Positions 1 through 64,000 of a DNA stretch of 64,000 bases are shown here, one piece after another (within the stretch, counting starts at the first letter, position 1; every line of letters starts with the position of its first letter). The stretch covers positions 8,635 through 72,634 of the forward strand of contig JAPOHH010000003.1 of NCBI GenBank assembly GCA_029979505.1. Reading direction: 5' to 3'. Position numbers and translations under genes: made by a program. The notes under the pieces are model-generated. The model was not told where the DNA came from. It did no database searches and was given only the letters and a program-made list of their open reading frames with translations. The DNA comes from a bacterium (GTDB lineage Bacteria > Pseudomonadota > Gammaproteobacteria > GCA-002705445 > GCA-002716945).

Positions 1-11
1 AGGGTATATTA

Positions 12-1223
12 TCAAGCTTTCTTATAATATTGACTTTTGTAGAACATCATAAGACCGAAAACAAAGAAAATGCTTATACTTAAAATCCCTAACCTAGCAT
101 CATTTGAAGCATAAGTTACTATTCCAACTAAAAGTGGTCCTATAAGTGCAGCAAATTTACCTAGCATATTATAAATACCAAAGTATTCAGCATGCTTATC
201 ATTTGGTATAAGCCTTGCATAGTATGATCTGCTCAAAGCTTGAATACCTCCTTGTACAAATCCTATTAAAGAGGCTATCAGATAAAATTCGTAGATACTT
301 GTTAACGAATACGAGAGAAAAGTAATGATTAAATATATTATGAGACAACCAGATATTGTAATTTCAGTAGACGATAACTCAGATACTTTATTAATTATGA
401 GAGTACCTGGAAAAGCAACAAACTGAGTTACTAATAATGCAACAAGTAAATCAAAGTTAGTAAATCCGAGTATTAATCCATAATTTATTGCCATTCTGAT
501 TATAGTGTCTACGCCATCAATATATATCCAATATGCAATTAAAAAGAAAAATATAGGTTTGTTAAATCTAATCTCTTTAAAAGTATCTAAAATGTTTGTC
601 GTTTGTATATTTTTTTTAGGCTTTTCAGTCCAATACATCATAAGTGGAATCATAAATAATAACCACCATAAAGCTGCAAATATAAATGATATTTTATTTG
701 ATGAAATTAATTCTATAGAGGAATCAGAATTAAAATATAAAAATACTAGGGTAAATACAAAAGCGAGACCCCCTCCTAGGTAACCCAGCGCATATCCCAT
801 TGATGATATTTTATTATAATTATGAGAATTAAAATTTAATAACATGGAATCATAAAATACATTTGACATCATAAAGCCTAGTAGTGAAATAGAGAAAAAT
901 ATCGATGCCATCACATAACTATCCTTAGAAATAAATGACAATACTAATGTAGAGAAAATACTTAAGCATGCAAAAATAAGTAAGAATAATTTTTTGTTTG
1001 AAAATTTATCAGCTAAAAGTCCAAATATTGGCGCAATAAATATTAATATTAAGCTTGCTGAAGAGTTTGATAATCCAAGATATAAAGTTCTTTCTGATGA
1101 TGTAATAGATTTTGCAAAATATTCAGCGAATATAATAGGAAAAAATCCTGCGAGTACTATAGTTGCATAAGCTGAATTAGCCCAATCATAAAGTATCCAA
1201 CTATAATATTTTTTAGAGTTCAA
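12..1223 (-). CDS. MFS transporter, UMF1/Atg22-like family
   Basis: 403-aa ORF, predicted to span the membrane many times. N-terminal YDWANSAY motif is typical of UMF1-family MFS permeases. Product inferred from the motif only. Confidence 0.55.
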   Translation of the reverse strand: MNSKKYYSWILYDWANSAYATIVLAGFFPIIFAEYFAKSITSSERTLYLGLSNSSASLILIFIAPIFGLLADKFSNKKLFLLIFACLSIFSTLVLSFISKDSYVMASIFFSISLLGFMMSNVFYDSMLLNFNSHNYNKISSMGYALGYLGGGLAFVFTLVFLYFNSDSSIELISSNKISFIFAALWWLLFMIPLMMYWTEKPKKNIQTTNILDTFKEIRFNKPIFFFLIAYWIYIDGVDTIIRMAINYGLILGFTNFDLLVALLVTQFVAFPGTLIINKVSELSSTEITISGCLIIYLIITFLSYSLTSIYEFYLIASLIGFVQGGIQALSRSYYARLIPNDKHAEYFGIYNMLGKFAALIGPLLVGIVTYASNDARLGILSISIFFVFGLMMFYKSQYYKKA

Positions 1224-1233
1224 AATCTTTTTT

Positions 1234-1320
1234 AGGAGACGGTGGGATTCGAACCCACGAGAGCTTTGACACCCTAACGGTTTTCAAGACCGGCCCATTC
1301 AACCACTCTGGCACGTCTCC
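1234..1320 (-). tRNA. tRNA-Ser (anticodon UGA), class II with long variable arm
   Basis: Reverse complement reads GGAGACG-UG-D arm-CCGGU CUUGAAA ACCGU-long variable arm-GUGGG UUCGAAU CCCAC-CGUCUCC. Acceptor stem is 7 bp; anticodon loop CUUGAAA gives UGA. CCA is not encoded. Ends are accurate to +/-1 nt. Confidence 0.85.
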
Positions 1321-1354
1321 GTAAGTCGCTATTATAGATGAAAAGTAATGACTA

Positions 1355-2605
1355 TTACAATTCAATGGTCTTAAAATCTAAATATTTATGAAGAACGGCA
1401 GGAATATTGATTTTATTTCCATCAAAATAATTTTCGACTAGACTAGCGAGTGTTCTGCCAACTGCTAATCCAGAACCATTCAGTGTATGAACAAATTTTT
1501 TCTTATTGTTCTCTTTATATTTCATATTTAGTCTTCGAGCTTGGAAGTCGCCAAAATTACTACATGATGATATTTCTCGATACTTATTTTGGCTAGGAAA
1601 CCAAACCTCGATATCGTATGTTTTTTGTGATGAAAATCCTAAATCTCCTGTACACAGTTCTACTAACTGATACGGCAACTCCAGGTCGTCTAATACAGAT
1701 TTTGCCTGGTTAGTAATGGCATCTAATGCTTGATCTGAGTTATCAGGGTGGACGATTTGAACGAGTTCTATTTTCTCAAACTGATGCTGTCTTATTATAC
1801 CTTTTGTGTCGAGACCATAAGAGCCTGCTTCTGACCTAAAGCAAGGTGTATGTGCTGTCATTAATATAGGAAGTTCGTTAGTAGACAGAATCATATCTCT
1901 ATATATATTTGTCAATGGAACCTCAGCTGTTGGAATTAAATATAAGTTCGAATTAGAGAGTTTAAATAAATCCTCTTCAAATTTAGGTAATTGTCCAGTG
2001 CCAGTAAGACTTTTAGCATTGCAAATATATGGAACATTATATTCAATATATGAGTTTTTAATATGTTTATTCAACATAAAACTAATCAAAGCTCTATGTA
2101 AAGATGCAAGCTTGCCTTTAAAAACAACAAAACGTGATTGTGTTATTTTTACTGCATCTTCGAAACTAATCAGATTTAATGATTCTAAAATATCACCATG
2201 TTCACGATTATTATCTACTTGAGGATTAAATGTTTTCTCAATAATCTTATTATCGTTCTCATTATGTCCAATAGGACATGATTGATGAGGTAGATTAGGT
2301 ATTTCTAGAAGATGATTATTTAAAGACGTTTCAACTAATTCTAATGATGATTTTAAACTTTGTACTTCTAAATCTATTTTCTTTGAATCAGACATAAGTT
2401 TTTCTTTTTGCGCATCATTCATAGTTGTTTTGAACGAATCTGATATGATGTTTTTATCACTAGCTAGTTTCTCTTTTTTTTGTATAAGATTTTTTCTCTC
2501 TAATGATTTAGTTTCAATAAATTTTGTATCTAATTCATATCCACGAGTCAATAATTTATTAGCAACGTTGTCTTTATCATTCAGAATATCTTTTAAATCA
2601 AGCAT
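1355..2605 (-). CDS. serS: seryl-tRNA synthetase
   Basis: 416 aa. Coiled-coil N-terminal arm followed by a class II aaRS core. Sits directly downstream of tRNA-Ser on the same strand. Confidence 0.9.
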   Translation of the reverse strand: MLDLKDILNDKDNVANKLLTRGYELDTKFIETKSLERKNLIQKKEKLASDKNIISDSFKTTMNDAQKEKLMSDSKKIDLEVQSLKSSLELVETSLNNHLLEIPNLPHQSCPIGHNENDNKIIEKTFNPQVDNNREHGDILESLNLISFEDAVKITQSRFVVFKGKLASLHRALISFMLNKHIKNSYIEYNVPYICNAKSLTGTGQLPKFEEDLFKLSNSNLYLIPTAEVPLTNIYRDMILSTNELPILMTAHTPCFRSEAGSYGLDTKGIIRQHQFEKIELVQIVHPDNSDQALDAITNQAKSVLDDLELPYQLVELCTGDLGFSSQKTYDIEVWFPSQNKYREISSCSNFGDFQARRLNMKYKENNKKKFVHTLNGSGLAVGRTLASLVENYFDGNKINIPAVLHKYLDFKTIEL

Positions 2606-2608
2606 AAA

Positions 2609-4810
2609 TTATAATATTTCCCTGTTACCGTTACTTTGAGGTTCGGATAGGATGCCTTTTGCTTCCATTGCTTCAATTAAATTTGCAGCTCGATTATAAC
2701 CAATTTTTAGTTTTCTTTGCAAAAAAGATATTGATGTTTTTTTAGTATCTTTAACAATACTCACTGCTTCATTATAGAGTTCATCAGATGTTTCGTTGAT
2801 TTCATCTTGATTATCTACTTCATCGTTACTATCCAAAAGGATAGATTCGATCTCATTATTACGTTTCTGCTCCCTCAGAAAATCAGTAACTTTTGTTATT
2901 TCTAAATCACTAACAAATGCACCATGTATTCTTTGAAGTACATTGGTACCTGACCCTCTAAATAACATATCTCCTAAACCCAAAAGCTGTTCAGCTCCCA
3001 TAGAATCAAGTATTGTTCTTGAGTCAATATTCGATGAGACCTTAAGTCCAATTCTTGTTGGAATATTAGCTTTAATAAGTCCTGTTATCACATTAACCGA
3101 TGGTCTTTGTGTAGCCAAGATTAAATGAATACCCGCAGCACGTGCTTTTTGAGCTAAACGAGTAATTAAATCCTCTACTTTTTTTCCAACTGTTTGCATC
3201 ATATCTGCAAATTCATCAACAACAACAACTATATAAGGTAGCTTTTCATGGAATCTTTCATTATTTCCCTCTGTTGGACCATAGACAGCTTTATTGCCGT
3301 CATTCATATTTTTCATAATTTGTTTGTTGTATGACTCGATATTTCTAACATTAAGGTCCATCATAAATCTATATCGACGCTCCATTTCTTGTACACACCA
3401 ATGTAAAACACTTTTGGCTTCATTCATGTCTGTTACTACAGGATGCAATAAATGTGGTAAACCCTCGTATGTACTGAGCTCAAGCATTTTCGGATCAATC
3501 ATTAAAAATTTTAGATTTTCTATATCATTTTTATACAGCAAACTTACAATCATTGAGTGGACAGCAACTGATTTGCCTGACCCAGTGGTTCCAGCAACCA
3601 ACAAGTGTGGTAGTTTATGTAAATCAACACATACTGGCTTTCCTTGGATGTCTTTTCCTAAAGCCATCGTGAGTGAAGCTTTGGAATTTTCAAATTCTTT
3701 CGAACTAATTATGTCTTTAAGTGAAACAGTTTCCCGATCATCATTTGGTATTTCAATTCCAATGTGAGCTGTCCCTGGAACTGTTTCAACAACTCGTAAA
3801 CTTGGAACTGTCATAGTTCTTGCTAAATCTTTACTTATAGTACTAATGGTAGCTGCTTTTGTTCCAGCTACAGGTTCAATTTCAAACAACGTTACTATAG
3901 GACCAGGCTTAACTGCCTTAACTTTTGCTTTTATTCCATAATGTTCTAGGTTTTGTTCTAACATTTCAGACATCAACTTTAAAGATTCTTCATCATGATT
4001 AATAATTTCTGAATTATGCTTTTCAAGAAATTCTAGTAAAGGTAATTTGTTATTTTCCGAAAATAATGTTTGTTGTTTTTCTTTAAAAGCTCTTTTGCTT
4101 TCAGTTGATTTTGGCTTAATAATTTCTACTTCAGCAATACTTATTTTTTTCTTAGTTATATTGTCATTATTAATTTTCTTTTGCTTAAATAATTGAATTC
4201 GTAAGTTCATTTTTTCATAAAAACTCAAGACTTTATATTTTGTTTTTAGATAAATATAGGTAAGGATTTTTTTAAATCTGTTATATGTGTTAATTACAGA
4301 TATGTCGAAATAATAAACAAATGAATATAATAAAGTTACAAGAGATGCTACAACAGAGCCATATATACCAATATAGCTTGAGAGATAGTGCAAGGATATA
4401 TGACCAAGATATCCACCTGTGCCTGGTAAAATAAAATCAGAATTAACTGAAATACTTGTAAATATTAACAAGACAAGAAATAAGTTTTTATATGAAAAGT
4501 TTGTACCACGAGAACGGATGATTGTATATCGCTCAAGAACTAAATAAATCAATAGAGCTATTAAAAAGTATGATGTCTTGCCGAATATCATGAATGTCAT
4601 ATGGGAAATATATGATCCAAAAATACCAATGTAGTTATTTATCGTCTCTTCGAGACCGGTTTTAAAAAAATTAGGATCAGACGGATCGTATGAAATAATT
4701 GAAAGAGTAAAAAGTAGTGTAAAAATTAGAAAAAAGAAATTAAATATCTCTTTAGGCAAATAATTCAATTTGGTTTTAGTAAATTTTTTATTTCTTTTTA
4801 ATTGAGCCAA
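2609..4810 (-). CDS. ftsK: DNA translocase FtsK
   Basis: 733 aa. N-terminal TM segments, Walker A GTTGSGKS and a C-terminal gamma domain. Divergent from trxB, as in E. coli. Confidence 0.85.
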   Translation of the reverse strand: MAQLKRNKKFTKTKLNYLPKEIFNFFFLIFTLLFTLSIISYDPSDPNFFKTGLEETINNYIGIFGSYISHMTFMIFGKTSYFLIALLIYLVLERYTIIRSRGTNFSYKNLFLVLLIFTSISVNSDFILPGTGGYLGHISLHYLSSYIGIYGSVVASLVTLLYSFVYYFDISVINTYNRFKKILTYIYLKTKYKVLSFYEKMNLRIQLFKQKKINNDNITKKKISIAEVEIIKPKSTESKRAFKEKQQTLFSENNKLPLLEFLEKHNSEIINHDEESLKLMSEMLEQNLEHYGIKAKVKAVKPGPIVTLFEIEPVAGTKAATISTISKDLARTMTVPSLRVVETVPGTAHIGIEIPNDDRETVSLKDIISSKEFENSKASLTMALGKDIQGKPVCVDLHKLPHLLVAGTTGSGKSVAVHSMIVSLLYKNDIENLKFLMIDPKMLELSTYEGLPHLLHPVVTDMNEAKSVLHWCVQEMERRYRFMMDLNVRNIESYNKQIMKNMNDGNKAVYGPTEGNNERFHEKLPYIVVVVDEFADMMQTVGKKVEDLITRLAQKARAAGIHLILATQRPSVNVITGLIKANIPTRIGLKVSSNIDSRTILDSMGAEQLLGLGDMLFRGSGTNVLQRIHGAFVSDLEITKVTDFLREQKRNNEIESILLDSNDEVDNQDEINETSDELYNEAVSIVKDTKKTSISFLQRKLKIGYNRAANLIEAMEAKGILSEPQSNGNREIL

Positions 4811-4883
4811 ATAAACCTCATTTCAATAAGAATTATACAAATTTTTGTAAGAAATATATACATATATAATGTAAACAAATTAT

Positions 4884-4898
4884 TGTGTATAATACACA
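4884..4898. promoter_or_regulatory. perfect 7-1-7 palindrome TGTGTAT-A-ATACACA in the ftsK/trxB divergent region; overlaps a TATAAT -10-like hexamer
   Basis: Read directly: the two half-sites are exact reverse complements. Lies 25 nt upstream of the trxB ATG. Confidence 0.4.
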
Positions 4899-4916
4899 GG
4901 TCAAATATACAGCTGA

Positions 4917-5870
<954 letters not shown>

Positions 5871-6033
5871 ATACTATGCCCTAAAAAATGCATACTAAGG
5901 ATATATACGAAAAGTATAATCATTGCAAAGTATGCTAATGACAACATGTAATGTATAAATTCATACTTATCGTTAATTTTTTTTCTTGCAATAGCTATAA
6001 CGAGTATAGAGACAAATAATATTATTAATATTC

Positions 6034-7440
6034 TCATGACACTGTTTCGTTAATAATATTTTTTATTTCATTGACATCATTATCAGCAATAATCATTCTC
6101 TCTTCCTGTTTTTCGAGCATTCTAACTTTTTCAGTAACAAACGAGTCATCAGAAATAATTTCTGATACCGTTTCTTTGAATTTTGCTGGATGGGCTGTGG
6201 ATAATGTTACAAGTATATCTTCAGATGAAGATTGTTTTCTTCCGCATGCAACCCCTACAGCGGTATGCGGATCTAATGTGATATTATATTTTGAATAATA
6301 TTCTAAAATTATTTCTTTTACTTCATCTTCAGAAGCACTGTCTGATGTAAAGTATCTAGATATATATGTTTGACACTCATTTGTTAATGAAAACGTCCCC
6401 TCCTTTTTCAGATTATTCATAATCTTTTTGACATAACTAGAGTCTTTACAAGAGTCATATATTAATCGTTCAAAATTACTTGAAACTTGTATATCTATGC
6501 TGGGAGATGACGTACTTACAACGCTCTTAATTGTATGCTCACCTGATTTTAAAGCAATATCTAATATATTGTTTTCATTAGTTGCAATATTAAGTTTTTT
6601 AAACTTAAGACCCATTCTTTTTGAAATATATCCTGCTAATATATCACCAAAGTTTCCAGTCGGTACCGAATAAACTATGTTTTCACTATTTTCTATCCTA
6701 CTTGCAGAATAAAAATAATATGTAATTTGACACATAATTCTTGCCCAATTTATTGAGTTGATTGCACCTAGATTATTAGATTTTTTGTAATCATCATCAG
6801 AAAATATTTCTTTTATAATTCTTTGACAATCATCAAAGTTACCTTTTACAGCAATATTCACAACATTATCTGAATTTATAGTGGTCATAAATTTACGTTG
6901 TGTAGAAGAGATTAAATTATAAGGATGCAATATGAATACATTTGATGATGGAATATTTTCAAAGCCATATATGGCTGCAGAGCCAGTATCACCAGATGTT
7001 GCACCAAGAATATTGATATTCTTTTTATCTATTTCTAAATAGTATCCCATAAGTCTTCCAATAAATTGCATCGCAATATCTTTAAAAGCATATGTGGGCC
7101 CATAAAATAATTCTAATAGATATTCATTTTTTGAAATTTTATTTACTGGAGTAATATTCTTATTTGTAAAATCTTTATACGATTCCTCAATAATTTCTCT
7201 AATTTTATCGTCTGAGATTGAATCATCAATATATGGTTTAAAAACATGAAAAGCAATTTCTTGATATGACATACTAGCAAACGAATCAATAATAGTTTGA
7301 TTAATTTTTGGCCAATATTCAGGAAGGTATAGACCGCCATCACTAGCTAGTCCCTCAAATATTACATCTTTGAAGAGTAACTCATCTGCATCGCCACGGG
7401 TGCTTATATATTTAATAAACTTATCTTCAGTCATTATCAC
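6034..7440 (-). CDS. thrC: threonine synthase
   Basis: 468 aa PLP-dependent fold. Overlaps the hom stop by 14 nt, so hom-thrC form an operon. Confidence 0.85.
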   Translation of the reverse strand: MIMTEDKFIKYISTRGDADELLFKDVIFEGLASDGGLYLPEYWPKINQTIIDSFASMSYQEIAFHVFKPYIDDSISDDKIREIIEESYKDFTNKNITPVNKISKNEYLLELFYGPTYAFKDIAMQFIGRLMGYYLEIDKKNINILGATSGDTGSAAIYGFENIPSSNVFILHPYNLISSTQRKFMTTINSDNVVNIAVKGNFDDCQRIIKEIFSDDDYKKSNNLGAINSINWARIMCQITYYFYSASRIENSENIVYSVPTGNFGDILAGYISKRMGLKFKKLNIATNENNILDIALKSGEHTIKSVVSTSSPSIDIQVSSNFERLIYDSCKDSSYVKKIMNNLKKEGTFSLTNECQTYISRYFTSDSASEDEVKEIILEYYSKYNITLDPHTAVGVACGRKQSSSEDILVTLSTAHPAKFKETVSEIISDDSFVTEKVRMLEKQEERMIIADNDVNEIKNIINETVS

Positions 7441-8716
7441 AAAAAACTCTGATTAAATTTACTTTTCCATTTATATTATTTAATGATTCTATTTTATTAA
7501 TAGATGACAGTATCTTTTCATGTGAGACAGAGTTAGTTATCATAACTATAGGAATTAGTTTATCTGAATTCAGTGGTTCATGCTGTGTAACTGCCTCAAT
7601 ACTAATTTCATGTGATGCGAGTGTTGATGTAATTTCTGCCATTACCCCAGGAACATCATTAGCGAATATTCTCAAGTAGTATTGTGTTGAGATAGCATTA
7701 ATATCAGTAATACTCCTATTAGAAATTAAGTAATCTTCATTCATTTTTTTATTAGATTCATATTTTTTATAGATACAAAAATCTTTAATATTTGAAATAA
7801 CAGCGGAGGCTGTAGCCTCTCCGCCTGCACCTTGTCCATAAAGTAAAGATGTTCCGAAGCGATTTCCTACTGTTCTTACCGCATTCATTACTCCATCCAC
7901 ATTAGATAAAATATTTGAATTATGGATAAGAACAGGATGAGCTCTACATTCAATAGTTGTATCAGTAGCTTTTGTAAGCGCTACATGTTTTATCGTATAA
8001 CCTAATTCTTTAGCATAATCTATATCCATTCTTTCAATATTTTCAATTCCCTCGATGTACATATTTTTAAATGGTGACTGTATTCTATACGCGAGCATAG
8101 CAAGAATAGATATTTTATGGGCTGCATCAAAGCCTCCAACATCAAAGGTTGGATCTGCTTCTGCATATCCTAATTCTTGAGCCATACTTAGAGCCTCTGA
8201 GAAATCTTTATTATTTGATGACATTTGATCTAGTATATAGTTACATGTGCCGTTGATAATTCCACTGATAGACAAAATATTTTCATTCAGCATGTTATGC
8301 GAAAGAGAATTTATAATGGGTATGGCTCCTGCCACAGCAGCTTCAAAGCCTAGGTAAACATTGTGTTTATTAGAAAGTTTAAATAATTCATCCCCGTGTT
8401 CAGCAATTAAGGCTTTATTGGCAGTAATGACAGATTTATTATTTTGAATTGCTTTTACGACTAACTCTTTTGCTATCTCAACGCCACCAACTAATTCAAT
8501 TATTAAATCACAATCTGATTGAACGACGCTGAGAATGTCAGATGAGAATTGTATGCTGTCACTATCGAATTTTTTCTTTTGAATTGACCTATCTGCAATA
8601 ATAGATATCGCAATTTCTTCATTACAGTTATTAGATATTAAATCTTGATATTTGAGAAAATGACTTACTAAGTTTTTTCCTACCGTACCGTAACCACACA
8701 CACCTATCTTAAACAT
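7427..8716 (-). CDS. hom: homoserine dehydrogenase
   Basis: 429 aa. N-terminal NAD-binding GxGxVG, a catalytic domain and a C-terminal ACT domain. Confidence 0.85.
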   Translation of the reverse strand: MFKIGVCGYGTVGKNLVSHFLKYQDLISNNCNEEIAISIIADRSIQKKKFDSDSIQFSSDILSVVQSDCDLIIELVGGVEIAKELVVKAIQNNKSVITANKALIAEHGDELFKLSNKHNVYLGFEAAVAGAIPIINSLSHNMLNENILSISGIINGTCNYILDQMSSNNKDFSEALSMAQELGYAEADPTFDVGGFDAAHKISILAMLAYRIQSPFKNMYIEGIENIERMDIDYAKELGYTIKHVALTKATDTTIECRAHPVLIHNSNILSNVDGVMNAVRTVGNRFGTSLLYGQGAGGEATASAVISNIKDFCIYKKYESNKKMNEDYLISNRSITDINAISTQYYLRIFANDVPGVMAEITSTLASHEISIEAVTQHEPLNSDKLIPIVMITNSVSHEKILSSINKIESLNNINGKVNLIRVFCDND

Positions 8717-8774
8717 TCAGACTCCTATATAATGTGGATATAATATCATAATAATATCGAATTTCGCTTAGATT

Positions 8775-9137
8775 ATGGAACTAGTTGAAGACAAATATAC
8801 CAATGACTTTAGTATTAACAAATATTCTGATGCTACAATTGTGATTAGTAATTTCTCATACAAAAAACCCATCATTTATAATCAAAAAGAAATAATTCTG
8901 TTTCCTGTTGCAAGTTCTAAATTAATACAACTGAAAGATATAGAAAAATATCTAGATGTCATTGATATGATTCTGATAGGGACAGGAACAGAGGTAGTTT
9001 TACCTGATCAAGACTTTATTAGAGTTCTTCACGAAAAAAATAAAGGTTTAGAGTTCATGAATACAAAATCTGCATGTAAAACTCATAATTTATTGCTATC
9101 AGAGAATCGCTCATTTATATCAATATTCTATCCATAA
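8775..9137 (+). CDS. Mth938-like (DUF498) domain protein
   Basis: 120 aa. LIGTGTE...MNTKSACKTHNLL matches the Mth938/DUF498 signature (GTG ... MdT.aAcrTyN). Confidence 0.45.
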   Translation: MELVEDKYTNDFSINKYSDATIVISNFSYKKPIIYNQKEIILFPVASSKLIQLKDIEKYLDVIDMILIGTGTEVVLPDQDFIRVLHEKNKGLEFMNTKSACKTHNLLLSENRSFISIFYP

Positions 9138-9677
9138 AATTAATATTATAATTATAAATACAAAAAGTAATAAGTATTTATTTACTAATTTAAGTATAGA
9201 TTCGCCATAGTTATTACATATGAACGCAACCAAAAAGAATCTTGCAGAGCGGCCGATAATTGATATTAATATGAAAAGAAGGATATTATAACTCATTACT
9301 CCAGCACTAATGGTAAACACCTTATATGGTATTGGTGTAAATGCAGATATAAATAAAAAAATAATTCCGTATGATTCAAATAGGCTTTTAGCAGTTATAA
9401 AATCATTGTACTTATTAAACTGATGGAGGAAAGGTTCAATGAAATCAAATAAATAAAATCCAAGGTAATAGCCAAAAACACCTCCTAATACTGACCATAA
9501 TGAAGCTGTTATTGTAATATCTATCCAGTTATGCTTCTTAGACAGGACCATAGGAGCAAGCAATGTATCAGTAGGAATTGGGAAAAATATTGATTCAAAA
9601 AAGCTTAGCACTCTTAGATACATAACTGAGCTTTTCGAGCCACATTTATTAATAATTATAGAAATAATATTACTCAT
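9120..9677 (-). CDS. YqaA/DedA-family (VTT domain) inner membrane protein
   Basis: 185 aa, predicted 4-TM. FPIPTDTLLAPM motif is typical of COG1238 YqaA proteins. Its 3' end overlaps the convergent DUF498 gene by 18 nt. Confidence 0.5.
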   Translation of the reverse strand: MSNIISIIINKCGSKSSVMYLRVLSFFESIFFPIPTDTLLAPMVLSKKHNWIDITITASLWSVLGGVFGYYLGFYLFDFIEPFLHQFNKYNDFITAKSLFESYGIIFLFISAFTPIPYKVFTISAGVMSYNILLFILISIIGRSARFFLVAFICNNYGESILKLVNKYLLLFVFIIIILILWIEY

Positions 9678-10341
9678 TTGTTTCTATGCCTTGAAGTAGT
9701 GGGACAAAAACAACATCTTCGATAATTTTTTTTATGATACCGTTTTTGGTATTTTTAAGTTTAACTAATTTCTGACCTTCATTATCTTTTAATGGAAGAA
9801 CAATTCTTCCTTTATTTGAAATTTGTTTAATAAGATTTTCAGGAATACTGTCAGCAGCAGCAGTAATAATAACAGCATCATAAGGACTGTTTTGTAAATA
9901 ACCCATGTGGCCATCACCTAAAATAAATGAAATATTTTTAAAGCCTAATTGTAATAATTTCTTTTTTGATTTTTCATGAAGTAAAGTTATTCTCTCAATT
10001 GTAGTAACCTTTTTGAATAGCATTGATAATATAGATGTTTGATATCCTGATCCTGTTCCAATCTCAAGTACATTTTTCATCGAGTCTTTCTCATGAATAA
10101 GTTCAGTCATTCTTGCAACCATATATGGCTGGGATATAGTTTGATTAAACCCTATTGGAAGAGACACATTTTCATATGCTCTATTAGCCAATGCTGTATC
10201 TATAAAAAGATGTCTTGGCATATTAGAAATAAGGTTTATAACTTCAGAGTTTTTGATACCTAGTTTTTTTAGTTCATCAATAAGTTTTTTTCTACTTGCA
10301 TGTGAAGTAAGGCCTGAGCCTAGTATTTTATCTATATTCAT
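9670..10341 (-). CDS. pcm: protein-L-isoaspartate O-methyltransferase
   Basis: 223 aa. SAM-binding motif VLEIGTGSGYQT. Sits downstream of surE, as in E. coli. Confidence 0.85.
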   Translation of the reverse strand: MNIDKILGSGLTSHASRKKLIDELKKLGIKNSEVINLISNMPRHLFIDTALANRAYENVSLPIGFNQTISQPYMVARMTELIHEKDSMKNVLEIGTGSGYQTSILSMLFKKVTTIERITLLHEKSKKKLLQLGFKNISFILGDGHMGYLQNSPYDAVIITAAADSIPENLIKQISNKGRIVLPLKDNEGQKLVKLKNTKNGIIKKIIEDVVFVPLLQGIETNE

Positions 10342-10346
10342 ATTAA

Positions 10347-11069
10347 TTATTTTATCTTTTTGTAGGTGTCGTTATCAGTCATATCAATCATAAGTGGTGT
10401 AATTGAAACAAAACCTTTACTAACAGCATCAAAGTCACATCCTGAGGAAATAAGTCCTTTACCGACTTTTCCTATATTATAAAATGATTTTTCACCTTTA
10501 AGTATTGGTATAGCCCTCTTAGATATTTCTCTTCTGCCTTGTTTCGTAATTTTAATACCCTTTATTTTATTCATCGGAAGATCTGGTATATTAATATTGA
10601 GAATTGATTTATATTTTAGTAGGTTTTTAAAAATATAATCAATTATGTTGGCCAATTTATTATCCAAGTCCTTCAAATATTTTGGCTCTTTAGAGGTTAT
10701 TGATATTGCTACACTTCCATATCTAGAATGTCTACCTTCTATAGCAGCTCCTAAAGTGCCAGAGTAAATTACATCATCACCTAGATTTGAACCCAAATTT
10801 ACTCCACTAAAAACTATATCAGGATATTTTTTAAGAATTCCCCTAGTGGCAATATGCACGCAATCTGCTGGACTCCCATAAACCTTATAGTAGTTTTTCG
10901 ATATTTTATCTATACGAACTGGATTATGTACGCTTAGACTACTGCTTGAAGCACTAATATCTTTATGTGGTGCAACTGTTAATACGTTGCCATATTTTTG
11001 CAACACAGCCTGCAGCGTCATCAATCCTAATGATTTATATCCATCATCATTGGATAACAAAATATTCAC
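10347..11069 (-). CDS. surE: 5'/3'-nucleotidase SurE
   Basis: Conserved N-terminus (V)NILLSNDDGY. The ORF-track ATG at 11135 adds 22 unconserved residues. A GTG at 11069 preceded by GGAG is the likelier start. Confidence 0.8.
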   Translation of the reverse strand: MNILLSNDDGYKSLGLMTLQAVLQKYGNVLTVAPHKDISASSSSLSVHNPVRIDKISKNYYKVYGSPADCVHIATRGILKKYPDIVFSGVNLGSNLGDDVIYSGTLGAAIEGRHSRYGSVAISITSKEPKYLKDLDNKLANIIDYIFKNLLKYKSILNINIPDLPMNKIKGIKITKQGRREISKRAIPILKGEKSFYNIGKVGKGLISSGCDFDAVSKGFVSITPLMIDMTDNDTYKKIK

Positions 11070-11088
11070 AAACACTCCATATATAGAT

Positions 11089-11616
11089 ATGATTAAAGTA
11101 CATAGTATAGCTTTATCACCAATGAAAAAAGACAAAAGAATAAAAGAATTAGATGATTGGCTGAAAAAATCAACAGAAAAAGATTTTACTTCCCAAGATA
11201 AGACTCCCTTAAAGGAGTATAATTCTGAAATATTTGATTACGATTTTGATGAAATTGTATTAATTGATAATAACCCAGGTAAATTTGAATACAGAAGAAA
11301 TGGTGTGCAAGAATATGTCCTCAATAAACTTAAGAAAAAGAAATTATCAGAAATTTTTTATATCATTGATCTTCATGGCGATACAGTAAAAGAAGCAATA
11401 CTTAAACTTGATGATTTTTTTACAGATTCTTATATGAATAATATTGAGTATATTTGTGTGATATGCGGCAAAGGAATGAATAGTATGGACAAGATACCTA
11501 AGATAAAAATTACAACACAAGCATATATAAAAAAATCAACAATAGTTAATGCAGCATGCACTGCTGACGATAAGGATGGGGGTATAGGTGTTATAAAAGT
11601 AAAACTAAAAAATTAA
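11089..11616 (+). CDS. Smr-domain protein (SmrB-like)
   Basis: C-terminal IIDLHGDTVKEAILKLDDF is a classic Smr motif. The upstream ATG at 10987 would overlap surE, so an internal start at 11089 or 11122 is more plausible. Start is uncertain. Confidence 0.5.
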   Translation: MIKVHSIALSPMKKDKRIKELDDWLKKSTEKDFTSQDKTPLKEYNSEIFDYDFDEIVLIDNNPGKFEYRRNGVQEYVLNKLKKKKLSEIFYIIDLHGDTVKEAILKLDDFFTDSYMNNIEYICVICGKGMNSMDKIPKIKITTQAYIKKSTIVNAACTADDKDGGIGVIKVKLKN

Positions 11617-12306
11617 TTCTTTTTCTTTATCATTTAGATAACGATACTCACCCTCTTTCATATTATCTAGCTGTATAAAAGAATATTTTAATCTATGAAG
11701 TTTCAAAGTCTGGATATTTAAATGAGATAAAGAATTTCTAATTTCTCTATTTTTACCTGTAGATAGAATTACTCTATAAAGATTGTCATCCACTAACGAT
11801 ATATGATCAAATTTTCCTGTTTCTCCATTGTTTATAGGAACGCCATCGAGTAATTTATTTATTTCAGTTTTCAACAGTTTCTTATTAGTCTGAAGAAGAT
11901 ACTCTCTTTTATACGAAGATGATGGATGCATGAGTTTATTAGCAAGGTTCCCGTCATTAGTGAATAATAGCAAGCCGGTAGTTTGAATGTCTAATCGACC
12001 AATATTTATCCATTTGCCATCAACATCTGGAAGTTTATCAAAAACTGTAACTGAATTATGTGGATCACTTCTGCTTACTACCTCACCTAAAGGTTTAAAG
12101 TATTTTAGTACCTGAATTTTCTTTTCAGAGAGATTTGGAATAGTGATGATTTTATCATTTATCTTAATTATGTCTCCTTCGCTCCATTTATCACCAATTT
12201 GTGCTATAGAGTTATTAATTTTAATCTTCTTATTTTCAATAAGTTTTTCAGCAGTTCTTCTGGAACAATACCCTATTAGTGAAAGTAGTTTTTGAAGTCT
12301 ATACAT
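11605..12306 (-). CDS. S4-domain pseudouridine synthase, RsuA/RluB family
   Basis: 233 aa. Catalytic GRLDIQTTGLLLFTNDG motif. The scpA-scpB-rluB neighbourhood is conserved in proteobacteria. Confidence 0.7.
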   Translation of the reverse strand: MYRLQKLLSLIGYCSRRTAEKLIENKKIKINNSIAQIGDKWSEGDIIKINDKIITIPNLSEKKIQVLKYFKPLGEVVSRSDPHNSVTVFDKLPDVDGKWINIGRLDIQTTGLLLFTNDGNLANKLMHPSSSYKREYLLQTNKKLLKTEINKLLDGVPINNGETGKFDHISLVDDNLYRVILSTGKNREIRNSLSHLNIQTLKLHRLKYSFIQLDNMKEGEYRYLNDKEKELIF

Positions 12307-12336
12307 ATACTTGATAATTGATTATATTACTTAGTA

Positions 12337-12837
12337 GTGAAAAAATTAAACATAACGATTATTATTGTATCTGATACAAGAACACATGAAACAGATAAAT
12401 CAGGAAAAAAGCTTGTAGAAATGATTACTGATGAAGGGCATGTGATTGTTAAAAAAACTATTGTAAAAGATAATATATATGAAATCCGAAAGACTGCTTC
12501 AGATTATATTTTAGACAGTGAAATTGATGTAATAATACTCAGCGGCGGAACAGGTATTACAGGCTCTGATGGAACACCAGAGGCTATTGAGCCTTTACTT
12601 GATAAAAAAATTGATGGATTTGGTGAGATATTCAGATTAAAGTCATATGACAAAATAAAAACATCATCATTACAATCCAGAGCAATCGCTGGTGTTGCAA
12701 ATAAAACGTTTATTTTTGTTTTGCCTGGTTCCCTTGATGCTTGCAAAACAGCTTGGAAAGAAGTAATAAGTCATCAGCTAAATAGTGATACTAAGCCATG
12801 TAACTTAGTCATGTTAATGCCTCGATTGAAAGAATAG
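12337..12837 (+). CDS. mog: molybdopterin adenylyltransferase MogA/MoaB family
   Basis: 166 aa. MoCF-biosynthesis fold with SGGTGITGSDGTPEA. Confidence 0.7.
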   Translation: MKKLNITIIIVSDTRTHETDKSGKKLVEMITDEGHVIVKKTIVKDNIYEIRKTASDYILDSEIDVIILSGGTGITGSDGTPEAIEPLLDKKIDGFGEIFRLKSYDKIKTSSLQSRAIAGVANKTFIFVLPGSLDACKTAWKEVISHQLNSDTKPCNLVMLMPRLKE

Positions 12838-13359
12838 CTATATACTATCAACGTCTGATATTTCAGGAAGATCAGAAAGTTTATTCTTATTAAAGTAATC
12901 TAAAAACTTAGTTGTTGTACCAAATAATTCTGGCTTTCCTGGAGATTCTTTGTGACCAACGACCTTTATCCATTCAAGCTCGATAAGAGTTCTTATGATG
13001 TTTGAATTTACTGCTATTCCTCTTATCTCCTCGATATCACCACGAGTTACTGGCTGCTTATATGCAATAATTGCAATAGTTTCTAAAAAAGCTTTAGAGA
13101 ACTTATTTGTTCCTTTATCTTTGAGTTTCGCTATATATCCTTCGAGTCCATTTTTTGCCTGATATCTATAGCCGCTAGCCACTTTACTAATGTGAATTGC
13201 TTTATTTTTATATTCTTGATTAAGATTATCGATAGCTTTTTCTATTTGTTTTTTACTAATAGAATTATCATCAAGAATCTTTATTATATTTATCAATGAT
13301 AAAGGTTCGTCACTCACAAGCAGTAAACATTCAATTGTATTTTCAAGAGTATATTTCAT
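12838..13359 (-). CDS. scpB: segregation and condensation protein B
   Basis: 173 aa winged-helix protein immediately downstream of scpA. Confidence 0.8.
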   Translation of the reverse strand: MKYTLENTIECLLLVSDEPLSLINIIKILDDNSISKKQIEKAIDNLNQEYKNKAIHISKVASGYRYQAKNGLEGYIAKLKDKGTNKFSKAFLETIAIIAYKQPVTRGDIEEIRGIAVNSNIIRTLIELEWIKVVGHKESPGKPELFGTTTKFLDYFNKNKLSDLPEISDVDSI

Positions 13360-14216
13360 TATTTAATAGTTATATAAATCTTTGACATTGATTCGTTCTG
13401 AATTATGTCAACTAAAGATTCTTTAACAAGCTCTAATAAAGCTAGAAAAGTTACTATAACACCTAATCTTCCTTCTTCCATATTAAATAATTTGATAAAT
13501 TCTATATTTTCTTTACCTTCAAGCTTTGATAGGATTGATGTCATCCTTTCTCTAACAGATAAGGTCTCAGCTATTATATTATGAGTTGAGAATATTTCAG
13601 CTCTCTTCAAAACATCAGCAAAAGCATTCTTAAGCTGATCAATTTTAATATCTGGCACCTCAATAATTTTAGATTTCTTTACATCAATTGCGTTAGATAC
13701 AACGAAAAAATCTCTATAGTTTCTTGACATGTCATCAATCTGCTCAGATGCGTTTTTGTATTTCTGGTATTCTAACAATCGTTTAATTAAATTTGCACGC
13801 GGATCTTCTTCCTCTTCAGATTCTGATTCAACAGGTAGTAAGAGTTTAGATTTAATTTCTGCAAGAGTTGAAGCCATTACTAAATAGTCAGCTGCAAGTT
13901 CAAATTGCATCTCTTCCATAATTGATATGTATTGCATATACTGCTCAGTAATTGGTAAAATAGGTAAATCAGTGATATCTATGTTCTGTTTTTTGATTAG
14001 ATACAAAAGCAAATCTAAAGGACCTTCAAATTCTTCTAAAATTACACGTAAATGCTCTGGTGGTATAAATAAATCTTCAGGTATGTCAGAAATAGTTTTA
14101 CCGTTATATATTGCGGTTATATTATTCAAAATTAAATCCCATAATTTTATTAACATCATTGATTGTTTTGTTCGCTCTATCAGATGCTTTTGCAGAGCCC
14201 ATTCTAAGAATTTCAT
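13359..14216 (-). CDS. scpA: segregation and condensation protein A (kleisin)
   Basis: FEGPLDLLLYLIKKQNIDITDLPILPITEQY is the conserved ScpA N-motif. The annotated ATG overlaps the trpS 3' end by 95 nt, so the true start is probably downstream near 14159. Confidence 0.75.
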   Translation of the reverse strand: MKFLEWALQKHLIERTKQSMMLIKLWDLILNNITAIYNGKTISDIPEDLFIPPEHLRVILEEFEGPLDLLLYLIKKQNIDITDLPILPITEQYMQYISIMEEMQFELAADYLVMASTLAEIKSKLLLPVESESEEEEDPRANLIKRLLEYQKYKNASEQIDDMSRNYRDFFVVSNAIDVKKSKIIEVPDIKIDQLKNAFADVLKRAEIFSTHNIIAETLSVRERMTSILSKLEGKENIEFIKLFNMEEGRLGVIVTFLALLELVKESLVDIIQNESMSKIYITIK

Positions 14217-15126
14217 TTAAATAATTTGTATCTTGCTTAATTTTTTTTATCTCACTAGATATTGGCTCAATTAAACTGATAATGATATTTTTCATCTCGG
14301 ATTTAAAATATGAAATCTCTCTGTTTGCAAATATTTCTATCACTTTAGTTTTAGTTTGATTAGAGATAGAACTATAGATTGTAATGAGATTGTTAATTTC
14401 TGGTCTGTTCATTAGCTCGTCAGAAGATGTTGGCATATTCATGGAGTCAGATTTAGCTTTGTTGATTTTATTAGAAATATCGTCATTGGAATCGGTCAAG
14501 AGTATTCTAGAGTATTTAGATACATCTGATTTGCTCATTTTATTATTAGCATCTCTGAGACTCATAACTCGAGGTGCATCTTTATTTATAATCGGATCGG
14601 GAAGTTTAAAATATTGTTGATCGTAATCTGTATTAAATTTATGAGCAATATCTCTTGTTAATTCCAGATGCTGTTTTTGGTCGTCGCCGACAGGAACTTT
14701 ATTAGCACGATATAGTAGTATATCTGCAGCCATTAATACAGGATATGCATATAATCCAAGCGATGCATTATCACGATTTTTTCCTGCTTTATCTTTAAAT
14801 TGCGTCATTCTATTAAGCCATCCGACTCTAGCTGTACAACTAAGATACCAAGATAAAACGCTATGCTCTTTAACAGCTGATTGATTAAATAGAATACTTT
14901 TCTTGGGATCTAGCCCGCATGCTAAAAAAATTGCTAGCACACTATACACATTGGATCTTAATTCAGATGGATCTTGAAATACAGTTATTGCATGTTGGTC
15001 TACTATGCAAAAGATTGAGTCCGAGTCATTTTGTAAAGTAAGGAATTGCTTTATGGCACCAAGATAATTACCCAAATGAATTTCACCTGTAGGTTGAACG
15101 CCAGAAAAAACTATATCTTTAGACAT
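14122..15126 (-). CDS. trpS: tryptophanyl-tRNA synthetase
   Basis: 334 aa. HIGH motif TGEIHLGNY and KMSKS motif. Confidence 0.9.
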   Translation of the reverse strand: MSKDIVFSGVQPTGEIHLGNYLGAIKQFLTLQNDSDSIFCIVDQHAITVFQDPSELRSNVYSVLAIFLACGLDPKKSILFNQSAVKEHSVLSWYLSCTARVGWLNRMTQFKDKAGKNRDNASLGLYAYPVLMAADILLYRANKVPVGDDQKQHLELTRDIAHKFNTDYDQQYFKLPDPIINKDAPRVMSLRDANNKMSKSDVSKYSRILLTDSNDDISNKINKAKSDSMNMPTSSDELMNRPEINNLITIYSSISNQTKTKVIEIFANREISYFKSEMKNIIISLIEPISSEIKKIKQDTNYLNEILRMGSAKASDRANKTINDVNKIMGFNFE

Positions 15127-15215
15127 ATATAGAATGAATCATATACCAATATTTTAACATATTCATTAGATTAAGGTACTGTATAAATTTTGTTAATATT
15201 TAATTATAATAAAGC

Positions 15216-15482
15216 ATGAGTTTACAGAGAATTGAACTAATCAAAGAAGGATTAAAGAATCTCAATCCTACTAAGATTGAAATTGAAGATGAAGGTCATT
15301 TGCATGTAGGTCACGCTGGTGCAAAATCTGGTGGCCATTTCAAACTGTTTATAGTGTCTGAATCATTTAACGACTTAAGTCAAATTGACAGGCATAAGCT
15401 GATTTATAATACACTTAATGAGTTGATGAAAACAGAAATTCATGCGTTATCTATAAGTGCAAAAACACCGTCAGAGCTATAA
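15216..15482 (+). CDS. BolA-family protein
   Basis: 88 aa. The SGGHFKLFIVSESF...RHKLIYNTL...IHAL pattern matches the BolA/IbaG family. Confidence 0.7.
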   Translation: MSLQRIELIKEGLKNLNPTKIEIEDEGHLHVGHAGAKSGGHFKLFIVSESFNDLSQIDRHKLIYNTLNELMKTEIHALSISAKTPSEL

Positions 15483-15938
15483 TATCAACTTGAGCACATA
15501 AGCATCTTCTCGCCCATTGTCAGCTTCATAATATCCATGTCTAGTCCCAATAGTTTTAAAGTTTAGCTTATGATAGAGTGATTGTGCTTCAAAATTGTTC
15601 GCCCTTACCTCTAAAATTATATCTTCTGATTTTCTTATTTTCGCATCATTAATAACTATATTTATTAATGATTTTCCAATACCTTTTCTTCTAAAAGATT
15701 CATTCACTGTTAAGTTCAAAATATGAGTTTCAGGATAAGAAATTTTTGAGATTACATAACCTACTAGTTTATTATCAAAAAAAACAGAGAAAGAATCATA
15801 GTTGTACATGATACAGTCTCTTAAAATTTCTTTAGTCCATGGAAAGGAGTATGAAGCAAGCTCAAGCTTGTAAACATCATCCAAGTCATTGATTGTCATT
15901 GGTATTATATTATATATATCTGATTTTCTAGCTGACAT
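15477..15938 (-). CDS. rimI: GNAT N-acetyltransferase, RimI-like
   Basis: 153 aa. Acetyl-CoA-binding RRKGIGKSL motif. Size and context fit a ribosomal-protein alanine acetyltransferase. Confidence 0.55.
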   Translation of the reverse strand: MSARKSDIYNIIPMTINDLDDVYKLELASYSFPWTKEILRDCIMYNYDSFSVFFDNKLVGYVISKISYPETHILNLTVNESFRRKGIGKSLINIVINDAKIRKSEDIILEVRANNFEAQSLYHKLNFKTIGTRHGYYEADNGREDAYVLKLIL

Positions 15939-16569
15939 TAATATTTTCTCTCATAAATAGTATATCTTCCCAAACTTTCTTTTTCTCGCCAGGACTTCTC
16001 AGAAGATATGCAGGATGATAGAAAACTAAAGTTGGAATAGCAGTATCTTTATAATAATGTATCTTTGTTCTCAAAAATGACATAGGTTCAGATGTATTTA
16101 AAATTCTTTCTGCTGCAATTTTTCCAAGCAGAATAATCACCTTCGGTGATATCAGACTAATTTGTTTATCTAAAAAATTCGAACATGATGATATTTCTTC
16201 ACTGTTCGGATTTCTATTTTCAGGTGGGCGGCATTTCACTGTATTAGTAATATATACATCATCCCTTGAAAGATTCATTGAAAAAAGAATTTCTGTGAGT
16301 AACTTACCTGCTCTTCCAATAAATGGTTCACCTGTTAAATCTTCCTCTTTGCCCGGCGCTTCACCAATTATAAATATATCTGCCTTTTCGTTTCCTTTGC
16401 CAAATACAACATTATTTCTATCATAAGCGAGTTGACATTTTTGACAATTATTAGCCTCAAGCCTCAAGTCATGAAAACTTTGTTGGTTATTTTCAGTTAT
16501 ATAATTAGTTTTTAACCATGATGTGTCTATATTCATTAGAGTAAGTAACTCTTTTTTTCTAGACATCAT
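15928..16569 (-). CDS. uracil-DNA glycosylase, family 4
   Basis: 213 aa. GEAPGKEED...GEPFIGRAGKLL is the family-4 UDG signature. Confidence 0.75.
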   Translation of the reverse strand: MMSRKKELLTLMNIDTSWLKTNYITENNQQSFHDLRLEANNCQKCQLAYDRNNVVFGKGNEKADIFIIGEAPGKEEDLTGEPFIGRAGKLLTEILFSMNLSRDDVYITNTVKCRPPENRNPNSEEISSCSNFLDKQISLISPKVIILLGKIAAERILNTSEPMSFLRTKIHYYKDTAIPTLVFYHPAYLLRSPGEKKKVWEDILFMRENINVS

Positions 16570-18110
16570 ATACCTGATAATTTTTTTGATTCAAGATTAG
16601 GGTTTTGAGATATCTTATTGATGGCATTTAAATAAGCAAGAACAGATGCTTTAACAATGTCAGTATCAGCACCATGACCATTGACTATAACATCGTCTTT
16701 CACAACCCTTACTGTAACTTCTCCTTGAGCATCAGTCCCTGATGTAATGTTGTTAACAGAATAAAGTTTAAGGTCTACATTAAAATCTATTAGATTATTA
16801 ATTGCATTATATGCAGCGTCTACAGCTCCATCACCTTCGGAATCTGATTCAAACTCTTCACCTTTTATGTTTAATTTTATTTTTGCGAAAGGTTTTTTTC
16901 TAGAATCGGATGTCACAGACATCTCAATGAGTTGGATATCTTCTCCTGATAATTGTATATTATTTGATAATCTAATAATATCTTCGTCATAAATTTCATG
17001 TTTTTTGTCAGCAAGCTCTTTGAATCTAATAAAGAGATCATTAAATGAATCCTCAGATTCTGATAGAATATTGAGTTGATGCATTTTCTGCTTTAAAGCA
17101 TTTCTTCCAGAATGCTTCCCAAGAACTAACGAATTGCTTACTAACCCTATATCTTCTGCTTTCATTATTTCATAGGTTTCTCTGGACTTAATAATACCGT
17201 CTTGATGTATGCCTGATTCATGTGCGAAAGCATTTTTTCCTACTATGGCTTTGTTAGGTTGAACTGGAAATCCTGTAATACTTGAGACTAGTCTAGAACA
17301 ATTCATAATTTTCTTTGTGTCAATTCTGGTATCACAAGAGAATACATCCCTTCGAGTTTTTACAGTCATTACAATTTCTTCTAAGGCTGCATTTCCAGCT
17401 CTTTCGCCAAGGCCATTAATTGTGCACTCTACCTGTCTAGCTCCATGAAGTACAGAAGACAATGAATTAGATACCGCAAGTCCTAAGTCATTATGACAAT
17501 GAACTGAGAATATAGCCTGACTTGAGTTTGGAACATTAGCAATAATTTTCGCAATTAACTCACCAAATTGATGCGGCATATTATAGCCAACTGTATCTGG
17601 AATATTAATTGTCGTTGCTCCAGCATTAATTACTTGTTCTATGATGTTGCATAGAAATTTAAAATCGGACCTTCCTGCATCTTCTGGAGAAAATTCTACG
17701 TCCTCTGCGTTATCCTTTGCAATAGTTACTGCCTTCACTGCATTTTCGATAACTTGCTCAGGTGTCATTTTTAACTTCATCTCCATATGGATAGGAGATG
17801 TTGCGATAAATGTATGTATTCGAGAGTATTTAGCACCTTTCAAAGCATCTGCAGCTCTTAAGATGTCTTTATCTAATGCTCTTGCTAATGCACATATTCT
17901 TGAATTTTTAATAGTATTCGCAATTTCTTGTACTGCTGTGAAATCACCTTTGCTAGCAATTGGAAAGCCGGCTTCAATAACATCAACATTTAAATCACTA
18001 AGTGCATTTGCAATTTGGATTTTTTCCTCAATATCCATTGACGCACCAGGACTCTGTTCTCCGTCTCTGAGTGTAGTATCGAATATTATTAAATTATTAT
18101 TATCGCTCAT
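16566..18110 (-). CDS. leuA: 2-isopropylmalate synthase
   Basis: 514 aa. N-terminal LRDGEQSPG motif, HxH metal site and a C-terminal regulatory domain. Confidence 0.9.
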   Translation of the reverse strand: MSDNNNLIIFDTTLRDGEQSPGASMDIEEKIQIANALSDLNVDVIEAGFPIASKGDFTAVQEIANTIKNSRICALARALDKDILRAADALKGAKYSRIHTFIATSPIHMEMKLKMTPEQVIENAVKAVTIAKDNAEDVEFSPEDAGRSDFKFLCNIIEQVINAGATTINIPDTVGYNMPHQFGELIAKIIANVPNSSQAIFSVHCHNDLGLAVSNSLSSVLHGARQVECTINGLGERAGNAALEEIVMTVKTRRDVFSCDTRIDTKKIMNCSRLVSSITGFPVQPNKAIVGKNAFAHESGIHQDGIIKSRETYEIMKAEDIGLVSNSLVLGKHSGRNALKQKMHQLNILSESEDSFNDLFIRFKELADKKHEIYDEDIIRLSNNIQLSGEDIQLIEMSVTSDSRKKPFAKIKLNIKGEEFESDSEGDGAVDAAYNAINNLIDFNVDLKLYSVNNITSGTDAQGEVTVRVVKDDVIVNGHGADTDIVKASVLAYLNAINKISQNPNLESKKLSGI

Positions 18111-18201
18111 TTTTCAAGATCCCAAGTATAATGAAGTCTCACGAAGCATTATAACCTAACATAAAGAAGGTAGTATAAAAAAATACGTTAATGTAATCGT
18201 G

Positions 18202-18975
18202 TTAACGATTATTTTTTGATGATAAATCCTGATCGGTAAAACGATTTCGCCTCATTTTTCTTACAACATATAATGACGGGCCTGATAGTCCATACAAGAG
18301 AAAGAAAATAAATAACACTTTTGGCGGATCAAAAGATATAAAAGATATGATAAGAGAAATAGCAAAAAGAGCTAAGTGAGGGACTTTTTGTTTAAGATCT
18401 ATATCTTTAAAGCTTATGTATGCGATGTTACTAATCATTAAGATAGATAGAGACACTATTAATATAATAGTTAGTATAATATGAGATGAGATATCAATAC
18501 CTAAATCTACCATCAGCCAAACATAACATATCAATATTGCTGCTGCTGCTGGACTCGCAAGACCCATAAAATATTTCTTGTCTGTTGTTTGATTTCTTGA
18601 ATTAAATCTAGCTAATCTTATGGCTGTTGATGCTATATATATAAAACATGCAATATATGCAATCTTGGCAACATACCCGGAAGAAAACATCGCTAAACTA
18701 GATAGGTATACCAAAAGAGAAGGGGCTACACCAAAACAAAGCATGTCAGATAAACTATCAAAATATTCACCAAAAGTTGTCTGTGTATTGGTCATACGCG
18801 CTACCCTTCCATCCAAACCATCAAGAACCATGGCAATCAAGATATATATAGAAGCCTGAATGAAGTCGCCTTTAATAGCTACAATTATAGAGTAAAAGCC
18901 ACAAAATAATGCTCCAGACGTTACTAGGTTAGGAAGTAAATACACTCCTGGCAATTTATTTTTCCTCTTTACCAA
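18202..18975 (-). CDS. pssA: CDP-diacylglycerol--serine O-phosphatidyltransferase (CDP-alcohol transferase type)
   Basis: 257 aa membrane protein. DGLDGRVAR...G...D...D CDP-alcohol phosphatidyltransferase motif. Confidence 0.8.
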   Translation of the reverse strand: MVKRKNKLPGVYLLPNLVTSGALFCGFYSIIVAIKGDFIQASIYILIAMVLDGLDGRVARMTNTQTTFGEYFDSLSDMLCFGVAPSLLVYLSSLAMFSSGYVAKIAYIACFIYIASTAIRLARFNSRNQTTDKKYFMGLASPAAAAILICYVWLMVDLGIDISSHIILTIILIVSLSILMISNIAYISFKDIDLKQKVPHLALFAISLIISFISFDPPKVLFIFFLLYGLSGPSLYVVRKMRRNRFTDQDLSSKNNR

Positions 18976-19995
<1,020 letters not shown>

Positions 19996-20505
19996 CTATT
20001 TTTTAATTTCTAATGATTCAGATCCTCTACTGATACCCAAAGCACCTGATCTTACCTGTTCAATTATTTTTATTTTTCCTAATGAGTCTATAAAAGCAAG
20101 AATTTTTTCAGTTGGTCCTGTAAGTTCAATTGTATATGTTGTATCTGTTACATCAATAATTCTAGCCCTAAATATATCAGTAAGTCTTTTAAGCTCATCT
20201 CTTTGCTTTAAGGTTGATTTTACTTTCAAGAGTAACATCTCTCTTTCTATATGGGTCTCATCTGTTAAATCTTTTACATTTATTACGTCGACTAATTTAT
20301 CCAACTGTTTCATCAATTGAGATGCTTTAGTATCGGAACAATTCGTTACTAACGTCATTCTAGAAATTGAATCATCGGAGGTAGGTGCAACGCTTAGACA
20401 GTGGATGTTATATCCTCTAGCAGAGAATAATCCTGCTATTCTTGATAATGAGCCAAACTCATTCTCAACAAGTATAGATATGATATGTCTCTTATCTATA
20501 TTCAT
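19996..20505 (-). CDS. ilvH: acetolactate synthase small (regulatory) subunit
   Basis: 169 aa ACT-domain protein immediately downstream of the large subunit. Confidence 0.85.
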   Translation of the reverse strand: MNIDKRHIISILVENEFGSLSRIAGLFSARGYNIHCLSVAPTSDDSISRMTLVTNCSDTKASQLMKQLDKLVDVINVKDLTDETHIEREMLLLKVKSTLKQRDELKRLTDIFRARIIDVTDTTYTIELTGPTEKILAFIDSLGKIKIIEQVRSGALGISRGSESLEIKK

Positions 20506-22244
20506 GCTAATTCAATATCTTCATTTGCTGAAGGCGCAAGATGCATCTCATGGTGGCCTTTACCATTTACAATCATTGGATAAACATTTTCAGTTTGATC
20601 TGTGATGACATCAACAAATACTAATCTGTTTTTGTAACCCAATGCCGTTGTTAAGTCTTTTTCTAAATTCTCGGGCTTATCAATAACCATTCCAATGTGA
20701 CCAAAGCTCTCTGCTAACTTAGCAAAATCTGGAATAGCATCCATGTAAGACATTGCGTATCTGCCTTCATAGAAAAACTCCTGCCATTGTCTTACCATTC
20801 CCATGTATCTGTTATTTAGATTAATCACTTTCACTGGAAGACCGTATTGCAAGCAAGTAGATAACTCTTGAATACACATTAGTATACTCGCTTCACCTGT
20901 AACACAAATAACTTGCTCTTTAGGAAAAGCTAATTGCGCACCTATAGCTGCAGGTAGACCAAAACCCATTGTTCCTAAACCACCAGAATTTATCCATCTA
21001 TTTGGCTTATCAAATTTGTAATACTGAGCAACCCACATTTGATGTTGTCCGACATCGGAAGTAACAAAAGACTTCCCTTTAGATATTTTATGTAGGGTTT
21101 CTATTACAGCCTGTGGTTTAATTACTTTAGAAGATTTACTATAAGATAAACATTTTTTCTTTTGCCAAGAATTAATTTTCTTCCACCATTTGTTAATTGC
21201 TTCCCTATCAATCGTTTTTTTATGCTTTTCAGTATAAGTGATAAGTTTTTTGAGAATTTTCTTTGTATTTCCAATCAAAGAATGATCAACTTCAATAATT
21301 TTAGATATAGATGACGGGTCAATGTCTATATGTATTATTTTAGCTTTAGGACAAAATTGTTTTGTATCACCGGTAACCCTATCATCGAATCTAGCTCCCA
21401 CCGCTAAAAGGACATCACAATTATGCATGGCCATATTTGCTTCATATGTTCCGTGCATACCTAACATTCCAAGAAACTGTGAATCAGATGATGGATAAGC
21501 CCCCAAACCCATTAAAGTATTTGTGATTGGAAAATTCAATAACTTTGTAAGCTTTGTAAGTTCTGTACTAGCTTTACCAAGTACAACTCCACCTCCAGAA
21601 TAAATCATTGGTTTCTTCGCAGAGCAAATTAATTTAGCAGCATCTTGAATTTTATCTTCACACTCATTGGTCTTAACTTTATATGATCTAATTTTTATAT
21701 TTTTTTTGTATTCAAAATTGATTTTTATGTTTGGATCCGTTAAATCTTTTGGAATATCTATTATAACGGGTCCAGGTCTTCCTGTTGTTGCTATTATAAA
21801 AGCCTTCCTAAAAGTTTCTGCAATTGACTCTCTGTCATTGATAAGAAAGTTATGTTTGCATATTGGCCTTGTTATACCTGTGGCATCTGCCTCTTGAAAA
21901 GCATCACTTCCAACATAATGTCTAGACACTTGTCCTGAAATTACAATCATTGGAATAGAATCCATATGAGCAGTTGCAATACCAGTTACACAATTAGTTA
22001 TGCCGGGGCCAGATGTTACTAAAACAACACCAGGTTTATTGCAAGCTCTTGCATAACCGTCTGCAGCATGAGTAGCACCCTGCTCATGTCTTACTAAGAC
22101 ATGCTTGATATCCTTGGCTGCGAATAACGCATCATATATATGTAATACTGCACCACCAGGATACCCAAAAATATAATCAACCCCTTCTTTTTTAAGAGAT
22201 TCAATAATTATTTCTGAACCACTAAGTTTCATTCCCCGTCTCAT
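20502..22244 (-). CDS. ilvI: acetolactate synthase large subunit
   Basis: 580 aa ThDP enzyme with GYPGGA motif. Overlaps the ilvH start by 4 nt. Confidence 0.9.
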   Translation of the reverse strand: MRRGMKLSGSEIIIESLKKEGVDYIFGYPGGAVLHIYDALFAAKDIKHVLVRHEQGATHAADGYARACNKPGVVLVTSGPGITNCVTGIATAHMDSIPMIVISGQVSRHYVGSDAFQEADATGITRPICKHNFLINDRESIAETFRKAFIIATTGRPGPVIIDIPKDLTDPNIKINFEYKKNIKIRSYKVKTNECEDKIQDAAKLICSAKKPMIYSGGGVVLGKASTELTKLTKLLNFPITNTLMGLGAYPSSDSQFLGMLGMHGTYEANMAMHNCDVLLAVGARFDDRVTGDTKQFCPKAKIIHIDIDPSSISKIIEVDHSLIGNTKKILKKLITYTEKHKKTIDREAINKWWKKINSWQKKKCLSYSKSSKVIKPQAVIETLHKISKGKSFVTSDVGQHQMWVAQYYKFDKPNRWINSGGLGTMGFGLPAAIGAQLAFPKEQVICVTGEASILMCIQELSTCLQYGLPVKVINLNNRYMGMVRQWQEFFYEGRYAMSYMDAIPDFAKLAESFGHIGMVIDKPENLEKDLTTALGYKNRLVFVDVITDQTENVYPMIVNGKGHHEMHLAPSANEDIELA

Positions 22245-22255
22245 GCAAATTGAAT

Positions 22256-22486
22256 TTAATTCTTTTTAATCAAAAAATAGAATTTATTATCCTTAGATTC
22301 TGATGATAGTAGTTCATTGCCAGTTTGACTAGCAAATGATTCAAAATCCATCACAGCTCCTGGGTCTGTAGAAATTACATGAAGAACTTGGCCTGTCTCC
22401 ATAGTATTAATTTCTTTTTTTGCTTTAATGATAGGCAATGGACAATTTAATCCGCTTGTATCTAGTTCTTTTGTAAATTCACTCAT
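22256..22486 (-). CDS. TusA-like sulfurtransferase
   Basis: 76 aa. LNCPLPIIKAK carries the conserved CPxP active-site motif of the TusA/YeeD family. Confidence 0.7.
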   Translation of the reverse strand: MSEFTKELDTSGLNCPLPIIKAKKEINTMETGQVLHVISTDPGAVMDFESFASQTGNELLSSESKDNKFYFLIKKN

Positions 22487-22581
22487 TATCTTACACCTCT
22501 TGAGTTATAATAATATATTGCAAACTATATTAGTACATTTAGATAATTTAATATAGAAAAACATACGTCAGACAGGTATAA

Positions 22582-24000
22582 ATGTATAAATTTTTATTAA
22601 TTACCTTATTACTATTTGCTTCAGGCAATTCATCCTCACATTCAGATATGGAGTCGCCTAAACTAGGTGATACGTTAAATAAGACGATTACAATTGATGA
22701 AGAAGAGAAGATTGGTAGAAATATCTATAAAAACCTTCAAAAAAATAACTATATTATCAATAATTATTTTATATACGACTACATAACCTATCTTGGAAAT
22801 AGACTAAGTAGAAATATTTTACTCGAAAGAGATTATTTATTTTTCATAACTAAATCCACAGATGTGAATGCATTTGCTGTTCCAGGTGGATTTATGGGTA
22901 TAAATGCTGGATTAATGGTTCTAACCCAGAACGAGGCTCAACTGGCTGGTGTCATATCTCATGAATTGGGCCACGTAGTATTAAGACATTCAGCTGAAAT
23001 GATGGCAAATAGTAATGTTAATTCAATTCCTATGTGGATAGGTATTTTTGCAGGCCTTTTAGCTGGACAGACAGAGGCAAGTATAGCTTCTATAAAATCT
23101 GGGATCGGTTTGTCAATACAAAACAATATTAACCTAGTCAGAGAAAATGAAATTGAATCTGATAATTTTGCTGTCTCTTTGATGCTAAAGAGTAATTACG
23201 ATTTGAATGAAATGGCAAAATTTTTTCGGCTAATGCAAGGGGATGCAAATAATCAAAATCAAGTTAATGAATACTTTTTGACTCATCCATTATATAAAAA
23301 CAGAATAAGCTCTATTCAGAAACGTGCTGAGTACCAGGATAATCCAATGACAAATAGTTCTGACGATTATCATTACATAAAAAATTTACTTGAAAACATG
23401 TTAGGAATACCAGTAGATGCTAACTCAACAAAAACTGAAGCTCTAAAAAATCATCGTGCGGCATTGAGTTATATGAGTCAAGGTGAGTATTTGAAAGCTA
23501 AAAAAGTACTACAACCAAGTTATGACAAAGATAATTATAATATATATATCGCATCATTAATGTCTGAAATTTTATGGTTGCATGGTGAAAAAAATATTTC
23601 TAAAAACATTCTAAAAAAGATACTAGCGATTTACCCAAATAACAATGCCATAAATAATCAGCTTTATTTTTTTAATATTAAAGATTCTGTAAATCTAAAA
23701 GCTTCCTTATCAGGATTAAATAAATTGATGGAGCATAATCTATATAATCCTGATTCTTATAAACTATTAGCAGAAGGATACTCAAAAATAGACTATACAT
23801 ACGAATCTAAAATTGCACTAATAAATTATTACAACATTAAGGGTAATATGCCTATGGCATTCAAAGTTATCGATGATGGATTAAAATTAAAAAAACTCAA
23901 CAATTCACAAAAAGATAGTCTTAAGAGACTCAAAAACACTATTTTATGTGATACTAATCCCCCGCTTGAGCCTATATTTGGCAATAAAACCTGCAATTAA
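22582..24000 (+). CDS. M48 family metallopeptidase with TPR repeats (BepA/YfgC-like), secreted
   Basis: 472 aa. Signal peptide, HELGHVVLRH zinc motif, NAFAVPGG, and a TPR-like C-terminal half. Confidence 0.7.
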   Translation: MYKFLLITLLLFASGNSSSHSDMESPKLGDTLNKTITIDEEEKIGRNIYKNLQKNNYIINNYFIYDYITYLGNRLSRNILLERDYLFFITKSTDVNAFAVPGGFMGINAGLMVLTQNEAQLAGVISHELGHVVLRHSAEMMANSNVNSIPMWIGIFAGLLAGQTEASIASIKSGIGLSIQNNINLVRENEIESDNFAVSLMLKSNYDLNEMAKFFRLMQGDANNQNQVNEYFLTHPLYKNRISSIQKRAEYQDNPMTNSSDDYHYIKNLLENMLGIPVDANSTKTEALKNHRAALSYMSQGEYLKAKKVLQPSYDKDNYNIYIASLMSEILWLHGEKNISKNILKKILAIYPNNNAINNQLYFFNIKDSVNLKASLSGLNKLMEHNLYNPDSYKLLAEGYSKIDYTYESKIALINYYNIKGNMPMAFKVIDDGLKLKKLNNSQKDSLKRLKNTILCDTNPPLEPIFGNKTCN

Positions 24001-24041
24001 AAAATGTTTTAATAAAATGCATTCATCTATATAATGTAGCC

Positions 24042-24377
24042 ATGAAAAGCTTAATGAAATACCTCATATTTATCCTGATTGCAGCACCTATGTATGCAGT
24101 TGGTGATAATATTGAAGAAGGAAAAAAGCTAACATTTGATAGGAAAAAAGGCAATTGCCTTGCTTGTCATATGATTGATGATGGTGAACTTGCAGGTAAT
24201 AACGGACCTCCACTGCTTGCCATGAAACAAAGGTTCCCTGATAGAGAAGTGTTATTTCAACAAATATGGGATCCAACAGAAAGTAATCCGTACTCATTTA
24301 TGCCTCCATTTGGCAAACATGGTGCATTAACTAAAAACGAAATTAATAAGATAATGGATTATCTATACACATTGTGA
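24042..24377 (+). CDS. soxX: sulfur-oxidation c-type cytochrome SoxX
   Basis: 111 aa. Signal peptide and a single GNCLACHM heme motif. First gene of a soxXYZA run. Confidence 0.75.
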   Translation: MKSLMKYLIFILIAAPMYAVGDNIEEGKKLTFDRKKGNCLACHMIDDGELAGNNGPPLLAMKQRFPDREVLFQQIWDPTESNPYSFMPPFGKHGALTKNEINKIMDYLYTL

Positions 24378-24384
24378 GGCAAAT

Positions 24385-24846
24385 ATGAAAAGAAGAAATT
24401 TCATAAAAAATAGTATCTTGTTTGCGGGAGCTCTTGCAGTAGCGCCAGCAGCGATATTATCTAATCATGCATATGCTGCATGGCCAAAAAAATCTTTTGA
24501 CATCAAAGATTTGGCAGATTCTGTGAAAAGTGTTTATGGCCATAATAATTTAGAGGAATCCTCTAAAGTTAAGCTTAAAGCTCCTTCAATCGCAGAAAAT
24601 GGAGCTATTGTTCCGATAAATGTTTCAACCACTTTAGACAATGTTGAATCAATAATGATTTTTGTTGAAAATAATCCACAGCCGTTATCTAGTGGGTATC
24701 AACTCACAAACTTAGCAGAGCCTTCAATTGGCACAAGACTTAAGATGGGTAAAACATCAAATGTCATGGCTGCGGTAAAAAGTGGTGATAAAGTATACAC
24801 CTCAACACAAGAAGTAAAAGTAACAATCGGAGGCTGCGGAGGATAA
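24385..24846 (+). CDS. soxY: sulfur carrier protein SoxY
   Basis: 153 aa. Tat signal RRNFIK and a C-terminal GGCGG* carrier-cysteine motif. Confidence 0.85.
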   Translation: MKRRNFIKNSILFAGALAVAPAAILSNHAYAAWPKKSFDIKDLADSVKSVYGHNNLEESSKVKLKAPSIAENGAIVPINVSTTLDNVESIMIFVENNPQPLSSGYQLTNLAEPSIGTRLKMGKTSNVMAAVKSGDKVYTSTQEVKVTIGGCGG

Positions 24847-24848
24847 TT

Positions 24849-25157
24849 ATGAGCACTATTAAGATGAGATCGAAAGAATCAAATGGCGTTGTAACTGTAA
24901 AGGCTCTTATAAAGCATCCTATGGAGACAGGGCAACGTAAAAATAAGAAAACAGGTGACTTAATTCCTGCACACTACATTCAAGAAGTTCATGGAAAAGC
25001 TAATAATAAGGACATTATAACAATTCATTGGGGACCTGCTGTTTCGAAGAATCCTTACCTTACTTTTAAATATAAAGGTAGCAAAGGCGATAATGTTCAA
25101 ATTTCCTGGGTAGATAATCAAGGAAACAGAGATACAAACACAGGTAAGGTTAAATAG
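24849..25157 (+). CDS. soxZ: SoxZ
   Basis: 102 aa. Located 2 nt after soxY, with conserved soxYZ pairing. Confidence 0.75.
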   Translation: MSTIKMRSKESNGVVTVKALIKHPMETGQRKNKKTGDLIPAHYIQEVHGKANNKDIITIHWGPAVSKNPYLTFKYKGSKGDNVQISWVDNQGNRDTNTGKVK

Positions 25158-25159
25158 TA

Positions 25160-25987
25160 ATGTTCAGAAAGTTCTTGGTGATTATATTATTACTTCCTGC
25201 TATATCATCTTTAGCTAGTCCTGAGAATGATTATGAAAAGTTTGTAGAGTATTTTAAAGATAGATTCCCAAATACACCTTACGAAGATTATAAAAATGGC
25301 GTTTATTCTATTGATAAGTCTGCAAGGGAACAATGGGAAGCAATGGAGGAGTTTCCTCCATACGAACTTAACGTTGACCGCGGTGAAGAATTATTTAACA
25401 CTCCATTCAAAAATGGTAATACTTACGGCTCATGCTTTGAAAATAATGGAATTGGAATAAGACAAAACTATCCTTATTTTGATGAGGATAAAGCTAAAGT
25501 TGTAACCCTAGAAGGTGCACTTAATGAATGTAGAATTAAAAATGGCGAGAAGCCTCTCAGTTACTTCAAAGGTAAAGAACTAGCACACGTGTCAGCGTAT
25601 ATGGCTTACACATCTAGAGGGAATAAATTTAATGTACAAATTCCTAATACTCAAGCAGCACTTGATGCATATGAAAATGGTAAGAGACTCTATTTTACAA
25701 AAAAAGGTCAATTAAATTTTTCATGTGCTGATTGTCATGTTTATCAAACTGGTACTAAACTCCGTGCAGACATCCCAAGCCCTGCAATTGGTCACCCAAC
25801 ACATTTTCCAGTATATAGATCGGGCATGGGAAGATTGGTAACACTTCATGAAAGATTCTCGGGATGCCTAAATCGTATCAGAGCAAAAGGATTACCTGGC
25901 GGAAGTGATGAGCTTAACAACTTAGAGTTCTTTACAACTTTTATGAGCAATGGCCTAGAAGTAAATGGACCAGGCTCTAGAAAATAA
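25160..25987 (+). CDS. soxA: SoxA cytochrome (monoheme type)
   Basis: 275 aa. Signal peptide, a single CADCH heme motif, and a downstream Cys (FSGCLNR) that is the likely heme-ligand/persulfide cysteine. Confidence 0.75.
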   Translation: MFRKFLVIILLLPAISSLASPENDYEKFVEYFKDRFPNTPYEDYKNGVYSIDKSAREQWEAMEEFPPYELNVDRGEELFNTPFKNGNTYGSCFENNGIGIRQNYPYFDEDKAKVVTLEGALNECRIKNGEKPLSYFKGKELAHVSAYMAYTSRGNKFNVQIPNTQAALDAYENGKRLYFTKKGQLNFSCADCHVYQTGTKLRADIPSPAIGHPTHFPVYRSGMGRLVTLHERFSGCLNRIRAKGLPGGSDELNNLEFFTTFMSNGLEVNGPGSRK

Positions 25988-26011
25988 ATTCAAATAAGAT
26001 ATACTCATCAT

Positions 26012-26512
26012 ATGTTCAGCAAGAGCTTAAGTAGAACTTTCGTTTATATATTCACTATTGCGCTACTATCTTCATGTGCAAACATGCAAGCAATGATTGA
26101 GTCTCAAGCTCAGGAAGAGCAAGAAATATCAGTAGAACAAAAGCTTCAAGTAGCAATTCCATTGCCAGAAGATTCGAAATATCTTATTAATAAGACTGTT
26201 ATATTTGGAGAAGGAAGCAAATTTTCTGGAATACTCTATCTTCAACATGATAAGTCAGCAGATGATATAGCTAACTTCTATAGAAAAAACCTTATATCAG
26301 ATGGATGGTCAGAAATTGGAATTGTGAGATCAAGGTTTATCTTAATTAATTTCGAAAAAGAAAATAGATTTGCGACTATTAAAGTGATACGTACCATGTT
26401 TGAAAAATCAGAATCAGAGATTACGATTGGTCCAAAATCATCAACACAGTTAGAAAAGAGTTTAGAAATTGATAGTAATAGCTCATCTGACGAACCATTT
26501 ATAGTTCAGTAA
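26012..26512 (+). CDS. uncharacterised lipoprotein, sox-associated by position
   Basis: 166 aa. Lipobox LLSSC-A. Starts 24 nt after the soxA stop on the same strand. No family recognised. Confidence 0.4.
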   Translation: MFSKSLSRTFVYIFTIALLSSCANMQAMIESQAQEEQEISVEQKLQVAIPLPEDSKYLINKTVIFGEGSKFSGILYLQHDKSADDIANFYRKNLISDGWSEIGIVRSRFILINFEKENRFATIKVIRTMFEKSESEITIGPKSSTQLEKSLEIDSNSSSDEPFIVQ

Positions 26513-27390
26513 TCACTCCAAGATTACATCAATGACTTCGTCTAGATATAAATCTCTAAAGAAGTGTCCTGCTCCATCAACTATCACAGTTCTTATATTA
26601 GCGTTGTTAATTAAATCATATTTTTTATATGTATCTTCTAAAATCTCATCTTCAGTTCCAGAAAAGACTATCGTCTGTGATTTGCTATCATTTAGCAGCT
26701 CAATCATATCAAAAGTAAAAGGATATAAATCTTTATTATTTGAAAAATCTAGATATGATCTGAATGTCTTAGCTGATACATTAACATTTTCACAAAAAAG
26801 AAAATTGATTAATCCATACTTATCTTTTATATAATAGTTTTTGTTATCACTTATAATATCTTTGTAGGGTATATTTAATTCATTTTCGTAATATTCCTTC
26901 GTACCTATATAAGTATCAATGGTAGGTGCTAGTAAGTAACTATTTACAGTTGCTTTGTCAATTATAGATAATGCTTGGACAACATTATAAGCTCCTCTTG
27001 AATGTCCAATAAAATTTATTTTTTTATAACATTTATTTTCAAGATATTTATACCATTTTACTATTTCTTTAACTGACTGATGCTCATTATGATTATGCTT
27101 TATATTACAATCCAAAAATTTATCTTCACGTTTGTCAATCCCATAACTTAAATTTATAGTTAGCACGTCATACCCTTCGCTATGCAATCTAGATGTGAGT
27201 GATTGAATAATTTCCATCCCTTTATATGATCTTGCTCCATGGACAATTAAAAATACAGAATCATTTTTTTCAATACGATACAATTCTCCAACAAGTTCAA
27301 TATCATGCTGGCTTTGAAGAATAATTTGATTGGGAGATGATTTTGCTGGTTCGATGAAAATAGTTATTATACATAAGGCAGTGATTAGTA
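26513..27390 (-). CDS. alpha/beta-fold hydrolase (start unresolved)
   Basis: VFLIVHG oxyanion strand and GHSRG nucleophile elbow. The only in-frame ATG (27487) lies beyond tRNA-Lys and would read through it, so the real start must be a non-ATG codon at or below 27390, or the gene is N-truncated. Confidence 0.5.
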
Positions 27391-27393
27391 AAC

Positions 27394-27466
27394 TAGGGCG
27401 TACAGGATTCGAACCTGTGACAAATGGCTTAAAAGGCCACTGCTCTACCAACTGAGCTAACGCCCC
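27394..27466 (-). tRNA. tRNA-Lys (anticodon UUU)
   Basis: 73 nt with a 7-bp acceptor stem and discriminator A. D arm UAGCUCAGUUGGUAGAGCA; anticodon loop CUUUUAA; T arm CAGGUUCGAAUCCUG. Near-identical to canonical bacterial tRNA-Lys. Confidence 0.9.
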
Positions 27467-27473
27467 AAATATA

Positions 27474-28673
27474 CTATATTTTCTCAAGAGTTCTAATTTT
27501 CTCAGGTAATACTTTTAAATCTATCAAAGAATTTTTGACGAGTTCAAAAAAAGTACTATCTTCATATACTGCTCTATAATACTCGATTTTCATCATTAAT
27601 GAAGCTCCGAATATAATTGATATCAATGTAATTATAGATCCTAATGCAAGTGTAGAAACACCAGTTACTCCTTGACCAATTGTGCATCCTAGTGAGAGAA
27701 CACCTCCTATACCAATTAACACTGCTCCCAAAAGATGTCTGAAGAAATCATGTTTATTTGCAAACCATTCTATTCTTAGATTATTACTAACTAATGCATA
27801 AACAAATGACCCAAACACAGTCGAAATAAGTGCAGTAACACCAAATGTTAAATAGAAACTATCGAATATGCTTGATGAATATATCAAAAATTCACCCATT
27901 GGATTAATAAAGGTAAATGACTGAACTCCAACCGATGGATATGGTGTGTCTAGGAAATCATTATTTTCAATCCAATTCTGTCCAAGTTCGCCACCTGATA
28001 TAAGCCATGCTAATGTAACAACTAATCCAACAACAAATCCAGATAAGATATTATCAGATGAAAGCTTTGAATATGATGAAAATATATACTTCAATAGAAA
28101 TATGCTTATTAAAGCAGGCAAAAAGAGTGTAATTATCATGTTACTTGAGTCTATCCCTGTAAGGGATGCTAACATAGTGTGGAGAGACTGATCTGAAATA
28201 CCTAATTTAGCTAAATCAGGACTGATGGGATTCATCCAACTGTGAAATAAAAGCCCATAAAAATCTGTTCTAGTCATTAATAAGGCCATTAATCCAGCTA
28301 TAATTAAAACGAATACAGATTTAATGTTTCCTCCCCCTATTCTGATTAAAATTTTATTGCCGCACCCACTTGCTAGTGTCATACCAATTCCAAACATGAT
28401 TCCACCAAGTATGTACCTCGGCCAAAAAAATACGGAATTTCTGTACGGGATTCTTGACTCATCTATATCTACGATACTCATATACTCAAGTAGTGTAACT
28501 CCAACAATTGCAGTAGTAATTGCAAGAAGCCATGCTTTAAATCTTGAACTATCTCCAATATTAACTAAATCTGAGACAGCCCCCATAGTACAGAAATTTG
28601 TTTTATTAACAACGTACCCAAGTATAAACCCTAATACAGATGTGTAAATTAATAGTGTAGTAATGATATCCAT
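27474..28673 (-). CDS. YeeE/YedE family transporter (thiosulfate/sulfur-compound uptake)
   Basis: 399 aa polytopic membrane protein with duplicated halves, each carrying a conserved Cys-containing loop (GCGNK / GCTIGQG). Stop codon lies 8 nt upstream of tRNA-Lys. Confidence 0.7.
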   Translation of the reverse strand: MDIITTLLIYTSVLGFILGYVVNKTNFCTMGAVSDLVNIGDSSRFKAWLLAITTAIVGVTLLEYMSIVDIDESRIPYRNSVFFWPRYILGGIMFGIGMTLASGCGNKILIRIGGGNIKSVFVLIIAGLMALLMTRTDFYGLLFHSWMNPISPDLAKLGISDQSLHTMLASLTGIDSSNMIITLFLPALISIFLLKYIFSSYSKLSSDNILSGFVVGLVVTLAWLISGGELGQNWIENNDFLDTPYPSVGVQSFTFINPMGEFLIYSSSIFDSFYLTFGVTALISTVFGSFVYALVSNNLRIEWFANKHDFFRHLLGAVLIGIGGVLSLGCTIGQGVTGVSTLALGSIITLISIIFGASLMMKIEYYRAVYEDSTFFELVKNSLIDLKVLPEKIRTLEKI

Positions 28674-28713
28674 AGTCTTACAAAGTCACAGTTTATATAT
28701 TTTTATAATTATT

Positions 28714-29397
28714 TCAATTTTTATATATAGTTTGGTCTTTAACACCAGATAATCTAAAACCCTCTTTTCTAAATTTACAGGAGTCACATTTACCGCAGGC
28801 TCTCCCTTCATTATCCAATTGATAACATGAGACAGTTTGTGAGTAATCTACACCCAAACTGTCACCATATTTTATAATTTCACTTTTAGACATATCAATT
28901 AGAGGAGTGTGTATATTCAACTTACGCCCATCCACGCCTGTTTTAGTTCCAAGATTTATCATGTTAGAAAATGATTGTATAAACTCTGGCCTGCAATCTG
29001 GATATCCAGAATAATCAACCTGGTTAACACCTATGAAAATATCATTGATGTGCATTTTTTCTGCATAAGCTGCAGCAATGGACAAAAAAATTGTATTTCG
29101 AGCAGGTACATATGTAACTGGTATTCCATCATGGTTTGATATAGGTACAGATATCTTGCTATCAGTCAACGCAGAACCACCAATCTGAGTAAGATCTATT
29201 TTAAAGATAAAACCATTAAGTTGTAATTTTTTAAGATAATTTTTACTAGCTTGGATTTCATACTTGTGCCTCTGATTATAATCAATTGTTAAGGCTGTAC
29301 ACTTATATCCTTGTGATATTGCATGATGAAGCACAGTTGTAGAGTCTAAACCGCAAGAGAATAATATTAAAGCTTGATTACTTCCCATTAATCTCAC
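28714..29397 (-). CDS. queC: 7-cyano-7-deazaguanine synthase
   Basis: 227 aa. PP-loop SCGLDST and a C-terminal zinc site CGKCDSC. Confidence 0.85.
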   Translation of the reverse strand: MRLMGSNQALILFSCGLDSTTVLHHAISQGYKCTALTIDYNQRHKYEIQASKNYLKKLQLNGFIFKIDLTQIGGSALTDSKISVPISNHDGIPVTYVPARNTIFLSIAAAYAEKMHINDIFIGVNQVDYSGYPDCRPEFIQSFSNMINLGTKTGVDGRKLNIHTPLIDMSKSEIIKYGDSLGVDYSQTVSCYQLDNEGRACGKCDSCKFRKEGFRLSGVKDQTIYKN

Positions 29398-30019
29398 CCC
29401 AAATAGTTTTATGTAATTGTGTTTGTAGTCTAACTTTCAAAGAGTTGTCTAAAATTAAATTTGCTAATTCTTGTAATGGCATTTCTCCATATGAAGGTGA
29501 AAAAAGGATGGGACAGATATTATAGAGATTATTTTGATTTATATACTCAACTGCCCAGTTAAAATCATCAAGACTACAGATTACAAATTTAATTTCATCT
29601 GATGATTTTAATTCTTGGTAATTAGAGATCAAATTTTTATCTTCTTCTTGAGATCCTGGTGTTTTTACGTCTAAAATAATTGAAACTCTTGAATCAATGT
29701 CTTTAATACTTATGCAGTTACTAGTCTCTATAGAAACAGAGTATCCTAAATCACATAGTTTACTCATAAAAAAGAGAACATTTTTTTGAGCTAGAGGTTC
29801 TCCACCAGTTACTGTGACAAATTTAGTTAAATTAATATTTAATTTAGAAATGATTTCATCAAATGTCATTTTTGTACCGCTTCTAAAAGCATACTCAGTA
29901 TCACAATACACACATCTCAAGGGACAACCTGTCAAACGAATAAAATGAGTTGGTAAACCTGACCGAGAGGTTTCCCCCTGAATTGAATAAAACATTTCAT
30001 TAATAATTAAACTAGTCAT
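29378..30019 (-). CDS. queE: 7-carboxy-7-deazaguanine synthase (radical SAM)
   Basis: 213 aa with a CPLRCVYCDT cluster motif. Confidence 0.85.
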   Translation of the reverse strand: MTSLIINEMFYSIQGETSRSGLPTHFIRLTGCPLRCVYCDTEYAFRSGTKMTFDEIISKLNINLTKFVTVTGGEPLAQKNVLFFMSKLCDLGYSVSIETSNCISIKDIDSRVSIILDVKTPGSQEEDKNLISNYQELKSSDEIKFVICSLDDFNWAVEYINQNNLYNICPILFSPSYGEMPLQELANLILDNSLKVRLQTQLHKTIWGEINGK

Positions 30020-30024
30020 AATTC

Positions 30025-30522
30025 TTAAATAGATTTAATTTCATCCGGAGTATTCATACTAGTGATGCCATGACATAACGCTACACCTAGTGCGTCTGAT
30101 GCATCAATTTCAAGTTTCCTGCGAATACGAAGCGTTCTCTTAACAAATTTTTGTAATTCATCTTTGTCGGCAGCACCATTACCCGTGATAATCATTTTAA
30201 CTCGTCTGGGACTATACTCATAAATTTTTCTATCATCTCCACTGCATGCAGATAGTGCAGCTCCTCTGGCTTGACCTAGCTTAATAGCAGTTCCCGCATT
30301 AACGCTAAAAAATACAGACTCGAGCGCAATCTCATTTGGTTTATATATATCTATAAGTCTTTGCGTATTTTTATGTATAAGAGATAGTTTTGTCGTGTAT
30401 AGATTCTTAAGACCAGTTTTTATAACCTCATGATGGATATACGTTAGTTTATTACTTTCAGAGTTTATAATACCGTAGCCAGTAATATTAGTACCAGGGT
30501 CTATTCCTAATATGATGGTCAT
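30025..30522 (-). CDS. ruvC: Holliday junction resolvase
   Basis: 165 aa. N-terminal ILGIDPGTNITGYG. The ruvC-yebC-aspS order is conserved. Confidence 0.9.
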   Translation of the reverse strand: MTIILGIDPGTNITGYGIINSESNKLTYIHHEVIKTGLKNLYTTKLSLIHKNTQRLIDIYKPNEIALESVFFSVNAGTAIKLGQARGAALSACSGDDRKIYEYSPRRVKMIITGNGAADKDELQKFVKRTLRIRRKLEIDASDALGVALCHGITSMNTPDEIKSI

Positions 30523-30528
30523 ATTAAA

Positions 30529-31242
30529 TTATAATACATTTATATTAGTATATATATTTTGTACATCATCTAATTCTTCTAAATTTTCTGTAAATAGCTC
30601 AACTTGCTCAATATCTGAATCTGAAATATCACAAAAAGTAATAGGTTCGAGAATAATTTCTTCGTCTTTAGTAGCAAGAGATTTTTCTTCAAAAAATGAT
30701 TTAACTTTAAAAAGATCTGAGGGTTCTGTATTTAATATACAGTTGCTATCAGATTGTTCATAATCTAGTATGTCTACATCATCTATATAATTTATTAATT
30801 CGTCTTCAGATGTATCTAGTAAAGTTAAGATGCCTATTTTTTTAAATAAGTGTGACACAGAACCTTTTGTTCCTAGACTGCCATTATATTTTGTAAGAGC
30901 ATGCCTAACTTCTGATACTGTGCGATTTTTATTATCAGTAAGACATTCAATAATAACCGCAATACCTTTTGGACCATATCCTTCGTAAGTGATTTCTTCA
31001 AAAGAATCACTATTCTGACCAGAGCCTTTTTTTATTGCTCTATCAATAGTATCTTTTGGAACACTATTTTTATTAGCCTTAGACATAGCAAGTCTTAACC
31101 TAGAGTTACTAGAGACATCTGGTCCAGCTAATTTAACCGCTACCGTTATTTCTCTGATTATCTTGGTGAATACTTTGCCGCGCTTGTTGTCTTGTGCTTT
31201 TTTTCTATGCTGAATGTTAGCCCATTTACTATGTCCTGCCAT
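30529..31242 (-). CDS. yebC: YebC/PmpR family transcriptional regulator
   Basis: 237 aa. N-terminal MAGHSKWANIQHRK. Confidence 0.9.
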   Translation of the reverse strand: MAGHSKWANIQHRKKAQDNKRGKVFTKIIREITVAVKLAGPDVSSNSRLRLAMSKANKNSVPKDTIDRAIKKGSGQNSDSFEEITYEGYGPKGIAVIIECLTDNKNRTVSEVRHALTKYNGSLGTKGSVSHLFKKIGILTLLDTSEDELINYIDDVDILDYEQSDSNCILNTEPSDLFKVKSFFEEKSLATKDEEIILEPITFCDISDSDIEQVELFTENLEELDDVQNIYTNINVL

Positions 31243-32231
31243 TATGAAACCCTCTTATTTTCTTGATAGTATTTATCTTCAAACTCTATCATTCTATTTA
31301 TAGATTTTTTTGCATATCTAATTACTGTTTTATCCAATAATAATTCATTATTTCCATTAAATATATTAATTAGTTTTTTATAATTATTTAGATTCATCCA
31401 TGGGCATCTGCCGCAGCTTTTACATGTAGCTCCTTCTCCCTCAGTTGGTGCTTCAAAAAAGTTTTTCTCAGGGGACAGTTTTTTCATTTGATAAAAAATA
31501 TTTTTTTCAGTAGCCACAATAATATTTTTTGATTTACTATTTTTTGATGCATTTATAAGTTTAGTTGTTGAGCCTACAACATCTGCTAATTGTATTATGC
31601 TTCTAGGAGATTCTGGATGCACTAAAACATCGCAGTCACCTAAACTAGAAATTAGTTTTTTTAATTCTATAGTTTTGTATTCTTCATGGACTATACATGC
31701 TCCATCCCAAATTTTCATATCTATACCTGTCTGATCTTGAATGTAAGCACCGAGATATTTATCTGGAGCCCAGATTATTTTCTTATTTTTACTTGCTAAG
31801 TTTTCAACAAGAGGAATAGCAATACTCGAAGTTACAACCCAATCTGAAATGGCTTTAATTTCGGCATTTGTGTTTGCATATACAACAATTTCTCTGTCAG
31901 GATATGAGTTACAGAAATTCTGAAAAGCATCGATTTGACAACTCTCATCAAGTGAACATGTAGCTTCTTTGTCAATTACATAAATATTTTTTTCAGGGTT
32001 AAGAATTTTTGCAGTTTCTCCCATAAACTTAACACCTGCAATTATAAGTTTACTTTCTTTTTGTTGAGTACCAAATTTAGCCATTTGAAGTGAATCAGCA
32101 ACACAACCTCCAGTATCCTCTGCAAGTTTTTGCAAATCCTGATCTACGTAGTAATGAGCGATGAGCTTCGCATCATTTTGTTTGAGAAAGTTTTTAACAA
32201 TCTTAAGTTTTTCAGAGTATTGTATGTCCAT
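31242..32231 (-). CDS. nadA: quinolinate synthase
   Basis: 329 aa. NadA fold with conserved Cys ligands. Confidence 0.85.
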   Translation of the reverse strand: MDIQYSEKLKIVKNFLKQNDAKLIAHYYVDQDLQKLAEDTGGCVADSLQMAKFGTQQKESKLIIAGVKFMGETAKILNPEKNIYVIDKEATCSLDESCQIDAFQNFCNSYPDREIVVYANTNAEIKAISDWVVTSSIAIPLVENLASKNKKIIWAPDKYLGAYIQDQTGIDMKIWDGACIVHEEYKTIELKKLISSLGDCDVLVHPESPRSIIQLADVVGSTTKLINASKNSKSKNIIVATEKNIFYQMKKLSPEKNFFEAPTEGEGATCKSCGRCPWMNLNNYKKLINIFNGNNELLLDKTVIRYAKKSINRMIEFEDKYYQENKRVS

Positions 32232-33991
32232 TACTTAATTTTATTTGTTTTTATACTCAATTCTCTAAGTTGAGAAGCATTTATTTCAGTAGGAGCATCT
32301 GTTAATAGACAAGCAGATGATTGCGTCTTAGGAAAAGCAATAGTGTCTCTTATTGATGGGAGATTCATGAGTATCATAACAAGCCTGTCTAGACCGAATG
32401 CTATGCCTGCATGCGGAGGACATCCATATTCAAGCGCCTTTAAAAAGAAACCAAATTTGTTCTCAATTTCTTCATCAGACAATCCTAACGCTTTAAATAC
32501 ACTTAGCTGGAGTGATTTCTTATGTATACGAACAGAACCGCCTCCGATTTCATTACCATTTAGAGTTAAATCATATGCTCTAGATAATGTTTTGTCAGTG
32601 AATTCATCCGTATGACCTTCTGATGGTGATGTGAATGGATGATGAAGAGATGTAAGCTGCTGTGTGTTGTTATCATACTCAAACATTGGATAATCAACTA
32701 TCCATAAAAACTTATAGCCATCCTCAATGATATCTAAATCTTTACCAAGATTATGAATTAATGCAGACATCGAGCTATTAACAATATCTGATGTATCCGC
32801 AGAAAAGAAAATCAAATCACCATTGTTCGCATTTACAACATTTAATATGTCTTTTATTTCTTCTTTATTAAGAAATTTTTTAATGGGTGAACTAATTCCA
32901 TTATCAATATTATTGATATCATCAATTTTAAAATACGCAAGACCTTTTGCGCCAAAGCTTTTAACAAGCTCTGTGTATTTGTCGATATTTTTTCTACTCA
33001 TCGTGCTGCCGTTAGGTACATTTAGTGCAACAATTCTTGTTTTTTCATTATTGATACAATCTTTGAAAACTTTAAATTCTGTATTTATAAGTAGATTCTT
33101 TATATCTTTCAATTCAAGTGGATTTCTTAAATCAGGTTTGTCACAACCATATTTTTCCATTGAATCTTTATAAGTAATTTTTGGAAATTCTAAATTAGCA
33201 TTTTTATCAACCAATGAAGAAAAAATACTTTTCATTAACGACTCAGTTAAATTAATAATGTCATCCTCATCACAAAAAGAACACTCTATATCAAGTTGTG
33301 TGAATTCAGGTTGACGATCCGCTCTAAGATCTTCATCGCGGAAGCATTTTGCAATTTGAAAATACTTATCCATACCAGCAATCATTAATAATTGTTTAAA
33401 CAGCTGAGGTGATTGTGGTAGTGCAAAAAAGTTCGTTTTATGTACTCGACTTGGTACAAGATAATCTCGGGCACCCTCCGGAGTAGGCTTTGTTAATACT
33501 GGAGTTTCAATTTCATTAAAATCATTATCAGACAGATGGTTTCGAATACTATTGTAAAGTTTAGACCTGAATCTGAGGTTATCTTGCATCTTTGCACCTC
33601 GTAAATCAATATACCTATATTGAAGTCTGAGATCTTCGTTCGTTTTTTCATCATTAATTTTGAACGGTGGAGTTTTTGAGGTGTTTAGAATTAGTAATTG
33701 CTCAGCGATTAATTCAATCTCCCCAGTCTTCATATCGCTATTTATAGTTCCTTCTAATCTTTTGTTTATAGTTCCGGTAATTTCTAGTACATATTCTGAT
33801 CTAAGGCTTTGAGCCATATCAAATATTTTCTCAGCATCAGGGTTAAAAACAATTTGAAGAATGCCAGTATGATCTCTCAAATCAATAAAGATAACTCCTC
33901 CATGGTCTCTCCTAGTATTAACCCATCCTTTTACTTTTAGGATCTCATTGATATTTTCGTTATCAATCTGCCCGCAATAAGTTCTTTTCAT
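32231..33991 (-). CDS. aspS: aspartyl-tRNA synthetase
   Basis: 586 aa. Anticodon-binding OB domain plus a class II core with an insertion domain. Confidence 0.9.
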   Translation of the reverse strand: MKRTYCGQIDNENINEILKVKGWVNTRRDHGGVIFIDLRDHTGILQIVFNPDAEKIFDMAQSLRSEYVLEITGTINKRLEGTINSDMKTGEIELIAEQLLILNTSKTPPFKINDEKTNEDLRLQYRYIDLRGAKMQDNLRFRSKLYNSIRNHLSDNDFNEIETPVLTKPTPEGARDYLVPSRVHKTNFFALPQSPQLFKQLLMIAGMDKYFQIAKCFRDEDLRADRQPEFTQLDIECSFCDEDDIINLTESLMKSIFSSLVDKNANLEFPKITYKDSMEKYGCDKPDLRNPLELKDIKNLLINTEFKVFKDCINNEKTRIVALNVPNGSTMSRKNIDKYTELVKSFGAKGLAYFKIDDINNIDNGISSPIKKFLNKEEIKDILNVVNANNGDLIFFSADTSDIVNSSMSALIHNLGKDLDIIEDGYKFLWIVDYPMFEYDNNTQQLTSLHHPFTSPSEGHTDEFTDKTLSRAYDLTLNGNEIGGGSVRIHKKSLQLSVFKALGLSDEEIENKFGFFLKALEYGCPPHAGIAFGLDRLVMILMNLPSIRDTIAFPKTQSSACLLTDAPTEINASQLRELSIKTNKIK

Positions 33992-33992
33992 T

Positions 33993-34205
33993 CTATGAAT
34001 CCGTTTTTTTTGTATGAGTTTTTTTTGTTTTAAAGTCAGTTTCGTACCAACCGGAGCCCTTTAGTCTAAAGCCTGATGAAGATACAAGCCTATGAACGCT
34101 CCCTTTTTCATCACACCTACATATAGTAAGCTTTTTATCAGATATTTTTTGGATTACTTCAAAAACTTTTCCGCAATCATCACATTTATATTCGTATATA
34201 GGCAT
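33993..34205 (-). CDS. FmdB-family zinc-ribbon protein
   Basis: 70 aa. MPIYEYKCDDCGKVFE...CRC forms a CxxC...CxC zinc ribbon. Confidence 0.7.
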   Translation of the reverse strand: MPIYEYKCDDCGKVFEVIQKISDKKLTICRCDEKGSVHRLVSSSGFRLKGSGWYETDFKTKKTHTKKTDS

Positions 34206-34210
34206 ATTTA

Positions 34211-34224
34211 TTGATTTAAATCAT
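34211..34224. promoter_or_regulatory. FNR/CRP-family-like site TTGAT-TTAA-ATCAT
   Basis: Matches the FNR consensus TTGATnnnnATCAA at 9 of 10 half-site positions. Lies in the divergent region between the FmdB-like gene and the c4 cytochrome pair. A TATAAT is at 34284-34289. Confidence 0.35.
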
Positions 34225-34301
34225 TTAAGACACGATGATATTATACAAAAAAAATCTTCTTTTATCTCTTTTAAATTTAATGCTATAATGCCACAAATTT
34301 T

Positions 34302-34610
34302 ATGAAAGCCATACTCAAAAGCGTAACGTTAACAATCTTATTCTCTTCTTACGTCTATGCTACAGATGAGTATACTGGTAAAGAAAAAGCGGAAACATGC
34401 CTTGGATGCCATGCTATCGAGGGTTATAACAACACTTACCCAACATACAAAGTACCTAAATTAGGCGGCCAACATGCAGATTACATCGTTTCTGCGCTTA
34501 AAGCTTACCAGAAGGGTGACCGTAAACATGAAACAATGCATGCTAACGCGTCTGGATTATCTGATGAAGATATCCAAGATATTGCAAAATACTTTGAGTC
34601 AATTCAATGA
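34302..34610 (+). CDS. monoheme cytochrome c, c4-like domain (N-domain type)
   Basis: 102 aa. Signal peptide and a CLGCHA heme motif. The PKLGGQHADYIVSALKAYQKGDRKH...LSDEDIQDIAKYF pattern matches a cytochrome c4 half. Confidence 0.7.
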   Translation: MKAILKSVTLTILFSSYVYATDEYTGKEKAETCLGCHAIEGYNNTYPTYKVPKLGGQHADYIVSALKAYQKGDRKHETMHANASGLSDEDIQDIAKYFESIQ

Positions 34611-34933
34611 TGAAATATTTTCCAATTATATTACTAATTAGTATATTCAGCGATTTAGTAATTGCAGACAGTAGCTTTAATCGTGGTAAAGAAAAATCAG
34701 TCACATGCTCTGCGTGTCATGGATCAGATGGCAATAGTAATAATAAGATGTATCCAAGACTTGCTGGGCAATATAAAAACTATCTAATACATTCATTAAA
34801 AGCATATAAAAGCGGTTCCAGACAAAACGCTATAATGAGTGGGTTCGCGGCTGGGTTATCAGATCAAGATATAATAGATTTATCGACTTACTACTCAAAG
34901 CAGAAGGGTTTAAATATCATACCTAAAAATTAA
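34607..34933 (+). CDS. monoheme cytochrome c, c4-like domain (C-domain type)
   Basis: 108 aa. Own signal peptide and a CSACHG heme motif. PRLAGQYKNYLIHSLKAYKSGSRQNAIM...LSDQDIIDLSTYY matches the second c4 half. Overlaps the upstream gene by ATGA. Confidence 0.7.
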   Translation: MMKYFPIILLISIFSDLVIADSSFNRGKEKSVTCSACHGSDGNSNNKMYPRLAGQYKNYLIHSLKAYKSGSRQNAIMSGFAAGLSDQDIIDLSTYYSKQKGLNIIPKN

Positions 34934-37900
34934 TTATCTTTCTCTATCAAAACATACAATGCAGGTATCAAATACAAAGTAATAAAAGAAGCTAAAGCTA
35001 TTCCTCCAAAAACTACCACGGCCATTGCAAAACGACTCTCTGCACCAGCACCTGAACTTAATATCAAAGGTATTGATCCCAGTAAAGTTGAAATTGTTGT
35101 CATAATGACAGGCCTAAACCTAATTATAGATGACTCTAATATAGCTTGTGATTTTTTCATACCCTCACTTTTGAGTTGATTAGCAAATTCTACAACCAAG
35201 ATACCATTCTTAGCAATCAATCCAATAAGCATCAAAAAACCTATTTGACTATAAACATTTAAAGAACCACCTGTAACAAACAAAGAGTATATACCTGCTG
35301 TCATTGTTATGGGGACAGTTAAAATAATAATTAATGGATTTCTGAAACTTTCAAACTGAGCAGCTAATACTAGATAAACAACTAAAACAGCAAGTAATAT
35401 TGTTAGTTCTAATTTGTAGCCAGTCTCAAAATACTCTTTTGATGCACCAGCAAAAGAAATTTTAGCATTAGAAGGAAGTATTTCTTCAGCTGACTTAGTT
35501 AAATCATTTAATATAGTACCCAATGATGCTCCGGGCGTCGTGGATGCCGATAAAGTTACCGATGGAAGACGATTAACTCGCTTTAAGCTTTTGCTAGTTG
35601 CCTCAATTGAATTACTAGTTAGGTTGCTAAGTGGGACTAGTTCATTGCTTATGTTTGATTTGATGAAAATATTATCCAAATTAGATTCATCTTTTAAGTA
35701 TTTATCATCGGCTTTAATTATTACATTATAAGTTAAGCCATCTTTAGAAAAACTTGTTACTTTGCGTGAGCCATATAATGCATCAAGGGTAATAGCAATA
35801 TCTTCAGCTGAAATTCCAAGATTTGATGCGGAATCCCTATTAATTTTGAGATTTATTCTTGGCTTGTCAACTTTATAGTCAATTCTTGCATTACGAAGAC
35901 CTATTTCATTAGAACTGTCTTGAATCAGCTGCCCCCATTCACCAACCTGTTCATAATTTGTTCCACTGATTACGAATCGTACTGGAGATTTAAAAGGACT
36001 TTGGCCTAAACTTGGAGGATTAATAGCGAAAATCATTGCACCTGGCATCGATATAAGTTTTGGGAATATTTCTCTAACGATTTCTTTTTGATGCCTAGAT
36101 CTACTTTCCCATGGTGTGAGAGATGCAAAAATAAAAGCCGAATTAACACTTCCTGGCTCGCCAGAAAATCCAGGAGCAACTATTGCAAATACAGTCTTAA
36201 TTTCACCACTATCCACATACTCAGATAAGATAGTTTCAACTTTATTTACCATATTATTTGTATACTCTATTGAAGAACCTTCTGGGGCATTTACTGAAAC
36301 AATAAATATACCTCTATCTTCCGATGGAGCAAGTTCTTTTGGAAGAAATTGGAATAATAAAACTGATATTAGTATAAAAACAATAGTAACAATATAAACT
36401 ATCTTTGGTTTTTTTTGTGACTGCATCAATGATTTATGATAGAAATCTTTGAACCTATAAAATACCTTTCTCTCTGATGAATTTGTGTTTTTTTCAAGAA
36501 GTTTAGAACACATCATTGGGGTAAGCGTCAGAGCTACAAAACTTGATATGATTACAGCAAAAGATAATACAACTCCGAACTCTATAAATAGTCTTCCTGT
36601 TTTACCTCCCATGAATGATAAAGGCAAAAATACACTTACTAGAACAAGTGTAGTTGCAATAACAACGAACGTAATTTGCTTTGCTCCGTTTATAGATGCT
36701 GAATAGTTATCTTCCCCACTTTCAATTTTTCTTTTAATGTTCTCCATCACAACTATTGAATCATCTACAATCAATCCTATTGCTAAAACTAGAGCTAAGA
36801 AAGTCAACACATTGAGAGAATAACCAAAAATATGAATAACAAAAAAAGTACCTATAATTGAAATTGGTATAGTAATCGCTGGAATTATTGTCGCAGTTTT
36901 AGATGATAAAAAATAATAGATAATAAGGATAACCAATATCATTGATACTGTAAGAGCAAATCTTATCTCACTGATAGATTCTCTTACAAATTTAGACTGA
37001 TCATATCCAATGGTCATATTTATATTTTCAGGAAGAGAGGGTTTAATTAGTTCAAGCTCGTTTTTTATATTATCAGTAACATCAAGAACATTAGATTTAG
37101 TTTGCCTAACAATTCCTAGGCCTATTGCACTTTTACCATTAGCTCTTAAAAATCCTCTGTCTGACTCAGGGCCAATTTCTATTTCTGCTACATCCGATAA
37201 TAATATTTTCGAGTCTCCGAAATGTTTTATAACAACATTGTTATACTCATTTAGTGTTCTTAATTTAGTATCAAGCTTAATACCAATTTCTCTTTGAATA
37301 GACTCAAAACGTCCTGCACCTCTTTCTATGTTTTCTCTCTTGATAGCATTTATAACTTCTACAACAGTTAAGCCTCTTGATGATATCTCCTCTGGATTCA
37401 TCCATACTCTCACAGAATATTTTCTTTCTCCTCCAATTGTTATCGAGGCAACGCCAGGCTGTATGGACAGCCTATCAACTACATTTCTATCTAAATAATC
37501 ATTAAGTTGAATATCTGTTAATGTGTCGCTAGAGAAACCAATCCACATTATCGCACGTGCATCTGAATCAGATTTAGCTATACGAGGATTATCAGCTTCT
37601 TCTGGTAGCAATGCAGCTACTCTAGAGACCTTATCTCTTACATCATTTGCTGCAGTGTCTAGATTTGTCTCTAGTGTAAATTCTATTCTTATTTTTGATA
37701 GTTCATCTCTACTTTCAGATGTAATTTCTCTGATACCAGAAATTCCTGAAAGAGAATCTTCTATAACTTCTGTAACATCTCTTTCAAGGATTTTTGATGA
37801 AGCTCCAGTATAGATTGTACTTACTGTTACTACAGGTCGATCAATATCTGGATATTCTCGGATTGTTAATTTATCGTATGATGCTAATCCAATTAAAATT

Positions 37901-37962
37901 ACAAAAAGACTTAAAACAGTAGCAAAGACAGGACGCTTAACAGTGACTTCTGAAATATGCAT
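34930..37962 (-). CDS. RND efflux transporter, AcrB/AcrD/AcrF family
   Basis: 1010 aa, predicted 12-TM, with large periplasmic loops. Confidence 0.85.
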   Translation of the reverse strand: MHISEVTVKRPVFATVLSLFVILIGLASYDKLTIREYPDIDRPVVTVSTIYTGASSKILERDVTEVIEDSLSGISGIREITSESRDELSKIRIEFTLETNLDTAANDVRDKVSRVAALLPEEADNPRIAKSDSDARAIMWIGFSSDTLTDIQLNDYLDRNVVDRLSIQPGVASITIGGERKYSVRVWMNPEEISSRGLTVVEVINAIKRENIERGAGRFESIQREIGIKLDTKLRTLNEYNNVVIKHFGDSKILLSDVAEIEIGPESDRGFLRANGKSAIGLGIVRQTKSNVLDVTDNIKNELELIKPSLPENINMTIGYDQSKFVRESISEIRFALTVSMILVILIIYYFLSSKTATIIPAITIPISIIGTFFVIHIFGYSLNVLTFLALVLAIGLIVDDSIVVMENIKRKIESGEDNYSASINGAKQITFVVIATTLVLVSVFLPLSFMGGKTGRLFIEFGVVLSFAVIISSFVALTLTPMMCSKLLEKNTNSSERKVFYRFKDFYHKSLMQSQKKPKIVYIVTIVFILISVLLFQFLPKELAPSEDRGIFIVSVNAPEGSSIEYTNNMVNKVETILSEYVDSGEIKTVFAIVAPGFSGEPGSVNSAFIFASLTPWESRSRHQKEIVREIFPKLISMPGAMIFAINPPSLGQSPFKSPVRFVISGTNYEQVGEWGQLIQDSSNEIGLRNARIDYKVDKPRINLKINRDSASNLGISAEDIAITLDALYGSRKVTSFSKDGLTYNVIIKADDKYLKDESNLDNIFIKSNISNELVPLSNLTSNSIEATSKSLKRVNRLPSVTLSASTTPGASLGTILNDLTKSAEEILPSNAKISFAGASKEYFETGYKLELTILLAVLVVYLVLAAQFESFRNPLIIILTVPITMTAGIYSLFVTGGSLNVYSQIGFLMLIGLIAKNGILVVEFANQLKSEGMKKSQAILESSIIRFRPVIMTTISTLLGSIPLILSSGAGAESRFAMAVVVFGGIALASFITLYLIPALYVLIEKDN

Positions 37963-38867
37963 TAGTTATTTATAATTTTTATTTTAGACCCATCTTTGAG
38001 TTTTTCATGTCCGAGTGTAATTATAAGATTATTAGGTTTAATTCCATCAATGATTTGTGTTTTTCCATTATTCGTTATACCTAGAGATACTTTTTTAAGT
38101 TTTGCAATGCCGTTATCGGCAACAAACACGTAACTATAATCTTTTGCAGTTAGAATAGACTGCTCAGGAACAAGCATACTGTTTGAAATTTCATCAAGAA
38201 TAATATTTATATTCATCAATAGTCCCGGACGTAGGTTGTTATTTTTATTTTCTATAATGGCATAAGCTTTAATAGTACGTGTTTCTGTGTCAACCCTTTG
38301 GTCTAAGTTTGTTATGACACCTGAATATATTTGATTGGGGAAGAGTTTAGAGCTTGCAACATATTTAATTGATTTTTTTATTTGTGGAAGAATTTTTTCG
38401 GGTAAATATATGTATGCTTTCATATAAGACATATCATCAAGAGTAAGTAATAAATCTCCATTTTTTAATTTATCGCCTATTTTAAAATCTGTTATACCAA
38501 CGTAACCATCAAAAGGAGCTGTAATAACAATCTCTCCAACAGAATTGGTTGATAATATAGAAAAAAGACGTGTACCTTTTACAACTAATGAAGACTCATT
38601 AAAGAAAATATCATTAAGAATACCATCCGTTTTAGATGTAACGTTGTATGATTGTTTCGATTCTATCACTGACGTTGCTGGATAAATTCTATTAATAGTA
38701 TTAATTTCAACTTGTTCTGCATGCACTGATACAATCCTAGTTTTATTAGCAAATGATTTATAGAATTGTATTTTTGAATACAAACTAATAGCACCATACA
38801 ATAATCCTATAATAATCAATGCTCCAATTATTTGAAAAGGTTTAATTTCTTTAATTATATTTTTCAT
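37962..38867 (-). CDS. RND efflux periplasmic adaptor (HlyD/AcrA family)
   Basis: 301 aa. N-terminal TM anchor and a biotinyl-lipoyl-like/beta-barrel organisation. Overlaps the RND transporter start. Confidence 0.7.
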   Translation of the reverse strand: MKNIIKEIKPFQIIGALIIIGLLYGAISLYSKIQFYKSFANKTRIVSVHAEQVEINTINRIYPATSVIESKQSYNVTSKTDGILNDIFFNESSLVVKGTRLFSILSTNSVGEIVITAPFDGYVGITDFKIGDKLKNGDLLLTLDDMSYMKAYIYLPEKILPQIKKSIKYVASSKLFPNQIYSGVITNLDQRVDTETRTIKAYAIIENKNNNLRPGLLMNINIILDEISNSMLVPEQSILTAKDYSYVFVADNGIAKLKKVSLGITNNGKTQIIDGIKPNNLIITLGHEKLKDGSKIKIINN

Positions 38868-39592
38868 GAATTATCGAACCATATTAATGATATAAATCGC
38901 CCTGTTGTTTTATCTCTTCTGTAAGAGAAAAATTGTTGATTATCGTAAGTACAAGCACATGATATTGTAACATCACTAATGCCTTGACGTGATAATATTT
39001 CGTTAGCTATATGTCTTAAGTCCATATTATATTTACCATTATTATTATAAGTAAAATACTTGGAATATTCTGGAAATAAATCGAAAATAGATTGATCAAC
39101 TTCATACCTGTTCTTGCTTATACTTGGGCCTATAAGGACTTTGAAATCAGATATATTAGAGTTTTGAAATTTTTTAAAAAAATTTTCAATTATTCCATTA
39201 GCAAGACCTTTCCAGCCAGCATGAATGCAACCTATAAAATTACCTACTTTATTAGTTATCAATATTGGTAAACAGTCTGCTGTGATGACAGCACAAGCTA
39301 TCGATTTATTGTATGTGAATAAAGAATCACTATTGATATAGTTTTTATAATCAACAAGCTCATGGACTATATTTGAGTGAGATTGATTCATCAATGCAAT
39401 ATTTTTAATTGAGAGTTGTTTCTGGAGATTCATTACATTTAGTTTTGTGAGGCTATTAGGATTATTATATGGATTTGAGAAATCATCAAATTTAAATAAC
39501 TTTTCACTTTTATACTTCTTAGTCGATGAAATAAAAAAGTTAATATTTTTAGGAATATTCCATAATTCTTTATGACATTTAATAATTGTCAT
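38864..39592 (-). CDS. pgeF: peptidoglycan editing factor PgeF (YfiH family)
   Basis: 242 aa. HS..V, ADCLPILI and HAGWKG motifs. Downstream of rluD, as in E. coli. Confidence 0.8.
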   Translation of the reverse strand: MTIIKCHKELWNIPKNINFFISSTKKYKSEKLFKFDDFSNPYNNPNSLTKLNVMNLQKQLSIKNIALMNQSHSNIVHELVDYKNYINSDSLFTYNKSIACAVITADCLPILITNKVGNFIGCIHAGWKGLANGIIENFFKKFQNSNISDFKVLIGPSISKNRYEVDQSIFDLFPEYSKYFTYNNNGKYNMDLRHIANEILSRQGISDVTISCACTYDNQQFFSYRRDKTTGRFISLIWFDNS

Positions 39593-40527
39593 ATTTTTTC
39601 TAGTTCGTTAAGTAATAATCTGTATTCTTTTGGATATGGTGCAGTATAGATTTTAATTTTATTTGTAGTAGGATCGGTAAAAGTTAGTGAATATGCATGT
39701 AAATACTGTTCAAATGATTTATTAAATTTATCTAAAACATTTGGATATTTATTGAATATATTACTTTTAAAGCCATACGTTGTATCGCCAATAACTGGTT
39801 TATTAATGAATGATAAATGAACCCTAATTTGATGTGTACGTCCAGTAACAAGTTCAATTTCAACATGAGATGTATTTTTATGTATAGATAATGGTTTAAT
39901 TTTTGATAAAGCATATCTTCCATTAGTATTTACTGTCATTTTTTTTCTGTTAACTGCATGTCTAGAAATTGGTTCCTCTAACGTAATTGGTTTATCTATT
40001 AGTCTTGTAACAATTGCATGATAAAGTTTAGTAATTTTACGATCATGCAGTTGTTTACTTAAGATGTTATGTGAGGTCAGTTTTTTACAGATAATCAATA
40101 GTCCAGAAGTATTTTTATCAAGTCGATGTATTATTCCAGTTCTTGGTACTGTCCTGAGCTCAGGATATTTAAAATAAAGGGCATTTTGAAGTGTTCCAGT
40201 GTAGTTCCCTGGTGCTATATGCGTTACCATGCCTGATTCTTTATTTACTATTATATAATCATCCGTTTCATCTATGATATCTATATCAATATCTTCTGGA
40301 ACTAAATCAATTACAGGTTGGAATCTAATATTAATAGACACATCGCAGCTAGATGAAATCTTATCTTTTTGTGAACATGGATTGCCATTTATGAGGACAT
40401 CATTATTAGATATCCATCTTTGTATTGTAGATCTAGAATACTCAGGAAAATGATTAGATAGTAGTTTATCAACTCGTTCTGGTTGATCTACATCAAGTCT
40501 AAAATCATAAATATTAGAATGTTTCAT
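39589..40527 (-). CDS. rluD: 23S rRNA pseudouridine synthase RluD
   Basis: S4 domain plus an RluA-family catalytic HRLDKNTSGLLII motif. The ORF-track start at 40605 would overlap divergent bamD, so a start near 40527 (MKHSNIYDFRLDV) is more likely. Confidence 0.8.
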   Translation of the reverse strand: MKHSNIYDFRLDVDQPERVDKLLSNHFPEYSRSTIQRWISNNDVLINGNPCSQKDKISSSCDVSINIRFQPVIDLVPEDIDIDIIDETDDYIIVNKESGMVTHIAPGNYTGTLQNALYFKYPELRTVPRTGIIHRLDKNTSGLLIICKKLTSHNILSKQLHDRKITKLYHAIVTRLIDKPITLEEPISRHAVNRKKMTVNTNGRYALSKIKPLSIHKNTSHVEIELVTGRTHQIRVHLSFINKPVIGDTTYGFKSNIFNKYPNVLDKFNKSFEQYLHAYSLTFTDPTTNKIKIYTAPYPKEYRLLLNELEKI

Positions 40528-40544
40528 GATATAATAATATACTG

Positions 40545-41387
40545 ATGAGAAAATATAATCTTTCATTTGTTCTAGTATTCTTGGTTTTAATACAAGGCTG
40601 TGCATTCTTAGAGTCTGCTAAAGTTGACCCGTATGAAAGTATGAATGAGGAAAATCTATATTCTCAAGGTGCAATATTTCTTGGAAATGGAGATATTCCT
40701 TCAGCAATAACTGTTTTTGAAACATTAGAGGCTAAATATCCTTTTTCAACATACTCTCAGCAATCAATTTTAGATTTGGCTTTTGCTTATTATGAATTTG
40801 GACAGAAAGATGACACTATTGCCGAGTGTGACCGCTTTATTGATCTTTATCCCAATCATCCTAATCTAGATTATGCGTATTACCTAAGAGCATTATCTAA
40901 TTTAGAAAAAGAACAGCCATTCTTTCAAGATATACTTGGACAAGATGTCTCAAAATATGATGTTTCTAGACTAAAAGATGCTTACAACGATTTTTTATTT
41001 ATAGTTAACAGATTTAGTTCTAGTAAATATGCAGATGATGCAAAGAATCGTCTTGTATTTTTAAGAGACAGTATGGCAAAACATGAAGTATACATAGCAG
41101 AGTATTACCTCAAGAGACAAGCTTATATAGCCTCTAGCGAGAGAGCTAAATATATGCTTGAGAAATATCCTGGATCACCTGCAACAGAAGATGCGCTATT
41201 AGTTTTGATAAAAAGTTATAATAATTTAGGCTTAACTGATTTAGCAAAAGTAACAGCTGAGATTCTCGTTAAGAACTTTCAAAACTACAGTTTCAAATTA
41301 GCAGATGATTCTAAAATTGTGGTTACTAATATAAATGAAAATAATTTAGAAACTGATAGTTCTTTTTTCAACCTAGATTTATTTTAG
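40545..41387 (+). CDS. bamD: outer membrane assembly lipoprotein BamD (YfiO/ComL)
   Basis: 280 aa. Lipobox LIQGC and TPR repeats. Divergent from rluD, as in E. coli. Confidence 0.75.
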   Translation: MRKYNLSFVLVFLVLIQGCAFLESAKVDPYESMNEENLYSQGAIFLGNGDIPSAITVFETLEAKYPFSTYSQQSILDLAFAYYEFGQKDDTIAECDRFIDLYPNHPNLDYAYYLRALSNLEKEQPFFQDILGQDVSKYDVSRLKDAYNDFLFIVNRFSSSKYADDAKNRLVFLRDSMAKHEVYIAEYYLKRQAYIASSERAKYMLEKYPGSPATEDALLVLIKSYNNLGLTDLAKVTAEILVKNFQNYSFKLADDSKIVVTNINENNLETDSSFFNLDLF

Positions 41388-41388
41388 A

Positions 41389-42144
41389 TTAACTTTTCGG
41401 TAACTTACAAACAGGAATAGGCTTCATCTTATGAGAATTATTGAGCCTGATTTTTTCATATTCATTTCTGTTGATAGATTTGATGTTAGTCATTGCTTCC
41501 TCTAGCTCTTCGTATGACATACCTAGTTGATTCTCATCTGTTCTACCATCGTCCCACAACCCGTCTGTAGGTTCTGCATTGATTATTCTTTGATCTATTC
41601 CAAGCGTAATTGATAAATCTTTTACATCAGATTTCATTAAATCAGCGATTGGAGAAATATCAACACCTCCATCACCATATTTTGTATAAAATCCTACACC
41701 AAAATCTTCTACCTTATTGCCTGTCCCTATAACTAAACCATGATTTGATGCTGCAACTTGATACAATGTCATCATTCTTAATCTAGCTTTTGAATTAGCG
41801 AAACCGAGTTCTGACTCTTGATGCGTCCCTTGTAGAGTAGCATAAAATGACTGATACACTTTTGTTAAATCGATGACATGATGGCTTACATTATTGTATT
41901 TATTAATTAACCACTTAGAATGTATGCTTCCTAAATCAACTTGATTAGGATTAGTTTTTATTGGCATAGTCACAACGATTGTATTGATGCCGGTAATACT
42001 AGCAAGAGTGCTAGTTAGAGCTGAATCTATACCGCCAGATACTCCAATAACAAGCGTTTCAGCAGAATTAGGCATTTCATTTACATAATCGACAATCCAC
42101 TGGGCTATATATTGAATTTTCTGCGTATTATTCATCATAGGCAT
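41389..42144 (-). CDS. nadE: NH3-dependent NAD+ synthetase
   Basis: 251 aa. PP-loop SGGIDSALT. Confidence 0.85.
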   Translation of the reverse strand: MPMMNNTQKIQYIAQWIVDYVNEMPNSAETLVIGVSGGIDSALTSTLASITGINTIVVTMPIKTNPNQVDLGSIHSKWLINKYNNVSHHVIDLTKVYQSFYATLQGTHQESELGFANSKARLRMMTLYQVAASNHGLVIGTGNKVEDFGVGFYTKYGDGGVDISPIADLMKSDVKDLSITLGIDQRIINAEPTDGLWDDGRTDENQLGMSYEELEEAMTNIKSINRNEYEKIRLNNSHKMKPIPVCKLPKS

Positions 42145-42183
42145 ATATTAATTTAGTAGTTTGTATGAAATAATTTTAACATT

Positions 42184-42375
42184 GTGAAATTTATTATAAT
42201 TATTATAACTTTAGTAATTGCTTATTACCTAATAAATATTAGAAAGAGAAGCAAAGAAAAGCAAAATATGGCTACTAATAATATGGTTTTGTGCTTAGAA
42301 TGTGGTTATCATGTTCCAAAAAACTGTAAATGTAACTCATCAAAAGAGGTTAGTGAGTGTAGGAATAAGAAATGA
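42184..42375 (+). CDS. small hypothetical protein, N-terminal TM plus Cys-rich tail
   Basis: 63 aa. Tail reads CLECGYHVPKNCKCNSSKEVSEC. Translationally coupled (ATGA) to a further 26-codon ORF that overlaps the coaE start. No family recognised; may be spurious. Confidence 0.25.
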   Translation: MKFIIIIITLVIAYYLINIRKRSKEKQNMATNNMVLCLECGYHVPKNCKCNSSKEVSECRNKK

Positions 42376-42451
42376 AAGAAAGACAACCATTACTGATTAC
42401 TTTACTACTTATAATGACCTTAGGTATTACGTTAACATATATATTTAGATA

Positions 42452-43009
42452 ATGAATTATATTGTTACAGGGCTTTTGTGTTCTGGAAAGAGTACCTTCT
42501 TAGAGGCAGCTAAAGCTAATGATTTTCAGACATTGTACTCAGATAAATTAGTAGAAAAACTTTACGAAGATTCATCTATAATTAATAAGCTACAGAAAAA
42601 ATTTAATAATGAAGATTTATCAGTTAATCCAAAAGAGCACATAAAGAAACTTTTTTTTAAATCAAATACAAATAAGAATATTATTGAATCAATAATTCAT
42701 CCAGAGGTGCATAATATAATTCATAAAGAATTAGAGAAAAATAATAATTTAATTGTGGAAATTCCTCCATTATTGAATAATTATGAGTTATTAAAAGATA
42801 ATAATTCAGTTTTTATAGATGCTGATATAGAAAATAGAAAAATGAGATTCTTAAAACGTAAAAATAAAGCAGAAGTATCAACTTTTGAAAAAATAAATAA
42901 CATGCAATCAGATTATATGAAGCTCAAAATGACCTGTGACTTAATTATATACAATAATCATAAAGAGAATTTTAATAAATATTTTGGAATAGAAATTATC
43001 AAATCATGA
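42452..43009 (+). CDS. coaE: dephospho-CoA kinase
   Basis: 185 aa. P-loop GLLCSGKST. The coaE-zapD order is conserved in gammaproteobacteria. Confidence 0.8.
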   Translation: MNYIVTGLLCSGKSTFLEAAKANDFQTLYSDKLVEKLYEDSSIINKLQKKFNNEDLSVNPKEHIKKLFFKSNTNKNIIESIIHPEVHNIIHKELEKNNNLIVEIPPLLNNYELLKDNNSVFIDADIENRKMRFLKRKNKAEVSTFEKINNMQSDYMKLKMTCDLIIYNNHKENFNKYFGIEIIKS

Positions 43010-43767
43010 GTACTTTATCAGATTCACATGCAGCTATATATGAGGAACCTTTTGATGAGAGAATAAGAAAGTTTCTCAAACTAGAGAGTTATTTCCATAA
43101 GTTAGACTATCATAAAAAGAATGATTCAGCTTTTGACTCTTTCTGTGCCTTGACAAATATGATCTCAATCTATAAAACACTCGCACGTGTTGAGGTGAAG
43201 AGTGAGTTGATAAGAGAGATTGATACACATAAATCACGCTATCAAGAATATATCAAATTTGATGGTGCAGACAAAATAAAGTTAGGGTCAATAATGGAAA
43301 AACAAGACTATATTTTGAATAATTTACATAACTTAAAACTAAATTACTTAAATGATTTAAATAATGATGAGTTTTTTCAATTTTGTATAAAACACTTTGA
43401 TAGTAACAATAGTGAACTAGATTATTGGTTAACAAGAGATCATACAATGAGACTCAATCAATTAAATTTATGGTTAGAATTAGTCAAACCTATAGAAAAC
43501 TCTATTGCGTTCTGTCTTGATATTCTAAGAAAAAGCTCAGAAACAAATGAAATTTGTGCAAGCAATGGCTTTCATCTCGTAAAAATTAGCAATGAAAAAA
43601 AAATTAGATTATTAAGAATTACTATGCAATCAGATAATTACTATTTTCCAAGAATAAGTGTAGGACCGCAAAGAGCTACTATAACGTTTATGATACTTAG
43701 TGAGACTAATAAGTTCATACAATTAAAAGAAAATGTTCCATTTGTTTTAGATCTTTGCTACATATAG
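43006..43767 (+). CDS. zapD: cell division protein ZapD (YacF)
   Basis: 253 aa. Overlaps the coaE stop by 4 nt. Matches the DUF1342/ZapD family by length, context and N-terminal EEPFDERIRKFLKLE. Confidence 0.75.
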   Translation: MSTLSDSHAAIYEEPFDERIRKFLKLESYFHKLDYHKKNDSAFDSFCALTNMISIYKTLARVEVKSELIREIDTHKSRYQEYIKFDGADKIKLGSIMEKQDYILNNLHNLKLNYLNDLNNDEFFQFCIKHFDSNNSELDYWLTRDHTMRLNQLNLWLELVKPIENSIAFCLDILRKSSETNEICASNGFHLVKISNEKKIRLLRITMQSDNYYFPRISVGPQRATITFMILSETNKFIQLKENVPFVLDLCYI

Positions 43768-44667
43768 TTAAAAAGTACTTATTCCTGCTATACCGAAACC
43801 ATAATTCTCTATCGATAATTTATAGTCCTCTCCTTTTGATGATATTCCCCCGAGAGCATATGTTGGAACGTAGGATTCTTTGCTTAATTTAGCAAAACCC
43901 TCCCAATCAATAATTTTATAGTTACTGTGCGTTTGTTTAACAGGTGAGACCAATATAAAATCATAAAGTTTTTCATTACATGATTTTATATCATCTATTG
44001 TGTGACATGATGCTGAATGAATTAGCGGTGAATCAGATTTATTTATAATAAGTTTATCTATGTAATTACTTGAATAGTGAATTCCATCAAATGAGTCGTC
44101 CCACTCATTTGAGTATTGATAATCTATTATTAATTTACCTGAGTATCTTTGAGATATTAATGTGTTTTTTATATTATTAACATAATAGTTATAATCTATC
44201 CCTCTTAATCGAATAGCTCCATAACATGAGAAGTTTATGTAATGATTTTTTTCAAAACTATCTACCGTAAGTATCTTTAATAGTCTAGGGAGATTTAGTA
44301 GTCTAAGAATCCTATTATGAGTTGGCAAGATAGACATAGTTTTATCTGAACTATACTTTACTATCTTTCTATTCTCTCTAGATTTAATTTTTCCAATATA
44401 TTTGAATATTTTATAAATGTTTATTTTAATTAATATATCGCCATACAAGTGTTTTATACAACCAAGATAATTATATTTTTTAATTCTAATATCTAGCTCT
44501 TCATAAATTTCTCTTTCTAGACATTTATCAGGTGTTTCTGATTGATTAGATTTTCCACCTGGAAATTCGATATGTCCTTTATAAGGAAACTTATTCCTCT
44601 GTAAACATATATATTTTGAATTATCGCTAATTAAAGCAATTGATATTTCAATTTCATTAAAACCCAT
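43768..44667 (-). CDS. Nudix hydrolase (MutT-like) fused to ThiE/TenI-like domain
   Basis: 299 aa. N-terminal Nudix box GHIEFPGGKSNQSETPDKCLEREIYEELDI. C-terminal TMP-synthase-like fold ending ...YALGGIS. Confidence 0.7.
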   Translation of the reverse strand: MGFNEIEISIALISDNSKYICLQRNKFPYKGHIEFPGGKSNQSETPDKCLEREIYEELDIRIKKYNYLGCIKHLYGDILIKINIYKIFKYIGKIKSRENRKIVKYSSDKTMSILPTHNRILRLLNLPRLLKILTVDSFEKNHYINFSCYGAIRLRGIDYNYYVNNIKNTLISQRYSGKLIIDYQYSNEWDDSFDGIHYSSNYIDKLIINKSDSPLIHSASCHTIDDIKSCNEKLYDFILVSPVKQTHSNYKIIDWEGFAKLSKESYVPTYALGGISSKGEDYKLSIENYGFGIAGISTF

Positions 44668-45827
44668 TACGTAGTGTATTCAGAATTAATGTGCACATAT
44701 TCATGAGATAAGTCAGAGAAATATAGGGATTGGCTATGCTTACCAATACCAAGATCAATAATTATTTTAATATTATTTTTTTTCATGGATTGTGAGAGTT
44801 TTTTAGAGCCAGCGTCTTTAGGGATTCCATCAGAGAAACATAATATATCGTTTATAAACAGTTTTACTTTAGAAATATCTATAGTCAAATCATTCAGTGA
44901 TCCGAGACTAGCAATAATTCTTCCCCAGTTAGGATCCTCACCATACATAGCAGTTTTTACAAGTAATGAATGAGAAATTTTTCTTGATATTTGTTGAGCA
45001 GCAGTGAGTGATTTTGAGTTTATAACATTCAATTCTATAACTTTAGTAGCACCTTCACCGTCTTTTACAATAAGTGATGATAATGTTATAAAAAAATCTG
45101 ATGCGCATTCTAAAAACTTAGTTAGAATTTTTTGATTATTTAGATTGATATCAATAGTATTAGTTGTTGTGAAAGAAACGCAATCATTTGTAGACATGTC
45201 ACCATCTACAGATATTGAATTGAATGATAAGTTTGAACAATATTGTAAACATTTTTTCATATTTTTTTTATCAAGCTTTACATCTGTCTCTATGAATGCA
45301 AGCATTGTTGCCATATTAGGCTCTATCATACCTGCGCCTTTACAAATACCTCTAAAATGTATTTTTTTAGATGCAATAGTATAAGTTTTAGTTTTATATT
45401 TAGGGAACTTATCTGTTGTCATGATAGCTATAGCAGACTCTTTTAGTGAAGAATATTTATTGAATTTTTGATTGATAATGGCTTTATATATCTTTTCTAT
45501 AGGCAATTGTCTCCCAATTATACCTGTCGACATAATTATAATTTCATGTGTCTTACAATTAAGTTTAGATGACAATGTTTCTAATATTTTATTTACATTA
45601 TCAAAACCTTCTTTTCCAGTGCAAGCGTTTGCATTACCTGAATTAATAAAAATATATTTTGGATTTGCTTTAGATATATTTTTTTTTGAGATAATCACAG
45701 GAGCAGCTGCAAACTTATTAAGAGTTGATATAATCTGCGTATAACTATTATCGGGTAAAAATATTAATAAACCATCAGTTTTATTTTTTTTTATTCCAAG
45801 CTGCAATGTAATAAATTTTGACTTCAT
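44667..45827 (-). CDS. argJ: bifunctional glutamate N-acetyltransferase/amino-acid acetyltransferase
   Basis: ATML autoprocessing site is present (MATMLAFIETD). The ORF-track ATG at 45845 overlaps the secA stop. An internal ATG 18 nt downstream, giving the 3' boundary 45827 used here, would remove the overlap. Confidence 0.85.
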   Translation of the reverse strand: MKSKFITLQLGIKKNKTDGLLIFLPDNSYTQIISTLNKFAAAPVIISKKNISKANPKYIFINSGNANACTGKEGFDNVNKILETLSSKLNCKTHEIIIMSTGIIGRQLPIEKIYKAIINQKFNKYSSLKESAIAIMTTDKFPKYKTKTYTIASKKIHFRGICKGAGMIEPNMATMLAFIETDVKLDKKNMKKCLQYCSNLSFNSISVDGDMSTNDCVSFTTTNTIDINLNNQKILTKFLECASDFFITLSSLIVKDGEGATKVIELNVINSKSLTAAQQISRKISHSLLVKTAMYGEDPNWGRIIASLGSLNDLTIDISKVKLFINDILCFSDGIPKDAGSKKLSQSMKKNNIKIIIDLGIGKHSQSLYFSDLSHEYVHINSEYTT

Positions 45828-48409
45828 TATAATTTGCCACAACATTGTTTATATTTCATATTTGTCACTGGACATCTTTTGTTTCTAGGCACATCACTTT
45901 CATTAGAATTAAGTAAACATCTTGGATCATCTACTTTTTTTCTAACCTCTCTTTTTGATGATTCATTTATAGATTGTGTATTATAATTATCAATTTTTAT
46001 TCTACAACAAATCTTTAATATTTCTTTGCTAATTTCCATGAGCATAATATTAAACATCTCAAATGATTCTTTTTTATATTCATTTTTTGGATTCTTTTGT
46101 GCATAGCTTCTTAGCCCTATCGACTGTCTTAGATAGTCCATGGAACTTAGATGATTTCTATACTCTTCATCAATGACAGCTAAACAAATATTTTTTATAA
46201 GAACATTATATTCTTCAACTGAAATATTTTTTGTGTTGAACTTTATTTTTTCAAGCAACATTGATATTAAATTATCTTTCAATTGATTATAGTCAATAAT
46301 ATTGTCTTTGATATATTCCTCAAATCTAATATCCAATAAGAAATCAGATTTCATTGAATTATTTAACTCAGTAAAATTTGTATTCTGCATGTTTAAATCA
46401 TCATCATTAATTTCAATATAGTCATGTATATAATTAGAAATGATATTCTTTAATAAATTATCAGCATCTTTAGTTAAAATAAAATCACGTTGTTGATATA
46501 TTAGTTTTCTTTGTTCATTTGATATATCGTCATATTCTAAAAGGTTTTTTCTTATGTCAAAATTATGCGCTTCTACCCTTCTTTGTGCGTTTTCAATAGA
46601 TTTTGATACCCATTTATGTTCTATTGCCTCACCATCTTGCATGCCGAGTTTTTTCATTATCTCTGAGACTTTATCTGATGCAAATATACGCATTAGATTA
46701 TCTTCAAGTGATAAAAAGAATCTTGATACACCAGGGTCTCCTTGTCTTCCCGATCTTCCTCTGAGTTGATTATCGATTCTTCTAGACTCATGTCTTTCAG
46801 TTCCCATTACGTATAGCCCACCTAATGATTTTACTTTTTCGTTATTTGTTATCCATTCATTATTATTATCATCATCTTTATAACCGCCTAGGACTATATC
46901 AGTTCCTCGTCCAGCCATATTAGTTGCAATCGTGATTGAGTTTAGCGCCCCAGCATTTTGAATAATTTCAGCTTCCTTTTGATGATATTTTGCATTGAGA
47001 ACGTTATGTTTAATCTTATTTTTTTTTAAATATTTTGATATATTTTCAGATGCATCTACAGATGTGGTACCAACAAGAATCGGTTGACCTGTAGCATGTA
47101 TATCTGTAATCTCTTTAAGAATATGAGTATATTTTTCTTTTTCAGTAAGAAAAACTAAATCAACTTTGTCATCACGAATAAGTTTTCTATTAGGTGGTAT
47201 CTGTACAACTTCAAGGTTATATATTTGTTGAAATTCTTCAGCTTCTGTATCAGCGGTTCCTGTCATACCAGAAATTTTATTAAACATCCTAAAATAATTC
47301 TGAAATGTTATGGATGCATATGTTTGGTTTTCTTGTTTAATAGAAACATTTTCTTTAGCTTCAATGGCCTGATGTAGGCCTTCAGACCATCTTCTGCCAG
47401 ACATTTTTCTTCCTGTAAATTCATCAATAATTACTATTTCAGTATTTTCTACTACATAATCAATATCCTTTTTATAAATTAAATGAGCTTTAAGAGCAGA
47501 GTCTATATGACTAAATAATTGTATATTAGTTGTACTATATATATCTTCGGAGGATTTGATTAAATTATTATCTAACAAAATATTTTCAATAGTGGATTGA
47601 CCCTTTTCTGTCAAAGAAACAGATTTTTGTTTTTCCTCTATTGAATATAAATCATTATCATCTTTATTTAAAAATATTTTAATAATCTTATTAATTTTAG
47701 CATAGGTATCATTGACCTTATTATTAGATCCTGAAATAACTAACGGTGTTCTAGCTTCATCTATAAGTACGGAATCAACTTCATCAATAATCGCATAACT
47801 AAGTATGGATTGATTTTTATCATCTTGACTCATCGCCATATTATCTCTGAGATAATCAAAACCGAATTCATTATTAGTTCCGTATACAACATCAGATTTA
47901 TAGATTTCTCTTCTACTTGAGGCTGGAACATTGCTATTAATATAACCAACAGACAAACCTAAATACTCATATATAGTTCCCATCCAACTTGAGTCTCTTT
48001 CAGCAAGATAATCGTTTACAGTAACTATGAAGACTGGATAGCCTGTAAGTGAATTAAGATAAGCCGGCAGTGTACTAACTAGTGTTTTTCCTTCACCAGT
48101 TTTCATCTCACTTATTTTTCCTTCATGAAGAGCTATGCCTCCCATCAATTGCTCATCAAAATGTCTCATACCAAGTGTACGTATTGAAGCCTCCCTTACA
48201 ACTGCAAACGCATCTGGCAACAACTCATCAAGGCAGGCTGATTTAGCATACCGTTCTCTCAATGAAATTGTCGTATTCTTTAAGTCAGAATCCGATAAAT
48301 TTTGATATTTTTTCTCTAAATCATTAATACTCTTTACAATAATCTTATAATCTTTAATAAGTCTAGAGTTACGGCTACCAATTATTTTTTTTATGAAATT
48401 ACCAATCAT
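45827..48409 (-). CDS. secA: preprotein translocase ATPase SecA
   Basis: 860 aa. DEAD-like motor and a C-terminal zinc-binding CPVTNMKYKQCCGK. Confidence 0.95.
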   Translation of the reverse strand: MIGNFIKKIIGSRNSRLIKDYKIIVKSINDLEKKYQNLSDSDLKNTTISLRERYAKSACLDELLPDAFAVVREASIRTLGMRHFDEQLMGGIALHEGKISEMKTGEGKTLVSTLPAYLNSLTGYPVFIVTVNDYLAERDSSWMGTIYEYLGLSVGYINSNVPASSRREIYKSDVVYGTNNEFGFDYLRDNMAMSQDDKNQSILSYAIIDEVDSVLIDEARTPLVISGSNNKVNDTYAKINKIIKIFLNKDDNDLYSIEEKQKSVSLTEKGQSTIENILLDNNLIKSSEDIYSTTNIQLFSHIDSALKAHLIYKKDIDYVVENTEIVIIDEFTGRKMSGRRWSEGLHQAIEAKENVSIKQENQTYASITFQNYFRMFNKISGMTGTADTEAEEFQQIYNLEVVQIPPNRKLIRDDKVDLVFLTEKEKYTHILKEITDIHATGQPILVGTTSVDASENISKYLKKNKIKHNVLNAKYHQKEAEIIQNAGALNSITIATNMAGRGTDIVLGGYKDDDNNNEWITNNEKVKSLGGLYVMGTERHESRRIDNQLRGRSGRQGDPGVSRFFLSLEDNLMRIFASDKVSEIMKKLGMQDGEAIEHKWVSKSIENAQRRVEAHNFDIRKNLLEYDDISNEQRKLIYQQRDFILTKDADNLLKNIISNYIHDYIEINDDDLNMQNTNFTELNNSMKSDFLLDIRFEEYIKDNIIDYNQLKDNLISMLLEKIKFNTKNISVEEYNVLIKNICLAVIDEEYRNHLSSMDYLRQSIGLRSYAQKNPKNEYKKESFEMFNIMLMEISKEILKICCRIKIDNYNTQSINESSKREVRKKVDDPRCLLNSNESDVPRNKRCPVTNMKYKQCCGKL

Positions 48410-48429
48410 TTTTTTCTACTTAAGAGGAT

Positions 48430-48744
48430 ATGGTTTATCATACAATAAATAGAGGTTTTATGAAAAAAATATCCGATTTTATACCTGATAAAGTAATTAA
48501 AAAGAAAGAGAATATTGATGAACTCAACAGTATACTCAAAAGTAATATAGATATTGAGGTTGTAGATAAAATTGACGTGATAAATTTTTCAGATTCCTCA
48601 ATAATCATAGAATGCGAAAATAGCTCTGTTGCATCTATCATCAAGTTTGAAAGAGAGAAATACATACAAATATTCAAAAATTACGGTATGTATAATATTC
48701 AGGATTTAAAAGTAAAAATTAAAATGCCTCAGCAGCCTGAGTGA
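48430..48744 (+). CDS. DUF721-domain protein (DciA-like)
   Basis: 104 aa. [32 protein letters not shown]...IQDLKVKI follows the DUF721 pattern (dgtLlVeVdSsaWaqELsflk..il..lne..G...vkdIrfrv). A DUF721 gene often sits between lpxC and secA in gammaproteobacteria. Start may be at 48460. Confidence 0.45.
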
Positions 48745-49627
48745 ATAGTATAGGAGATTTAGATTCATCTTCTATAATTACTTGTTCCCAAGCACTTTCA
48801 TTATTAACTAATTCTCTTAATAAAAGATTATTAAGATGGTGACCCGATTTATATGCTGAGAATGAGCCTATTAAACTATGTCCGAGCAAATAAAGATCGC
48901 CAATCGCATCAAGAATTTTATGCTTCACAAATTCATCTTTATATCTCAGTCCATCTTCATTAATAATTTTATAGTCATCAATTACAATCGCATTATTTAC
49001 ACTACCACCAAGTGCAAGATTATTTTTTCTTAAATTTTCAATATCTTTAGCAAAACCAAATGTTCTAGCTCTACTTACTTGGCTTAAGTAAGATATTGTT
49101 GAGAAGTCAATAGTTGAATTTTGAGTTTCTCTAGGAAACGAAGGATGATCAAAGTCTATAGTAAAAGAAACCTTAAAGCCATTGTATGGTTCTATTTTAG
49201 CCCATTTATCATTCTGTTTAACTTCAATATCTTTAATTATTTTTATGAATCGTTTGGGATGGTTTTGTTCACATATTCCAGCAGATTGAATTAAAAAAAC
49301 AAAAGGACGTGAACTTCCATCCATTATAGGTACTTCAGGTCCATCAAGCTCTATTACTGCATTATCAATTCCTAAACCTGCTAAAGCAGAAAGTAAATGT
49401 TCAACCGTAGATACTGATGATTCTGCTGAAGATATAGTTGTTGATAATCTAGTATCATGAACATTGTTTAATGAAGCAGATATTGGTGAATCTGAAATAT
49501 CTTTCCTGACAAAGACAATGCCTTTATCTGGTTGACCAGGATTAATTCTTAGATTTATTTTTCTACCAGTATGTAGACCAACTCCAGTTGCTGTAATACT
49601 GCTTGCCAAAGTTCTTTGTTTTAACAT
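48719..49627 (-). CDS. lpxC: UDP-3-O-acyl-N-acetylglucosamine deacetylase
   Basis: 302 aa. Conserved N-terminal [21 protein letters not shown]. Confidence 0.9.
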
Positions 49628-49690
49628 ATCGAAATATTACCAAATAGTTATAAATGTTACAAATATAGATTATTAGACCATATCTAGACG

Positions 49691-50935
49691 TTAAAGTTCT
49701 TTTTGGAAGTAATTAGAGAGCTTTCTGGTGAATTTGTTGATTAAATTAGCAATTTTAGACGGATATTTATTAGATGAAGATAGGTTTTTCAATTTCTTCT
49801 CTCTGTAAAGTAAAAGCCCAACTGCTGTAGAATACCGTGTTTTTCCCCTTAAATCTTCGAGCCCTTTAATACTTTTTGGAGAACCTATTCTCGATGGTGT
49901 CTTAAAAAATGATTCCGCATGATTATCAAGACCATCAAGTTTGGCTCCACCTCCTGTAAATACCAAGCCCGCACGTATCTTACTTGCATAACCGCTGTCA
50001 TGAATTTCTTTTTGTATAGCATCAAATATTTCATTTATCCTGGCTGTGATAATTTGTGACACTATTGTTTTACTAGTTTCAGTATCAGGCTTATCTGAAA
50101 CAGATGGGACAGGAATTTTCAAATTCATGTCTTCATCAGATGACACACATCCATATTGAATTTTTATTTCTTCCGCAGCCTCTAATGATGTACATAATAT
50201 TATTCTGATATCATTTGTTATCATTTGACTACCTATGGGAATAACAGCAGTGTGTTTAATCGTACCCTCAGTAAAAATAGCAACATCAGTCGTGCCACAG
50301 CCTATATCAATTAAACATACACCGAGATCTCTCTCCTCATCTGATAAAACAGCTTCACTGGATGCAACAGGTTGTAGTACAAAATGATCAATCTCTAGAA
50401 GACTATTATTAATACATTTTGTTAAATTTCTTTTTGCTGTAGAAGATGTAGTAATGATATGAACGTTAGCTTCGAGTCTACCTCCAGCCATACCTTTTGG
50501 TTCCCTTATACCTGTTTGACCATCAATGGTATAGTACTGATCTATGACATGGAGTATTTCTTGATCTTTAGGTATTTGGATGTTCTGAGCATTAGCAATT
50601 ACTTTTTCTTTATCCTCTTCTGTCACCTCATCATTCATTATGTTCACAGCACCATTACCGTTATAACTTTGAATGTGATTACCTGCGATACCAGTAGTTA
50701 CAGACTCAATATTGCAACTAGACATGCTGCTTGCTTTTTCTTTAGCACGTCTTACACTTGATACAGTAGCATCAATTTCTGAGATAACACCCTTATTTAG
50801 ACCTGTGCAAGGTTCATTTCCAATGCCTATAATTCTAAGCTCACCCTTATCATCAATATCAGCTACTAGACAGAGCACTTTAGATGTGCCAATGTCAAGA
50901 GCTACAAGAGTATCAGTACTTTTTATAGTATTCAT
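49691..50935 (-). CDS. ftsA: cell division protein FtsA
   Basis: 414 aa actin-like ATPase with phosphate-1 motif ALDIGTSKV. Confidence 0.9.
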   Translation of the reverse strand: MNTIKSTDTLVALDIGTSKVLCLVADIDDKGELRIIGIGNEPCTGLNKGVISEIDATVSSVRRAKEKASSMSSCNIESVTTGIAGNHIQSYNGNGAVNIMNDEVTEEDKEKVIANAQNIQIPKDQEILHVIDQYYTIDGQTGIREPKGMAGGRLEANVHIITTSSTAKRNLTKCINNSLLEIDHFVLQPVASSEAVLSDEERDLGVCLIDIGCGTTDVAIFTEGTIKHTAVIPIGSQMITNDIRIILCTSLEAAEEIKIQYGCVSSDEDMNLKIPVPSVSDKPDTETSKTIVSQIITARINEIFDAIQKEIHDSGYASKIRAGLVFTGGGAKLDGLDNHAESFFKTPSRIGSPKSIKGLEDLRGKTRYSTAVGLLLYREKKLKNLSSSNKYPSKIANLINKFTRKLSNYFQKEL

Positions 50936-50963
50936 TATGAAGTATTATATCTTATTTGGTCGC

Positions 50964-51608
50964 CTATTTGATAGCAAAACCATTGGAATATCTCATATCA
51001 ATTGAAGTAATTTTTTTTCTATGTACTCTAGATATTTCATCAAACGACAAGATTAATCTTTTTATATTTTTATTAAAGTTAGACCTATCAGAAATAAGTG
51101 TTAGAGAATCAGTATATATTCTGATCAATGAATGAAATATTTCTATCTTATTAATCTTAAGATTAATCATACTTAACTGTTCCTGTGAAAAAACGAATAC
51201 ATTATTAGAAAAAGTGACATCATTATAGTGATCAACTATAATTGGCAGCTTGTACGTATACTCCTTGATATCGATTAAGCTTCCATTGCTAGTCAATATT
51301 TTATTATCGTACTTGGCGATAGGTTTATGATGGAATATTCTAATTTCAAGTGTGGATGGAAATGATTTTTTTATCTCTGCATGTCTAATCTGATTATCAG
51401 ACATTATATTCTTTTGAATAATATCAATATCTGTAAGTAGTAAGTCATTTCCGTATAGCGAACTAATTAACTTATTTAATCTGGCTTCATTATAGTTTTT
51501 TTCAGAAGAAATTATCTTCACTTCATTTATGGGAAAAGAGATGATTCCAGATTTATATGTAATTACTAAAATAAGAGCTACAATTATAGAAACTATTATT
51601 CTGGACAT
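50964..51608 (-). CDS. ftsQ: cell division protein FtsQ
   Basis: 214 aa. N-terminal TM followed by a POTRA-like region. Positioned between ddl and ftsA. Confidence 0.7.
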   Translation of the reverse strand: MSRIIVSIIVALILVITYKSGIISFPINEVKIISSEKNYNEARLNKLISSLYGNDLLLTDIDIIQKNIMSDNQIRHAEIKKSFPSTLEIRIFHHKPIAKYDNKILTSNGSLIDIKEYTYKLPIIVDHYNDVTFSNNVFVFSQEQLSMINLKINKIEIFHSLIRIYTDSLTLISDRSNFNKNIKRLILSFDEISRVHRKKITSIDMRYSNGFAIK

Positions 51609-52507
51609 AAATCTAAAATATTTAGTATCAACTGATAATAATCTATACCGTCTTTTATTGCAGCTTTTGGCACAAGACTGTGGTCAGTCATTCCTGGTAT
51701 CGTATTCAACTCTAATAAAATAATCTCATCAGCCTTTATAAAGAAGTCTACTCTACCCCATGTATCACAACCAATAATATTAAATGCATTTAAAATAGTA
51801 TTATTTATCGAAGCTGCTAACTCATTGTTTATTTTTGGAAAAGTAAATTCTGTAAGATTAGACGCATATTTAGCATCGTAATCATAAAAGTCATTGCCTG
51901 GCTTAATTTTAATTATAGGAAGTAATTGATTATGAAGAATTGCAGCCGTATATTCATCAGCAGAAATCTTTTCTTCAATTATAAATTGACGCTTTTTATC
52001 ATAATTATTAAGGAAATAACTAAATTCATTTGAATTAGATATTAAAAATATATTATTGCTTGAACCTGAACATGTATCTTTTATAAAAAAATGATCACCA
52101 TATTCTTTATAACAATAATTGTAATCTTGTGATTCATATATTTCATATTTTGGAATTATAAATCCATTCTGTTCCCATATTATTTTGGTATCGTATTTAT
52201 TAAATGATATTTTTGATGATTTCGCATCTGAACCACAATACTCAACTGATAGTTTATCGAGATATTTTTGAACTGTCCCATCTTCACCGCCCTCGCCATG
52301 AATTAGATTAAAAACCAAATCTATAGAGTTATCCCTAACTACTTTTTTTAAGTTTTCAAATGAATCTACCGACATGTCATAGAAGATAACATCATGTCCA
52401 TTTTGCTTGAGACAATTATAAACATCATTAGAGCTTTTAAGAGATATTAATCTTTCATTTGACCATCCTCCACCTAGAATACAAATTTTTGGTTCTCTAT
52501 ACCTCAT
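51596..52507 (-). CDS. ddl: D-alanine--D-alanine ligase
   Basis: 303 aa ATP-grasp enzyme. Confidence 0.85.
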   Translation of the reverse strand: MRYREPKICILGGGWSNERLISLKSSNDVYNCLKQNGHDVIFYDMSVDSFENLKKVVRDNSIDLVFNLIHGEGGEDGTVQKYLDKLSVEYCGSDAKSSKISFNKYDTKIIWEQNGFIIPKYEIYESQDYNYCYKEYGDHFFIKDTCSGSSNNIFLISNSNEFSYFLNNYDKKRQFIIEEKISADEYTAAILHNQLLPIIKIKPGNDFYDYDAKYASNLTEFTFPKINNELAASINNTILNAFNIIGCDTWGRVDFFIKADEIILLELNTIPGMTDHSLVPKAAIKDGIDYYQLILNILDLCPE

Positions 52508-53337
52508 TTTACTAGAATAACCTCTTCTTGAAGATGAATGTTATATTTAGAAAAAACTCTCTTTTTCACAATTTTCATAAGCTGTAGAAATTCATTATAT
52601 GTACCAGAACCATCATTAATGAAATAATTAGAATGTTTTCTTGAAATATAAATTCCTCCTACTCTCATTCCTTTTAGTTCAGCTCCTTCTATTAATTTTG
52701 CTGCATAATCATCTTTAGGATTTTTAAAAATACATCCACATGAGAGCTGATTTATAGGTTGTGTATTTTTTCGGATGATATTTAGTTTGCTAAGCAAATT
52801 CTTGTTAAATTCTTTTACCTGATTATATAACGTAACTGAAATGATACTAGAATTTTTATCAATGTTAGATGTTCTGTAACTATAATTTAAGTCCTTATTT
52901 TTCATTTCATAAATTTTACCCTTATTATTTACTAGCTCTATACTGTGTACGTGTTGAAGAAGCTCGTCATTGAATGCTCCAGCATTCATAAATATTGCCC
53001 CTCCCATGGAGCCAGGTATACCATAAAGAAACTCAAAACCTGATATTTTATTTTTATATAAATATCTAGATGCTTTATTACATGAAATATTACTTGAACA
53101 GTAAATGAAATTAGTATCATGTGTGATAAATCTTTTCATTCTTTTTAAACTAATTATTGTTCCATCATAATAATCAGTAATAAAACAAATATTAGATCCA
53201 TTTCCAATGTACATATGCTTATGAGATTTATTTATTTTTAACAAATCATCAATTGATGAGGGACAAATAAATTCCTTGCATGTGCCACCAAGACCAATTG
53301 TTGTTATATTTTTGAGAGGATAATTATTTTGAATCAT
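52504..53337 (-). CDS. murB: UDP-N-acetylenolpyruvoylglucosamine reductase
   Basis: 277 aa, short-form MurB. FAD-binding GLGGTCKEF motif. Confidence 0.8.
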   Translation of the reverse strand: MIQNNYPLKNITTIGLGGTCKEFICPSSIDDLLKINKSHKHMYIGNGSNICFITDYYDGTIISLKRMKRFITHDTNFIYCSSNISCNKASRYLYKNKISGFEFLYGIPGSMGGAIFMNAGAFNDELLQHVHSIELVNNKGKIYEMKNKDLNYSYRTSNIDKNSSIISVTLYNQVKEFNKNLLSKLNIIRKNTQPINQLSCGCIFKNPKDDYAAKLIEGAELKGMRVGGIYISRKHSNYFINDGSGTYNEFLQLMKIVKKRVFSKYNIHLQEEVILVK

Positions 53338-54712
53338 TATGAAGTAAATTTATAATATTTCTTATATCGCCTGCTCCCTGTAGGAGTAAAACAGTATCTT
53401 TATCAATGAGTTGCTCAATTGTTTTTTTTACACTTCGTAATGATTTAATATAAATCTTACTGTTAACTTTTATTTTATTATATAAGAACTCCGAGTCATA
53501 TGATGTTCTTTTTTCCCCTGCAGAATATGTAGGCAAAAGTATAACTTTGTCTGTAACATTCAATACTTTAACCATCTCTCTCCAGGAGGATTTTGTTCTT
53601 GAATAGCGATGTGGTTGAAATACAATTAAGATTTTTTTGTTAGGATGAATGTCTTTGATGGTAACTATAGTTGATTTAATTTCAGAGGGATGATGTCCAT
53701 AATCATCAATTGTAAGTACATTATTATTATTAATAGAAATATCTTTATGTACATCAAACCTTCTAGAAACTCCATGAAAAGTTACAATAGACTTAATAAC
53801 CCTTGATAGTTTAATACCTATATGAATACAGACAGCTATTGCTGTTAATATATTATAAATATTATGCTTACCTAGAAGCCTGGTTGATACTAAATATGTC
53901 TTTCGATTGTAATGAATTGTAAATTTCATCATATGAGCACTACATAATATGTCAGTTGCATATAAATCATTATTTTTCTTAAATCCAAAAGTAAAAATAT
54001 TTCGATTAATATTTTTAGTGAGATGTAAAGAATTTTTATCATCACCATTGATGAAAACTTTTCCATAGAAAGGAATTGATTTTATAAATTCACGCATGCA
54101 GGAAATTAAATTTCTGAAAGAATTATTATAATTCTCTAGATGTTCTGCATCCAGATTAGTTATCGCAACAAGATGAGGTTTTAACTTTGTAAAATCTGGG
54201 TTACTCTCATCAGTTTCGGTTATTAGATAACTACTATTTCCTAGCTTGACATGAGGATCGTCTGTTTTGAGCATACCTCCAATCAAATATGTTGGATCCA
54301 AATGGTTTTTATGGAGTATATGACTCAATAAACTTGTGGTAGTTGTTTTCCCATGTGAACCAGTAATACTAATGCCATATTTTAATCTCATTAATTCAGA
54401 TAATATCTCCATACGAGAGAGTATAGTCATGCTATTAGCTCTAGCAAATTTCATTTCGATATTATTTTTTTTAATCGCATTAGAAAAAATTATAATATCG
54501 TTATTATTAATATTTTTTGGGTTATGGCCTATATGTACCTTTATCTTTAGCTTTCGCAATCTTTTTACAGACAAGGTATCTTTGATATCTGAGCCATGTA
54601 CTGAGAATCCTAAGTTATATAACAATTCTGCTATACCCATCATTCCAGCACCACCAATTCCAATTAAGTAAAATGATTTATTTTTAAGATGCTGTGTTAT
54701 GGAGTTTTTCAT
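53324..54712 (-). CDS. murC: UDP-N-acetylmuramate--L-alanine ligase
   Basis: 462 aa. GIGGAGMMGIAE and GSHGKTTT motifs. Confidence 0.9.
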   Translation of the reverse strand: MKNSITQHLKNKSFYLIGIGGAGMMGIAELLYNLGFSVHGSDIKDTLSVKRLRKLKIKVHIGHNPKNINNNDIIIFSNAIKKNNIEMKFARANSMTILSRMEILSELMRLKYGISITGSHGKTTTTSLLSHILHKNHLDPTYLIGGMLKTDDPHVKLGNSSYLITETDESNPDFTKLKPHLVAITNLDAEHLENYNNSFRNLISCMREFIKSIPFYGKVFINGDDKNSLHLTKNINRNIFTFGFKKNNDLYATDILCSAHMMKFTIHYNRKTYLVSTRLLGKHNIYNILTAIAVCIHIGIKLSRVIKSIVTFHGVSRRFDVHKDISINNNNVLTIDDYGHHPSEIKSTIVTIKDIHPNKKILIVFQPHRYSRTKSSWREMVKVLNVTDKVILLPTYSAGEKRTSYDSEFLYNKIKVNSKIYIKSLRSVKKTIEQLIDKDTVLLLQGAGDIRNIINLLHNDSK

Positions 54713-55778
54713 GCAATTCCGGAATATTTTGTAAGATTATATCACTAGAATCATTTGGAAAAAGAGATTTAACATTATTTGCCATTTTATATAATTCATT
54801 CTTATTTAATAAAAGGTGTTTGATAGTAATATTCAAATTTTCTTTAAATTTATTATCCTCTTGTATTATCACTGCCGCGTGATTTTCATGCAAATACCTT
54901 GCATTGATTAGTTGATGATTATCAGTTGCGTATAGGTAAGGAATTAAAATAGATGCTCTACCAGAACTTGATATCTCACTCAATGTCATTGATCCCGACC
55001 GTGAAATGATTAAATCAGACCATTCATAGAGAATTTCCATCTCATATGAAAACTCAATTACATCAACTTGGACTCCATATTTTTTATATTGTTCCTCAAG
55101 TTTATTTTTATTATTCATACCAGAAATATGCTTTATATTAATTGAATCGGAAAAGTGCAAAAAACATTCAGGGATATTTTCATTGAAAAATTTAGCTCCT
55201 TGACTTCCTCCAAAAATCAGGATGTTTATCTTTTGATTTTTTTCTTTATACTTTTGGTCAGGACCTGTTATGTTTTTAAATTTTTTTTTAAGTGGATTGC
55301 CAGATAATATAACTTTTGACTTTTTTTGAAATGTATTTGGAAATGTTTCAAATGTCCTCTTTGTAATTAAATTATTAATTTTATTCGCTGAACCAGCAAT
55401 TGAATTCGATTCATGAGCATACACTGGCAAGCGATATAAAAATCCAGCTAAACTTACAGAAGAACTTACATAACCTCCGAATCCTAATATGAAAATAGGT
55501 TTATTAGAAATTATAATTTTAAGACTTTGGAATATAGATTTCATAAAATTTAGTAGTCCTTTAATTTTATTTATGAAGTTTTTTCCTCTAATACCTGTTG
55601 ATGTTATATGTATTAATTTAATTTTTTTATTTTTTATTAATTTATTTTCGATACCATTCTTTGTTCCAATCCAAATAACATCGTAACCTTTTATTAATAA
55701 TAATTCAGAAATATTCAAAGCAGGTATTACATGACCGCCAGTTCCACTTGATGCTATTATTATTTTTTTATTGATCAT
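54684..55778 (-). CDS. murG: UDP-GlcNAc:undecaprenyl-PP-MurNAc-pentapeptide GlcNAc transferase
   Basis: 364 aa GT28 enzyme with SGTGGHVIPAL motif. Confidence 0.85.
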   Translation of the reverse strand: MINKKIIIASSGTGGHVIPALNISELLLIKGYDVIWIGTKNGIENKLIKNKKIKLIHITSTGIRGKNFINKIKGLLNFMKSIFQSLKIIISNKPIFILGFGGYVSSSVSLAGFLYRLPVYAHESNSIAGSANKINNLITKRTFETFPNTFQKKSKVILSGNPLKKKFKNITGPDQKYKEKNQKINILIFGGSQGAKFFNENIPECFLHFSDSINIKHISGMNNKNKLEEQYKKYGVQVDVIEFSYEMEILYEWSDLIISRSGSMTLSEISSSGRASILIPYLYATDNHQLINARYLHENHAAVIIQEDNKFKENLNITIKHLLLNKNELYKMANNVKSLFPNDSSDIILQNIPELHEKLHNTAS

Positions 55779-56926
55779 ATGCTTCTATGAACTGCTTGAC
55801 TATGTGTTTGTTTCCTTTCAATTTGTATTCTAATTAGAATACCAATATACGTGAACATAAGAAGAAGGTTTGTACCACCATAGCTTATAAAAGGGAGTCC
55901 CATCCCTTTCGTAGGGAATAAACCAATATTGACTAACACATGTATTATGGTTTGTATCATCATTAATAGTATGATACTTAAAACTAGGTTTGATGAAAAC
56001 TCTGAAATCTTACGAGTACTACCATAGAAAATGAACATTCGCCAAAAAAGAACGACATATAGCAATAAAATAAAGATAAGGAAAATAAAACCAAGTTCTT
56101 CTCCAATGATAGCTAATATAAAATCATTGTACTGTTCAGGTAAATAAAATAATTTCTGCATGCTTGAACCCAAGCCTTGTCCAAAATAGCCTCCAGAAGA
56201 TAATGCTATTTGTGATGCAATAATTTGGTAACCACTTCCTTGTGGATCATTCCATGGGTTTATGAATGCAAGAAATCTTTGAACTCTATAAGGATATAAG
56301 ATAATTAGCAAAATAATTGGGATAATTGCAATTAAAGATACTCTCAATAAATGAGATAGTAGAACATTTGATATAAATGAATATATTAAAAATGTTGTGA
56401 ATAGTAATATCATACTTCCGAAATCTCTTTGTAAAACAATAATAAACATTAGTGTTGATGCAAAGACGAAGATCTTAAAAAAATCTTTATTGAAGTTATT
56501 TCGTACAATATATCCAGACAACCAAATAAAGAACAATAATCTTGATACTTCTGATACTTGTAAAGTAAAAAATCCAAGATTAATCCATCTGGTTGCCCCA
56601 TTTATAGTAACACCTACTCCAGGTATGTGAACTAGAAGGGATAGAAGCAAAGATAATAATAAAAAGAATTGGCTGTAATCATAGTAAAACTTTATTTTAA
56701 TATGCGTAACTATATAAAGAACAAATAAACCTAAAATTATAAATAATAATTGTTTCTTAAAAAAGAATAACGGATTTGAGAATTTAGTTGCAGCAAAATC
56801 TACAGTGGATGAAGTTACCATAACTAGTCCGATTATTATAAGACTTGTAACGCAAGCTAAGAAAAGTGAATCGAGACCTCTATTATCAAAAAAATCGAAA
56901 GTATTTTTAAACTTTTTTATTAGCAT
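55775..56926 (-). CDS. ftsW: peptidoglycan glycosyltransferase FtsW
   Basis: 383 aa, predicted 10-TM SEDS protein. Confidence 0.85.
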   Translation of the reverse strand: MLIKKFKNTFDFFDNRGLDSLFLACVTSLIIIGLVMVTSSTVDFAATKFSNPLFFFKKQLLFIILGLFVLYIVTHIKIKFYYDYSQFFLLLSLLLSLLVHIPGVGVTINGATRWINLGFFTLQVSEVSRLLFFIWLSGYIVRNNFNKDFFKIFVFASTLMFIIVLQRDFGSMILLFTTFLIYSFISNVLLSHLLRVSLIAIIPIILLIILYPYRVQRFLAFINPWNDPQGSGYQIIASQIALSSGGYFGQGLGSSMQKLFYLPEQYNDFILAIIGEELGFIFLIFILLLYVVLFWRMFIFYGSTRKISEFSSNLVLSIILLMMIQTIIHVLVNIGLFPTKGMGLPFISYGGTNLLLMFTYIGILIRIQIERKQTHSQAVHRSI

Positions 56927-58193
56927 AATAATTTACAAGATTTTTAAAGTGATCACCTCTTTGCTCAAAGTTTTTATAATGAGAGAAACTAGATGTGCCT
57001 GGCGAAAAAAGAATGGTTGTTTTTTCTCTAAAATCAGAAAATATATATGAAACAACTTCTTTTAGATTATTGAAAAATATTGTTTCAATATCTGGTATTA
57101 TTGCATTGTATATATCTTGTCTATTGTCACCAAATAATATAAGTAACTTTACTTTGTTATTAATTATTCCGGATAGCACGGAATAAGAAATATTTTTTTT
57201 ATCACCTCCCATAATCAAAGTTATGTTGTTTGAAATTGATTCAAGAGCATTTAGTGTTGAATTAGCATTAGTTGATTTTGAGTCATTAATAAATTTTGTA
57301 TTTTTGTAGCTATAAAAGCTCTCTAGCCTATGTGGTAATATTGAGCGCTTTGAAAAACCAATTAATGAGTCACTTAATTTAATACCTATTATTTTTAAAA
57401 CTGCTAAACAAGCACATAGGTTTAGGGCTTCATGTTTACCATTAATTTTGAAAATTCTTCCATTGAAGTTTATAGAATTATAATCCATTAATGAAATGCC
57501 ATTTATAATTTCTCCATTAATAAGAAAATTATTATTATGAACATTAAATGTATAGGATTTTTTTGGAGCTCCTATATCAGCATTAATAATTGAATTAATG
57601 GCGCCATTGAATATCTTAAGCTTGATGTCTAAGTACTCTTGCAAGGAGTTATGCCTGTCTAGATGGTCTTCAGAGATATTTAGTACTATTGAAATAAATG
57701 AATTTAAGTTTTGTATGTATTCTAACTGATAGCTTGAAAGCTCGATTATTACGTAACTGTAATCTTCCTCAAGAGCTTTAAAGAGTGAAACACCATTATT
57801 TCCGCATGCAATTGCTTTTTGATTATTATTATTTAAGATATCTGCAAGTAGATTCACTGTTGATGTTTTTCCATTAGTACCAGTAACACAAATATATTTA
57901 GCTTTTAATTGATGTTGGAGAAGCTCTACATCTGTTATAAATTTACAATCAAGATCAAGTAGTTGTTCCACATAATAATTTTGTTTTTTAATACCTGGAC
58001 TTATTACAATATAGTCGAAACTTTTGATATTTATCTTGCCAGATGTGGTCGAGATATTAACATTATCAATGTGCAAAATATCTTCAGTATTTATCGCTTG
58101 ATAAGTAATTGATTTTTTGTCAAAAAATACTCTACAGTTATTATAAGTTACGCCTTTACCAAGTATAAGAAACGACGACTTAGATAAGTTCAT
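56907..58193 (-). CDS. murD: UDP-N-acetylmuramoylalanine--D-glutamate ligase
   Basis: The ILGKGVTY N-motif places the likely start at 58193, forming an ATGA overlap with the mraY stop. The ORF-track start at 58247 would overlap mraY by 58 nt. Confidence 0.85.
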   Translation of the reverse strand: MNLSKSSFLILGKGVTYNNCRVFFDKKSITYQAINTEDILHIDNVNISTTSGKINIKSFDYIVISPGIKKQNYYVEQLLDLDCKFITDVELLQHQLKAKYICVTGTNGKTSTVNLLADILNNNNQKAIACGNNGVSLFKALEEDYSYVIIELSSYQLEYIQNLNSFISIVLNISEDHLDRHNSLQEYLDIKLKIFNGAINSIINADIGAPKKSYTFNVHNNNFLINGEIINGISLMDYNSINFNGRIFKINGKHEALNLCACLAVLKIIGIKLSDSLIGFSKRSILPHRLESFYSYKNTKFINDSKSTNANSTLNALESISNNITLIMGGDKKNISYSVLSGIINNKVKLLILFGDNRQDIYNAIIPDIETIFFNNLKEVVSYIFSDFREKTTILFSPGTSSFSHYKNFEQRGDHFKNLVNYYANKKV

Positions 58194-59275
58194 CTTATTT
58201 TTAAAGTAGATAATGCTATCAACACAAGTATGAATGTTACTATCCAAAATCTCATGATTATTTTAGGTTCAGATAATCCTGATAGCTCATAATGGTGATG
58301 TAAAGGTGCCATTTTAAATATTCTTTTCCCATTTCTCAGCTTAAATGAGAGAACTTGTAAAATGACAGATATGACTTCAGCTATAAAGATACCGCTCATA
58401 ATTGCAAATGCTAATTCTTGTTTTAGAATTATTGCTAACAACCCCAGAGAACTACCAAGAGATAATGATCCGCAGTCACCCATAAATATTTCAGCTGGGT
58501 AAGAATTAAACCATAAGAATCCTAAACCTGCACCCACCAATGATGCTGCAAATATTGCTATTTCTCCTGACCCTTCAATGTATGGTATAAGCAAATATTC
58601 AGAAATAATCACATTCCCATGCACGTATGAAAAAATAACAAATGCTGATGCGATCAAAATACAAGGCAATATAGCAAGTCCATCCAAACCATCTGTTAAA
58701 TTTACTGCATTCGACGAACCAACTAATATGAATATTGCCCAAGGTATAAAGAGGATTCCTAAATAAAAACTATTGTCTTTCATAAATGGAACAACAGATT
58801 CAATTGCACCCGTTTGCATATATGTATATAAAAATATTGTGATTAATGAGGCAATAACTATTTGAAAAAAAAGTTTTAATCTTCCTTTAATGCCATCACT
58901 ATTTTTTTTTATTAATTTTTTATAATCATCATAGAAACCTATTAGGCCAAATCCTAGAATCCCAAATAATAATACTAATATATAGTTATTGTTTAAATCT
59001 GACCACAATAATGTTGATATCACTACGGAAAATATAATTATTACGCCGCCCATTGTCGGAGTAGTATTTTTATCATCTAAATGACTTTTTGGTCCGTCTT
59101 CTCTTATAGATTGGTAAAATTGTTTATTTCTTAAATATGAGATAATAGCTGGGCCTAAAAGAAGTGAGATTACTAAAGCTGTGAGTGCACCCATAACTAT
59201 CCTAGTAGTTAAATATAAAAATGCATTAAACCCAGTATTATATTGAGTAAGATATTCAAAAAAAGCTAAAAGCAT
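58190..59275 (-). CDS. mraY: phospho-N-acetylmuramoyl-pentapeptide transferase
   Basis: 361 aa membrane transferase. Confidence 0.9.
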   Translation of the reverse strand: MLLAFFEYLTQYNTGFNAFLYLTTRIVMGALTALVISLLLGPAIISYLRNKQFYQSIREDGPKSHLDDKNTTPTMGGVIIIFSVVISTLLWSDLNNNYILVLLFGILGFGLIGFYDDYKKLIKKNSDGIKGRLKLFFQIVIASLITIFLYTYMQTGAIESVVPFMKDNSFYLGILFIPWAIFILVGSSNAVNLTDGLDGLAILPCILIASAFVIFSYVHGNVIISEYLLIPYIEGSGEIAIFAASLVGAGLGFLWFNSYPAEIFMGDCGSLSLGSSLGLLAIILKQELAFAIMSGIFIAEVISVILQVLSFKLRNGKRIFKMAPLHHHYELSGLSEPKIIMRFWIVTFILVLIALSTLKIR

Positions 59276-59277
59276 AG

Positions 59278-60609
59278 TTATTTAAGTTCCTGGGCAATAA
59301 TGTCAAAATTCATGAAACGAGATGCTTTTATCAAAATAGCAGATTGACTATTAGATGTATTTTTTATGTATTCAATTAGTTTATTCATATCATTTGAAGT
59401 ATAGCAATTCTTGCCAAATATTGATTTAGCATCTTTCATATATTTTCCCATATAAAATAAATACTTTATTCCTAATTCTTTTGATAATTTAAATATCATT
59501 AAATGACTTTCATATGATTTGTCTCCAAGCTCACCCATGTCTCCCATTACGAATAACTTTTCACGATCAATTTGTGAAAATTGGTTTAGAGCAGCTTTCA
59601 TAGATTCTGGATTTGCATTATAAGAATCATCAAAAACTATTGATTTATTTTTCGCAATAAATCTATAAAATCTACCCTTCACTCCTGCGAATGCTCCTAA
59701 GCCTTCAATTACATCACTTATACTTGCGCCAGATTCCATAGATATTGCAATACTAAACAAAATATTTATAGGTAATACATTCTGGATAGCTTTTTTATCT
59801 ACTTCAAAAGTATTTCCATAAGTAGATACCTCATAAGTATAATCAGAATATCGTCTCAGAACATAATCTGCATTACCGTGCAAAGAAATGGTTACAACAT
59901 TTTTATTAATATTAATATTTTTCCACTGTTGATAGTATTTGTCATCTAGATTTAAGATTACTGTTGTTGTGTTTGAATGTGAAAAAATCTCTTCTTTAGT
60001 TTTGATTAAATTGTCCATATTTATAAATGATTCCATATGTGCTTCAGATACATTTAATAGCGCTGTTAAATTTGGCTCAGATATTGACGTTAAATATTTG
60101 ATATCACCTAACTTGCTAGCTCCATGTTCATATATACATTTTTTTGTTTCTTTTGAAGCATTAAGTATAGATAGTGGCAAACCTATTTGATTATTATAAT
60201 TTCCTATAGTCGTACTCGTTTCAAAAGATGTTTTTAATATAGATTCACATAGTTGCGTAACTGTTGTTTTACCATTAGTGCCAGTTATAGCAATAGTATG
60301 GGGAGAGCCTATCTTGTTTTTATACTTTCTGGCTATTATCCCTAGTGCAAGAATTGTATCGTCAACACTAATAGTCGTTACCCTTCGATCATTTATAACA
60401 TGTGATTTATTGTAAACTATACACTTTGCTCCATTATCGATAGCATTTGTAATGAAGTCATGACCGTTATATGTTTGTCCAGGTAGTGCTAAAAATAAAT
60501 CTCCATCTGTAACGTCTCTGCTATCAATAACTATATTATTAATTGAGGTATCATCACCGGTATATGTGCTGGAAAGATAATTTGCTACATCTGATATTTT
60601 AAGATTCAT
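59278..60609 (-). CDS. murF: UDP-MurNAc-tripeptide--D-Ala-D-Ala ligase
   Basis: 443 aa Mur ligase with GTNGKTT motif. Confidence 0.85.
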   Translation of the reverse strand: MNLKISDVANYLSSTYTGDDTSINNIVIDSRDVTDGDLFLALPGQTYNGHDFITNAIDNGAKCIVYNKSHVINDRRVTTISVDDTILALGIIARKYKNKIGSPHTIAITGTNGKTTVTQLCESILKTSFETSTTIGNYNNQIGLPLSILNASKETKKCIYEHGASKLGDIKYLTSISEPNLTALLNVSEAHMESFINMDNLIKTKEEIFSHSNTTTVILNLDDKYYQQWKNININKNVVTISLHGNADYVLRRYSDYTYEVSTYGNTFEVDKKAIQNVLPINILFSIAISMESGASISDVIEGLGAFAGVKGRFYRFIAKNKSIVFDDSYNANPESMKAALNQFSQIDREKLFVMGDMGELGDKSYESHLMIFKLSKELGIKYLFYMGKYMKDAKSIFGKNCYTSNDMNKLIEYIKNTSNSQSAILIKASRFMNFDIIAQELK

Positions 60610-62062
60610 GTTTTTTAATTAGTAAATTTAAATAATTGATATCATTATGTCTTATTTTTTTATTTTTCTTCAAGATATAATCTTCATTACCTTTTCCTAA
60701 TATGAAATTTAAGCTTTCTTTATTTGATTTCTTAAATAAATATTTAATCGCTTTTTTACGTGATTCTATAACTATATAGTTGTTGTGATTAAATCCTGAT
60801 TTAATATCATCGAGTATCGAATAGAAATTTTCATCTCTTGAATTATCTTCAGTGATTATTGATAAAGAAGAATTACTTTCCACAGCTTTTGCTATATTTT
60901 TTCTTTTAGATTTATCTCTATCGCCCCCGCACCCAAACAGTGTTGTGATATTAGAATTTGAATGAAAATCATTATATATATCCTGAAAGGATTGTATTGT
61001 GTGAGCATAGTCAATTATAAATCTACCTCTTTCTTTTGTGTTAACTACTTGTCTTCTTCCGGGTAATGGTTTTAGATTATCTATTGCTTTTTGTATAGTA
61101 TTATTTTTGAAATCTTCAAGATGAAGAAGTGTGCAAATATTTAATAATGAATATATATTAAAACTAATAAAGTTATTCTTAGGAAGCTTAATGATTTTAT
61201 TTCTTATATATATATTTCCTATTTTATCGTCATAAGTTACTAAGCAATTATTTTTATTTTTAATATCATTAGATATAAGAATTTTTCTTGTCTTATCTTG
61301 TAATGATATTTCATTCATTAATATGTCAGAGTCTTTATTTAAAATAGTACATTTAGACTGTCGTATGATAGAAATCTTTGCTCTTGCATAGTTTTTAATA
61401 CTCTTATGATAATCCAAATGATCACTATAGATATTTGTTATAAATGAATAGTCAAAACATATCCCTTTAAGCCTCCCCTGGTCTAATCCTTGTGAAGAGC
61501 ATTCAATAATTACATAATCATATTTTTTTGATAAAAAATTAAAATAGTTTTTGTAGATAACATCAATTGGTGGCGTCGTATAATCATTTTTTTTCAATGA
61601 TGGATATAGACCTACCCCCTCACTAGATATAACACCTACATTTTTATTTAAATTTGTGAGTGATTCTGCTAGCAATAAAACTGTTGATGTTTTTCCGTTA
61701 GTTCCAGTTACACCGATAGTCTTAGTTTTAGAATTTAAGATTTTCAAATTATTTTGATATATCTTATAAAAACAATTTTCAAGATTTCTCTGAACAAAAA
61801 AAGGTATGGTACTATTTACTTGTTTTCTGGTAAATTGAAAAGCGGATATGTATCCATATGCACCATTTTTTATTGCGTCTTTAATATTTATGAGATTATT
61901 TTCCCGCCTTGTATCTAAAGAAATAAAAATTTGTCCAGAAACTATTTTCCTTGAGTCAATTGAAAACTTATCATAAATATTTTTAGATATCCTTCCATTT
62001 AATTTTATGAACTTCTCTAAAAGATTCAGATTAATAGTTTCTTGTGACATAGTTTTGATCAT
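60599..62062 (-). CDS. murE: UDP-MurNAc-L-Ala-D-Glu--2,6-diaminopimelate ligase
   Basis: 487 aa Mur ligase with GVTGTNGKTS motif. Confidence 0.85.
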   Translation of the reverse strand: MIKTMSQETINLNLLEKFIKLNGRISKNIYDKFSIDSRKIVSGQIFISLDTRRENNLINIKDAIKNGAYGYISAFQFTRKQVNSTIPFFVQRNLENCFYKIYQNNLKILNSKTKTIGVTGTNGKTSTVLLLAESLTNLNKNVGVISSEGVGLYPSLKKNDYTTPPIDVIYKNYFNFLSKKYDYVIIECSSQGLDQGRLKGICFDYSFITNIYSDHLDYHKSIKNYARAKISIIRQSKCTILNKDSDILMNEISLQDKTRKILISNDIKNKNNCLVTYDDKIGNIYIRNKIIKLPKNNFISFNIYSLLNICTLLHLEDFKNNTIQKAIDNLKPLPGRRQVVNTKERGRFIIDYAHTIQSFQDIYNDFHSNSNITTLFGCGGDRDKSKRKNIAKAVESNSSLSIITEDNSRDENFYSILDDIKSGFNHNNYIVIESRKKAIKYLFKKSNKESLNFILGKGNEDYILKKNKKIRHNDINYLNLLIKKHES

Positions 62063-63692
62063 TTAATATTCTCATGGAGTGTTGCATAAACTCACTAAAT
62101 ATTGGAGCAGCGTGTACACCTCCAGATCCCTCTCGATTTTGCGGGTTTCTGACAATTACTGCAGCAACATACTTTGGTTCTGGGTCGCCCAATATGCCAA
62201 TAAAAAGAGCATTATGTCTATTTTTAACGTATTCGCCATCAATCAGCTGTCTGACAGTACCTGTCTTACCATATACCGTATAACCTTGAACAGCAGCTTT
62301 TCTCCCAGTACCATCTTTGGAATGAACAACTTCTTTCATCATAGTTAGAACTTTTTTTGATTTTTTATAATCAAGAATACTTTCTTTATTATTTTTATTT
62401 GAATTATTTAAATAATTTATGCTAACTCTCTCTCCATAATTAGCCAATGTAGTATATGCGCTAGCTAGATGCATCAGAGACATTGAAAGTCCATAACCAT
62501 ATCCAAGACTCATATGACTTGATTCTGATAAATTAGATGCGATAGGTAGAGTACCATTCTTTGATCCCGGTAAATTCAAAAATAGTGATTGTCCAAATCC
62601 AAATTTATTCAATCCATCTATAAGTTGTTTTTTTGATAATTTACTTGATATTTTAGCTGCTCCAATATTACTTGATAGGCGAATTATATCTGTTGGATTA
62701 ATTGATCCTAAATACTTCCAATCTTTAATTTCCTTATCTTCCAGTTTTATCACACCAGGAGCAGTATCAATAATTGTGTATTCATCAATAATTTTATGAT
62801 TCAGAGCTGTGTATATTATGAGCGGTTTTATTGTGGAACCTGGTTCTATCAAATCATATACAGCTCTATTTTTGATATTTTTGCCTTTAAATTGACTTCT
62901 TTTTTCAGGATTAAAAGAAGGATAATTAACCATAGATAATATATCTCCTGTATTTGATTCAATCAAAATAATTGAACCACTCTCTGCATTGAATTTATGG
63001 ATATATTTTCTTAGAATTTCATACCCAATAATTTGCACTCTTTTGTCAATTGTTAGAGAAATATCTTTTCCAGATTGAGATTTTTTTATTATCTCGATTG
63101 TTTCAATAGGTCGACCAATATTGTCTTGTTTTACTTTTTTTAAACCCCTAACAGGTGAGAGTATATCATTATTTATTAATTCTATTCCCTCTTGCCCTTT
63201 ATCATCTATGTCTGTAAATCCAATGACATTTGAAAATGATTCGCCACCAAGATATGATCTCTTATTTTCATTAATAAAATAGATGTAAGGATTTTTTAAC
63301 TTTTTAACTTTATTATAGACTTGTTTAGATACATGTCTTTTTACATACAATTCTTTTTTATTTTTATTTTTTAGTATTATAGAATTTATTTTTTTTTCAG
63401 ATATATTCAATTCTCTCGCAAGCATTGTTATTGATTTATCATAATTTCTATATAATTTACTTGGATTAATACATAGTGTTTTTGATGGTAAGGACATGGC
63501 CAAAATATCATTATTTCTATCATAGATACTACCTCTTTGTGCTGATATCTTTACCAAATGTATTTGTCTTTTTTTTGCCTCATCCAAAATATTTTCTTTG
63601 CAAACTTCTCCATTAAAATAAAAACAATCTGTTGCTTTTATTTGAATGAAGTAAAGTCTTAATAGAATAATAAAAAAAACAAAAAAGGCCAC
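62031..63692 (-). CDS. ftsI: peptidoglycan D,D-transpeptidase FtsI (PBP3)
   Basis: 553 aa. N-terminal TM, a PBP dimerisation domain and a transpeptidase with STIKP and SxN/KTG motifs. Confidence 0.85.
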   Translation of the reverse strand: MAFFVFFIILLRLYFIQIKATDCFYFNGEVCKENILDEAKKRQIHLVKISAQRGSIYDRNNDILAMSLPSKTLCINPSKLYRNYDKSITMLARELNISEKKINSIILKNKNKKELYVKRHVSKQVYNKVKKLKNPYIYFINENKRSYLGGESFSNVIGFTDIDDKGQEGIELINNDILSPVRGLKKVKQDNIGRPIETIEIIKKSQSGKDISLTIDKRVQIIGYEILRKYIHKFNAESGSIILIESNTGDILSMVNYPSFNPEKRSQFKGKNIKNRAVYDLIEPGSTIKPLIIYTALNHKIIDEYTIIDTAPGVIKLEDKEIKDWKYLGSINPTDIIRLSSNIGAAKISSKLSKKQLIDGLNKFGFGQSLFLNLPGSKNGTLPIASNLSESSHMSLGYGYGLSMSLMHLASAYTTLANYGERVSINYLNNSNKNNKESILDYKKSKKVLTMMKEVVHSKDGTGRKAAVQGYTVYGKTGTVRQLIDGEYVKNRHNALFIGILGDPEPKYVAAVIVRNPQNREGSGGVHAAPIFSEFMQHSMRILNDQNYVTRNY

Positions 63693-63738
63693 TGCTATGA
63701 ATAACAGTAGCCTTAGCTTGTCATTTCTTTTTGTATTA

Positions 63739-64000
63739 TTAATCAGCTTGCTGTCTTAAAAAAGCTGGTATATCAATAGACGTTTGTTCTTCAGGTTGAA
63801 TGCTATTAACATTCGGTGCTGCGTCTATGTTAGATACAATATTATTATTTACTGTTTGTCCCAGGTTAGTATGCTCGTTTTGATTACTAACAGTATCAGG
63901 ATTAACTTCTTGTGTAGCATTATTTTGAGCAAATCCTGTTGCAATTATAGTTACACGTAAGTCGCCAATATTATCATCTTCTTTTATGCAACCTGTAATT
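63739..64000 (-). CDS. ftsZ: cell division protein FtsZ, C-terminal fragment (gene continues beyond window end)
   Basis: Hand translation of the minus strand gives ...GDLRVTIIATGF-(N/Q-rich linker)-SIQPEEQTSIDIPAFLRQQAD, then tandem stops TAA TAA. IRVTVIATGF and the terminal DIPAFLRKQAD peptide are diagnostic of FtsZ. It is absent from the ORF track because its start lies outside the window. Confidence 0.85.
   Translation of the reverse strand, partial: ITGCIKEDDNIGDLRVTIIATGFAQNNATQEVNPDTVSNQNEHTNLGQTVNNNIVSNIDAAPNVNSIQPEEQTSIDIPAFLRQQAD

Follow-up and report, generated by a model that had tools for sequence, protein, structure and literature searches.

A conserved soxXYZA operon and its lipoprotein neighbour in a lineage of uncultured marine gammaproteobacteria

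The soxXYZA genes and their surroundings

We analysed a stretch of 64,000 nucleotides (64 kb, referred to as the window) from a lineage of abundant, AT-rich, uncultured marine gammaproteobacteria. Four sox genes lie on its plus strand and are followed by the gene of a small lipoprotein. The features are listed below in the order of their positions; the first and the last are given for context only.

22256..22486, minus strand: tusA-like sulfur-carrier gene (PF01206, E=9.6e-24)
24030..24035, plus strand: -10-like hexamer TATAAT, putative sox promoter, 6 nt before the soxX ATG
24042..24377, plus strand: soxX, 111 aa, Sec signal, monohaem c-type cytochrome (CLACH)
24385..24846, plus strand: soxY, 153 aa, sulfur carrier, RR Tat signal, C-terminal GGCGG arm
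24849..25157, plus strand: soxZ, 102 aa, partner of SoxY
25160..25987, plus strand: soxA, 275 aa, monohaem SoxA with a single CxxCH (CADCH)
26000..26005, plus strand: -10-like hexamer TATACT, putative lipoprotein promoter, 6 nt before the ATG
26012..26512, plus strand: 166-aa lipoprotein, signal peptide, LSSC lipobox (Cys22)
27474..28673, minus strand: YeeE/YedE-family (SoxT-like) membrane protein (PF04143 Sulf_transp, E=4.7e-53)

A Sox identity was assigned where a protein scored above the curated cut-off of an NCBIfam equivalog model. SoxX reached 93.1 bits against a cut-off of 61 (TIGR04485, E=1.3e-26) and also belongs to the Pfam family Cytochrom_C. For SoxY we obtained 164.5 bits with the model SoxY_true_GGCGG (TIGR04488, cut-off 125; PF13501), for SoxZ 130.8 bits (TIGR04490, cut-off 76; PF08770) and for SoxA 216.5 bits (TIGR04484, cut-off 110, E=2.4e-64; PF21342). 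All four scores are far above chance. The gaps between the genes are 7 nt (soxX to soxY), 2 nt (soxY to soxZ) and 2 nt (soxZ to soxA), and another 24 nt separate soxA from the lipoprotein gene. Shine-Dalgarno sequences precede soxY (GAGG), soxZ (GGAGG) and soxA, and none was found at the soxX start. SoxY begins with the twin-arginine sequence MKRRNFIK and ends in TIGGCGG. The original prediction had described a soxXYZA cluster with gaps of 2-7 nt, a SoxY with Tat signal and GGCGG tail and a 166-aa lipoprotein encoded 24 nt past soxA. The open reading frames on the plus strand and the four HMM scores bear out the first of these points, both SoxY features are present in the sequence, and the ORF coordinates agree with the last. 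The locus encodes the usual core of the Sox system for periplasmic thiosulfate oxidation, a known kind of sox module, and this part of it brings no new mechanism.

The SoxA protein had also been predicted to carry one CxxCH instead of two, which holds: CADCH is the only such motif. In an alignment with the dihaem SoxA of Paracoccus (2c1d_A, E=6.4e-26) the first haem site, CASCH, corresponds to YGSCF in our protein, while CADCH and FSGCLN, the latter with the Cys ligand, align to CANCH and FVGCVR. The second haem site and the Cys ligand are kept, and both are invariant across the lineage. A monohaem SoxA is an already known state that is found in types II and III (PMC4003848), and with its one CxxCH the protein is monohaem like the SoxA of type III SoxAXK. 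Its nearest matches with a solved structure are of type I. The top match was the SoxAX of Paracoccus pantotrophus (2C1D, E=6.4e-26), followed by that of Rhodovulum sulfidophilum (1H31-1H33, E=1.8e-25), and in both the CxxCH of the active haem and the Cys ligand align with our SoxA; however, these type I proteins are dihaem, whereas the SoxA studied here has lost the N-terminal haem site. The type II SoxA of Starkeya novella (3OA8) is monohaem as well (PMC4003848), but its sequence match is much more distant (E=9.8e-10) and the SoxX of that organism is longer, with 208 residues in the solved chain compared to 111 in the precursor here.

We scanned metagenome contigs with the SoxA alignment and confirmed 345 stretches as SoxA relatives; all 80 of those kept belong to this lineage. 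A further homologue search for soxA contexts outside the lineage likewise returned this lineage only; identities were at least 65% in both searches. Some of the relatives are labelled Ectothiorhodospiraceae.

The gene order around the operon is highly conserved. A block of ∼10 kb, ilvB-tusA-bepA-soxXYZA-lipo-hydrolase-yeeE-queCE, is syntenic in every genome of the lineage. The position of tusA is the same in the 25 genome loci that extend that far, and so is the position of the YeeE-like gene in the lineage; the YeeE-like protein scores below the NCBIfam cut-offs for TsuA. SoxT genes adjoining sox clusters have been described before (PMC11582611). A convergent alpha/beta hydrolase gene abuts the stop codon of the lipoprotein gene, and the YeeE-like gene follows at ∼1 kb on the opposite strand. 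An Rfam scan identified two tRNAs only and no riboswitch or sRNA near sox.

The lipoprotein and its family

The lipoprotein gene lies directly 3' of soxA in all 28 related genomes and on all 69 metagenome contigs. The 28 loci were found via the lipoprotein and all have soxXYZA, and the 69 were found via SoxA and all have the lipoprotein. The co-occurrence is thus perfect in both directions, although identity drops to 64% for SoxA and to 47% for the lipoprotein. Linkage to soxA in relatives had been proposed as a check of the prediction, and this linkage is conserved.

The lipobox region reads MFSKSLSRTFVYIFTIALLS-SC with the cysteine at position 22, in line with the pattern of bacterial lipoproteins, a signal peptide and then [LVI][ASTVI][GAS]C. 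The residues S-C-A of the lipobox are invariant in an alignment of 13 sequences, and the wider family has Cys22 throughout. The alignment of 13 sequences contains 40 invariant columns at 50-87% identity; this conservation marks the reading frame as a genuine gene that purifying selection maintains. The protein consists of a disordered tether up to about residue 45, an alpha+beta domain (∼50-142) and a disordered tail that ends in the conserved, lineage-specific motif [DE][DEQ]PFx[IV][QEK]. In the mature protein (residues 23-166) we found no Cys, CxxCH or metal motif.

The protein had been described as being of unknown family. Neither the lipoprotein nor 31 members of its family matched a Pfam or NCBIfam model, with a Pfam set that lacked PF27226. 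Precomputed matches to PF27226 (AF_1845) exist for a close homologue (P0007) and for many distant ones (e.g. P0197), and a profile search ties the lipoprotein of the window to relatives carrying PF27226 at 1e-14 to 1e-8. An exhaustive profile search returned eight representative clusters at E≤1e-30, after which the scores fall steadily through fragments of the same proteins, and the first full-length relatives outside the lineage appear at ∼1e-14. The subfamily of the lineage is sharply set apart, with at least 47% identity inside and at most 32% to the rest of the family. On sequence grounds we regard the protein as a lineage-confined subfamily of a broad PF27226-like family of small periplasmic lipoproteins. 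In ten contexts examined for the wider family there were no sox genes (0/10); the gene of a CDF transporter came next in five and that of an MFS transporter in three.

Two AF2 models of the lipoprotein agree in topology and have a core pLDDT of 92-97. We compared them to the PDB with Foldseek. The best matches were DcrB, Flpp3, MTC28, EagT6 and PsbP, all of them weak (E≥4.7e-3, TM ∼0.4); no match was obtained at E≤1e-3, and none of the best matches is an enzyme or a redox protein. For both models the top match was DcrB, a periplasmic lipoprotein of Salmonella (6E8A) that likewise has a small lipid-anchored alpha+beta domain. However, it is a weak match (E=4.7e-3, TMq 0.38, TMt 0.42, 7-8% identity) and there is no sequence homology. 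The predicted likeness to the DcrB/DUF1795/PsbP/Mog1-like fold is a weak one and a resemblance only. Searching the sequences of the PDB with a profile of the lipoprotein gave only a chance match (1u0l, E=0.16).

Promoter-like elements

In 53 of 84 loci, soxX has a TATAAT-like hexamer 4-9 nt upstream of its ATG, with a spacing of 6 nt in the subclade of the window. Most loci of the deeper branches have a conserved GTACTATAAT 12-17 nt upstream of soxX instead. We infer that the hexamer at soxX is a putative sox promoter from which a leaderless or very short-leader mRNA would be made. The gene upstream, bepA, was considered as head of the sox operon and rejected given the conserved -10 element directly before soxX.

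A similar element precedes the lipoprotein gene. Of 67 distinct upstream sequences, 62 have TATACT, TATAAT or TACAAT 6-7 nt upstream of its ATG and one more has such a hexamer at 9 nt, while the spacer and the distance from soxA to the lipoprotein ATG (13 to 25 nt) vary across loci. No Shine-Dalgarno sequence was found for this gene. Most likely the lipoprotein gene has its own promoter giving a leaderless mRNA, a function that we deduce from the conservation of the hexamer.

In this AT-rich DNA a generic promoter and terminator scan performed no better than on shuffled sequence, with 43 promoter-like sites compared to 36 expected, and therefore our reading of the promoters rests on the conservation across loci instead. 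The scan also lists TAGAAA-16-TATACT at 25978-26005. What weakens the promoter reading is that, by the same criterion, 10 of 58 genes of this AT-rich genome have a -10-like hexamer near their start. On the plus strand the scan detected no terminator, including in the gap of 13-25 nt between soxA and the lipoprotein gene; read-through from soxA is therefore likely as well.

Pathway and role of the lipoprotein

The reading that we favour, with somewhat better than even confidence, is that of a standard Sox core with a lipoprotein as its fixed neighbour, the latter likely with its own promoter and not a demonstrated member of the Sox system. The sox genes would be expressed as one tightly packed soxXYZA transcript that starts directly before soxX, with gaps of 2-7 nt and three Shine-Dalgarno sites. 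The pair of monohaem SoxA and monohaem SoxX would oxidatively join thiosulfate to the cysteine of the SoxY GGCGG arm, and SoxZ would hold SoxY. We propose these steps because they are established Sox biochemistry and the family membership of the proteins is shown. SoxB, the sulfate thiohydrolase, is needed by any working Sox cycle, and its gene would have to lie at another site of the genome, as it does in other Gammaproteobacteria whose sox genes are dispersed. In the lipoprotein a flexible tether would join the lipid anchor to a single non-catalytic alpha+beta domain, DcrB/PsbP-like in shape, and the protein may act in the periplasm as a binding or scaffold protein tethered to the membrane. 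As it likely has its own promoter and a leaderless mRNA, we read it as a neighbour of sox rather than as a demonstrated component.

The original prediction had noted that no soxB or soxCD follows soxA. We scanned 47 ORFs of the window, including all ORFs of at least 250 aa, and found no soxB, soxCD, dsr or apr gene among them, nor were shdr genes seen in the window. Apart from tusA and the YeeE-like transporter the remaining genes are housekeeping genes (ilv, leuA, aspS, secA, the dcw cluster etc.). From the missing soxCD a branched, sulfur-storing Sox system had been deduced. The window does not support this deduction: 64 kb are not a genome, and split sox loci are well known, so that local absence is uninformative on a truncated pathway. 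Thiomicrospira crunogena has the full set, with soxXYZA, soxB and soxCD at three sites (PMC1635747), and dispersed sox genes have been noted for Ectothiorhodospirales (PMC11582611).

The locus of T. crunogena (Hydrogenovibrio crunogenus) XCL-2 is also similar in other respects. Tcr0601-0604 have the same order soxX-Y-Z-A and form a stand-alone gammaproteobacterial operon with soxB elsewhere (PMC1635747), and its SoxA is monohaem, type III-like and without SoxK (PMC4891895); the locus studied here equally encodes a monohaem SoxA and no soxK. The organism differs in that it lives at vents as a chemolithoautotroph and has soxB and soxCD, as documented, at other sites, whereas here only 64 kb were read. 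To our knowledge, no lipoprotein gene has been described downstream of soxA in that organism.

A Sox system without SoxCD, in which thiosulfate oxidation is branched and the sulfane sulfur is stored or sent to cytoplasmic rDsr or sHdr, is plausible all the same but falls short of an even chance. In its favour are the lack of soxCD in the window and the genes for TusA and a YeeE/SoxT-like membrane protein that border the operon in all genomes; SoxT1A and TusA-type transferases pass Sox-derived sulfur to cytoplasmic oxidation in an organism whose Sox system is truncated (PMC11582611). However, SoxT2-type YeeE proteins of Paracoccus also adjoin complete sox clusters (PMC11582611), and TusA carries sulfur for general housekeeping. 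The absence of a gene from one window is not its absence from the genome, and since soxB is indispensable and yet lies outside the window too, the sox genes are evidently scattered, as they are at the three separate loci of T. crunogena (PMC1635747). No dsr, apr or shdr genes were seen in the 64 kb. Whether the pathway is branched is a genome-wide matter and compatible with either reading of the lipoprotein.

The lipoprotein had been put forward as a candidate accessory component. What stands of this is the conserved linkage to soxA; the linkage does not discriminate, though, because the whole neighbourhood of ∼10 kb is equally syntenic, and the sox-free contexts of the wider family and the gene's own -10 element speak against it. 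We consider a role in Sox possible, but on the doubtful side. As a true accessory subunit the protein would stabilise or localise the monohaem SoxAX in the way of SoxK, or dock SoxYZ, perhaps via its [DE][DEQ]PF tail, and we hold this proposal to be similarly tentative. Several observations are in line with it. The gene is co-oriented and immediately 3' of soxA in 97 of 97 loci, the subfamily occurs only together with this sox operon, the protein is periplasmic like the Sox proteins, its predicted fold is non-catalytic and scaffold-like, akin to PsbP/DcrB, and the acidic C-terminal motif is conserved and specific to the lineage.

A further argument comes from SoxK. SoxK (SAXB; CT1020/Alvin_2170) is a small protein of ∼11 kDa that is soluble in the periplasm. 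In the type III SoxAXK systems of Chlorobaculum tepidum and Allochromatium vinosum, SoxA is monohaem and the gene of a small non-redox protein comes directly after soxA, as in our locus. In A. vinosum the genes soxX-A-K-L are Alvin_2168-2171, with soxK directly after soxA (PMC3368242), and SoxK holds SoxA and SoxX together (PMC3368242; PMC4003848). Type III monohaem SoxA requires SoxK (PMC4891895), the lipoprotein gene occupies the soxK position of type III soxXA(K) clusters (PMC3368242), and no soxK or SoxK-like small protein is encoded at the locus. On the other hand, and unlike SoxK, the protein of this locus is a ∼16-kDa lipoprotein whose family is otherwise unlinked to sox. A replacement of SoxK is not required either, because other Gammaproteobacteria, among them Thiomicrospira and Thioalkalimicrobium, use type III-like SoxAX without SoxK (PMC4891895).

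The covariation of evolutionary rates (mirror-tree, 24 genomes) shows no Sox-specific signal. The rate residuals of the lipoprotein correlate with those of BepA at 0.60, SoxY at 0.36, SoxA at 0.22 and SoxX at -0.31. Fast evolvers intercorrelate, and the BepA signal is probably an artefact of this. Adjacency in a fully syntenic neighbourhood carries little information, the distant homologues stand next to sox in none of ten contexts, and the apparent own promoter with its leaderless geometry also counts against an accessory subunit. In its most specific form, an unrecognised membrane-anchored Sox component that is made from its own leaderless transcript and replaces SoxK on SoxAX or docks SoxYZ by its tail, the proposal appears distinctly improbable to us.

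It is unlikely, too, that the lipoprotein performs another envelope role of its wider family, as a transporter partner or in envelope biogenesis (BepA, lipoprotein trafficking), and is next to sox incidentally in a streamlined genome. A co-oriented CDF or MFS transporter gene directly follows the homologue in eight of the ten distant contexts, the best fold match is an envelope lipoprotein (DcrB), the rate residuals correlate best with BepA and the gene has an apparent own promoter; but in this lineage the next gene is the convergent hydrolase and not a transporter, the YeeE-like gene is ∼1 kb off and on the minus strand, the match to DcrB is a weak one and the covariation signal is probably the artefact described above.

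For the favoured reading, a standard Sox core and its fixed neighbour, the significance lies with the lineage: a very abundant, uncultured marine lineage has a conserved soxXYZA core, which bears on the use of thiosulfate in the surface ocean. Both soxX and the lipoprotein gene have a conserved geometry between the -10 element and the ATG, a small hint of leaderless transcripts in this lineage. Binding of the lipoprotein to SoxAX or SoxYZ would make it a new accessory subunit, and such binding, if true, would be an answer to how monohaem SoxAX complexes without SoxK are stabilised.

The sox genes and their surroundings

The window derives from an AT-rich lineage of uncultured marine gammaproteobacteria that share the soxXYZA-lipoprotein locus, and its G+C content is ∼30% throughout. 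The locus is composed as follows.

22256-22486, minus strand: tusA, sulfur carrier, upstream of soxX
22582-24000, plus strand: BepA-like M48 protease gene, upstream of soxX
24030-24035, plus strand: -10-like hexamer TATAAT, exactly 6 nt before the soxX ATG
24042-24377, plus strand: soxX, gap to soxY 7 nt; TIGR04485 93.1 bits (cut-off 61)
24385-24846, plus strand: soxY, gap to soxZ 2 nt; TIGR04488 164.5 bits (cut-off 125)
24849-25157, plus strand: soxZ, gap to soxA 2 nt; TIGR04490 130.8 bits (cut-off 76)
25160-25987, plus strand: soxA, gap to the lipoprotein gene 24 nt; TIGR04484 216.5 bits (cut-off 110)
26000-26005, plus strand: -10-like hexamer TATACT, exactly 6 nt before the lipoprotein ATG
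26012-26512, plus strand: lipoprotein, 166 aa, 3' end abutting a convergent gene
26513-27487, minus strand: alpha/beta-hydrolase ORF, 324 aa, convergent, its stop abutting the lipoprotein stop codon
27393-27467, minus strand: tRNA-Lys(UUU), inside the listed hydrolase ORF
27474-28673, minus strand: YeeE/YedE-family membrane protein, 399 aa (PF04143, E=4.7e-53)

We judged the Sox calls against the curated NCBIfam equivalog cut-offs. All four genes exceeded them and the Pfam assignments were consistent, so that the identities given in the original prediction stand, as do its intergenic gaps, which agree with the ORF list and with the raw sequence. The claimed Tat signal and tail of SoxY were found as MKRRNFIK at the N-terminus and GGCGG at the C-terminus; the haem motif of SoxX is CLACH. 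SoxA had been described with one CxxCH instead of two, and CADCH is indeed its single copy: in an alignment to the diheme Paracoccus SoxA (PDB 2c1d_A, E=6.4e-26) the first haem motif, CASCH, is replaced by YGSCF. The second haem motif and the cysteine ligand (FSGCLN) are retained and both are invariant across the lineage. In the N-terminal domain, where the haem site was lost, C92 (GSCFEN) and C124 (NECR) are also invariant across the lineage, and a disulfide between them could replace the haem. Monohaem SoxA is already known, both as type II and, with the SoxAX-binding protein SoxK, as type III (PMC4003848), and a type III-like SoxA without SoxK occurs in some Gammaproteobacteria (PMC4891895). 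The sox module is a further example of a well-known type.

What is listed as the N-terminal part of the hydrolase ORF (…GALAQLVEQWPFKPFVTGSNPVRPS…) is in fact translated sequence of the tRNA-Lys(UUU) gene. The hydrolase gene itself must therefore begin beyond the tRNA, probably where a hydrophobic segment resembling a signal is encoded.

We scanned 47 window ORFs, including all of at least 250 aa, and found no soxB, soxCD, dsr or apr among them, in line with the reported lack of adjacent soxB and soxCD. Apart from the sox block, TusA and the YeeE-like protein, the scanned ORFs are housekeeping genes, for example serS, ftsK, thrC, hom, leuA, ilvBHC, aspS, nadA, an RND efflux pump, secA, lpxC, ftsA, ddl and ftsI. 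The original prediction took the missing neighbours as the mark of a truncated, sulfur-storing pathway, which does not follow. SoxB is a requirement of every Sox cycle, and since soxB is likewise missing from the window the sox genes are evidently dispersed. In Thiomicrospira crunogena XCL-2 the Sox system is complete, with soxXYZA, soxB and soxCD occupying three distinct loci (PMC1635747), and sox genes that are not syntenic have been described for Ectothiorhodospirales as well (PMC11582611).

The tusA and YeeE-like genes lie on one strand and flank the bepA-soxXYZA-lipoprotein block, an arrangement that every related genome retains; they resemble a yeeE-yeeD/tusA pair split by ∼5 kb including the tRNA gene. 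The YeeE-like protein, which is SoxT-like, scores under the TsuA cut-offs and, at 399 aa, exceeds the 330-350 aa typical of TsuA/SoxT. Import of Sox-derived sulfur into the cytoplasm through these two flanking proteins would fit by analogy with SoxT1A of Hyphomicrobium denitrificans, for which such import was shown; however, TusA is a general sulfur carrier and SoxT2-type genes also adjoin complete sox clusters (PMC11582611).

The lipoprotein family

The 166-aa protein encoded 24 nt past soxA bears both a signal peptide and a lipobox (LSSC), and it found no match in our local Pfam and NCBIfam libraries (the Pfam copy being without the PF27226 model), which agrees with its description as a lipoprotein of no known family. 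An exhaustive profile search over 1.84 billion representative proteins returned 386 clusters at E<=1e-3, of which no more than 8 reach 1e-30. Below that the scores drop steadily via fragments of the same lipoproteins, and full-length relatives outside the lineage begin only at ∼1e-14; this drop marks the sox-linked lipoprotein as a sharply separate subfamily confined to the lineage. Identity is at least 47% within it and at most 32% to all other proteins. The alignment places this uncharacterised subfamily within a broad family of 150-200-aa lipoproteins, many of which carry precomputed PF27226 (AF_1845) matches.

No sox genes occur near any of the 10 distant family members whose genomic context we examined. 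The next gene downstream, co-oriented, encodes a small CDF cation-efflux protein in five contexts (loci L030, L031, L034, L117 and the contig of homologue P0315) and an MFS transporter in three (L032, L116, L118), a hint that membrane transporters are partners of the wider family. Four distant contexts also contain, further downstream, an unknown ∼405-aa protein and an EutA-like ∼497-aa protein.

Scanning a single genome for each GTDB species, we identified 28 lipoprotein loci, all from uncultured marine Gammaproteobacteria, some of them labelled Ectothiorhodospiraceae. Wherever the contig extends far enough they share the order ilvB, tusA, bepA, soxX, soxY, soxZ, soxA, lipoprotein, hydrolase, yeeE, queC, queE, the sole exception being the absence of the hydrolase in two loci (L018, L019). 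The lineage is very abundant in marine metagenomes, including Tara Oceans samples. Close relatives of the lipoprotein number ∼130 in marine metagenomes. A SoxA-seeded metagenome scan confirmed 345 stretches as SoxA relatives, and all 80 that were kept (L036-L115) come from this lineage; in 69/69 of those with downstream room, the gene immediately after soxA is that of the lipoprotein. The soxA linkage is thus perfectly conserved in relatives, in genomes and metagenomes alike. We also sought soxA contexts outside the lineage, and both the metagenome scan and the homologue search gave matches solely from within it; the protein collection holds >7000 SoxA clusters at E<=1e-10, part of them from outside the lineage.

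We built two AlphaFold2 models, the second on a 60-sequence alignment, for which mean pLDDT was 75-78 in all five models and 92-97 in the core. The predicted layout is a signal/anchor helix, a tether that stays disordered up to about residue 45, a single alpha+beta domain (two short strands at its N-terminus, five longer ones and one long helix) and a tail that is again disordered. A Foldseek search of the PDB returned weak matches only (best E=4.7e-3, TM ∼0.4), namely DcrB, Flpp3, MTC28, EagT6/SciW and PsbP, all of which are small binding or scaffold proteins without catalytic activity and several of which are lipoproteins. The mature sequence is free of cysteines and of haem or metal motifs. 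Beyond a disordered region of low conservation it closes with an acidic C-terminal motif, [DE][DEQ]PFx[IV][QEK], here DEPFIVQ (26489-26509), which is conserved in the lineage, missing from the wider family and looks like a short docking peptide.

Transcription and translation signals

GAGG, GGAGG and AAGG precede soxY, soxZ and soxA, respectively, and a Shine-Dalgarno sequence is missing upstream of soxX and of the lipoprotein gene. Only ∼12 of the 58 window genes have a recognisable one; this organism may often initiate translation on leaderless mRNAs or independently of a Shine-Dalgarno sequence. A -10-like hexamer lies 4-9 nt before the start in 10 of the 58 genes, so a single occurrence is unremarkable and the weight rests on positional conservation across the lineage. 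Of 67 distinct sequences upstream of the lipoprotein gene, 63 contain TATACT, TATAAT or TACAAT, and in 62 of these the hexamer stands 6-7 nt from the ATG. The spacer itself is freely variable in sequence, and the soxA stop lies 13 to 25 nt from the ATG. When a -10 element ends 6 nt upstream of the A of the start codon, the spacing is that expected for a leaderless mRNA. From this pattern we infer a putative promoter of the lipoprotein gene's own; read-through from soxA is also likely, as no terminator fits in the gap.

The soxX hexamer arrangement is shared within the window's subclade, and most loci of the deeper branch have a conserved GTACTATAAT slightly further upstream of soxX. Given this conserved putative -10 element, bepA probably lies outside the sox transcript. 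In the deeper branch (L013-L028) GGTACTATAAT precedes soxX and TAGGTATAAT or TAGGTACAAT the lipoprotein gene, with a common GGTA-n-TATAAT-like core; the two putative promoters could be recognised or regulated alike.

The lipoprotein and the Sox system

On balance we lean slightly towards a neighbouring periplasmic lipoprotein without a demonstrated Sox role. That it is a Sox accessory subunit, as the original prediction proposed, appears rather doubtful. Such a role would agree with the perfect co-occurrence and shared orientation with soxA, the periplasmic location common to the lipoprotein and Sox, the predicted scaffold-like fold and the lineage-specific tail motif. The gene also occupies the place directly after soxA that soxK holds in the soxX-A-K-L cluster of A. 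vinosum (PMC3368242). However, the entire 10-kb neighbourhood is syntenic in the lineage, so that a position next to soxA tells us no more than one next to queC would, and the lipoprotein gene has an apparently independent promoter. Moreover, the wider family is unconnected to sox (0/10 contexts), SoxK is not required in comparable organisms and a rate-covariation test gave no Sox-specific signal for the lipoprotein. On present evidence a lipoprotein beside sox is no discovery; as an uncharacterised protein it merits cheap follow-up.

Follow-up and report, generated by a model that had tools for sequence, protein, structure and literature searches.

The dcw cluster is among the most conserved gene arrangements of bacteria, and its ftsA-ftsZ pair is usually taken as a fixed end. 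In the E. coli type of cluster the genes mraZ, rsmH, ftsL, ftsI, murE, murF, mraY, murD, ftsW, murG, murC, ddlB, ftsQ, ftsA and ftsZ follow one another, and then comes lpxC. In the window (the whole stretch of 64,000 nucleotides analysed here, with a GC content of 30.6%) the minus strand reads ftsQ-ftsA-lpxC with only 63 bp between the last two genes, which raises the question of what has become of ftsZ in this organism. An earlier note on the same DNA had described this order and this gap; both were borne out by the ORF listing and by Pfam, and the gap is non-coding, without any FtsZ-like ORF. The same note took ftsZ between ftsA and lpxC to be the usual gammaproteobacterial state, which agrees with 62 of 62 outgroup loci from other Gammaproteobacteria (FtsZ identity <=55%): all have the canonical order ddl-(ftsQ)-ftsA-ftsZ-lpxC-secA-argJ, with ftsA preceding ftsZ in the 60 loci that reach that far and lpxC following it in the 59 that do so. 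The absence of ftsZ that it describes is correct for the slot between ftsA and lpxC, and a wider absence, which it seems to imply, is incorrect for the window and the cluster, as the 3' end of the gene is found at the edge of the window, between ftsL and ftsI. In the papers searched, ftsZ is given as the last gene of the dcw cluster, and ftsA/ftsZ loss is mentioned for Chlamydiae and Planctomycetes only (PMC8871954).

The sole significant tblastn match to E. coli FtsZ in the window lies at 63742-63963 on the minus strand (E=5e-4). The matching frame runs past the window end and its translation closes with ...LRVTIIATGF...SIDIPAFLRQQAD*, which corresponds to the FtsZ C-terminal domain followed by the conserved FtsA-binding peptide. 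The gene has the same orientation as ftsA and lies about 12.8 kb upstream of it, at a separation of 11 genes (Table 1). The complete gene was obtained from L001, a metagenome contig found by an exact-protein look-up with the FtsI of the window, which is 99.9% identical to window positions 52031-64000 and reaches beyond the window end. On this contig the order is RNase P RNA, mraZ, a 64-aa J-domain ORF, rsmH, ftsL, ftsZ, ftsI, murE, murF, mraY, murD, ftsW, murG, murC, murB and ddl. Its ftsZ encodes 379 aa with the Tubulin (PF00091) and FtsZ_C (PF12327) domains, both of which are also precomputed for all of the 120 FtsZ homologues listed, and it carries the GGGTGTGAAP signature, the T7 loop MNVDFADV and the C-terminal peptide IDIPAFLRQQAD, whose positions are invariant in the homologue alignment. 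The ftsZ-ftsI junction is also present in three independent Logan assemblies. It is thus firmly established that ftsZ has moved within the dcw cluster with its orientation unchanged, and that it has not been lost.

Table 1. Coordinates in the window of the features at the two rearranged junctions of the dcw cluster
Feature	Position	Strand	Basis or remark
ftsZ 3' end, last 87 codons and TAA stop (63741-63739)	63739-64000	minus	tblastn, C-terminal peptide IDIPAFLRQQAD
Hairpin, 13-bp stem and 4-nt loop, then U-rich run	63685-63714	minus	terminator scan, folding, covariation
ftsI (PBP3)	62031-63746	minus	Pfam PBP_dimer and Transpeptidase; frame analysis
Genes parting ftsZ from ftsA: murE, murF, mraY, murD, ftsW, murG, murC, murB, ddl, ftsQ	50964-62062	minus	ORF list, Pfam
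ftsQ	50964-51608	minus	ORF list, Pfam
ftsA, intact, 414 aa, without Shine-Dalgarno	49691-50935	minus	Pfam FtsA and SHS2_FTSA
ftsA-lpxC spacer, 63 bp, non-coding	49628-49690	minus	sequence
GTCTAAT heptamer	49672-49678	minus	spacer comparison
-35-like TTGTAA	49657-49662	minus	spacer comparison
Extended -10 TG	49641-49642	minus	spacer comparison
-10-like TAATAT	49634-49639	minus	ends 6 nt before lpxC ATG
lpxC, directly 3' of ftsA, without Shine-Dalgarno	48719-49627	minus	Pfam LpxC E=1e-110

The genes at the head of the cluster deserve some comment of their own. An RNase P RNA gene is placed directly upstream of mraZ (L001 6472-6804, Rfam RF00010, 267 bits). The J-domain ORF between mraZ and rsmH (L001 7419-7613, DnaJ E=1e-15) stands alone, overlaps the start of rsmH and is found in the same place in 19 of 19 clade loci examined, which makes it an unusual additional member of the dcw cluster. 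Upstream of the cluster, L001 858-4638 encodes proteins with 4HFCP_synth, DUF447, DUF6513, Flavoprotein and NTP_transf_3 domains; such a gene set is typical of the synthesis of cofactors of the tetrahydromethanopterin/methanofuran type and hints at C1 metabolism.

The spread of this arrangement was assessed in a scan of one genome per GTDB species, which was seeded with clade-derived peptide patterns and is biased accordingly; it returned 80 loci, whose gene order was typed by tblastn with the proteins of the window. The order mraZ-rsmH-ftsL-ftsZ-ftsI-murE was found in all 18 species genomes with an FtsZ identity of 65-94%, all of them metagenome-assembled or single-cell genomes of uncultured marine Gammaproteobacteria with a GC content of 28-32%, and ftsZ is inserted between ftsL and ftsI in L001 and in L007-L024. 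The far end of the cluster in the divergent members was reached by a search with the MurB of L015 and then through the encoding contigs. Five loci (L087, L088, L089 (TMED257), L093 and L094) hold the ftsZ-ftsI and the ftsA-lpxC junction on a single contig each, in the order ftsZ-ftsI-murE-murF-mraY-murD-ftsW-murG-murB-ddl-ftsQ-ftsA-lpxC-dciA-secA-argJ-nudix/thiE-zapD-coaE and with a gap of 98-118 bp between ftsA and lpxC. The nearer relatives L090-L092 have ftsQ-ftsA-(61-65 bp)-lpxC. The comparison with relatives that the earlier note had called for hence finds the empty slot again in eight further clade loci, which cover both subclades. As both the ftsL-ftsZ-ftsI and the ftsA-lpxC order extend over the clade, the relocation is an ancestral and fixed character: it took place in the ancestor of an uncultured, AT-rich clade of marine planktonic Gammaproteobacteria and has been retained since. 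The 90% cluster of its FtsZ has 547 members and that of its LpxC 577, and such hundreds of metagenome sequences, nearly identical to one another, indicate a very high abundance of this lineage in the ocean.

Compared with the canonical dcw cluster, the gene set is the same, the genes are co-oriented and their order is alike except for ftsZ, and the flanking genes lpxC-dciA-secA-argJ-nudix-zapD-coaE match those of the outgroup Gammaproteobacteria. The differences are the position of ftsZ between ftsL and ftsI, the J-domain ORF between mraZ and rsmH and the departure of murC in one subclade. It is therefore a dcw cluster in the broad sense of co-oriented mraZ, rsmH, fts and mur genes, in which the canonical ftsL-ftsI and ftsA-ftsZ-lpxC adjacencies are both absent. 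As to murC, in the distant subclade (L014-L020, L022, L087-L089, L093 and L094) murB comes directly after murG, so that murC lies outside the cluster, and the order murG-murC-murB is kept in the subclade of the window and in L021/L024; this is a second dcw rearrangement within the same lineage. In L092 (a contig of about 1.04 Mb whose name indicates polishing with Pilon) the ddl, ftsQ, lpxC and secA calls are split or truncated, most likely through sequencing frameshifts rather than because these are pseudogenes. Beyond lpxC, the interval up to secA has on its opposite strand a weak DciA-like ORF (48430-48744, plus strand, 104 aa, E=5e-4, under the Pfam cut-off), which shares 26 nt with the 3' end of lpxC; throughout the clade, ORFs of 88-100 aa occupy the same position. 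Downstream of argJ, a fused protein with NUDIX (MutT-like) and TMP-TENI (ThiE-like) domains is encoded at 43768-44667 on the minus strand, and this fusion is also kept across the clade.

An identical end state would result from insertion and loss, if an ftsZ had been horizontally acquired next to ftsL at the head of the cluster and the native copy beside ftsA had then been deleted. This origin is unlikely. FtsZ identity does drop sharply, from at least 65% inside the clade to at most 55% outside, but the 62 nearest non-clade matches are all gammaproteobacterial and none of them stands out (maximum 55%). Moreover, FtsA (maximum 48.5%) and LpxC (maximum 65%) are similarly distant from the same outgroups, so that a long vertical branch fits, as far as can be judged by identities to outgroups, and the C-terminal FtsA-binding peptide is of the gammaproteobacterial type. 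The whole explanation preferred here, namely an ancestral relocation within the cluster together with the re-wiring of expression that we infer below, is considered highly probable.

The ratio of FtsZ to FtsA is critical for division. In E. coli, promoters inside ddlB-ftsQ-ftsA feed ftsZ, and lpxC (envA) has a separate promoter in the ftsZ-lpxC gap. The two systems are alike in the strong ribosome-binding site of ftsZ and in the (here predicted) promoter that lpxC has immediately upstream, and they are unlike in that ddl, ftsQ and ftsA here come after ftsZ, which prevents promoters within these genes from feeding it. The suggestion of the earlier note that the balance of ftsA and ftsZ is set up differently in this organism is upheld, since with ftsZ no longer beside ftsA the balance must be set in another way. 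No conserved promoter-like site was found within 450 nt upstream of ftsZ (the best position was shared by 5 of 16 clade loci), for which the simplest reading is transcription from the region between the RNase P RNA gene and mraZ. At both junctions, scans for consensus promoters and terminators gave no more matches than shuffled sequence and flagged the hairpin described below, and no Rfam family was found at the ftsL-ftsZ-ftsI or the ftsA-lpxC junction. It is suggested that ftsZ would be promoter-proximal and transcribed with mraZ-rsmH-ftsL from the upstream promoter of the cluster.

The translation signals of ftsZ are more distinctive. In the lineage of the window the ftsL stop overlaps the full Shine-Dalgarno sequence of ftsZ (cat TAG GAGG aacacc ATG), and in the other subclade the ftsL-ftsZ junction reads TAA acc GGAGGT ... 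ATG. When pairing with the anti-Shine-Dalgarno was computed, ftsZ ranked first of the 67 genes of the window and L001 with -10.2 kcal/mol, against -1.5 for ftsA, -2.8 for lpxC and +0.4 kcal/mol for ftsQ, most genes being essentially without a Shine-Dalgarno sequence. Across 19 clade loci the value for ftsZ was -10.0 to -10.8 kcal/mol. The outgroup median is -8.8 kcal/mol; as the site is also strong in the outgroups it was inherited and is not an adaptation to the new position. Nevertheless, an AGGAGG sequence overlapping the ftsL stop would be expected to give a high FtsZ output, with ftsA placed 12.8 kb downstream and devoid of such a site. The FtsZ:FtsA ratio may consequently be set by operon position, by Shine-Dalgarno strength and by the hairpin that follows ftsZ.

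This hairpin begins 24 nt past the ftsZ stop, inside the 5' coding part of ftsI. It folds with -24.9 kcal/mol (z = -5.55 against shuffles) and is the most stable 40-nt fold of the window on either strand (-18.1 kcal/mol, where the mean of such folds is -3.2 kcal/mol with a standard deviation of 2.4). A hairpin of -14 to -23 kcal/mol is present at the same place in 24 of 24 clade loci (21 distinct sequences) with differing stem sequences. When 20 sequences were aligned without gaps, 86% of the cells were paired and both partners had changed in 10 of the 14 pairs; the covariation score was 0.544, as compared with 0.26 in shuffles, and was reached by none of 500 of them. When the stem partner was slid, pairing fell to 35-59%. 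The U-run comes directly after the stem in the window, L001, L007 and L024; L008, L012 and L088 have it in a weak or displaced form. It doubles as coding sequence for a membrane helix rich in Phe, Ile and Leu. Because it is lineage-dependent and codes for a helix, the structure is not established as a classical intrinsic terminator.

Intercistronic hairpins are known to set differential expression within operons, either as partial intrinsic terminators or as stabilisers of 3' ends, as in the puf and malEFG operons. The present structure is alike in being a stable, conserved stem-loop that parts a gene of high demand from genes required at a low level, with a U-run in some lineages; it is unlike them in that it forms part of the coding sequence of ftsI, the gene downstream, and that its U-run is not conserved. 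The hairpin may be a transcription attenuator, a protector of the 3' end of the ftsZ mRNA or a control on ftsI translation. In any of these roles, that is by partial termination, by stabilising the ftsZ 3' end or by blocking the free loading of ribosomes, it would lower the expression of ftsI and of the genes downstream.

The start of ftsI is also uncommon. The GTG that mechanical calling assigns as its start (63692) is located midway through a predicted transmembrane helix, and upstream of it no stop interrupts the frame as far as the ftsZ stop codon in 21 of 21 distinct clade sequences, the frame being +1 relative to ftsZ in 19 of them and 0 in L021 and L024. The region concerned spans 63685-63746 on the minus strand of the window and 9952-10010 in L001. 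Shuffled ftsZ-ftsI spacers stay open 26-56% of the time each, and multiplying these values exaggerates the significance, since the clade sequences are related. The stretch between the ftsZ stop and the Arg ahead of the helix has a fixed length: it measures 25 nt for the near subclade and 31 nt for the majority of the distant one, where L094 has 27 nt, and the two frame 0 sequences have 30 or 33 nt. The N-terminal tail thus encoded is rich in Lys and Arg, as expected of a cytoplasmic tail. ATG, GTG and TTG codons before the helix are absent in 14 of the 19 sequences tallied, as well as in two that were added later; the tail of the other five does contain a conventional start in frame, either ATG or TTG. 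The ftsZ stop is overlapped by a near-cognate codon, CTG and/or ATT, in every sequence with frame +1 (19 of 19): the end of ftsZ, GCT GAT TAA, reads CTG ATT in the +1 frame, which in the window places CTG at 63746-63744 and ATT at 63743-63741. Two other candidates for the ftsI start, namely short upstream ORFs and an out-of-frame ATG/GTG-GAG-ACA, were rejected, as neither is conserved and both hit stop codons. Gene callers truncate ftsI of the clade genomes to 437-553 aa, compared with about 574 aa for the open frame. A further questionable start call elsewhere in the window concerns a 324-aa ORF (26513-27487, minus strand), whose mechanical TTG start overlaps tRNA-Lys (27393-27467), so that its true start must lie further downstream.

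Termination-reinitiation coupling and non-AUG starts are both known, the AUU of infC being an example of the latter. The ftsZ-ftsI junction resembles such systems in that the upstream stop overlaps a candidate downstream start and there is no Shine-Dalgarno sequence, and differs from them in that the candidate starts are ATT or CTG, with an availability that varies by lineage. Ribosomes ending at the ftsZ stop may therefore re-initiate on ftsI at the overlapping ATT or CTG, at a low level and coupled to ftsZ. Near-cognate re-initiation of this kind would tie the output of FtsI to a small fraction of that of FtsZ.

The continuity of the two frames, interrupted by nothing except the stop codon in 21 of 21 sequences, and the want of a canonical start in most of them would also suit a quite different arrangement, in which FtsI is a C-terminal extension of FtsZ made through a programmed recoding event (at the ftsZ stop, a shift into the +1 frame or, for two lineages, read-through) and yields a membrane-anchored FtsZ-FtsI fusion. 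A strong hairpin follows and the topology is permissible, the N-terminus of FtsI being cytoplasmic. However, the frame relation varies by lineage, with 19 sequences at +1 and L021 and L024 at 0, and a single recoding mechanism cannot serve both. In addition, a slippery motif is absent, the P-site codon GAU/GAC is unable to re-pair after a +1 shift, and an ordinary start (ATG or TTG, in frame) is available within the tail of five sequences. Recoding is for these reasons very improbable, and re-initiation, which would account for all the frame and start cases, appears much the likelier of the two.

A more ambitious form of the re-initiation model can be envisaged, in which the stoichiometry of division would be fixed by gene position together with a composite ftsZ-stop/ftsI-start module. 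The sole source of FtsI would be ribosomes coming directly from the completion of FtsZ, and near-cognate re-initiation at ATT or CTG before the hairpin would keep it at a fixed small fraction of FtsZ; in the extreme form, some FtsZ would be recoded into the membrane-anchored fusion. This is put forward tentatively and is more doubtful than the relocation with its re-wired expression. Furthermore, the relocation could be younger than both the hairpin and the non-canonical start of ftsI, which were compared within the clade.

The emptied slot between ftsA and lpxC, in a window that is AT-rich and superficially symbiont-like, might be taken for the trace of a genome that has lost ftsZ and divides without FtsZ, in the manner of Chlamydiae, Planctomycetes and a number of reduced symbionts. 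This reading has next to no likelihood, because the cluster itself contains an ftsZ that is intact, shows every hallmark motif and is conserved over the clade at an identity of 65-95%, and because full peptidoglycan synthesis and FtsA, FtsQ, FtsW, FtsI, FtsK and ZapD are encoded in the window. Equally implausible is an assembly or binning artefact at the ftsA-lpxC or the ftsL-ftsZ-ftsI junction, a misassembly having been named by the earlier note as what would overturn its observation: the source contig is of the metagenome type and the long-read relative L092 has frameshift errors, but the same junctions recur in many independent assemblies (ENA, JGI, NCBI and Logan), in three single-cell genomes and in contigs of up to about 1 Mb, and the five loci named above hold both on one contig.

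The relocation left lpxC beside ftsA, and a promoter in the residual spacer was one of the checks proposed in the earlier note; a conserved promoter-like element that might serve lpxC is indeed present. The spacers of the window, L090 and L092 have otherwise diverged and have in common the blocks GTCTAAT, TTGTAA and TTTGGTA(A/G)(T/A)AT. The last two form a sigma-70-type arrangement of TTGTAA, a 17-nt spacing and TA(A/G)(T/A)AT with an upstream TG, the footprint in the window being TTGTAA-17-TGgTAATAT. In the near subclade the -10 element ends 6-7 nt before the lpxC ATG, without a Shine-Dalgarno sequence, a distance that predicts a leaderless or near-leaderless lpxC mRNA; the lpxC mRNA of the window probably has no leader or a very short one. 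In the distant subclade (L087-L089) the candidate is TTGA(A/T)(A/T)-16-T(A/G)(A/G)AAT, 8-26 nt before the ATG, where the TGGAAT of L087 was read by eye and the scan gave only TTAACA-17-TAAAAT for that locus. A promoter-like site is found in 9 of the 9 spacers scanned, such hexamers being frequent by chance at 30% GC, and L091 is an exception among the near relatives, without the TTGTAA/TAGAAT arrangement. No terminator was predicted in the ftsA-lpxC spacer. The heptamer GTCTAAT lies 12-13 nt past the ftsA stop in 8 of 9 clade spacers (with the variants GTCTTAC, GTCTAAG and GTCTAAA), and GTCTAA was found in none of 59 outgroup ftsZ-lpxC spacers, which makes it a clade-specific motif. The outgroup gap has a median of 153 nt, often with TGTGATATTAT and a Shine-Dalgarno sequence. 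It is proposed that lpxC would be served by its own promoter in what remains of the spacer.

No earlier report of the ftsL-ftsZ-ftsI order was found in the literature searched, and a whole natural lineage in which ftsA and ftsZ are parted is a fresh variation on the known dcw cluster. For annotation, automatic callers shorten ftsI, and a search confined to the usual slot would lead to a false record of ftsZ as absent. For the organisms themselves, the lineage appears to set the levels of its division proteins by operon position, ribosome-binding strength, a hairpin and translational coupling, and not by internal promoters. It may in this way offer a natural experiment on how the ratios of division proteins are set in a streamlined genome.

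Follow-up and report, generated by a model that had tools for sequence, protein, structure and literature searches.

Relocation of ftsZ to a position between ftsL and ftsI, with an unusual gene junction, in the dcw cluster of a marine gammaproteobacterial lineage

The window, i.e., the whole stretch of 64,000 nucleotides that was analyzed, ends within a dcw cluster that is encoded on the minus strand. Reading from the window edge, the end of ftsZ is followed by ftsI-murE-murF-mraY-murD-ftsW-murG-murC-murB-ddl-ftsQ-ftsA-lpxC-secA. The features of this part of the cluster are listed below, with the basis for each assignment given in parentheses.

63742 to 63999, minus strand: last 86 codons of ftsZ (translation; identity to the C terminus of FtsZ on contig L001)
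63736 to 63741, minus strand: tandem stop codons TAA TAA of ftsZ, the first at 63741-63739 and the second at 63738-63736 (sequence)
62031 to 63743, minus strand: ftsI, division transpeptidase, class B penicillin-binding protein (NCBIfam FtsI/PBP2; Pfam PBP_dimer and Transpeptidase)
60599 to 62062, minus strand: murE (NCBIfam murE, 289 bits; cutoff, 257)
59278 to 60609, minus strand: murF (Pfam Mur_ligase, Mur_ligase_M, and Mur_ligase_C on the identical gene of L001)
58190 to 59275, minus strand: mraY (Pfam Glycos_transf_4)
56907 to 58247, minus strand: murD (Pfam Mur_ligase_M; position in the cluster)
55775 to 56926, minus strand: ftsW (Pfam FTSW_RODA_SPOVE)
54684 to 55778, minus strand: murG (Pfam Glyco_transf_28 and its C-terminal domain)
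53324 to 54712, minus strand: murC (Pfam Mur ligase domains)
52504 to 53337, minus strand: murB (NCBIfam murB, 195 bits; cutoff, 144.5)
51596 to 52507, minus strand: ddl (NCBIfam D-Ala-D-Ala ligase, 277 bits)
50964 to 51608, minus strand: ftsQ (Pfam POTRA_1, 35 bits; weak NCBIfam FtsQ match)
49691 to 50935, minus strand: ftsA (NCBIfam ftsA, 423 bits)
49628 to 49690, minus strand: 63-bp spacer between ftsA and lpxC, the vacated canonical ftsZ position (sequence)
48719 to 49627, minus strand: lpxC (NCBIfam lpxC, 381 bits)

Translation of the minus strand from position 63999 yields 86 sense codons, ITGCIKEDDNIGDLRVTIIATGF...SIDIPAFLRQQAD, followed by TAA TAA. They cover the end of the C-terminal domain of FtsZ, the variable linker, and the C-terminal peptide DIPAFLRQQAD, which is of the FtsA/ZipA-binding type. 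A preliminary description of this DNA had read the last 262 nt as an FtsZ C terminus ending 46 bp before the start of ftsI; the reading was confirmed by the translation and by the full-length open reading frame (ORF) described below, and the spacer of 46 bp exactly matches the distance from the ftsZ stop to the GTG at position 63692 that the gene caller had assigned to ftsI. When compared alone with NCBIfam, the 86-residue fragment matched no model, as it consists mostly of the variable linker, and the full-length ORF was therefore taken from a public contig. When public assemblies were queried with the exact FtsI protein, seven contigs were obtained, six of which were compared; each of these stems from another sample, and all are at least 99.9% identical to the window. 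The longest of them, L001, agrees with the window at 99.9% identity over 11,970 bp and reaches 9.7 kb further upstream, where it carries the remaining 293 codons of ftsZ. The resulting 379-residue ORF, whose C terminus is identical to the 86 residues of the window, matches the Pfam families Tubulin/FtsZ GTPase (PF00091, 162 bits) and FtsZ_C (PF12327, 99.8 bits). Its residues 9 to 379 align with residues 8 to 383 of solved FtsZ chains (E = 6e-116), the best matches among solved structures being FtsZ chains (the top two of 383 and 385 residues, followed by one of 394 residues). The nucleotide-binding signature MGGGTGTGAAP and the T7 loop NVDFADV are invariant across 17 FtsZ sequences of the clade, and the C-terminal peptide is invariant in the clade as well. 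The core of the protein (residues 9 to 297) is 61% identical to P0243, a 378-residue representative protein that we take to be FtsZ of E. coli. Judged by its sequence, the relocated ftsZ is thus a normal, full-length, strongly conserved gene of the proteobacterial type.

The extension also revealed the genes in front of ftsZ. On L001, the order is mraZ, a 64-residue ORF with a J domain, rsmH, ftsL (89 residues), ftsZ (379 residues), and ftsI. The 89-residue ORF matches the Pfam family FtsL (PF04999) with 31.3 bits (threshold, 22.9) over residues 6 to 85 of 89, possesses a hydrophobic N terminus (LILIFLITTSAFGVIFI), and directly follows rsmH in all loci. A single FtsL sequence gave no match when searched against solved structures, and a profile built from 14 sequences of the clade had Pseudomonas FtsL (8bh1) as its best match, residues 5 to 79 aligning with 17 to 91 at a weak E value of 0.21. 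The extension beyond position 64000 that the preliminary description had suggested in search of mraZ-mraW-ftsL thus recovered mraZ, rsmH, and ftsL, and two of its statements have to be revised accordingly: ftsL is not missing but adjoins ftsZ upstream, just past position 64000, and ftsZ does not head the block, since mraZ-rsmH-ftsL still precede it and it sits between ftsL and ftsI. Ahead of mraZ, repeats of TGG/GTG with a period of 10 nt were found together with a conserved promoter-like region; these repeats are likely to be MraZ boxes.

The E. coli reference order is mraZ-rsmH-ftsL-ftsI-murE-murF-mraY-murD-ftsW-murG-murC-ddlB-ftsQ-ftsA-ftsZ-lpxC. With only 63 bp between ftsA and lpxC in the window, ftsZ is absent from its usual place, and on a 1.04-Mb long-read contig of a relative (FtsA 79% identical) ftsA is likewise directly followed by lpxC. 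The relocation of ftsZ that had been suspected from the window is supported on both sides, i.e., by the full gene upstream of ftsI and by the empty site between ftsA and lpxC. As the window by itself displays only 86 codons of ftsZ, these could in principle represent a pseudogene fragment, a paralogue existing beside a canonical copy elsewhere, or a misjoined sequence. This explanation is extremely improbable, given that the ORF is of full length with all catalytic motifs, that neither the window nor one relative has an ftsZ at the canonical site, and that the FtsZ alignment scan described below returned only one FtsZ locus per species-representative genome; a further, divergent copy of ftsZ at another site of these genomes is conceivable but unlikely. 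In particular, the short C-terminal pseudogene remnant that had been named as the case against relocation is excluded by the complete and conserved ftsZ on L001. Moreover, the junction is identical in four contigs from four separate samples and conserved in 40 further loci, the total of 44 comprising independent contigs, single-cell genomes, and metagenome-assembled genomes, with some long-read contigs among them. This recurrence, together with the adjacency of ftsA and lpxC in the relative, excludes a misassembly, a pseudogene remnant, or an accident at the strain level.

The distribution of the arrangement was analyzed in two scans. At the species level, an FtsZ alignment was run against one genome per species, and the neighboring genes at the 80 loci obtained were classified by tblastn with the proteins of the window itself. 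All 12 species-representative genomes with an FtsZ at least 66% identical showed the order mraZ-J-rsmH-ftsL-ftsZ-ftsI-murE-murF, whereas all 68 with an FtsZ at most 55% identical had ftsA-ftsZ, usually followed by lpxC. A scan of metagenomes gave the same partition: ftsL-ftsZ-ftsI was present in 28 of 28 loci with FtsZ identities of at least 66%, and the canonical order was present in 48 of 48 informative loci at 57% or less. The comparison of synteny with relatives that the preliminary description had called for thus places the new order in all 12 genomes and 28 metagenome loci, with ftsZ (1,140 bp) separating ftsL from ftsI in 40 of 40 related loci. Over both scans, the immediate upstream neighbor of ftsZ is ftsA in each of the 116 informative loci with FtsZ identities of at most 57%. 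The new order is a clade-wide exception to this rule. A search of viral contigs with an FtsI alignment for ftsL-ftsI junctions of outgroups found none.

Among the species representatives, BS301-5m-G69, which stems from the Black Sea, is the closest, its FtsZ being 94% identical. Its authors assigned it to the Gammaproteobacteria, o__GCA-002705445, f__GCA-002716945, and reported a GC content of 31% and an estimated genome size of 1.27 Mb; the GC content of the window is 30.6%. An assignment of this nearest genome to SAR86 was considered and rejected in view of that classification. The order GCA-002705445, a sister of SAR86, has been described as a basal lineage of common origin with SAR86 and PIVX01 and as a dissimilatory methylotroph. 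The latter description agrees with the genes of the tetrahydromethanopterin/methanofuran type that L001 carries a short distance before the cluster. The best AT-rich representative of an exhaustive FtsZ search (P0242) was considered as a route to SAR86 and rejected, its relatives being Methylococcales.

We regard it as nearly certain that an order ftsL-(ftsI...ftsA)-ftsZ-lpxC was converted to ftsL-ftsZ-(ftsI...ftsA)-lpxC, a block interchange in which ftsZ and the ftsI...ftsA segment traded places. Between the two subclades that share the new order, FtsI is only about 48% and MurE 35 to 40% identical; the interchange is old enough to precede their split. Most likely, the ftsI...ftsZ segment would first have been duplicated in tandem, and the copies thereby made redundant would then have been lost reciprocally, a route on which the cell would never have been without an essential gene. 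The same gene order would also be obtained if a horizontally acquired ftsZ had entered the cluster between ftsL and ftsI, with subsequent deletion of the native ftsZ behind ftsA. In favor of this view, the insertion is precise, the spacer between ftsL and ftsZ measuring only 10 to 25 nt. Such a foreign replacement is improbable in view of the properties of the gene. With 69% identity at the deepest split versus 35 to 62% for its neighbors, FtsZ is better conserved than any other protein of the locus, it is of the typical gammaproteobacterial kind with a C-terminal peptide of the same type, and its next-best relatives outside the clade, at 50 to 55% identity, are all Gammaproteobacteria; the high conservation and the ordinary nature of these relatives argue for vertical descent. 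In addition, the GC content and codon style of ftsZ fit those of the surrounding genes, and no mobile-element genes or flanking repeats were found at the locus.

Both junctions created by the interchange were inspected. At the upstream one, the stop codon of ftsL overlaps a near-perfect and fully conserved Shine-Dalgarno sequence, one subclade having TAGGAGGAACACC-ATG and the other CGGAGGTG at this site; an AGGAGG or GGAGGTG motif before ftsZ is kept in all loci. The calculated energy of the duplex that the ftsZ Shine-Dalgarno sequence forms with the anti-Shine-Dalgarno sequence is -10.2 kcal/mol, compared with 0 to -6.5 kcal/mol for the other 20 starts examined. The ribosome-binding site of ftsZ is therefore the strongest in the cluster, which is a new observation.

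The downstream junction concerns the start of ftsI, for which the following feature is relevant.

63741 to 63746, minus strand: candidate start codons of ftsI, CTG (63746-63744) and ATT (63743-63741) (start-codon table of 38 distinct sequences)

The gene caller placed ftsI at 62031 to 63692 with a GTG start, but the conserved N terminus reaches up to about position 63743. Specifically, the in-frame translation upstream of this GTG is conserved and consists of K-(L/W)-R and a subsequent hydrophobic helix, the former being the counterpart of SWRF, a motif found ahead of the membrane helix in E. coli FtsI; consequently, the called start truncates the protein. In 34 of the 38 distinct sequences, the region ahead of the conserved (W/L)R motif contains no ATG, GTG, or TTG, and about half of them also lack such a codon among the next 14 codons. 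In 37 of the 38, no stop interrupts the ftsI frame as far back as the final ftsZ codons, so that it overlaps the ftsZ stop, and the spacer changes in length by multiples of 3 nt. Start-like codons that can always be relied upon are limited to CTG and/or ATT, which overlap the Ala-Asp-stop of ftsZ, GAT-TAA being read as ATT-AA in the ftsI frame; in the window, these two are the only in-frame candidates before the conserved N-terminal motif of FtsI. We propose these codons as the putative initiation site of ftsI, noting that their constancy is weak evidence because it is partly forced by the preferred codons for Ala-Asp-stop in FtsZ. In one relative (L108), ftsI lies in a different frame, with an ATT a few nucleotides after the ftsZ stop. 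No Shine-Dalgarno sequence was found before CTG/ATT (duplex energy, -1.4 kcal/mol). A programmed +1 frameshift, by which FtsZ and FtsI would be fused, was also rejected, since GAU-UAA offers no slippery or shift-prone motif, most loci have tandem stops, and the frame in L108 differs. An ftsI that apparently lacks a conserved canonical start codon and whose frame overlaps the ftsZ stop is a new observation.

The same junction contains a second unusual element, the parts of which are as follows.

63685 to 63714, minus strand: stem-loop with a 13-bp stem and a 4-nt loop, AAGGCTACTGTTA-TTCA-TAGCAGTGGCCTT (folding, covariation, terminator scan)
63672 to 63684, minus strand: T-rich run TTTTGTTTTTTTT directly after the stem, also encoding Phe and Val of the FtsI membrane helix (sequence)

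The stem-loop begins 27 nt after the ftsZ stop codon at 63741-63739 (24 intervening bases), and in essentially every locus of the clade a stem-loop is found 24 to 33 nt past this stop. At this place, ftsI codes for the juxtamembrane and transmembrane segment of its product. Folding of the stem-loop gave a z score of -3.8, better than all 200 shuffled sequences. For the analysis of covariation, the 38 distinct sequences were aligned at fixed offsets from the ftsZ stop codon. The same helix was the sole prediction of RNAalifold, and 8 of its 10 pairs showed compensatory changes; a version with 16 pairs was 85% paired, compared with 35 to 56% in shifted registers, and none of 500 shuffles reached the observed value. 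The letters of the stem differ between the subclades (GGCTGCTG... versus GGAGACAAT...), as does the peptide encoded across it (LRLLLF..AVAFF versus WRQYF..IVSI), whereas the bases continue to pair. This combination speaks for selection of an RNA or single-strand structure and against a protein or a DNA operator as its target. A palindromic operator bound by a protein as DNA is also made unlikely by the loop, whose length varies from 4 to 12 nt among relatives while complementarity is kept. The hairpin is unique in the 64-kb window, and the spacer on the other side of ftsZ, a mere 10 to 25 nt long, holds no partner for it; an interpretation as a dispersed repeat or the end of a mobile element was therefore rejected. 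An Rfam search of the mraZ-ftsI region returned RNase P RNA only and no family for the hairpin. A hairpin that appears to covary within the coding region of ftsI at the new junction is a new observation.

In the window, the stem has five GC pairs and is followed by TTTTGTTTTTTTT, thus resembling an intrinsic terminator; together, stem-loop and T-run form the strongest terminator-like site of the 20-kb cluster. Five or more T residues within 8 nt after the stem are found in only 25 of the 38 relatives, and the run is strong only in the lineage of the window. T-richness is in any case expected in AT-rich DNA coding for a membrane helix.

Part of this evidence can be accommodated by assuming that the arrangement is real but neutral, i.e., that ftsZ moved by chance, that the hairpin is older or a by-product of coding, and that the ftsI start is merely a rare one, all without regulatory meaning. 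In E. coli, where the cluster is canonical, a hairpin of 9 bp likewise adjoins the SWR motif of ftsI, suggesting that a hairpin near the 5' end of ftsI may predate the move of ftsZ. A strong hairpin follows ftsZ in about one third of the canonical outgroups, the U-run after the stem is not conserved, and drift fixes rearrangements in streamlined genomes. The arrangement has, however, remained fixed across a deep divergence (FtsI about 48%, MurE 35 to 40% identical), the pairing of the stem has been kept through many compensatory changes while the peptide changed, and the near-perfect Shine-Dalgarno sequence occurs at ftsZ alone. We therefore regard the neutral explanation as rather unlikely, albeit one to be taken seriously.

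The reading that we favor, with some reservation, is that the relocation is coupled to a step-down in expression, from abundant FtsZ to scarce FtsI. According to this proposal, ftsZ, at a distance of about 1.9 kb instead of about 16 kb from the mraZ promoter region, would be translated very efficiently from the strongest Shine-Dalgarno sequence of the cluster. The stem-loop, which is terminator-like with its U-run in the species of the window, would end or stabilize the mraZ...ftsZ part of the transcript. With neither a Shine-Dalgarno sequence nor a conserved canonical start at ftsI, synthesis of FtsI would be weak and would probably depend on ribosomes that, on completing ftsZ, start anew at ATT or CTG. 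The net effect would be much FtsZ, little FtsI, and little of the downstream mur and fts products. If termination at the hairpin were efficient, the 12 essential genes downstream would need read-through or internal promoters; a promoter scan of the cluster was uninformative in such AT-rich DNA. A more far-reaching version of this proposal holds that ftsI has no independent initiation and is made only by reinitiation at ATT/CTG after ftsZ, that the hairpin serves as both brake and transcript boundary, and that the relocation was selected because it fixes the FtsZ:FtsI ratio in an organism whose genome encodes very few regulators. We put this version forward tentatively, and it may well prove to go too far.

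The dcw cluster is a standard example of extreme conservation of gene order, and the adjacency of ftsA and ftsZ at its 3' end is thought to be part of setting the FtsZ:FtsA ratio and of ftsZ transcription. An uncultured, abundant, free-living marine lineage with small genomes that keeps the whole cluster and yet moved ftsZ indicates that the dcw order is not obligatory. The clade may also be viewed as a natural experiment in which the ratios of division proteins would be set via gene position, strength of ribosome binding, RNA structure, and overlap of stop and start rather than via internal promoters. On the practical side, automatic annotation will assign a wrong start to ftsI or truncate it in these genomes, and where ftsZ transcripts are used as an index of growth of marine bacteria, it should be considered that ftsZ has a different transcription context in this lineage. 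A full-text search of the literature returned no report of ftsZ between ftsL and ftsI, either in general or for this lineage or SAR86, although an earlier mention is possible.

Compared with the canonical proteobacterial dcw cluster, the genes, the strand, and the relative order are the same for all genes but ftsZ, with mraZ first and lpxC and secA last; murB is located between murC and ddl, as in many non-enteric Proteobacteria. The differences are that ftsZ is flanked by ftsL and ftsI rather than by ftsA and lpxC, that a small J-domain gene is present between mraZ and rsmH, and that the cluster contains a strong stem-loop. As a result of the move, ftsL no longer adjoins ftsI, and ftsA lies about 13 kb downstream of ftsZ. 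To our knowledge, the E. coli cluster has been described as having no terminator until after ftsZ/lpxC. The locus thus represents a standard cluster of standard genes with one internal transposition and an unusual junction, and it involves no new component or pathway.

Other departures from the canonical cluster include its fragmentation in Cyanobacteria and the loss of genes in Chlamydiae and Planctomycetes. The reduced dcw clusters of Mollicutes have the order mraZ-mraW-ftsA-ftsZ, e.g., in Mycoplasma genitalium (PMC12957436). They resemble the present arrangement in that ftsZ is near mraZ and rsmH, in a promoter-proximal operon controlled by MraZ. However, they arose by loss of cell wall genes and still have ftsA before ftsZ, whereas here nothing was lost and ftsZ jumped 12 retained genes, by which it was parted from ftsA.

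With respect to the junction, unequal expression within operons is known to be set by intercistronic stem-loops, as in puf of Rhodobacter, the REP element of malEFG in E. coli, and pap. The hairpin of the clade is similar in following a gene in high demand and preceding genes in low demand, but it lies within the region coding for the membrane anchor of FtsI rather than between genes, and its effect on the RNA is putative. Coupling through overlapping stop and start codons is known from trpB-trpA, and weak initiation at a non-AUG codon is known from the AUU start of infC. Unlike in these cases, no canonical start codon is present at the overlap of ftsZ and ftsI, where the initiation codon is a candidate; the resemblance lies in a frame of ftsI that overlaps the ftsZ stop, is preceded by no Shine-Dalgarno sequence, and mostly offers ATT or CTG only.

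In L108, a metagenome relative, the ftsI frame (positions 2976 to 3080) is +2 relative to ftsZ, not +1. The open reading frame begins just past the ftsZ stop, and once again the start codons on offer are only ATT, ATC, or ATA. The E. coli K-12 reference locus (L168) was found to contain the following structure.

L168 1958-1980: 9-bp hairpin ATGCCAACT-TTATC-AGTTGGCGT, ftsI codons 16 to 23

The end of this hairpin falls on the SWR motif, near the point at which the conserved stem-loop of the clade starts. Because E. coli ftsI thus possesses a hairpin near the equivalent place, a folded element close to the start of ftsI may be distributed more widely than in this clade.

The highest score among representative proteins in the FtsZ search was obtained for P0241 (840 residues), which features two FtsZ-like stretches; these are explained either by FtsZ in tandem or fused form or by an artefact of gene calling. 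Close FtsA homologues (P0155, P0233, and P0238) are located on single contigs of 1.01 to 1.07 Mb, which suggests that complete genomes of this lineage comprise only about 1 Mb. Within the window, a small open reading frame of 104 residues (48430-48744, + strand) is situated between secA and lpxC in the opposite orientation; its weak DciA-like match of 20.6 bits is below the threshold of 24 bits.

On L001, the public contig that continues past the window edge, the following features surround mraZ.

L001 858-4638: 4HFCP_synth, DUF447, DUF6513, flavoprotein, and nucleotidyl transferase genes, 2 to 6 kb upstream of mraZ
L001 6472-6804, + strand: class A RNase P RNA gene (266 bits)
L001 7419-7613, beyond the window edge (upstream): gene for a stand-alone J-domain mini-protein (Pfam DnaJ)

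The first set consists of genes characteristic of the synthesis of the cofactors methanofuran and tetrahydromethanopterin, in agreement with the dissimilatory methylotrophy reported for the order GCA-002705445. The RNase P RNA gene directly precedes mraZ on the same strand. Repeats with a 10-nt periodicity (AGTGT..AATGG..TTTGT..AGTGG..AATGG) were found at about 6915 to 6965 of L001 and in the same region of 20 related loci; together with a conserved 'catatagtgttgata' block, they lie just before the mraZ start or overlap it, and probably represent MraZ-binding boxes of the cluster promoter.

The J-domain mini-protein, which scored 57.5 bits against Pfam DnaJ, has a length of 63 to 66 residues across the clade. 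Its gene occupies the gap between mraZ and rsmH in all 30 related loci covering the region, and the HPD motif is retained in every one (30/30). Whereas the canonical dcw cluster lacks a J-domain gene, the dcw operon of this clade contains one.
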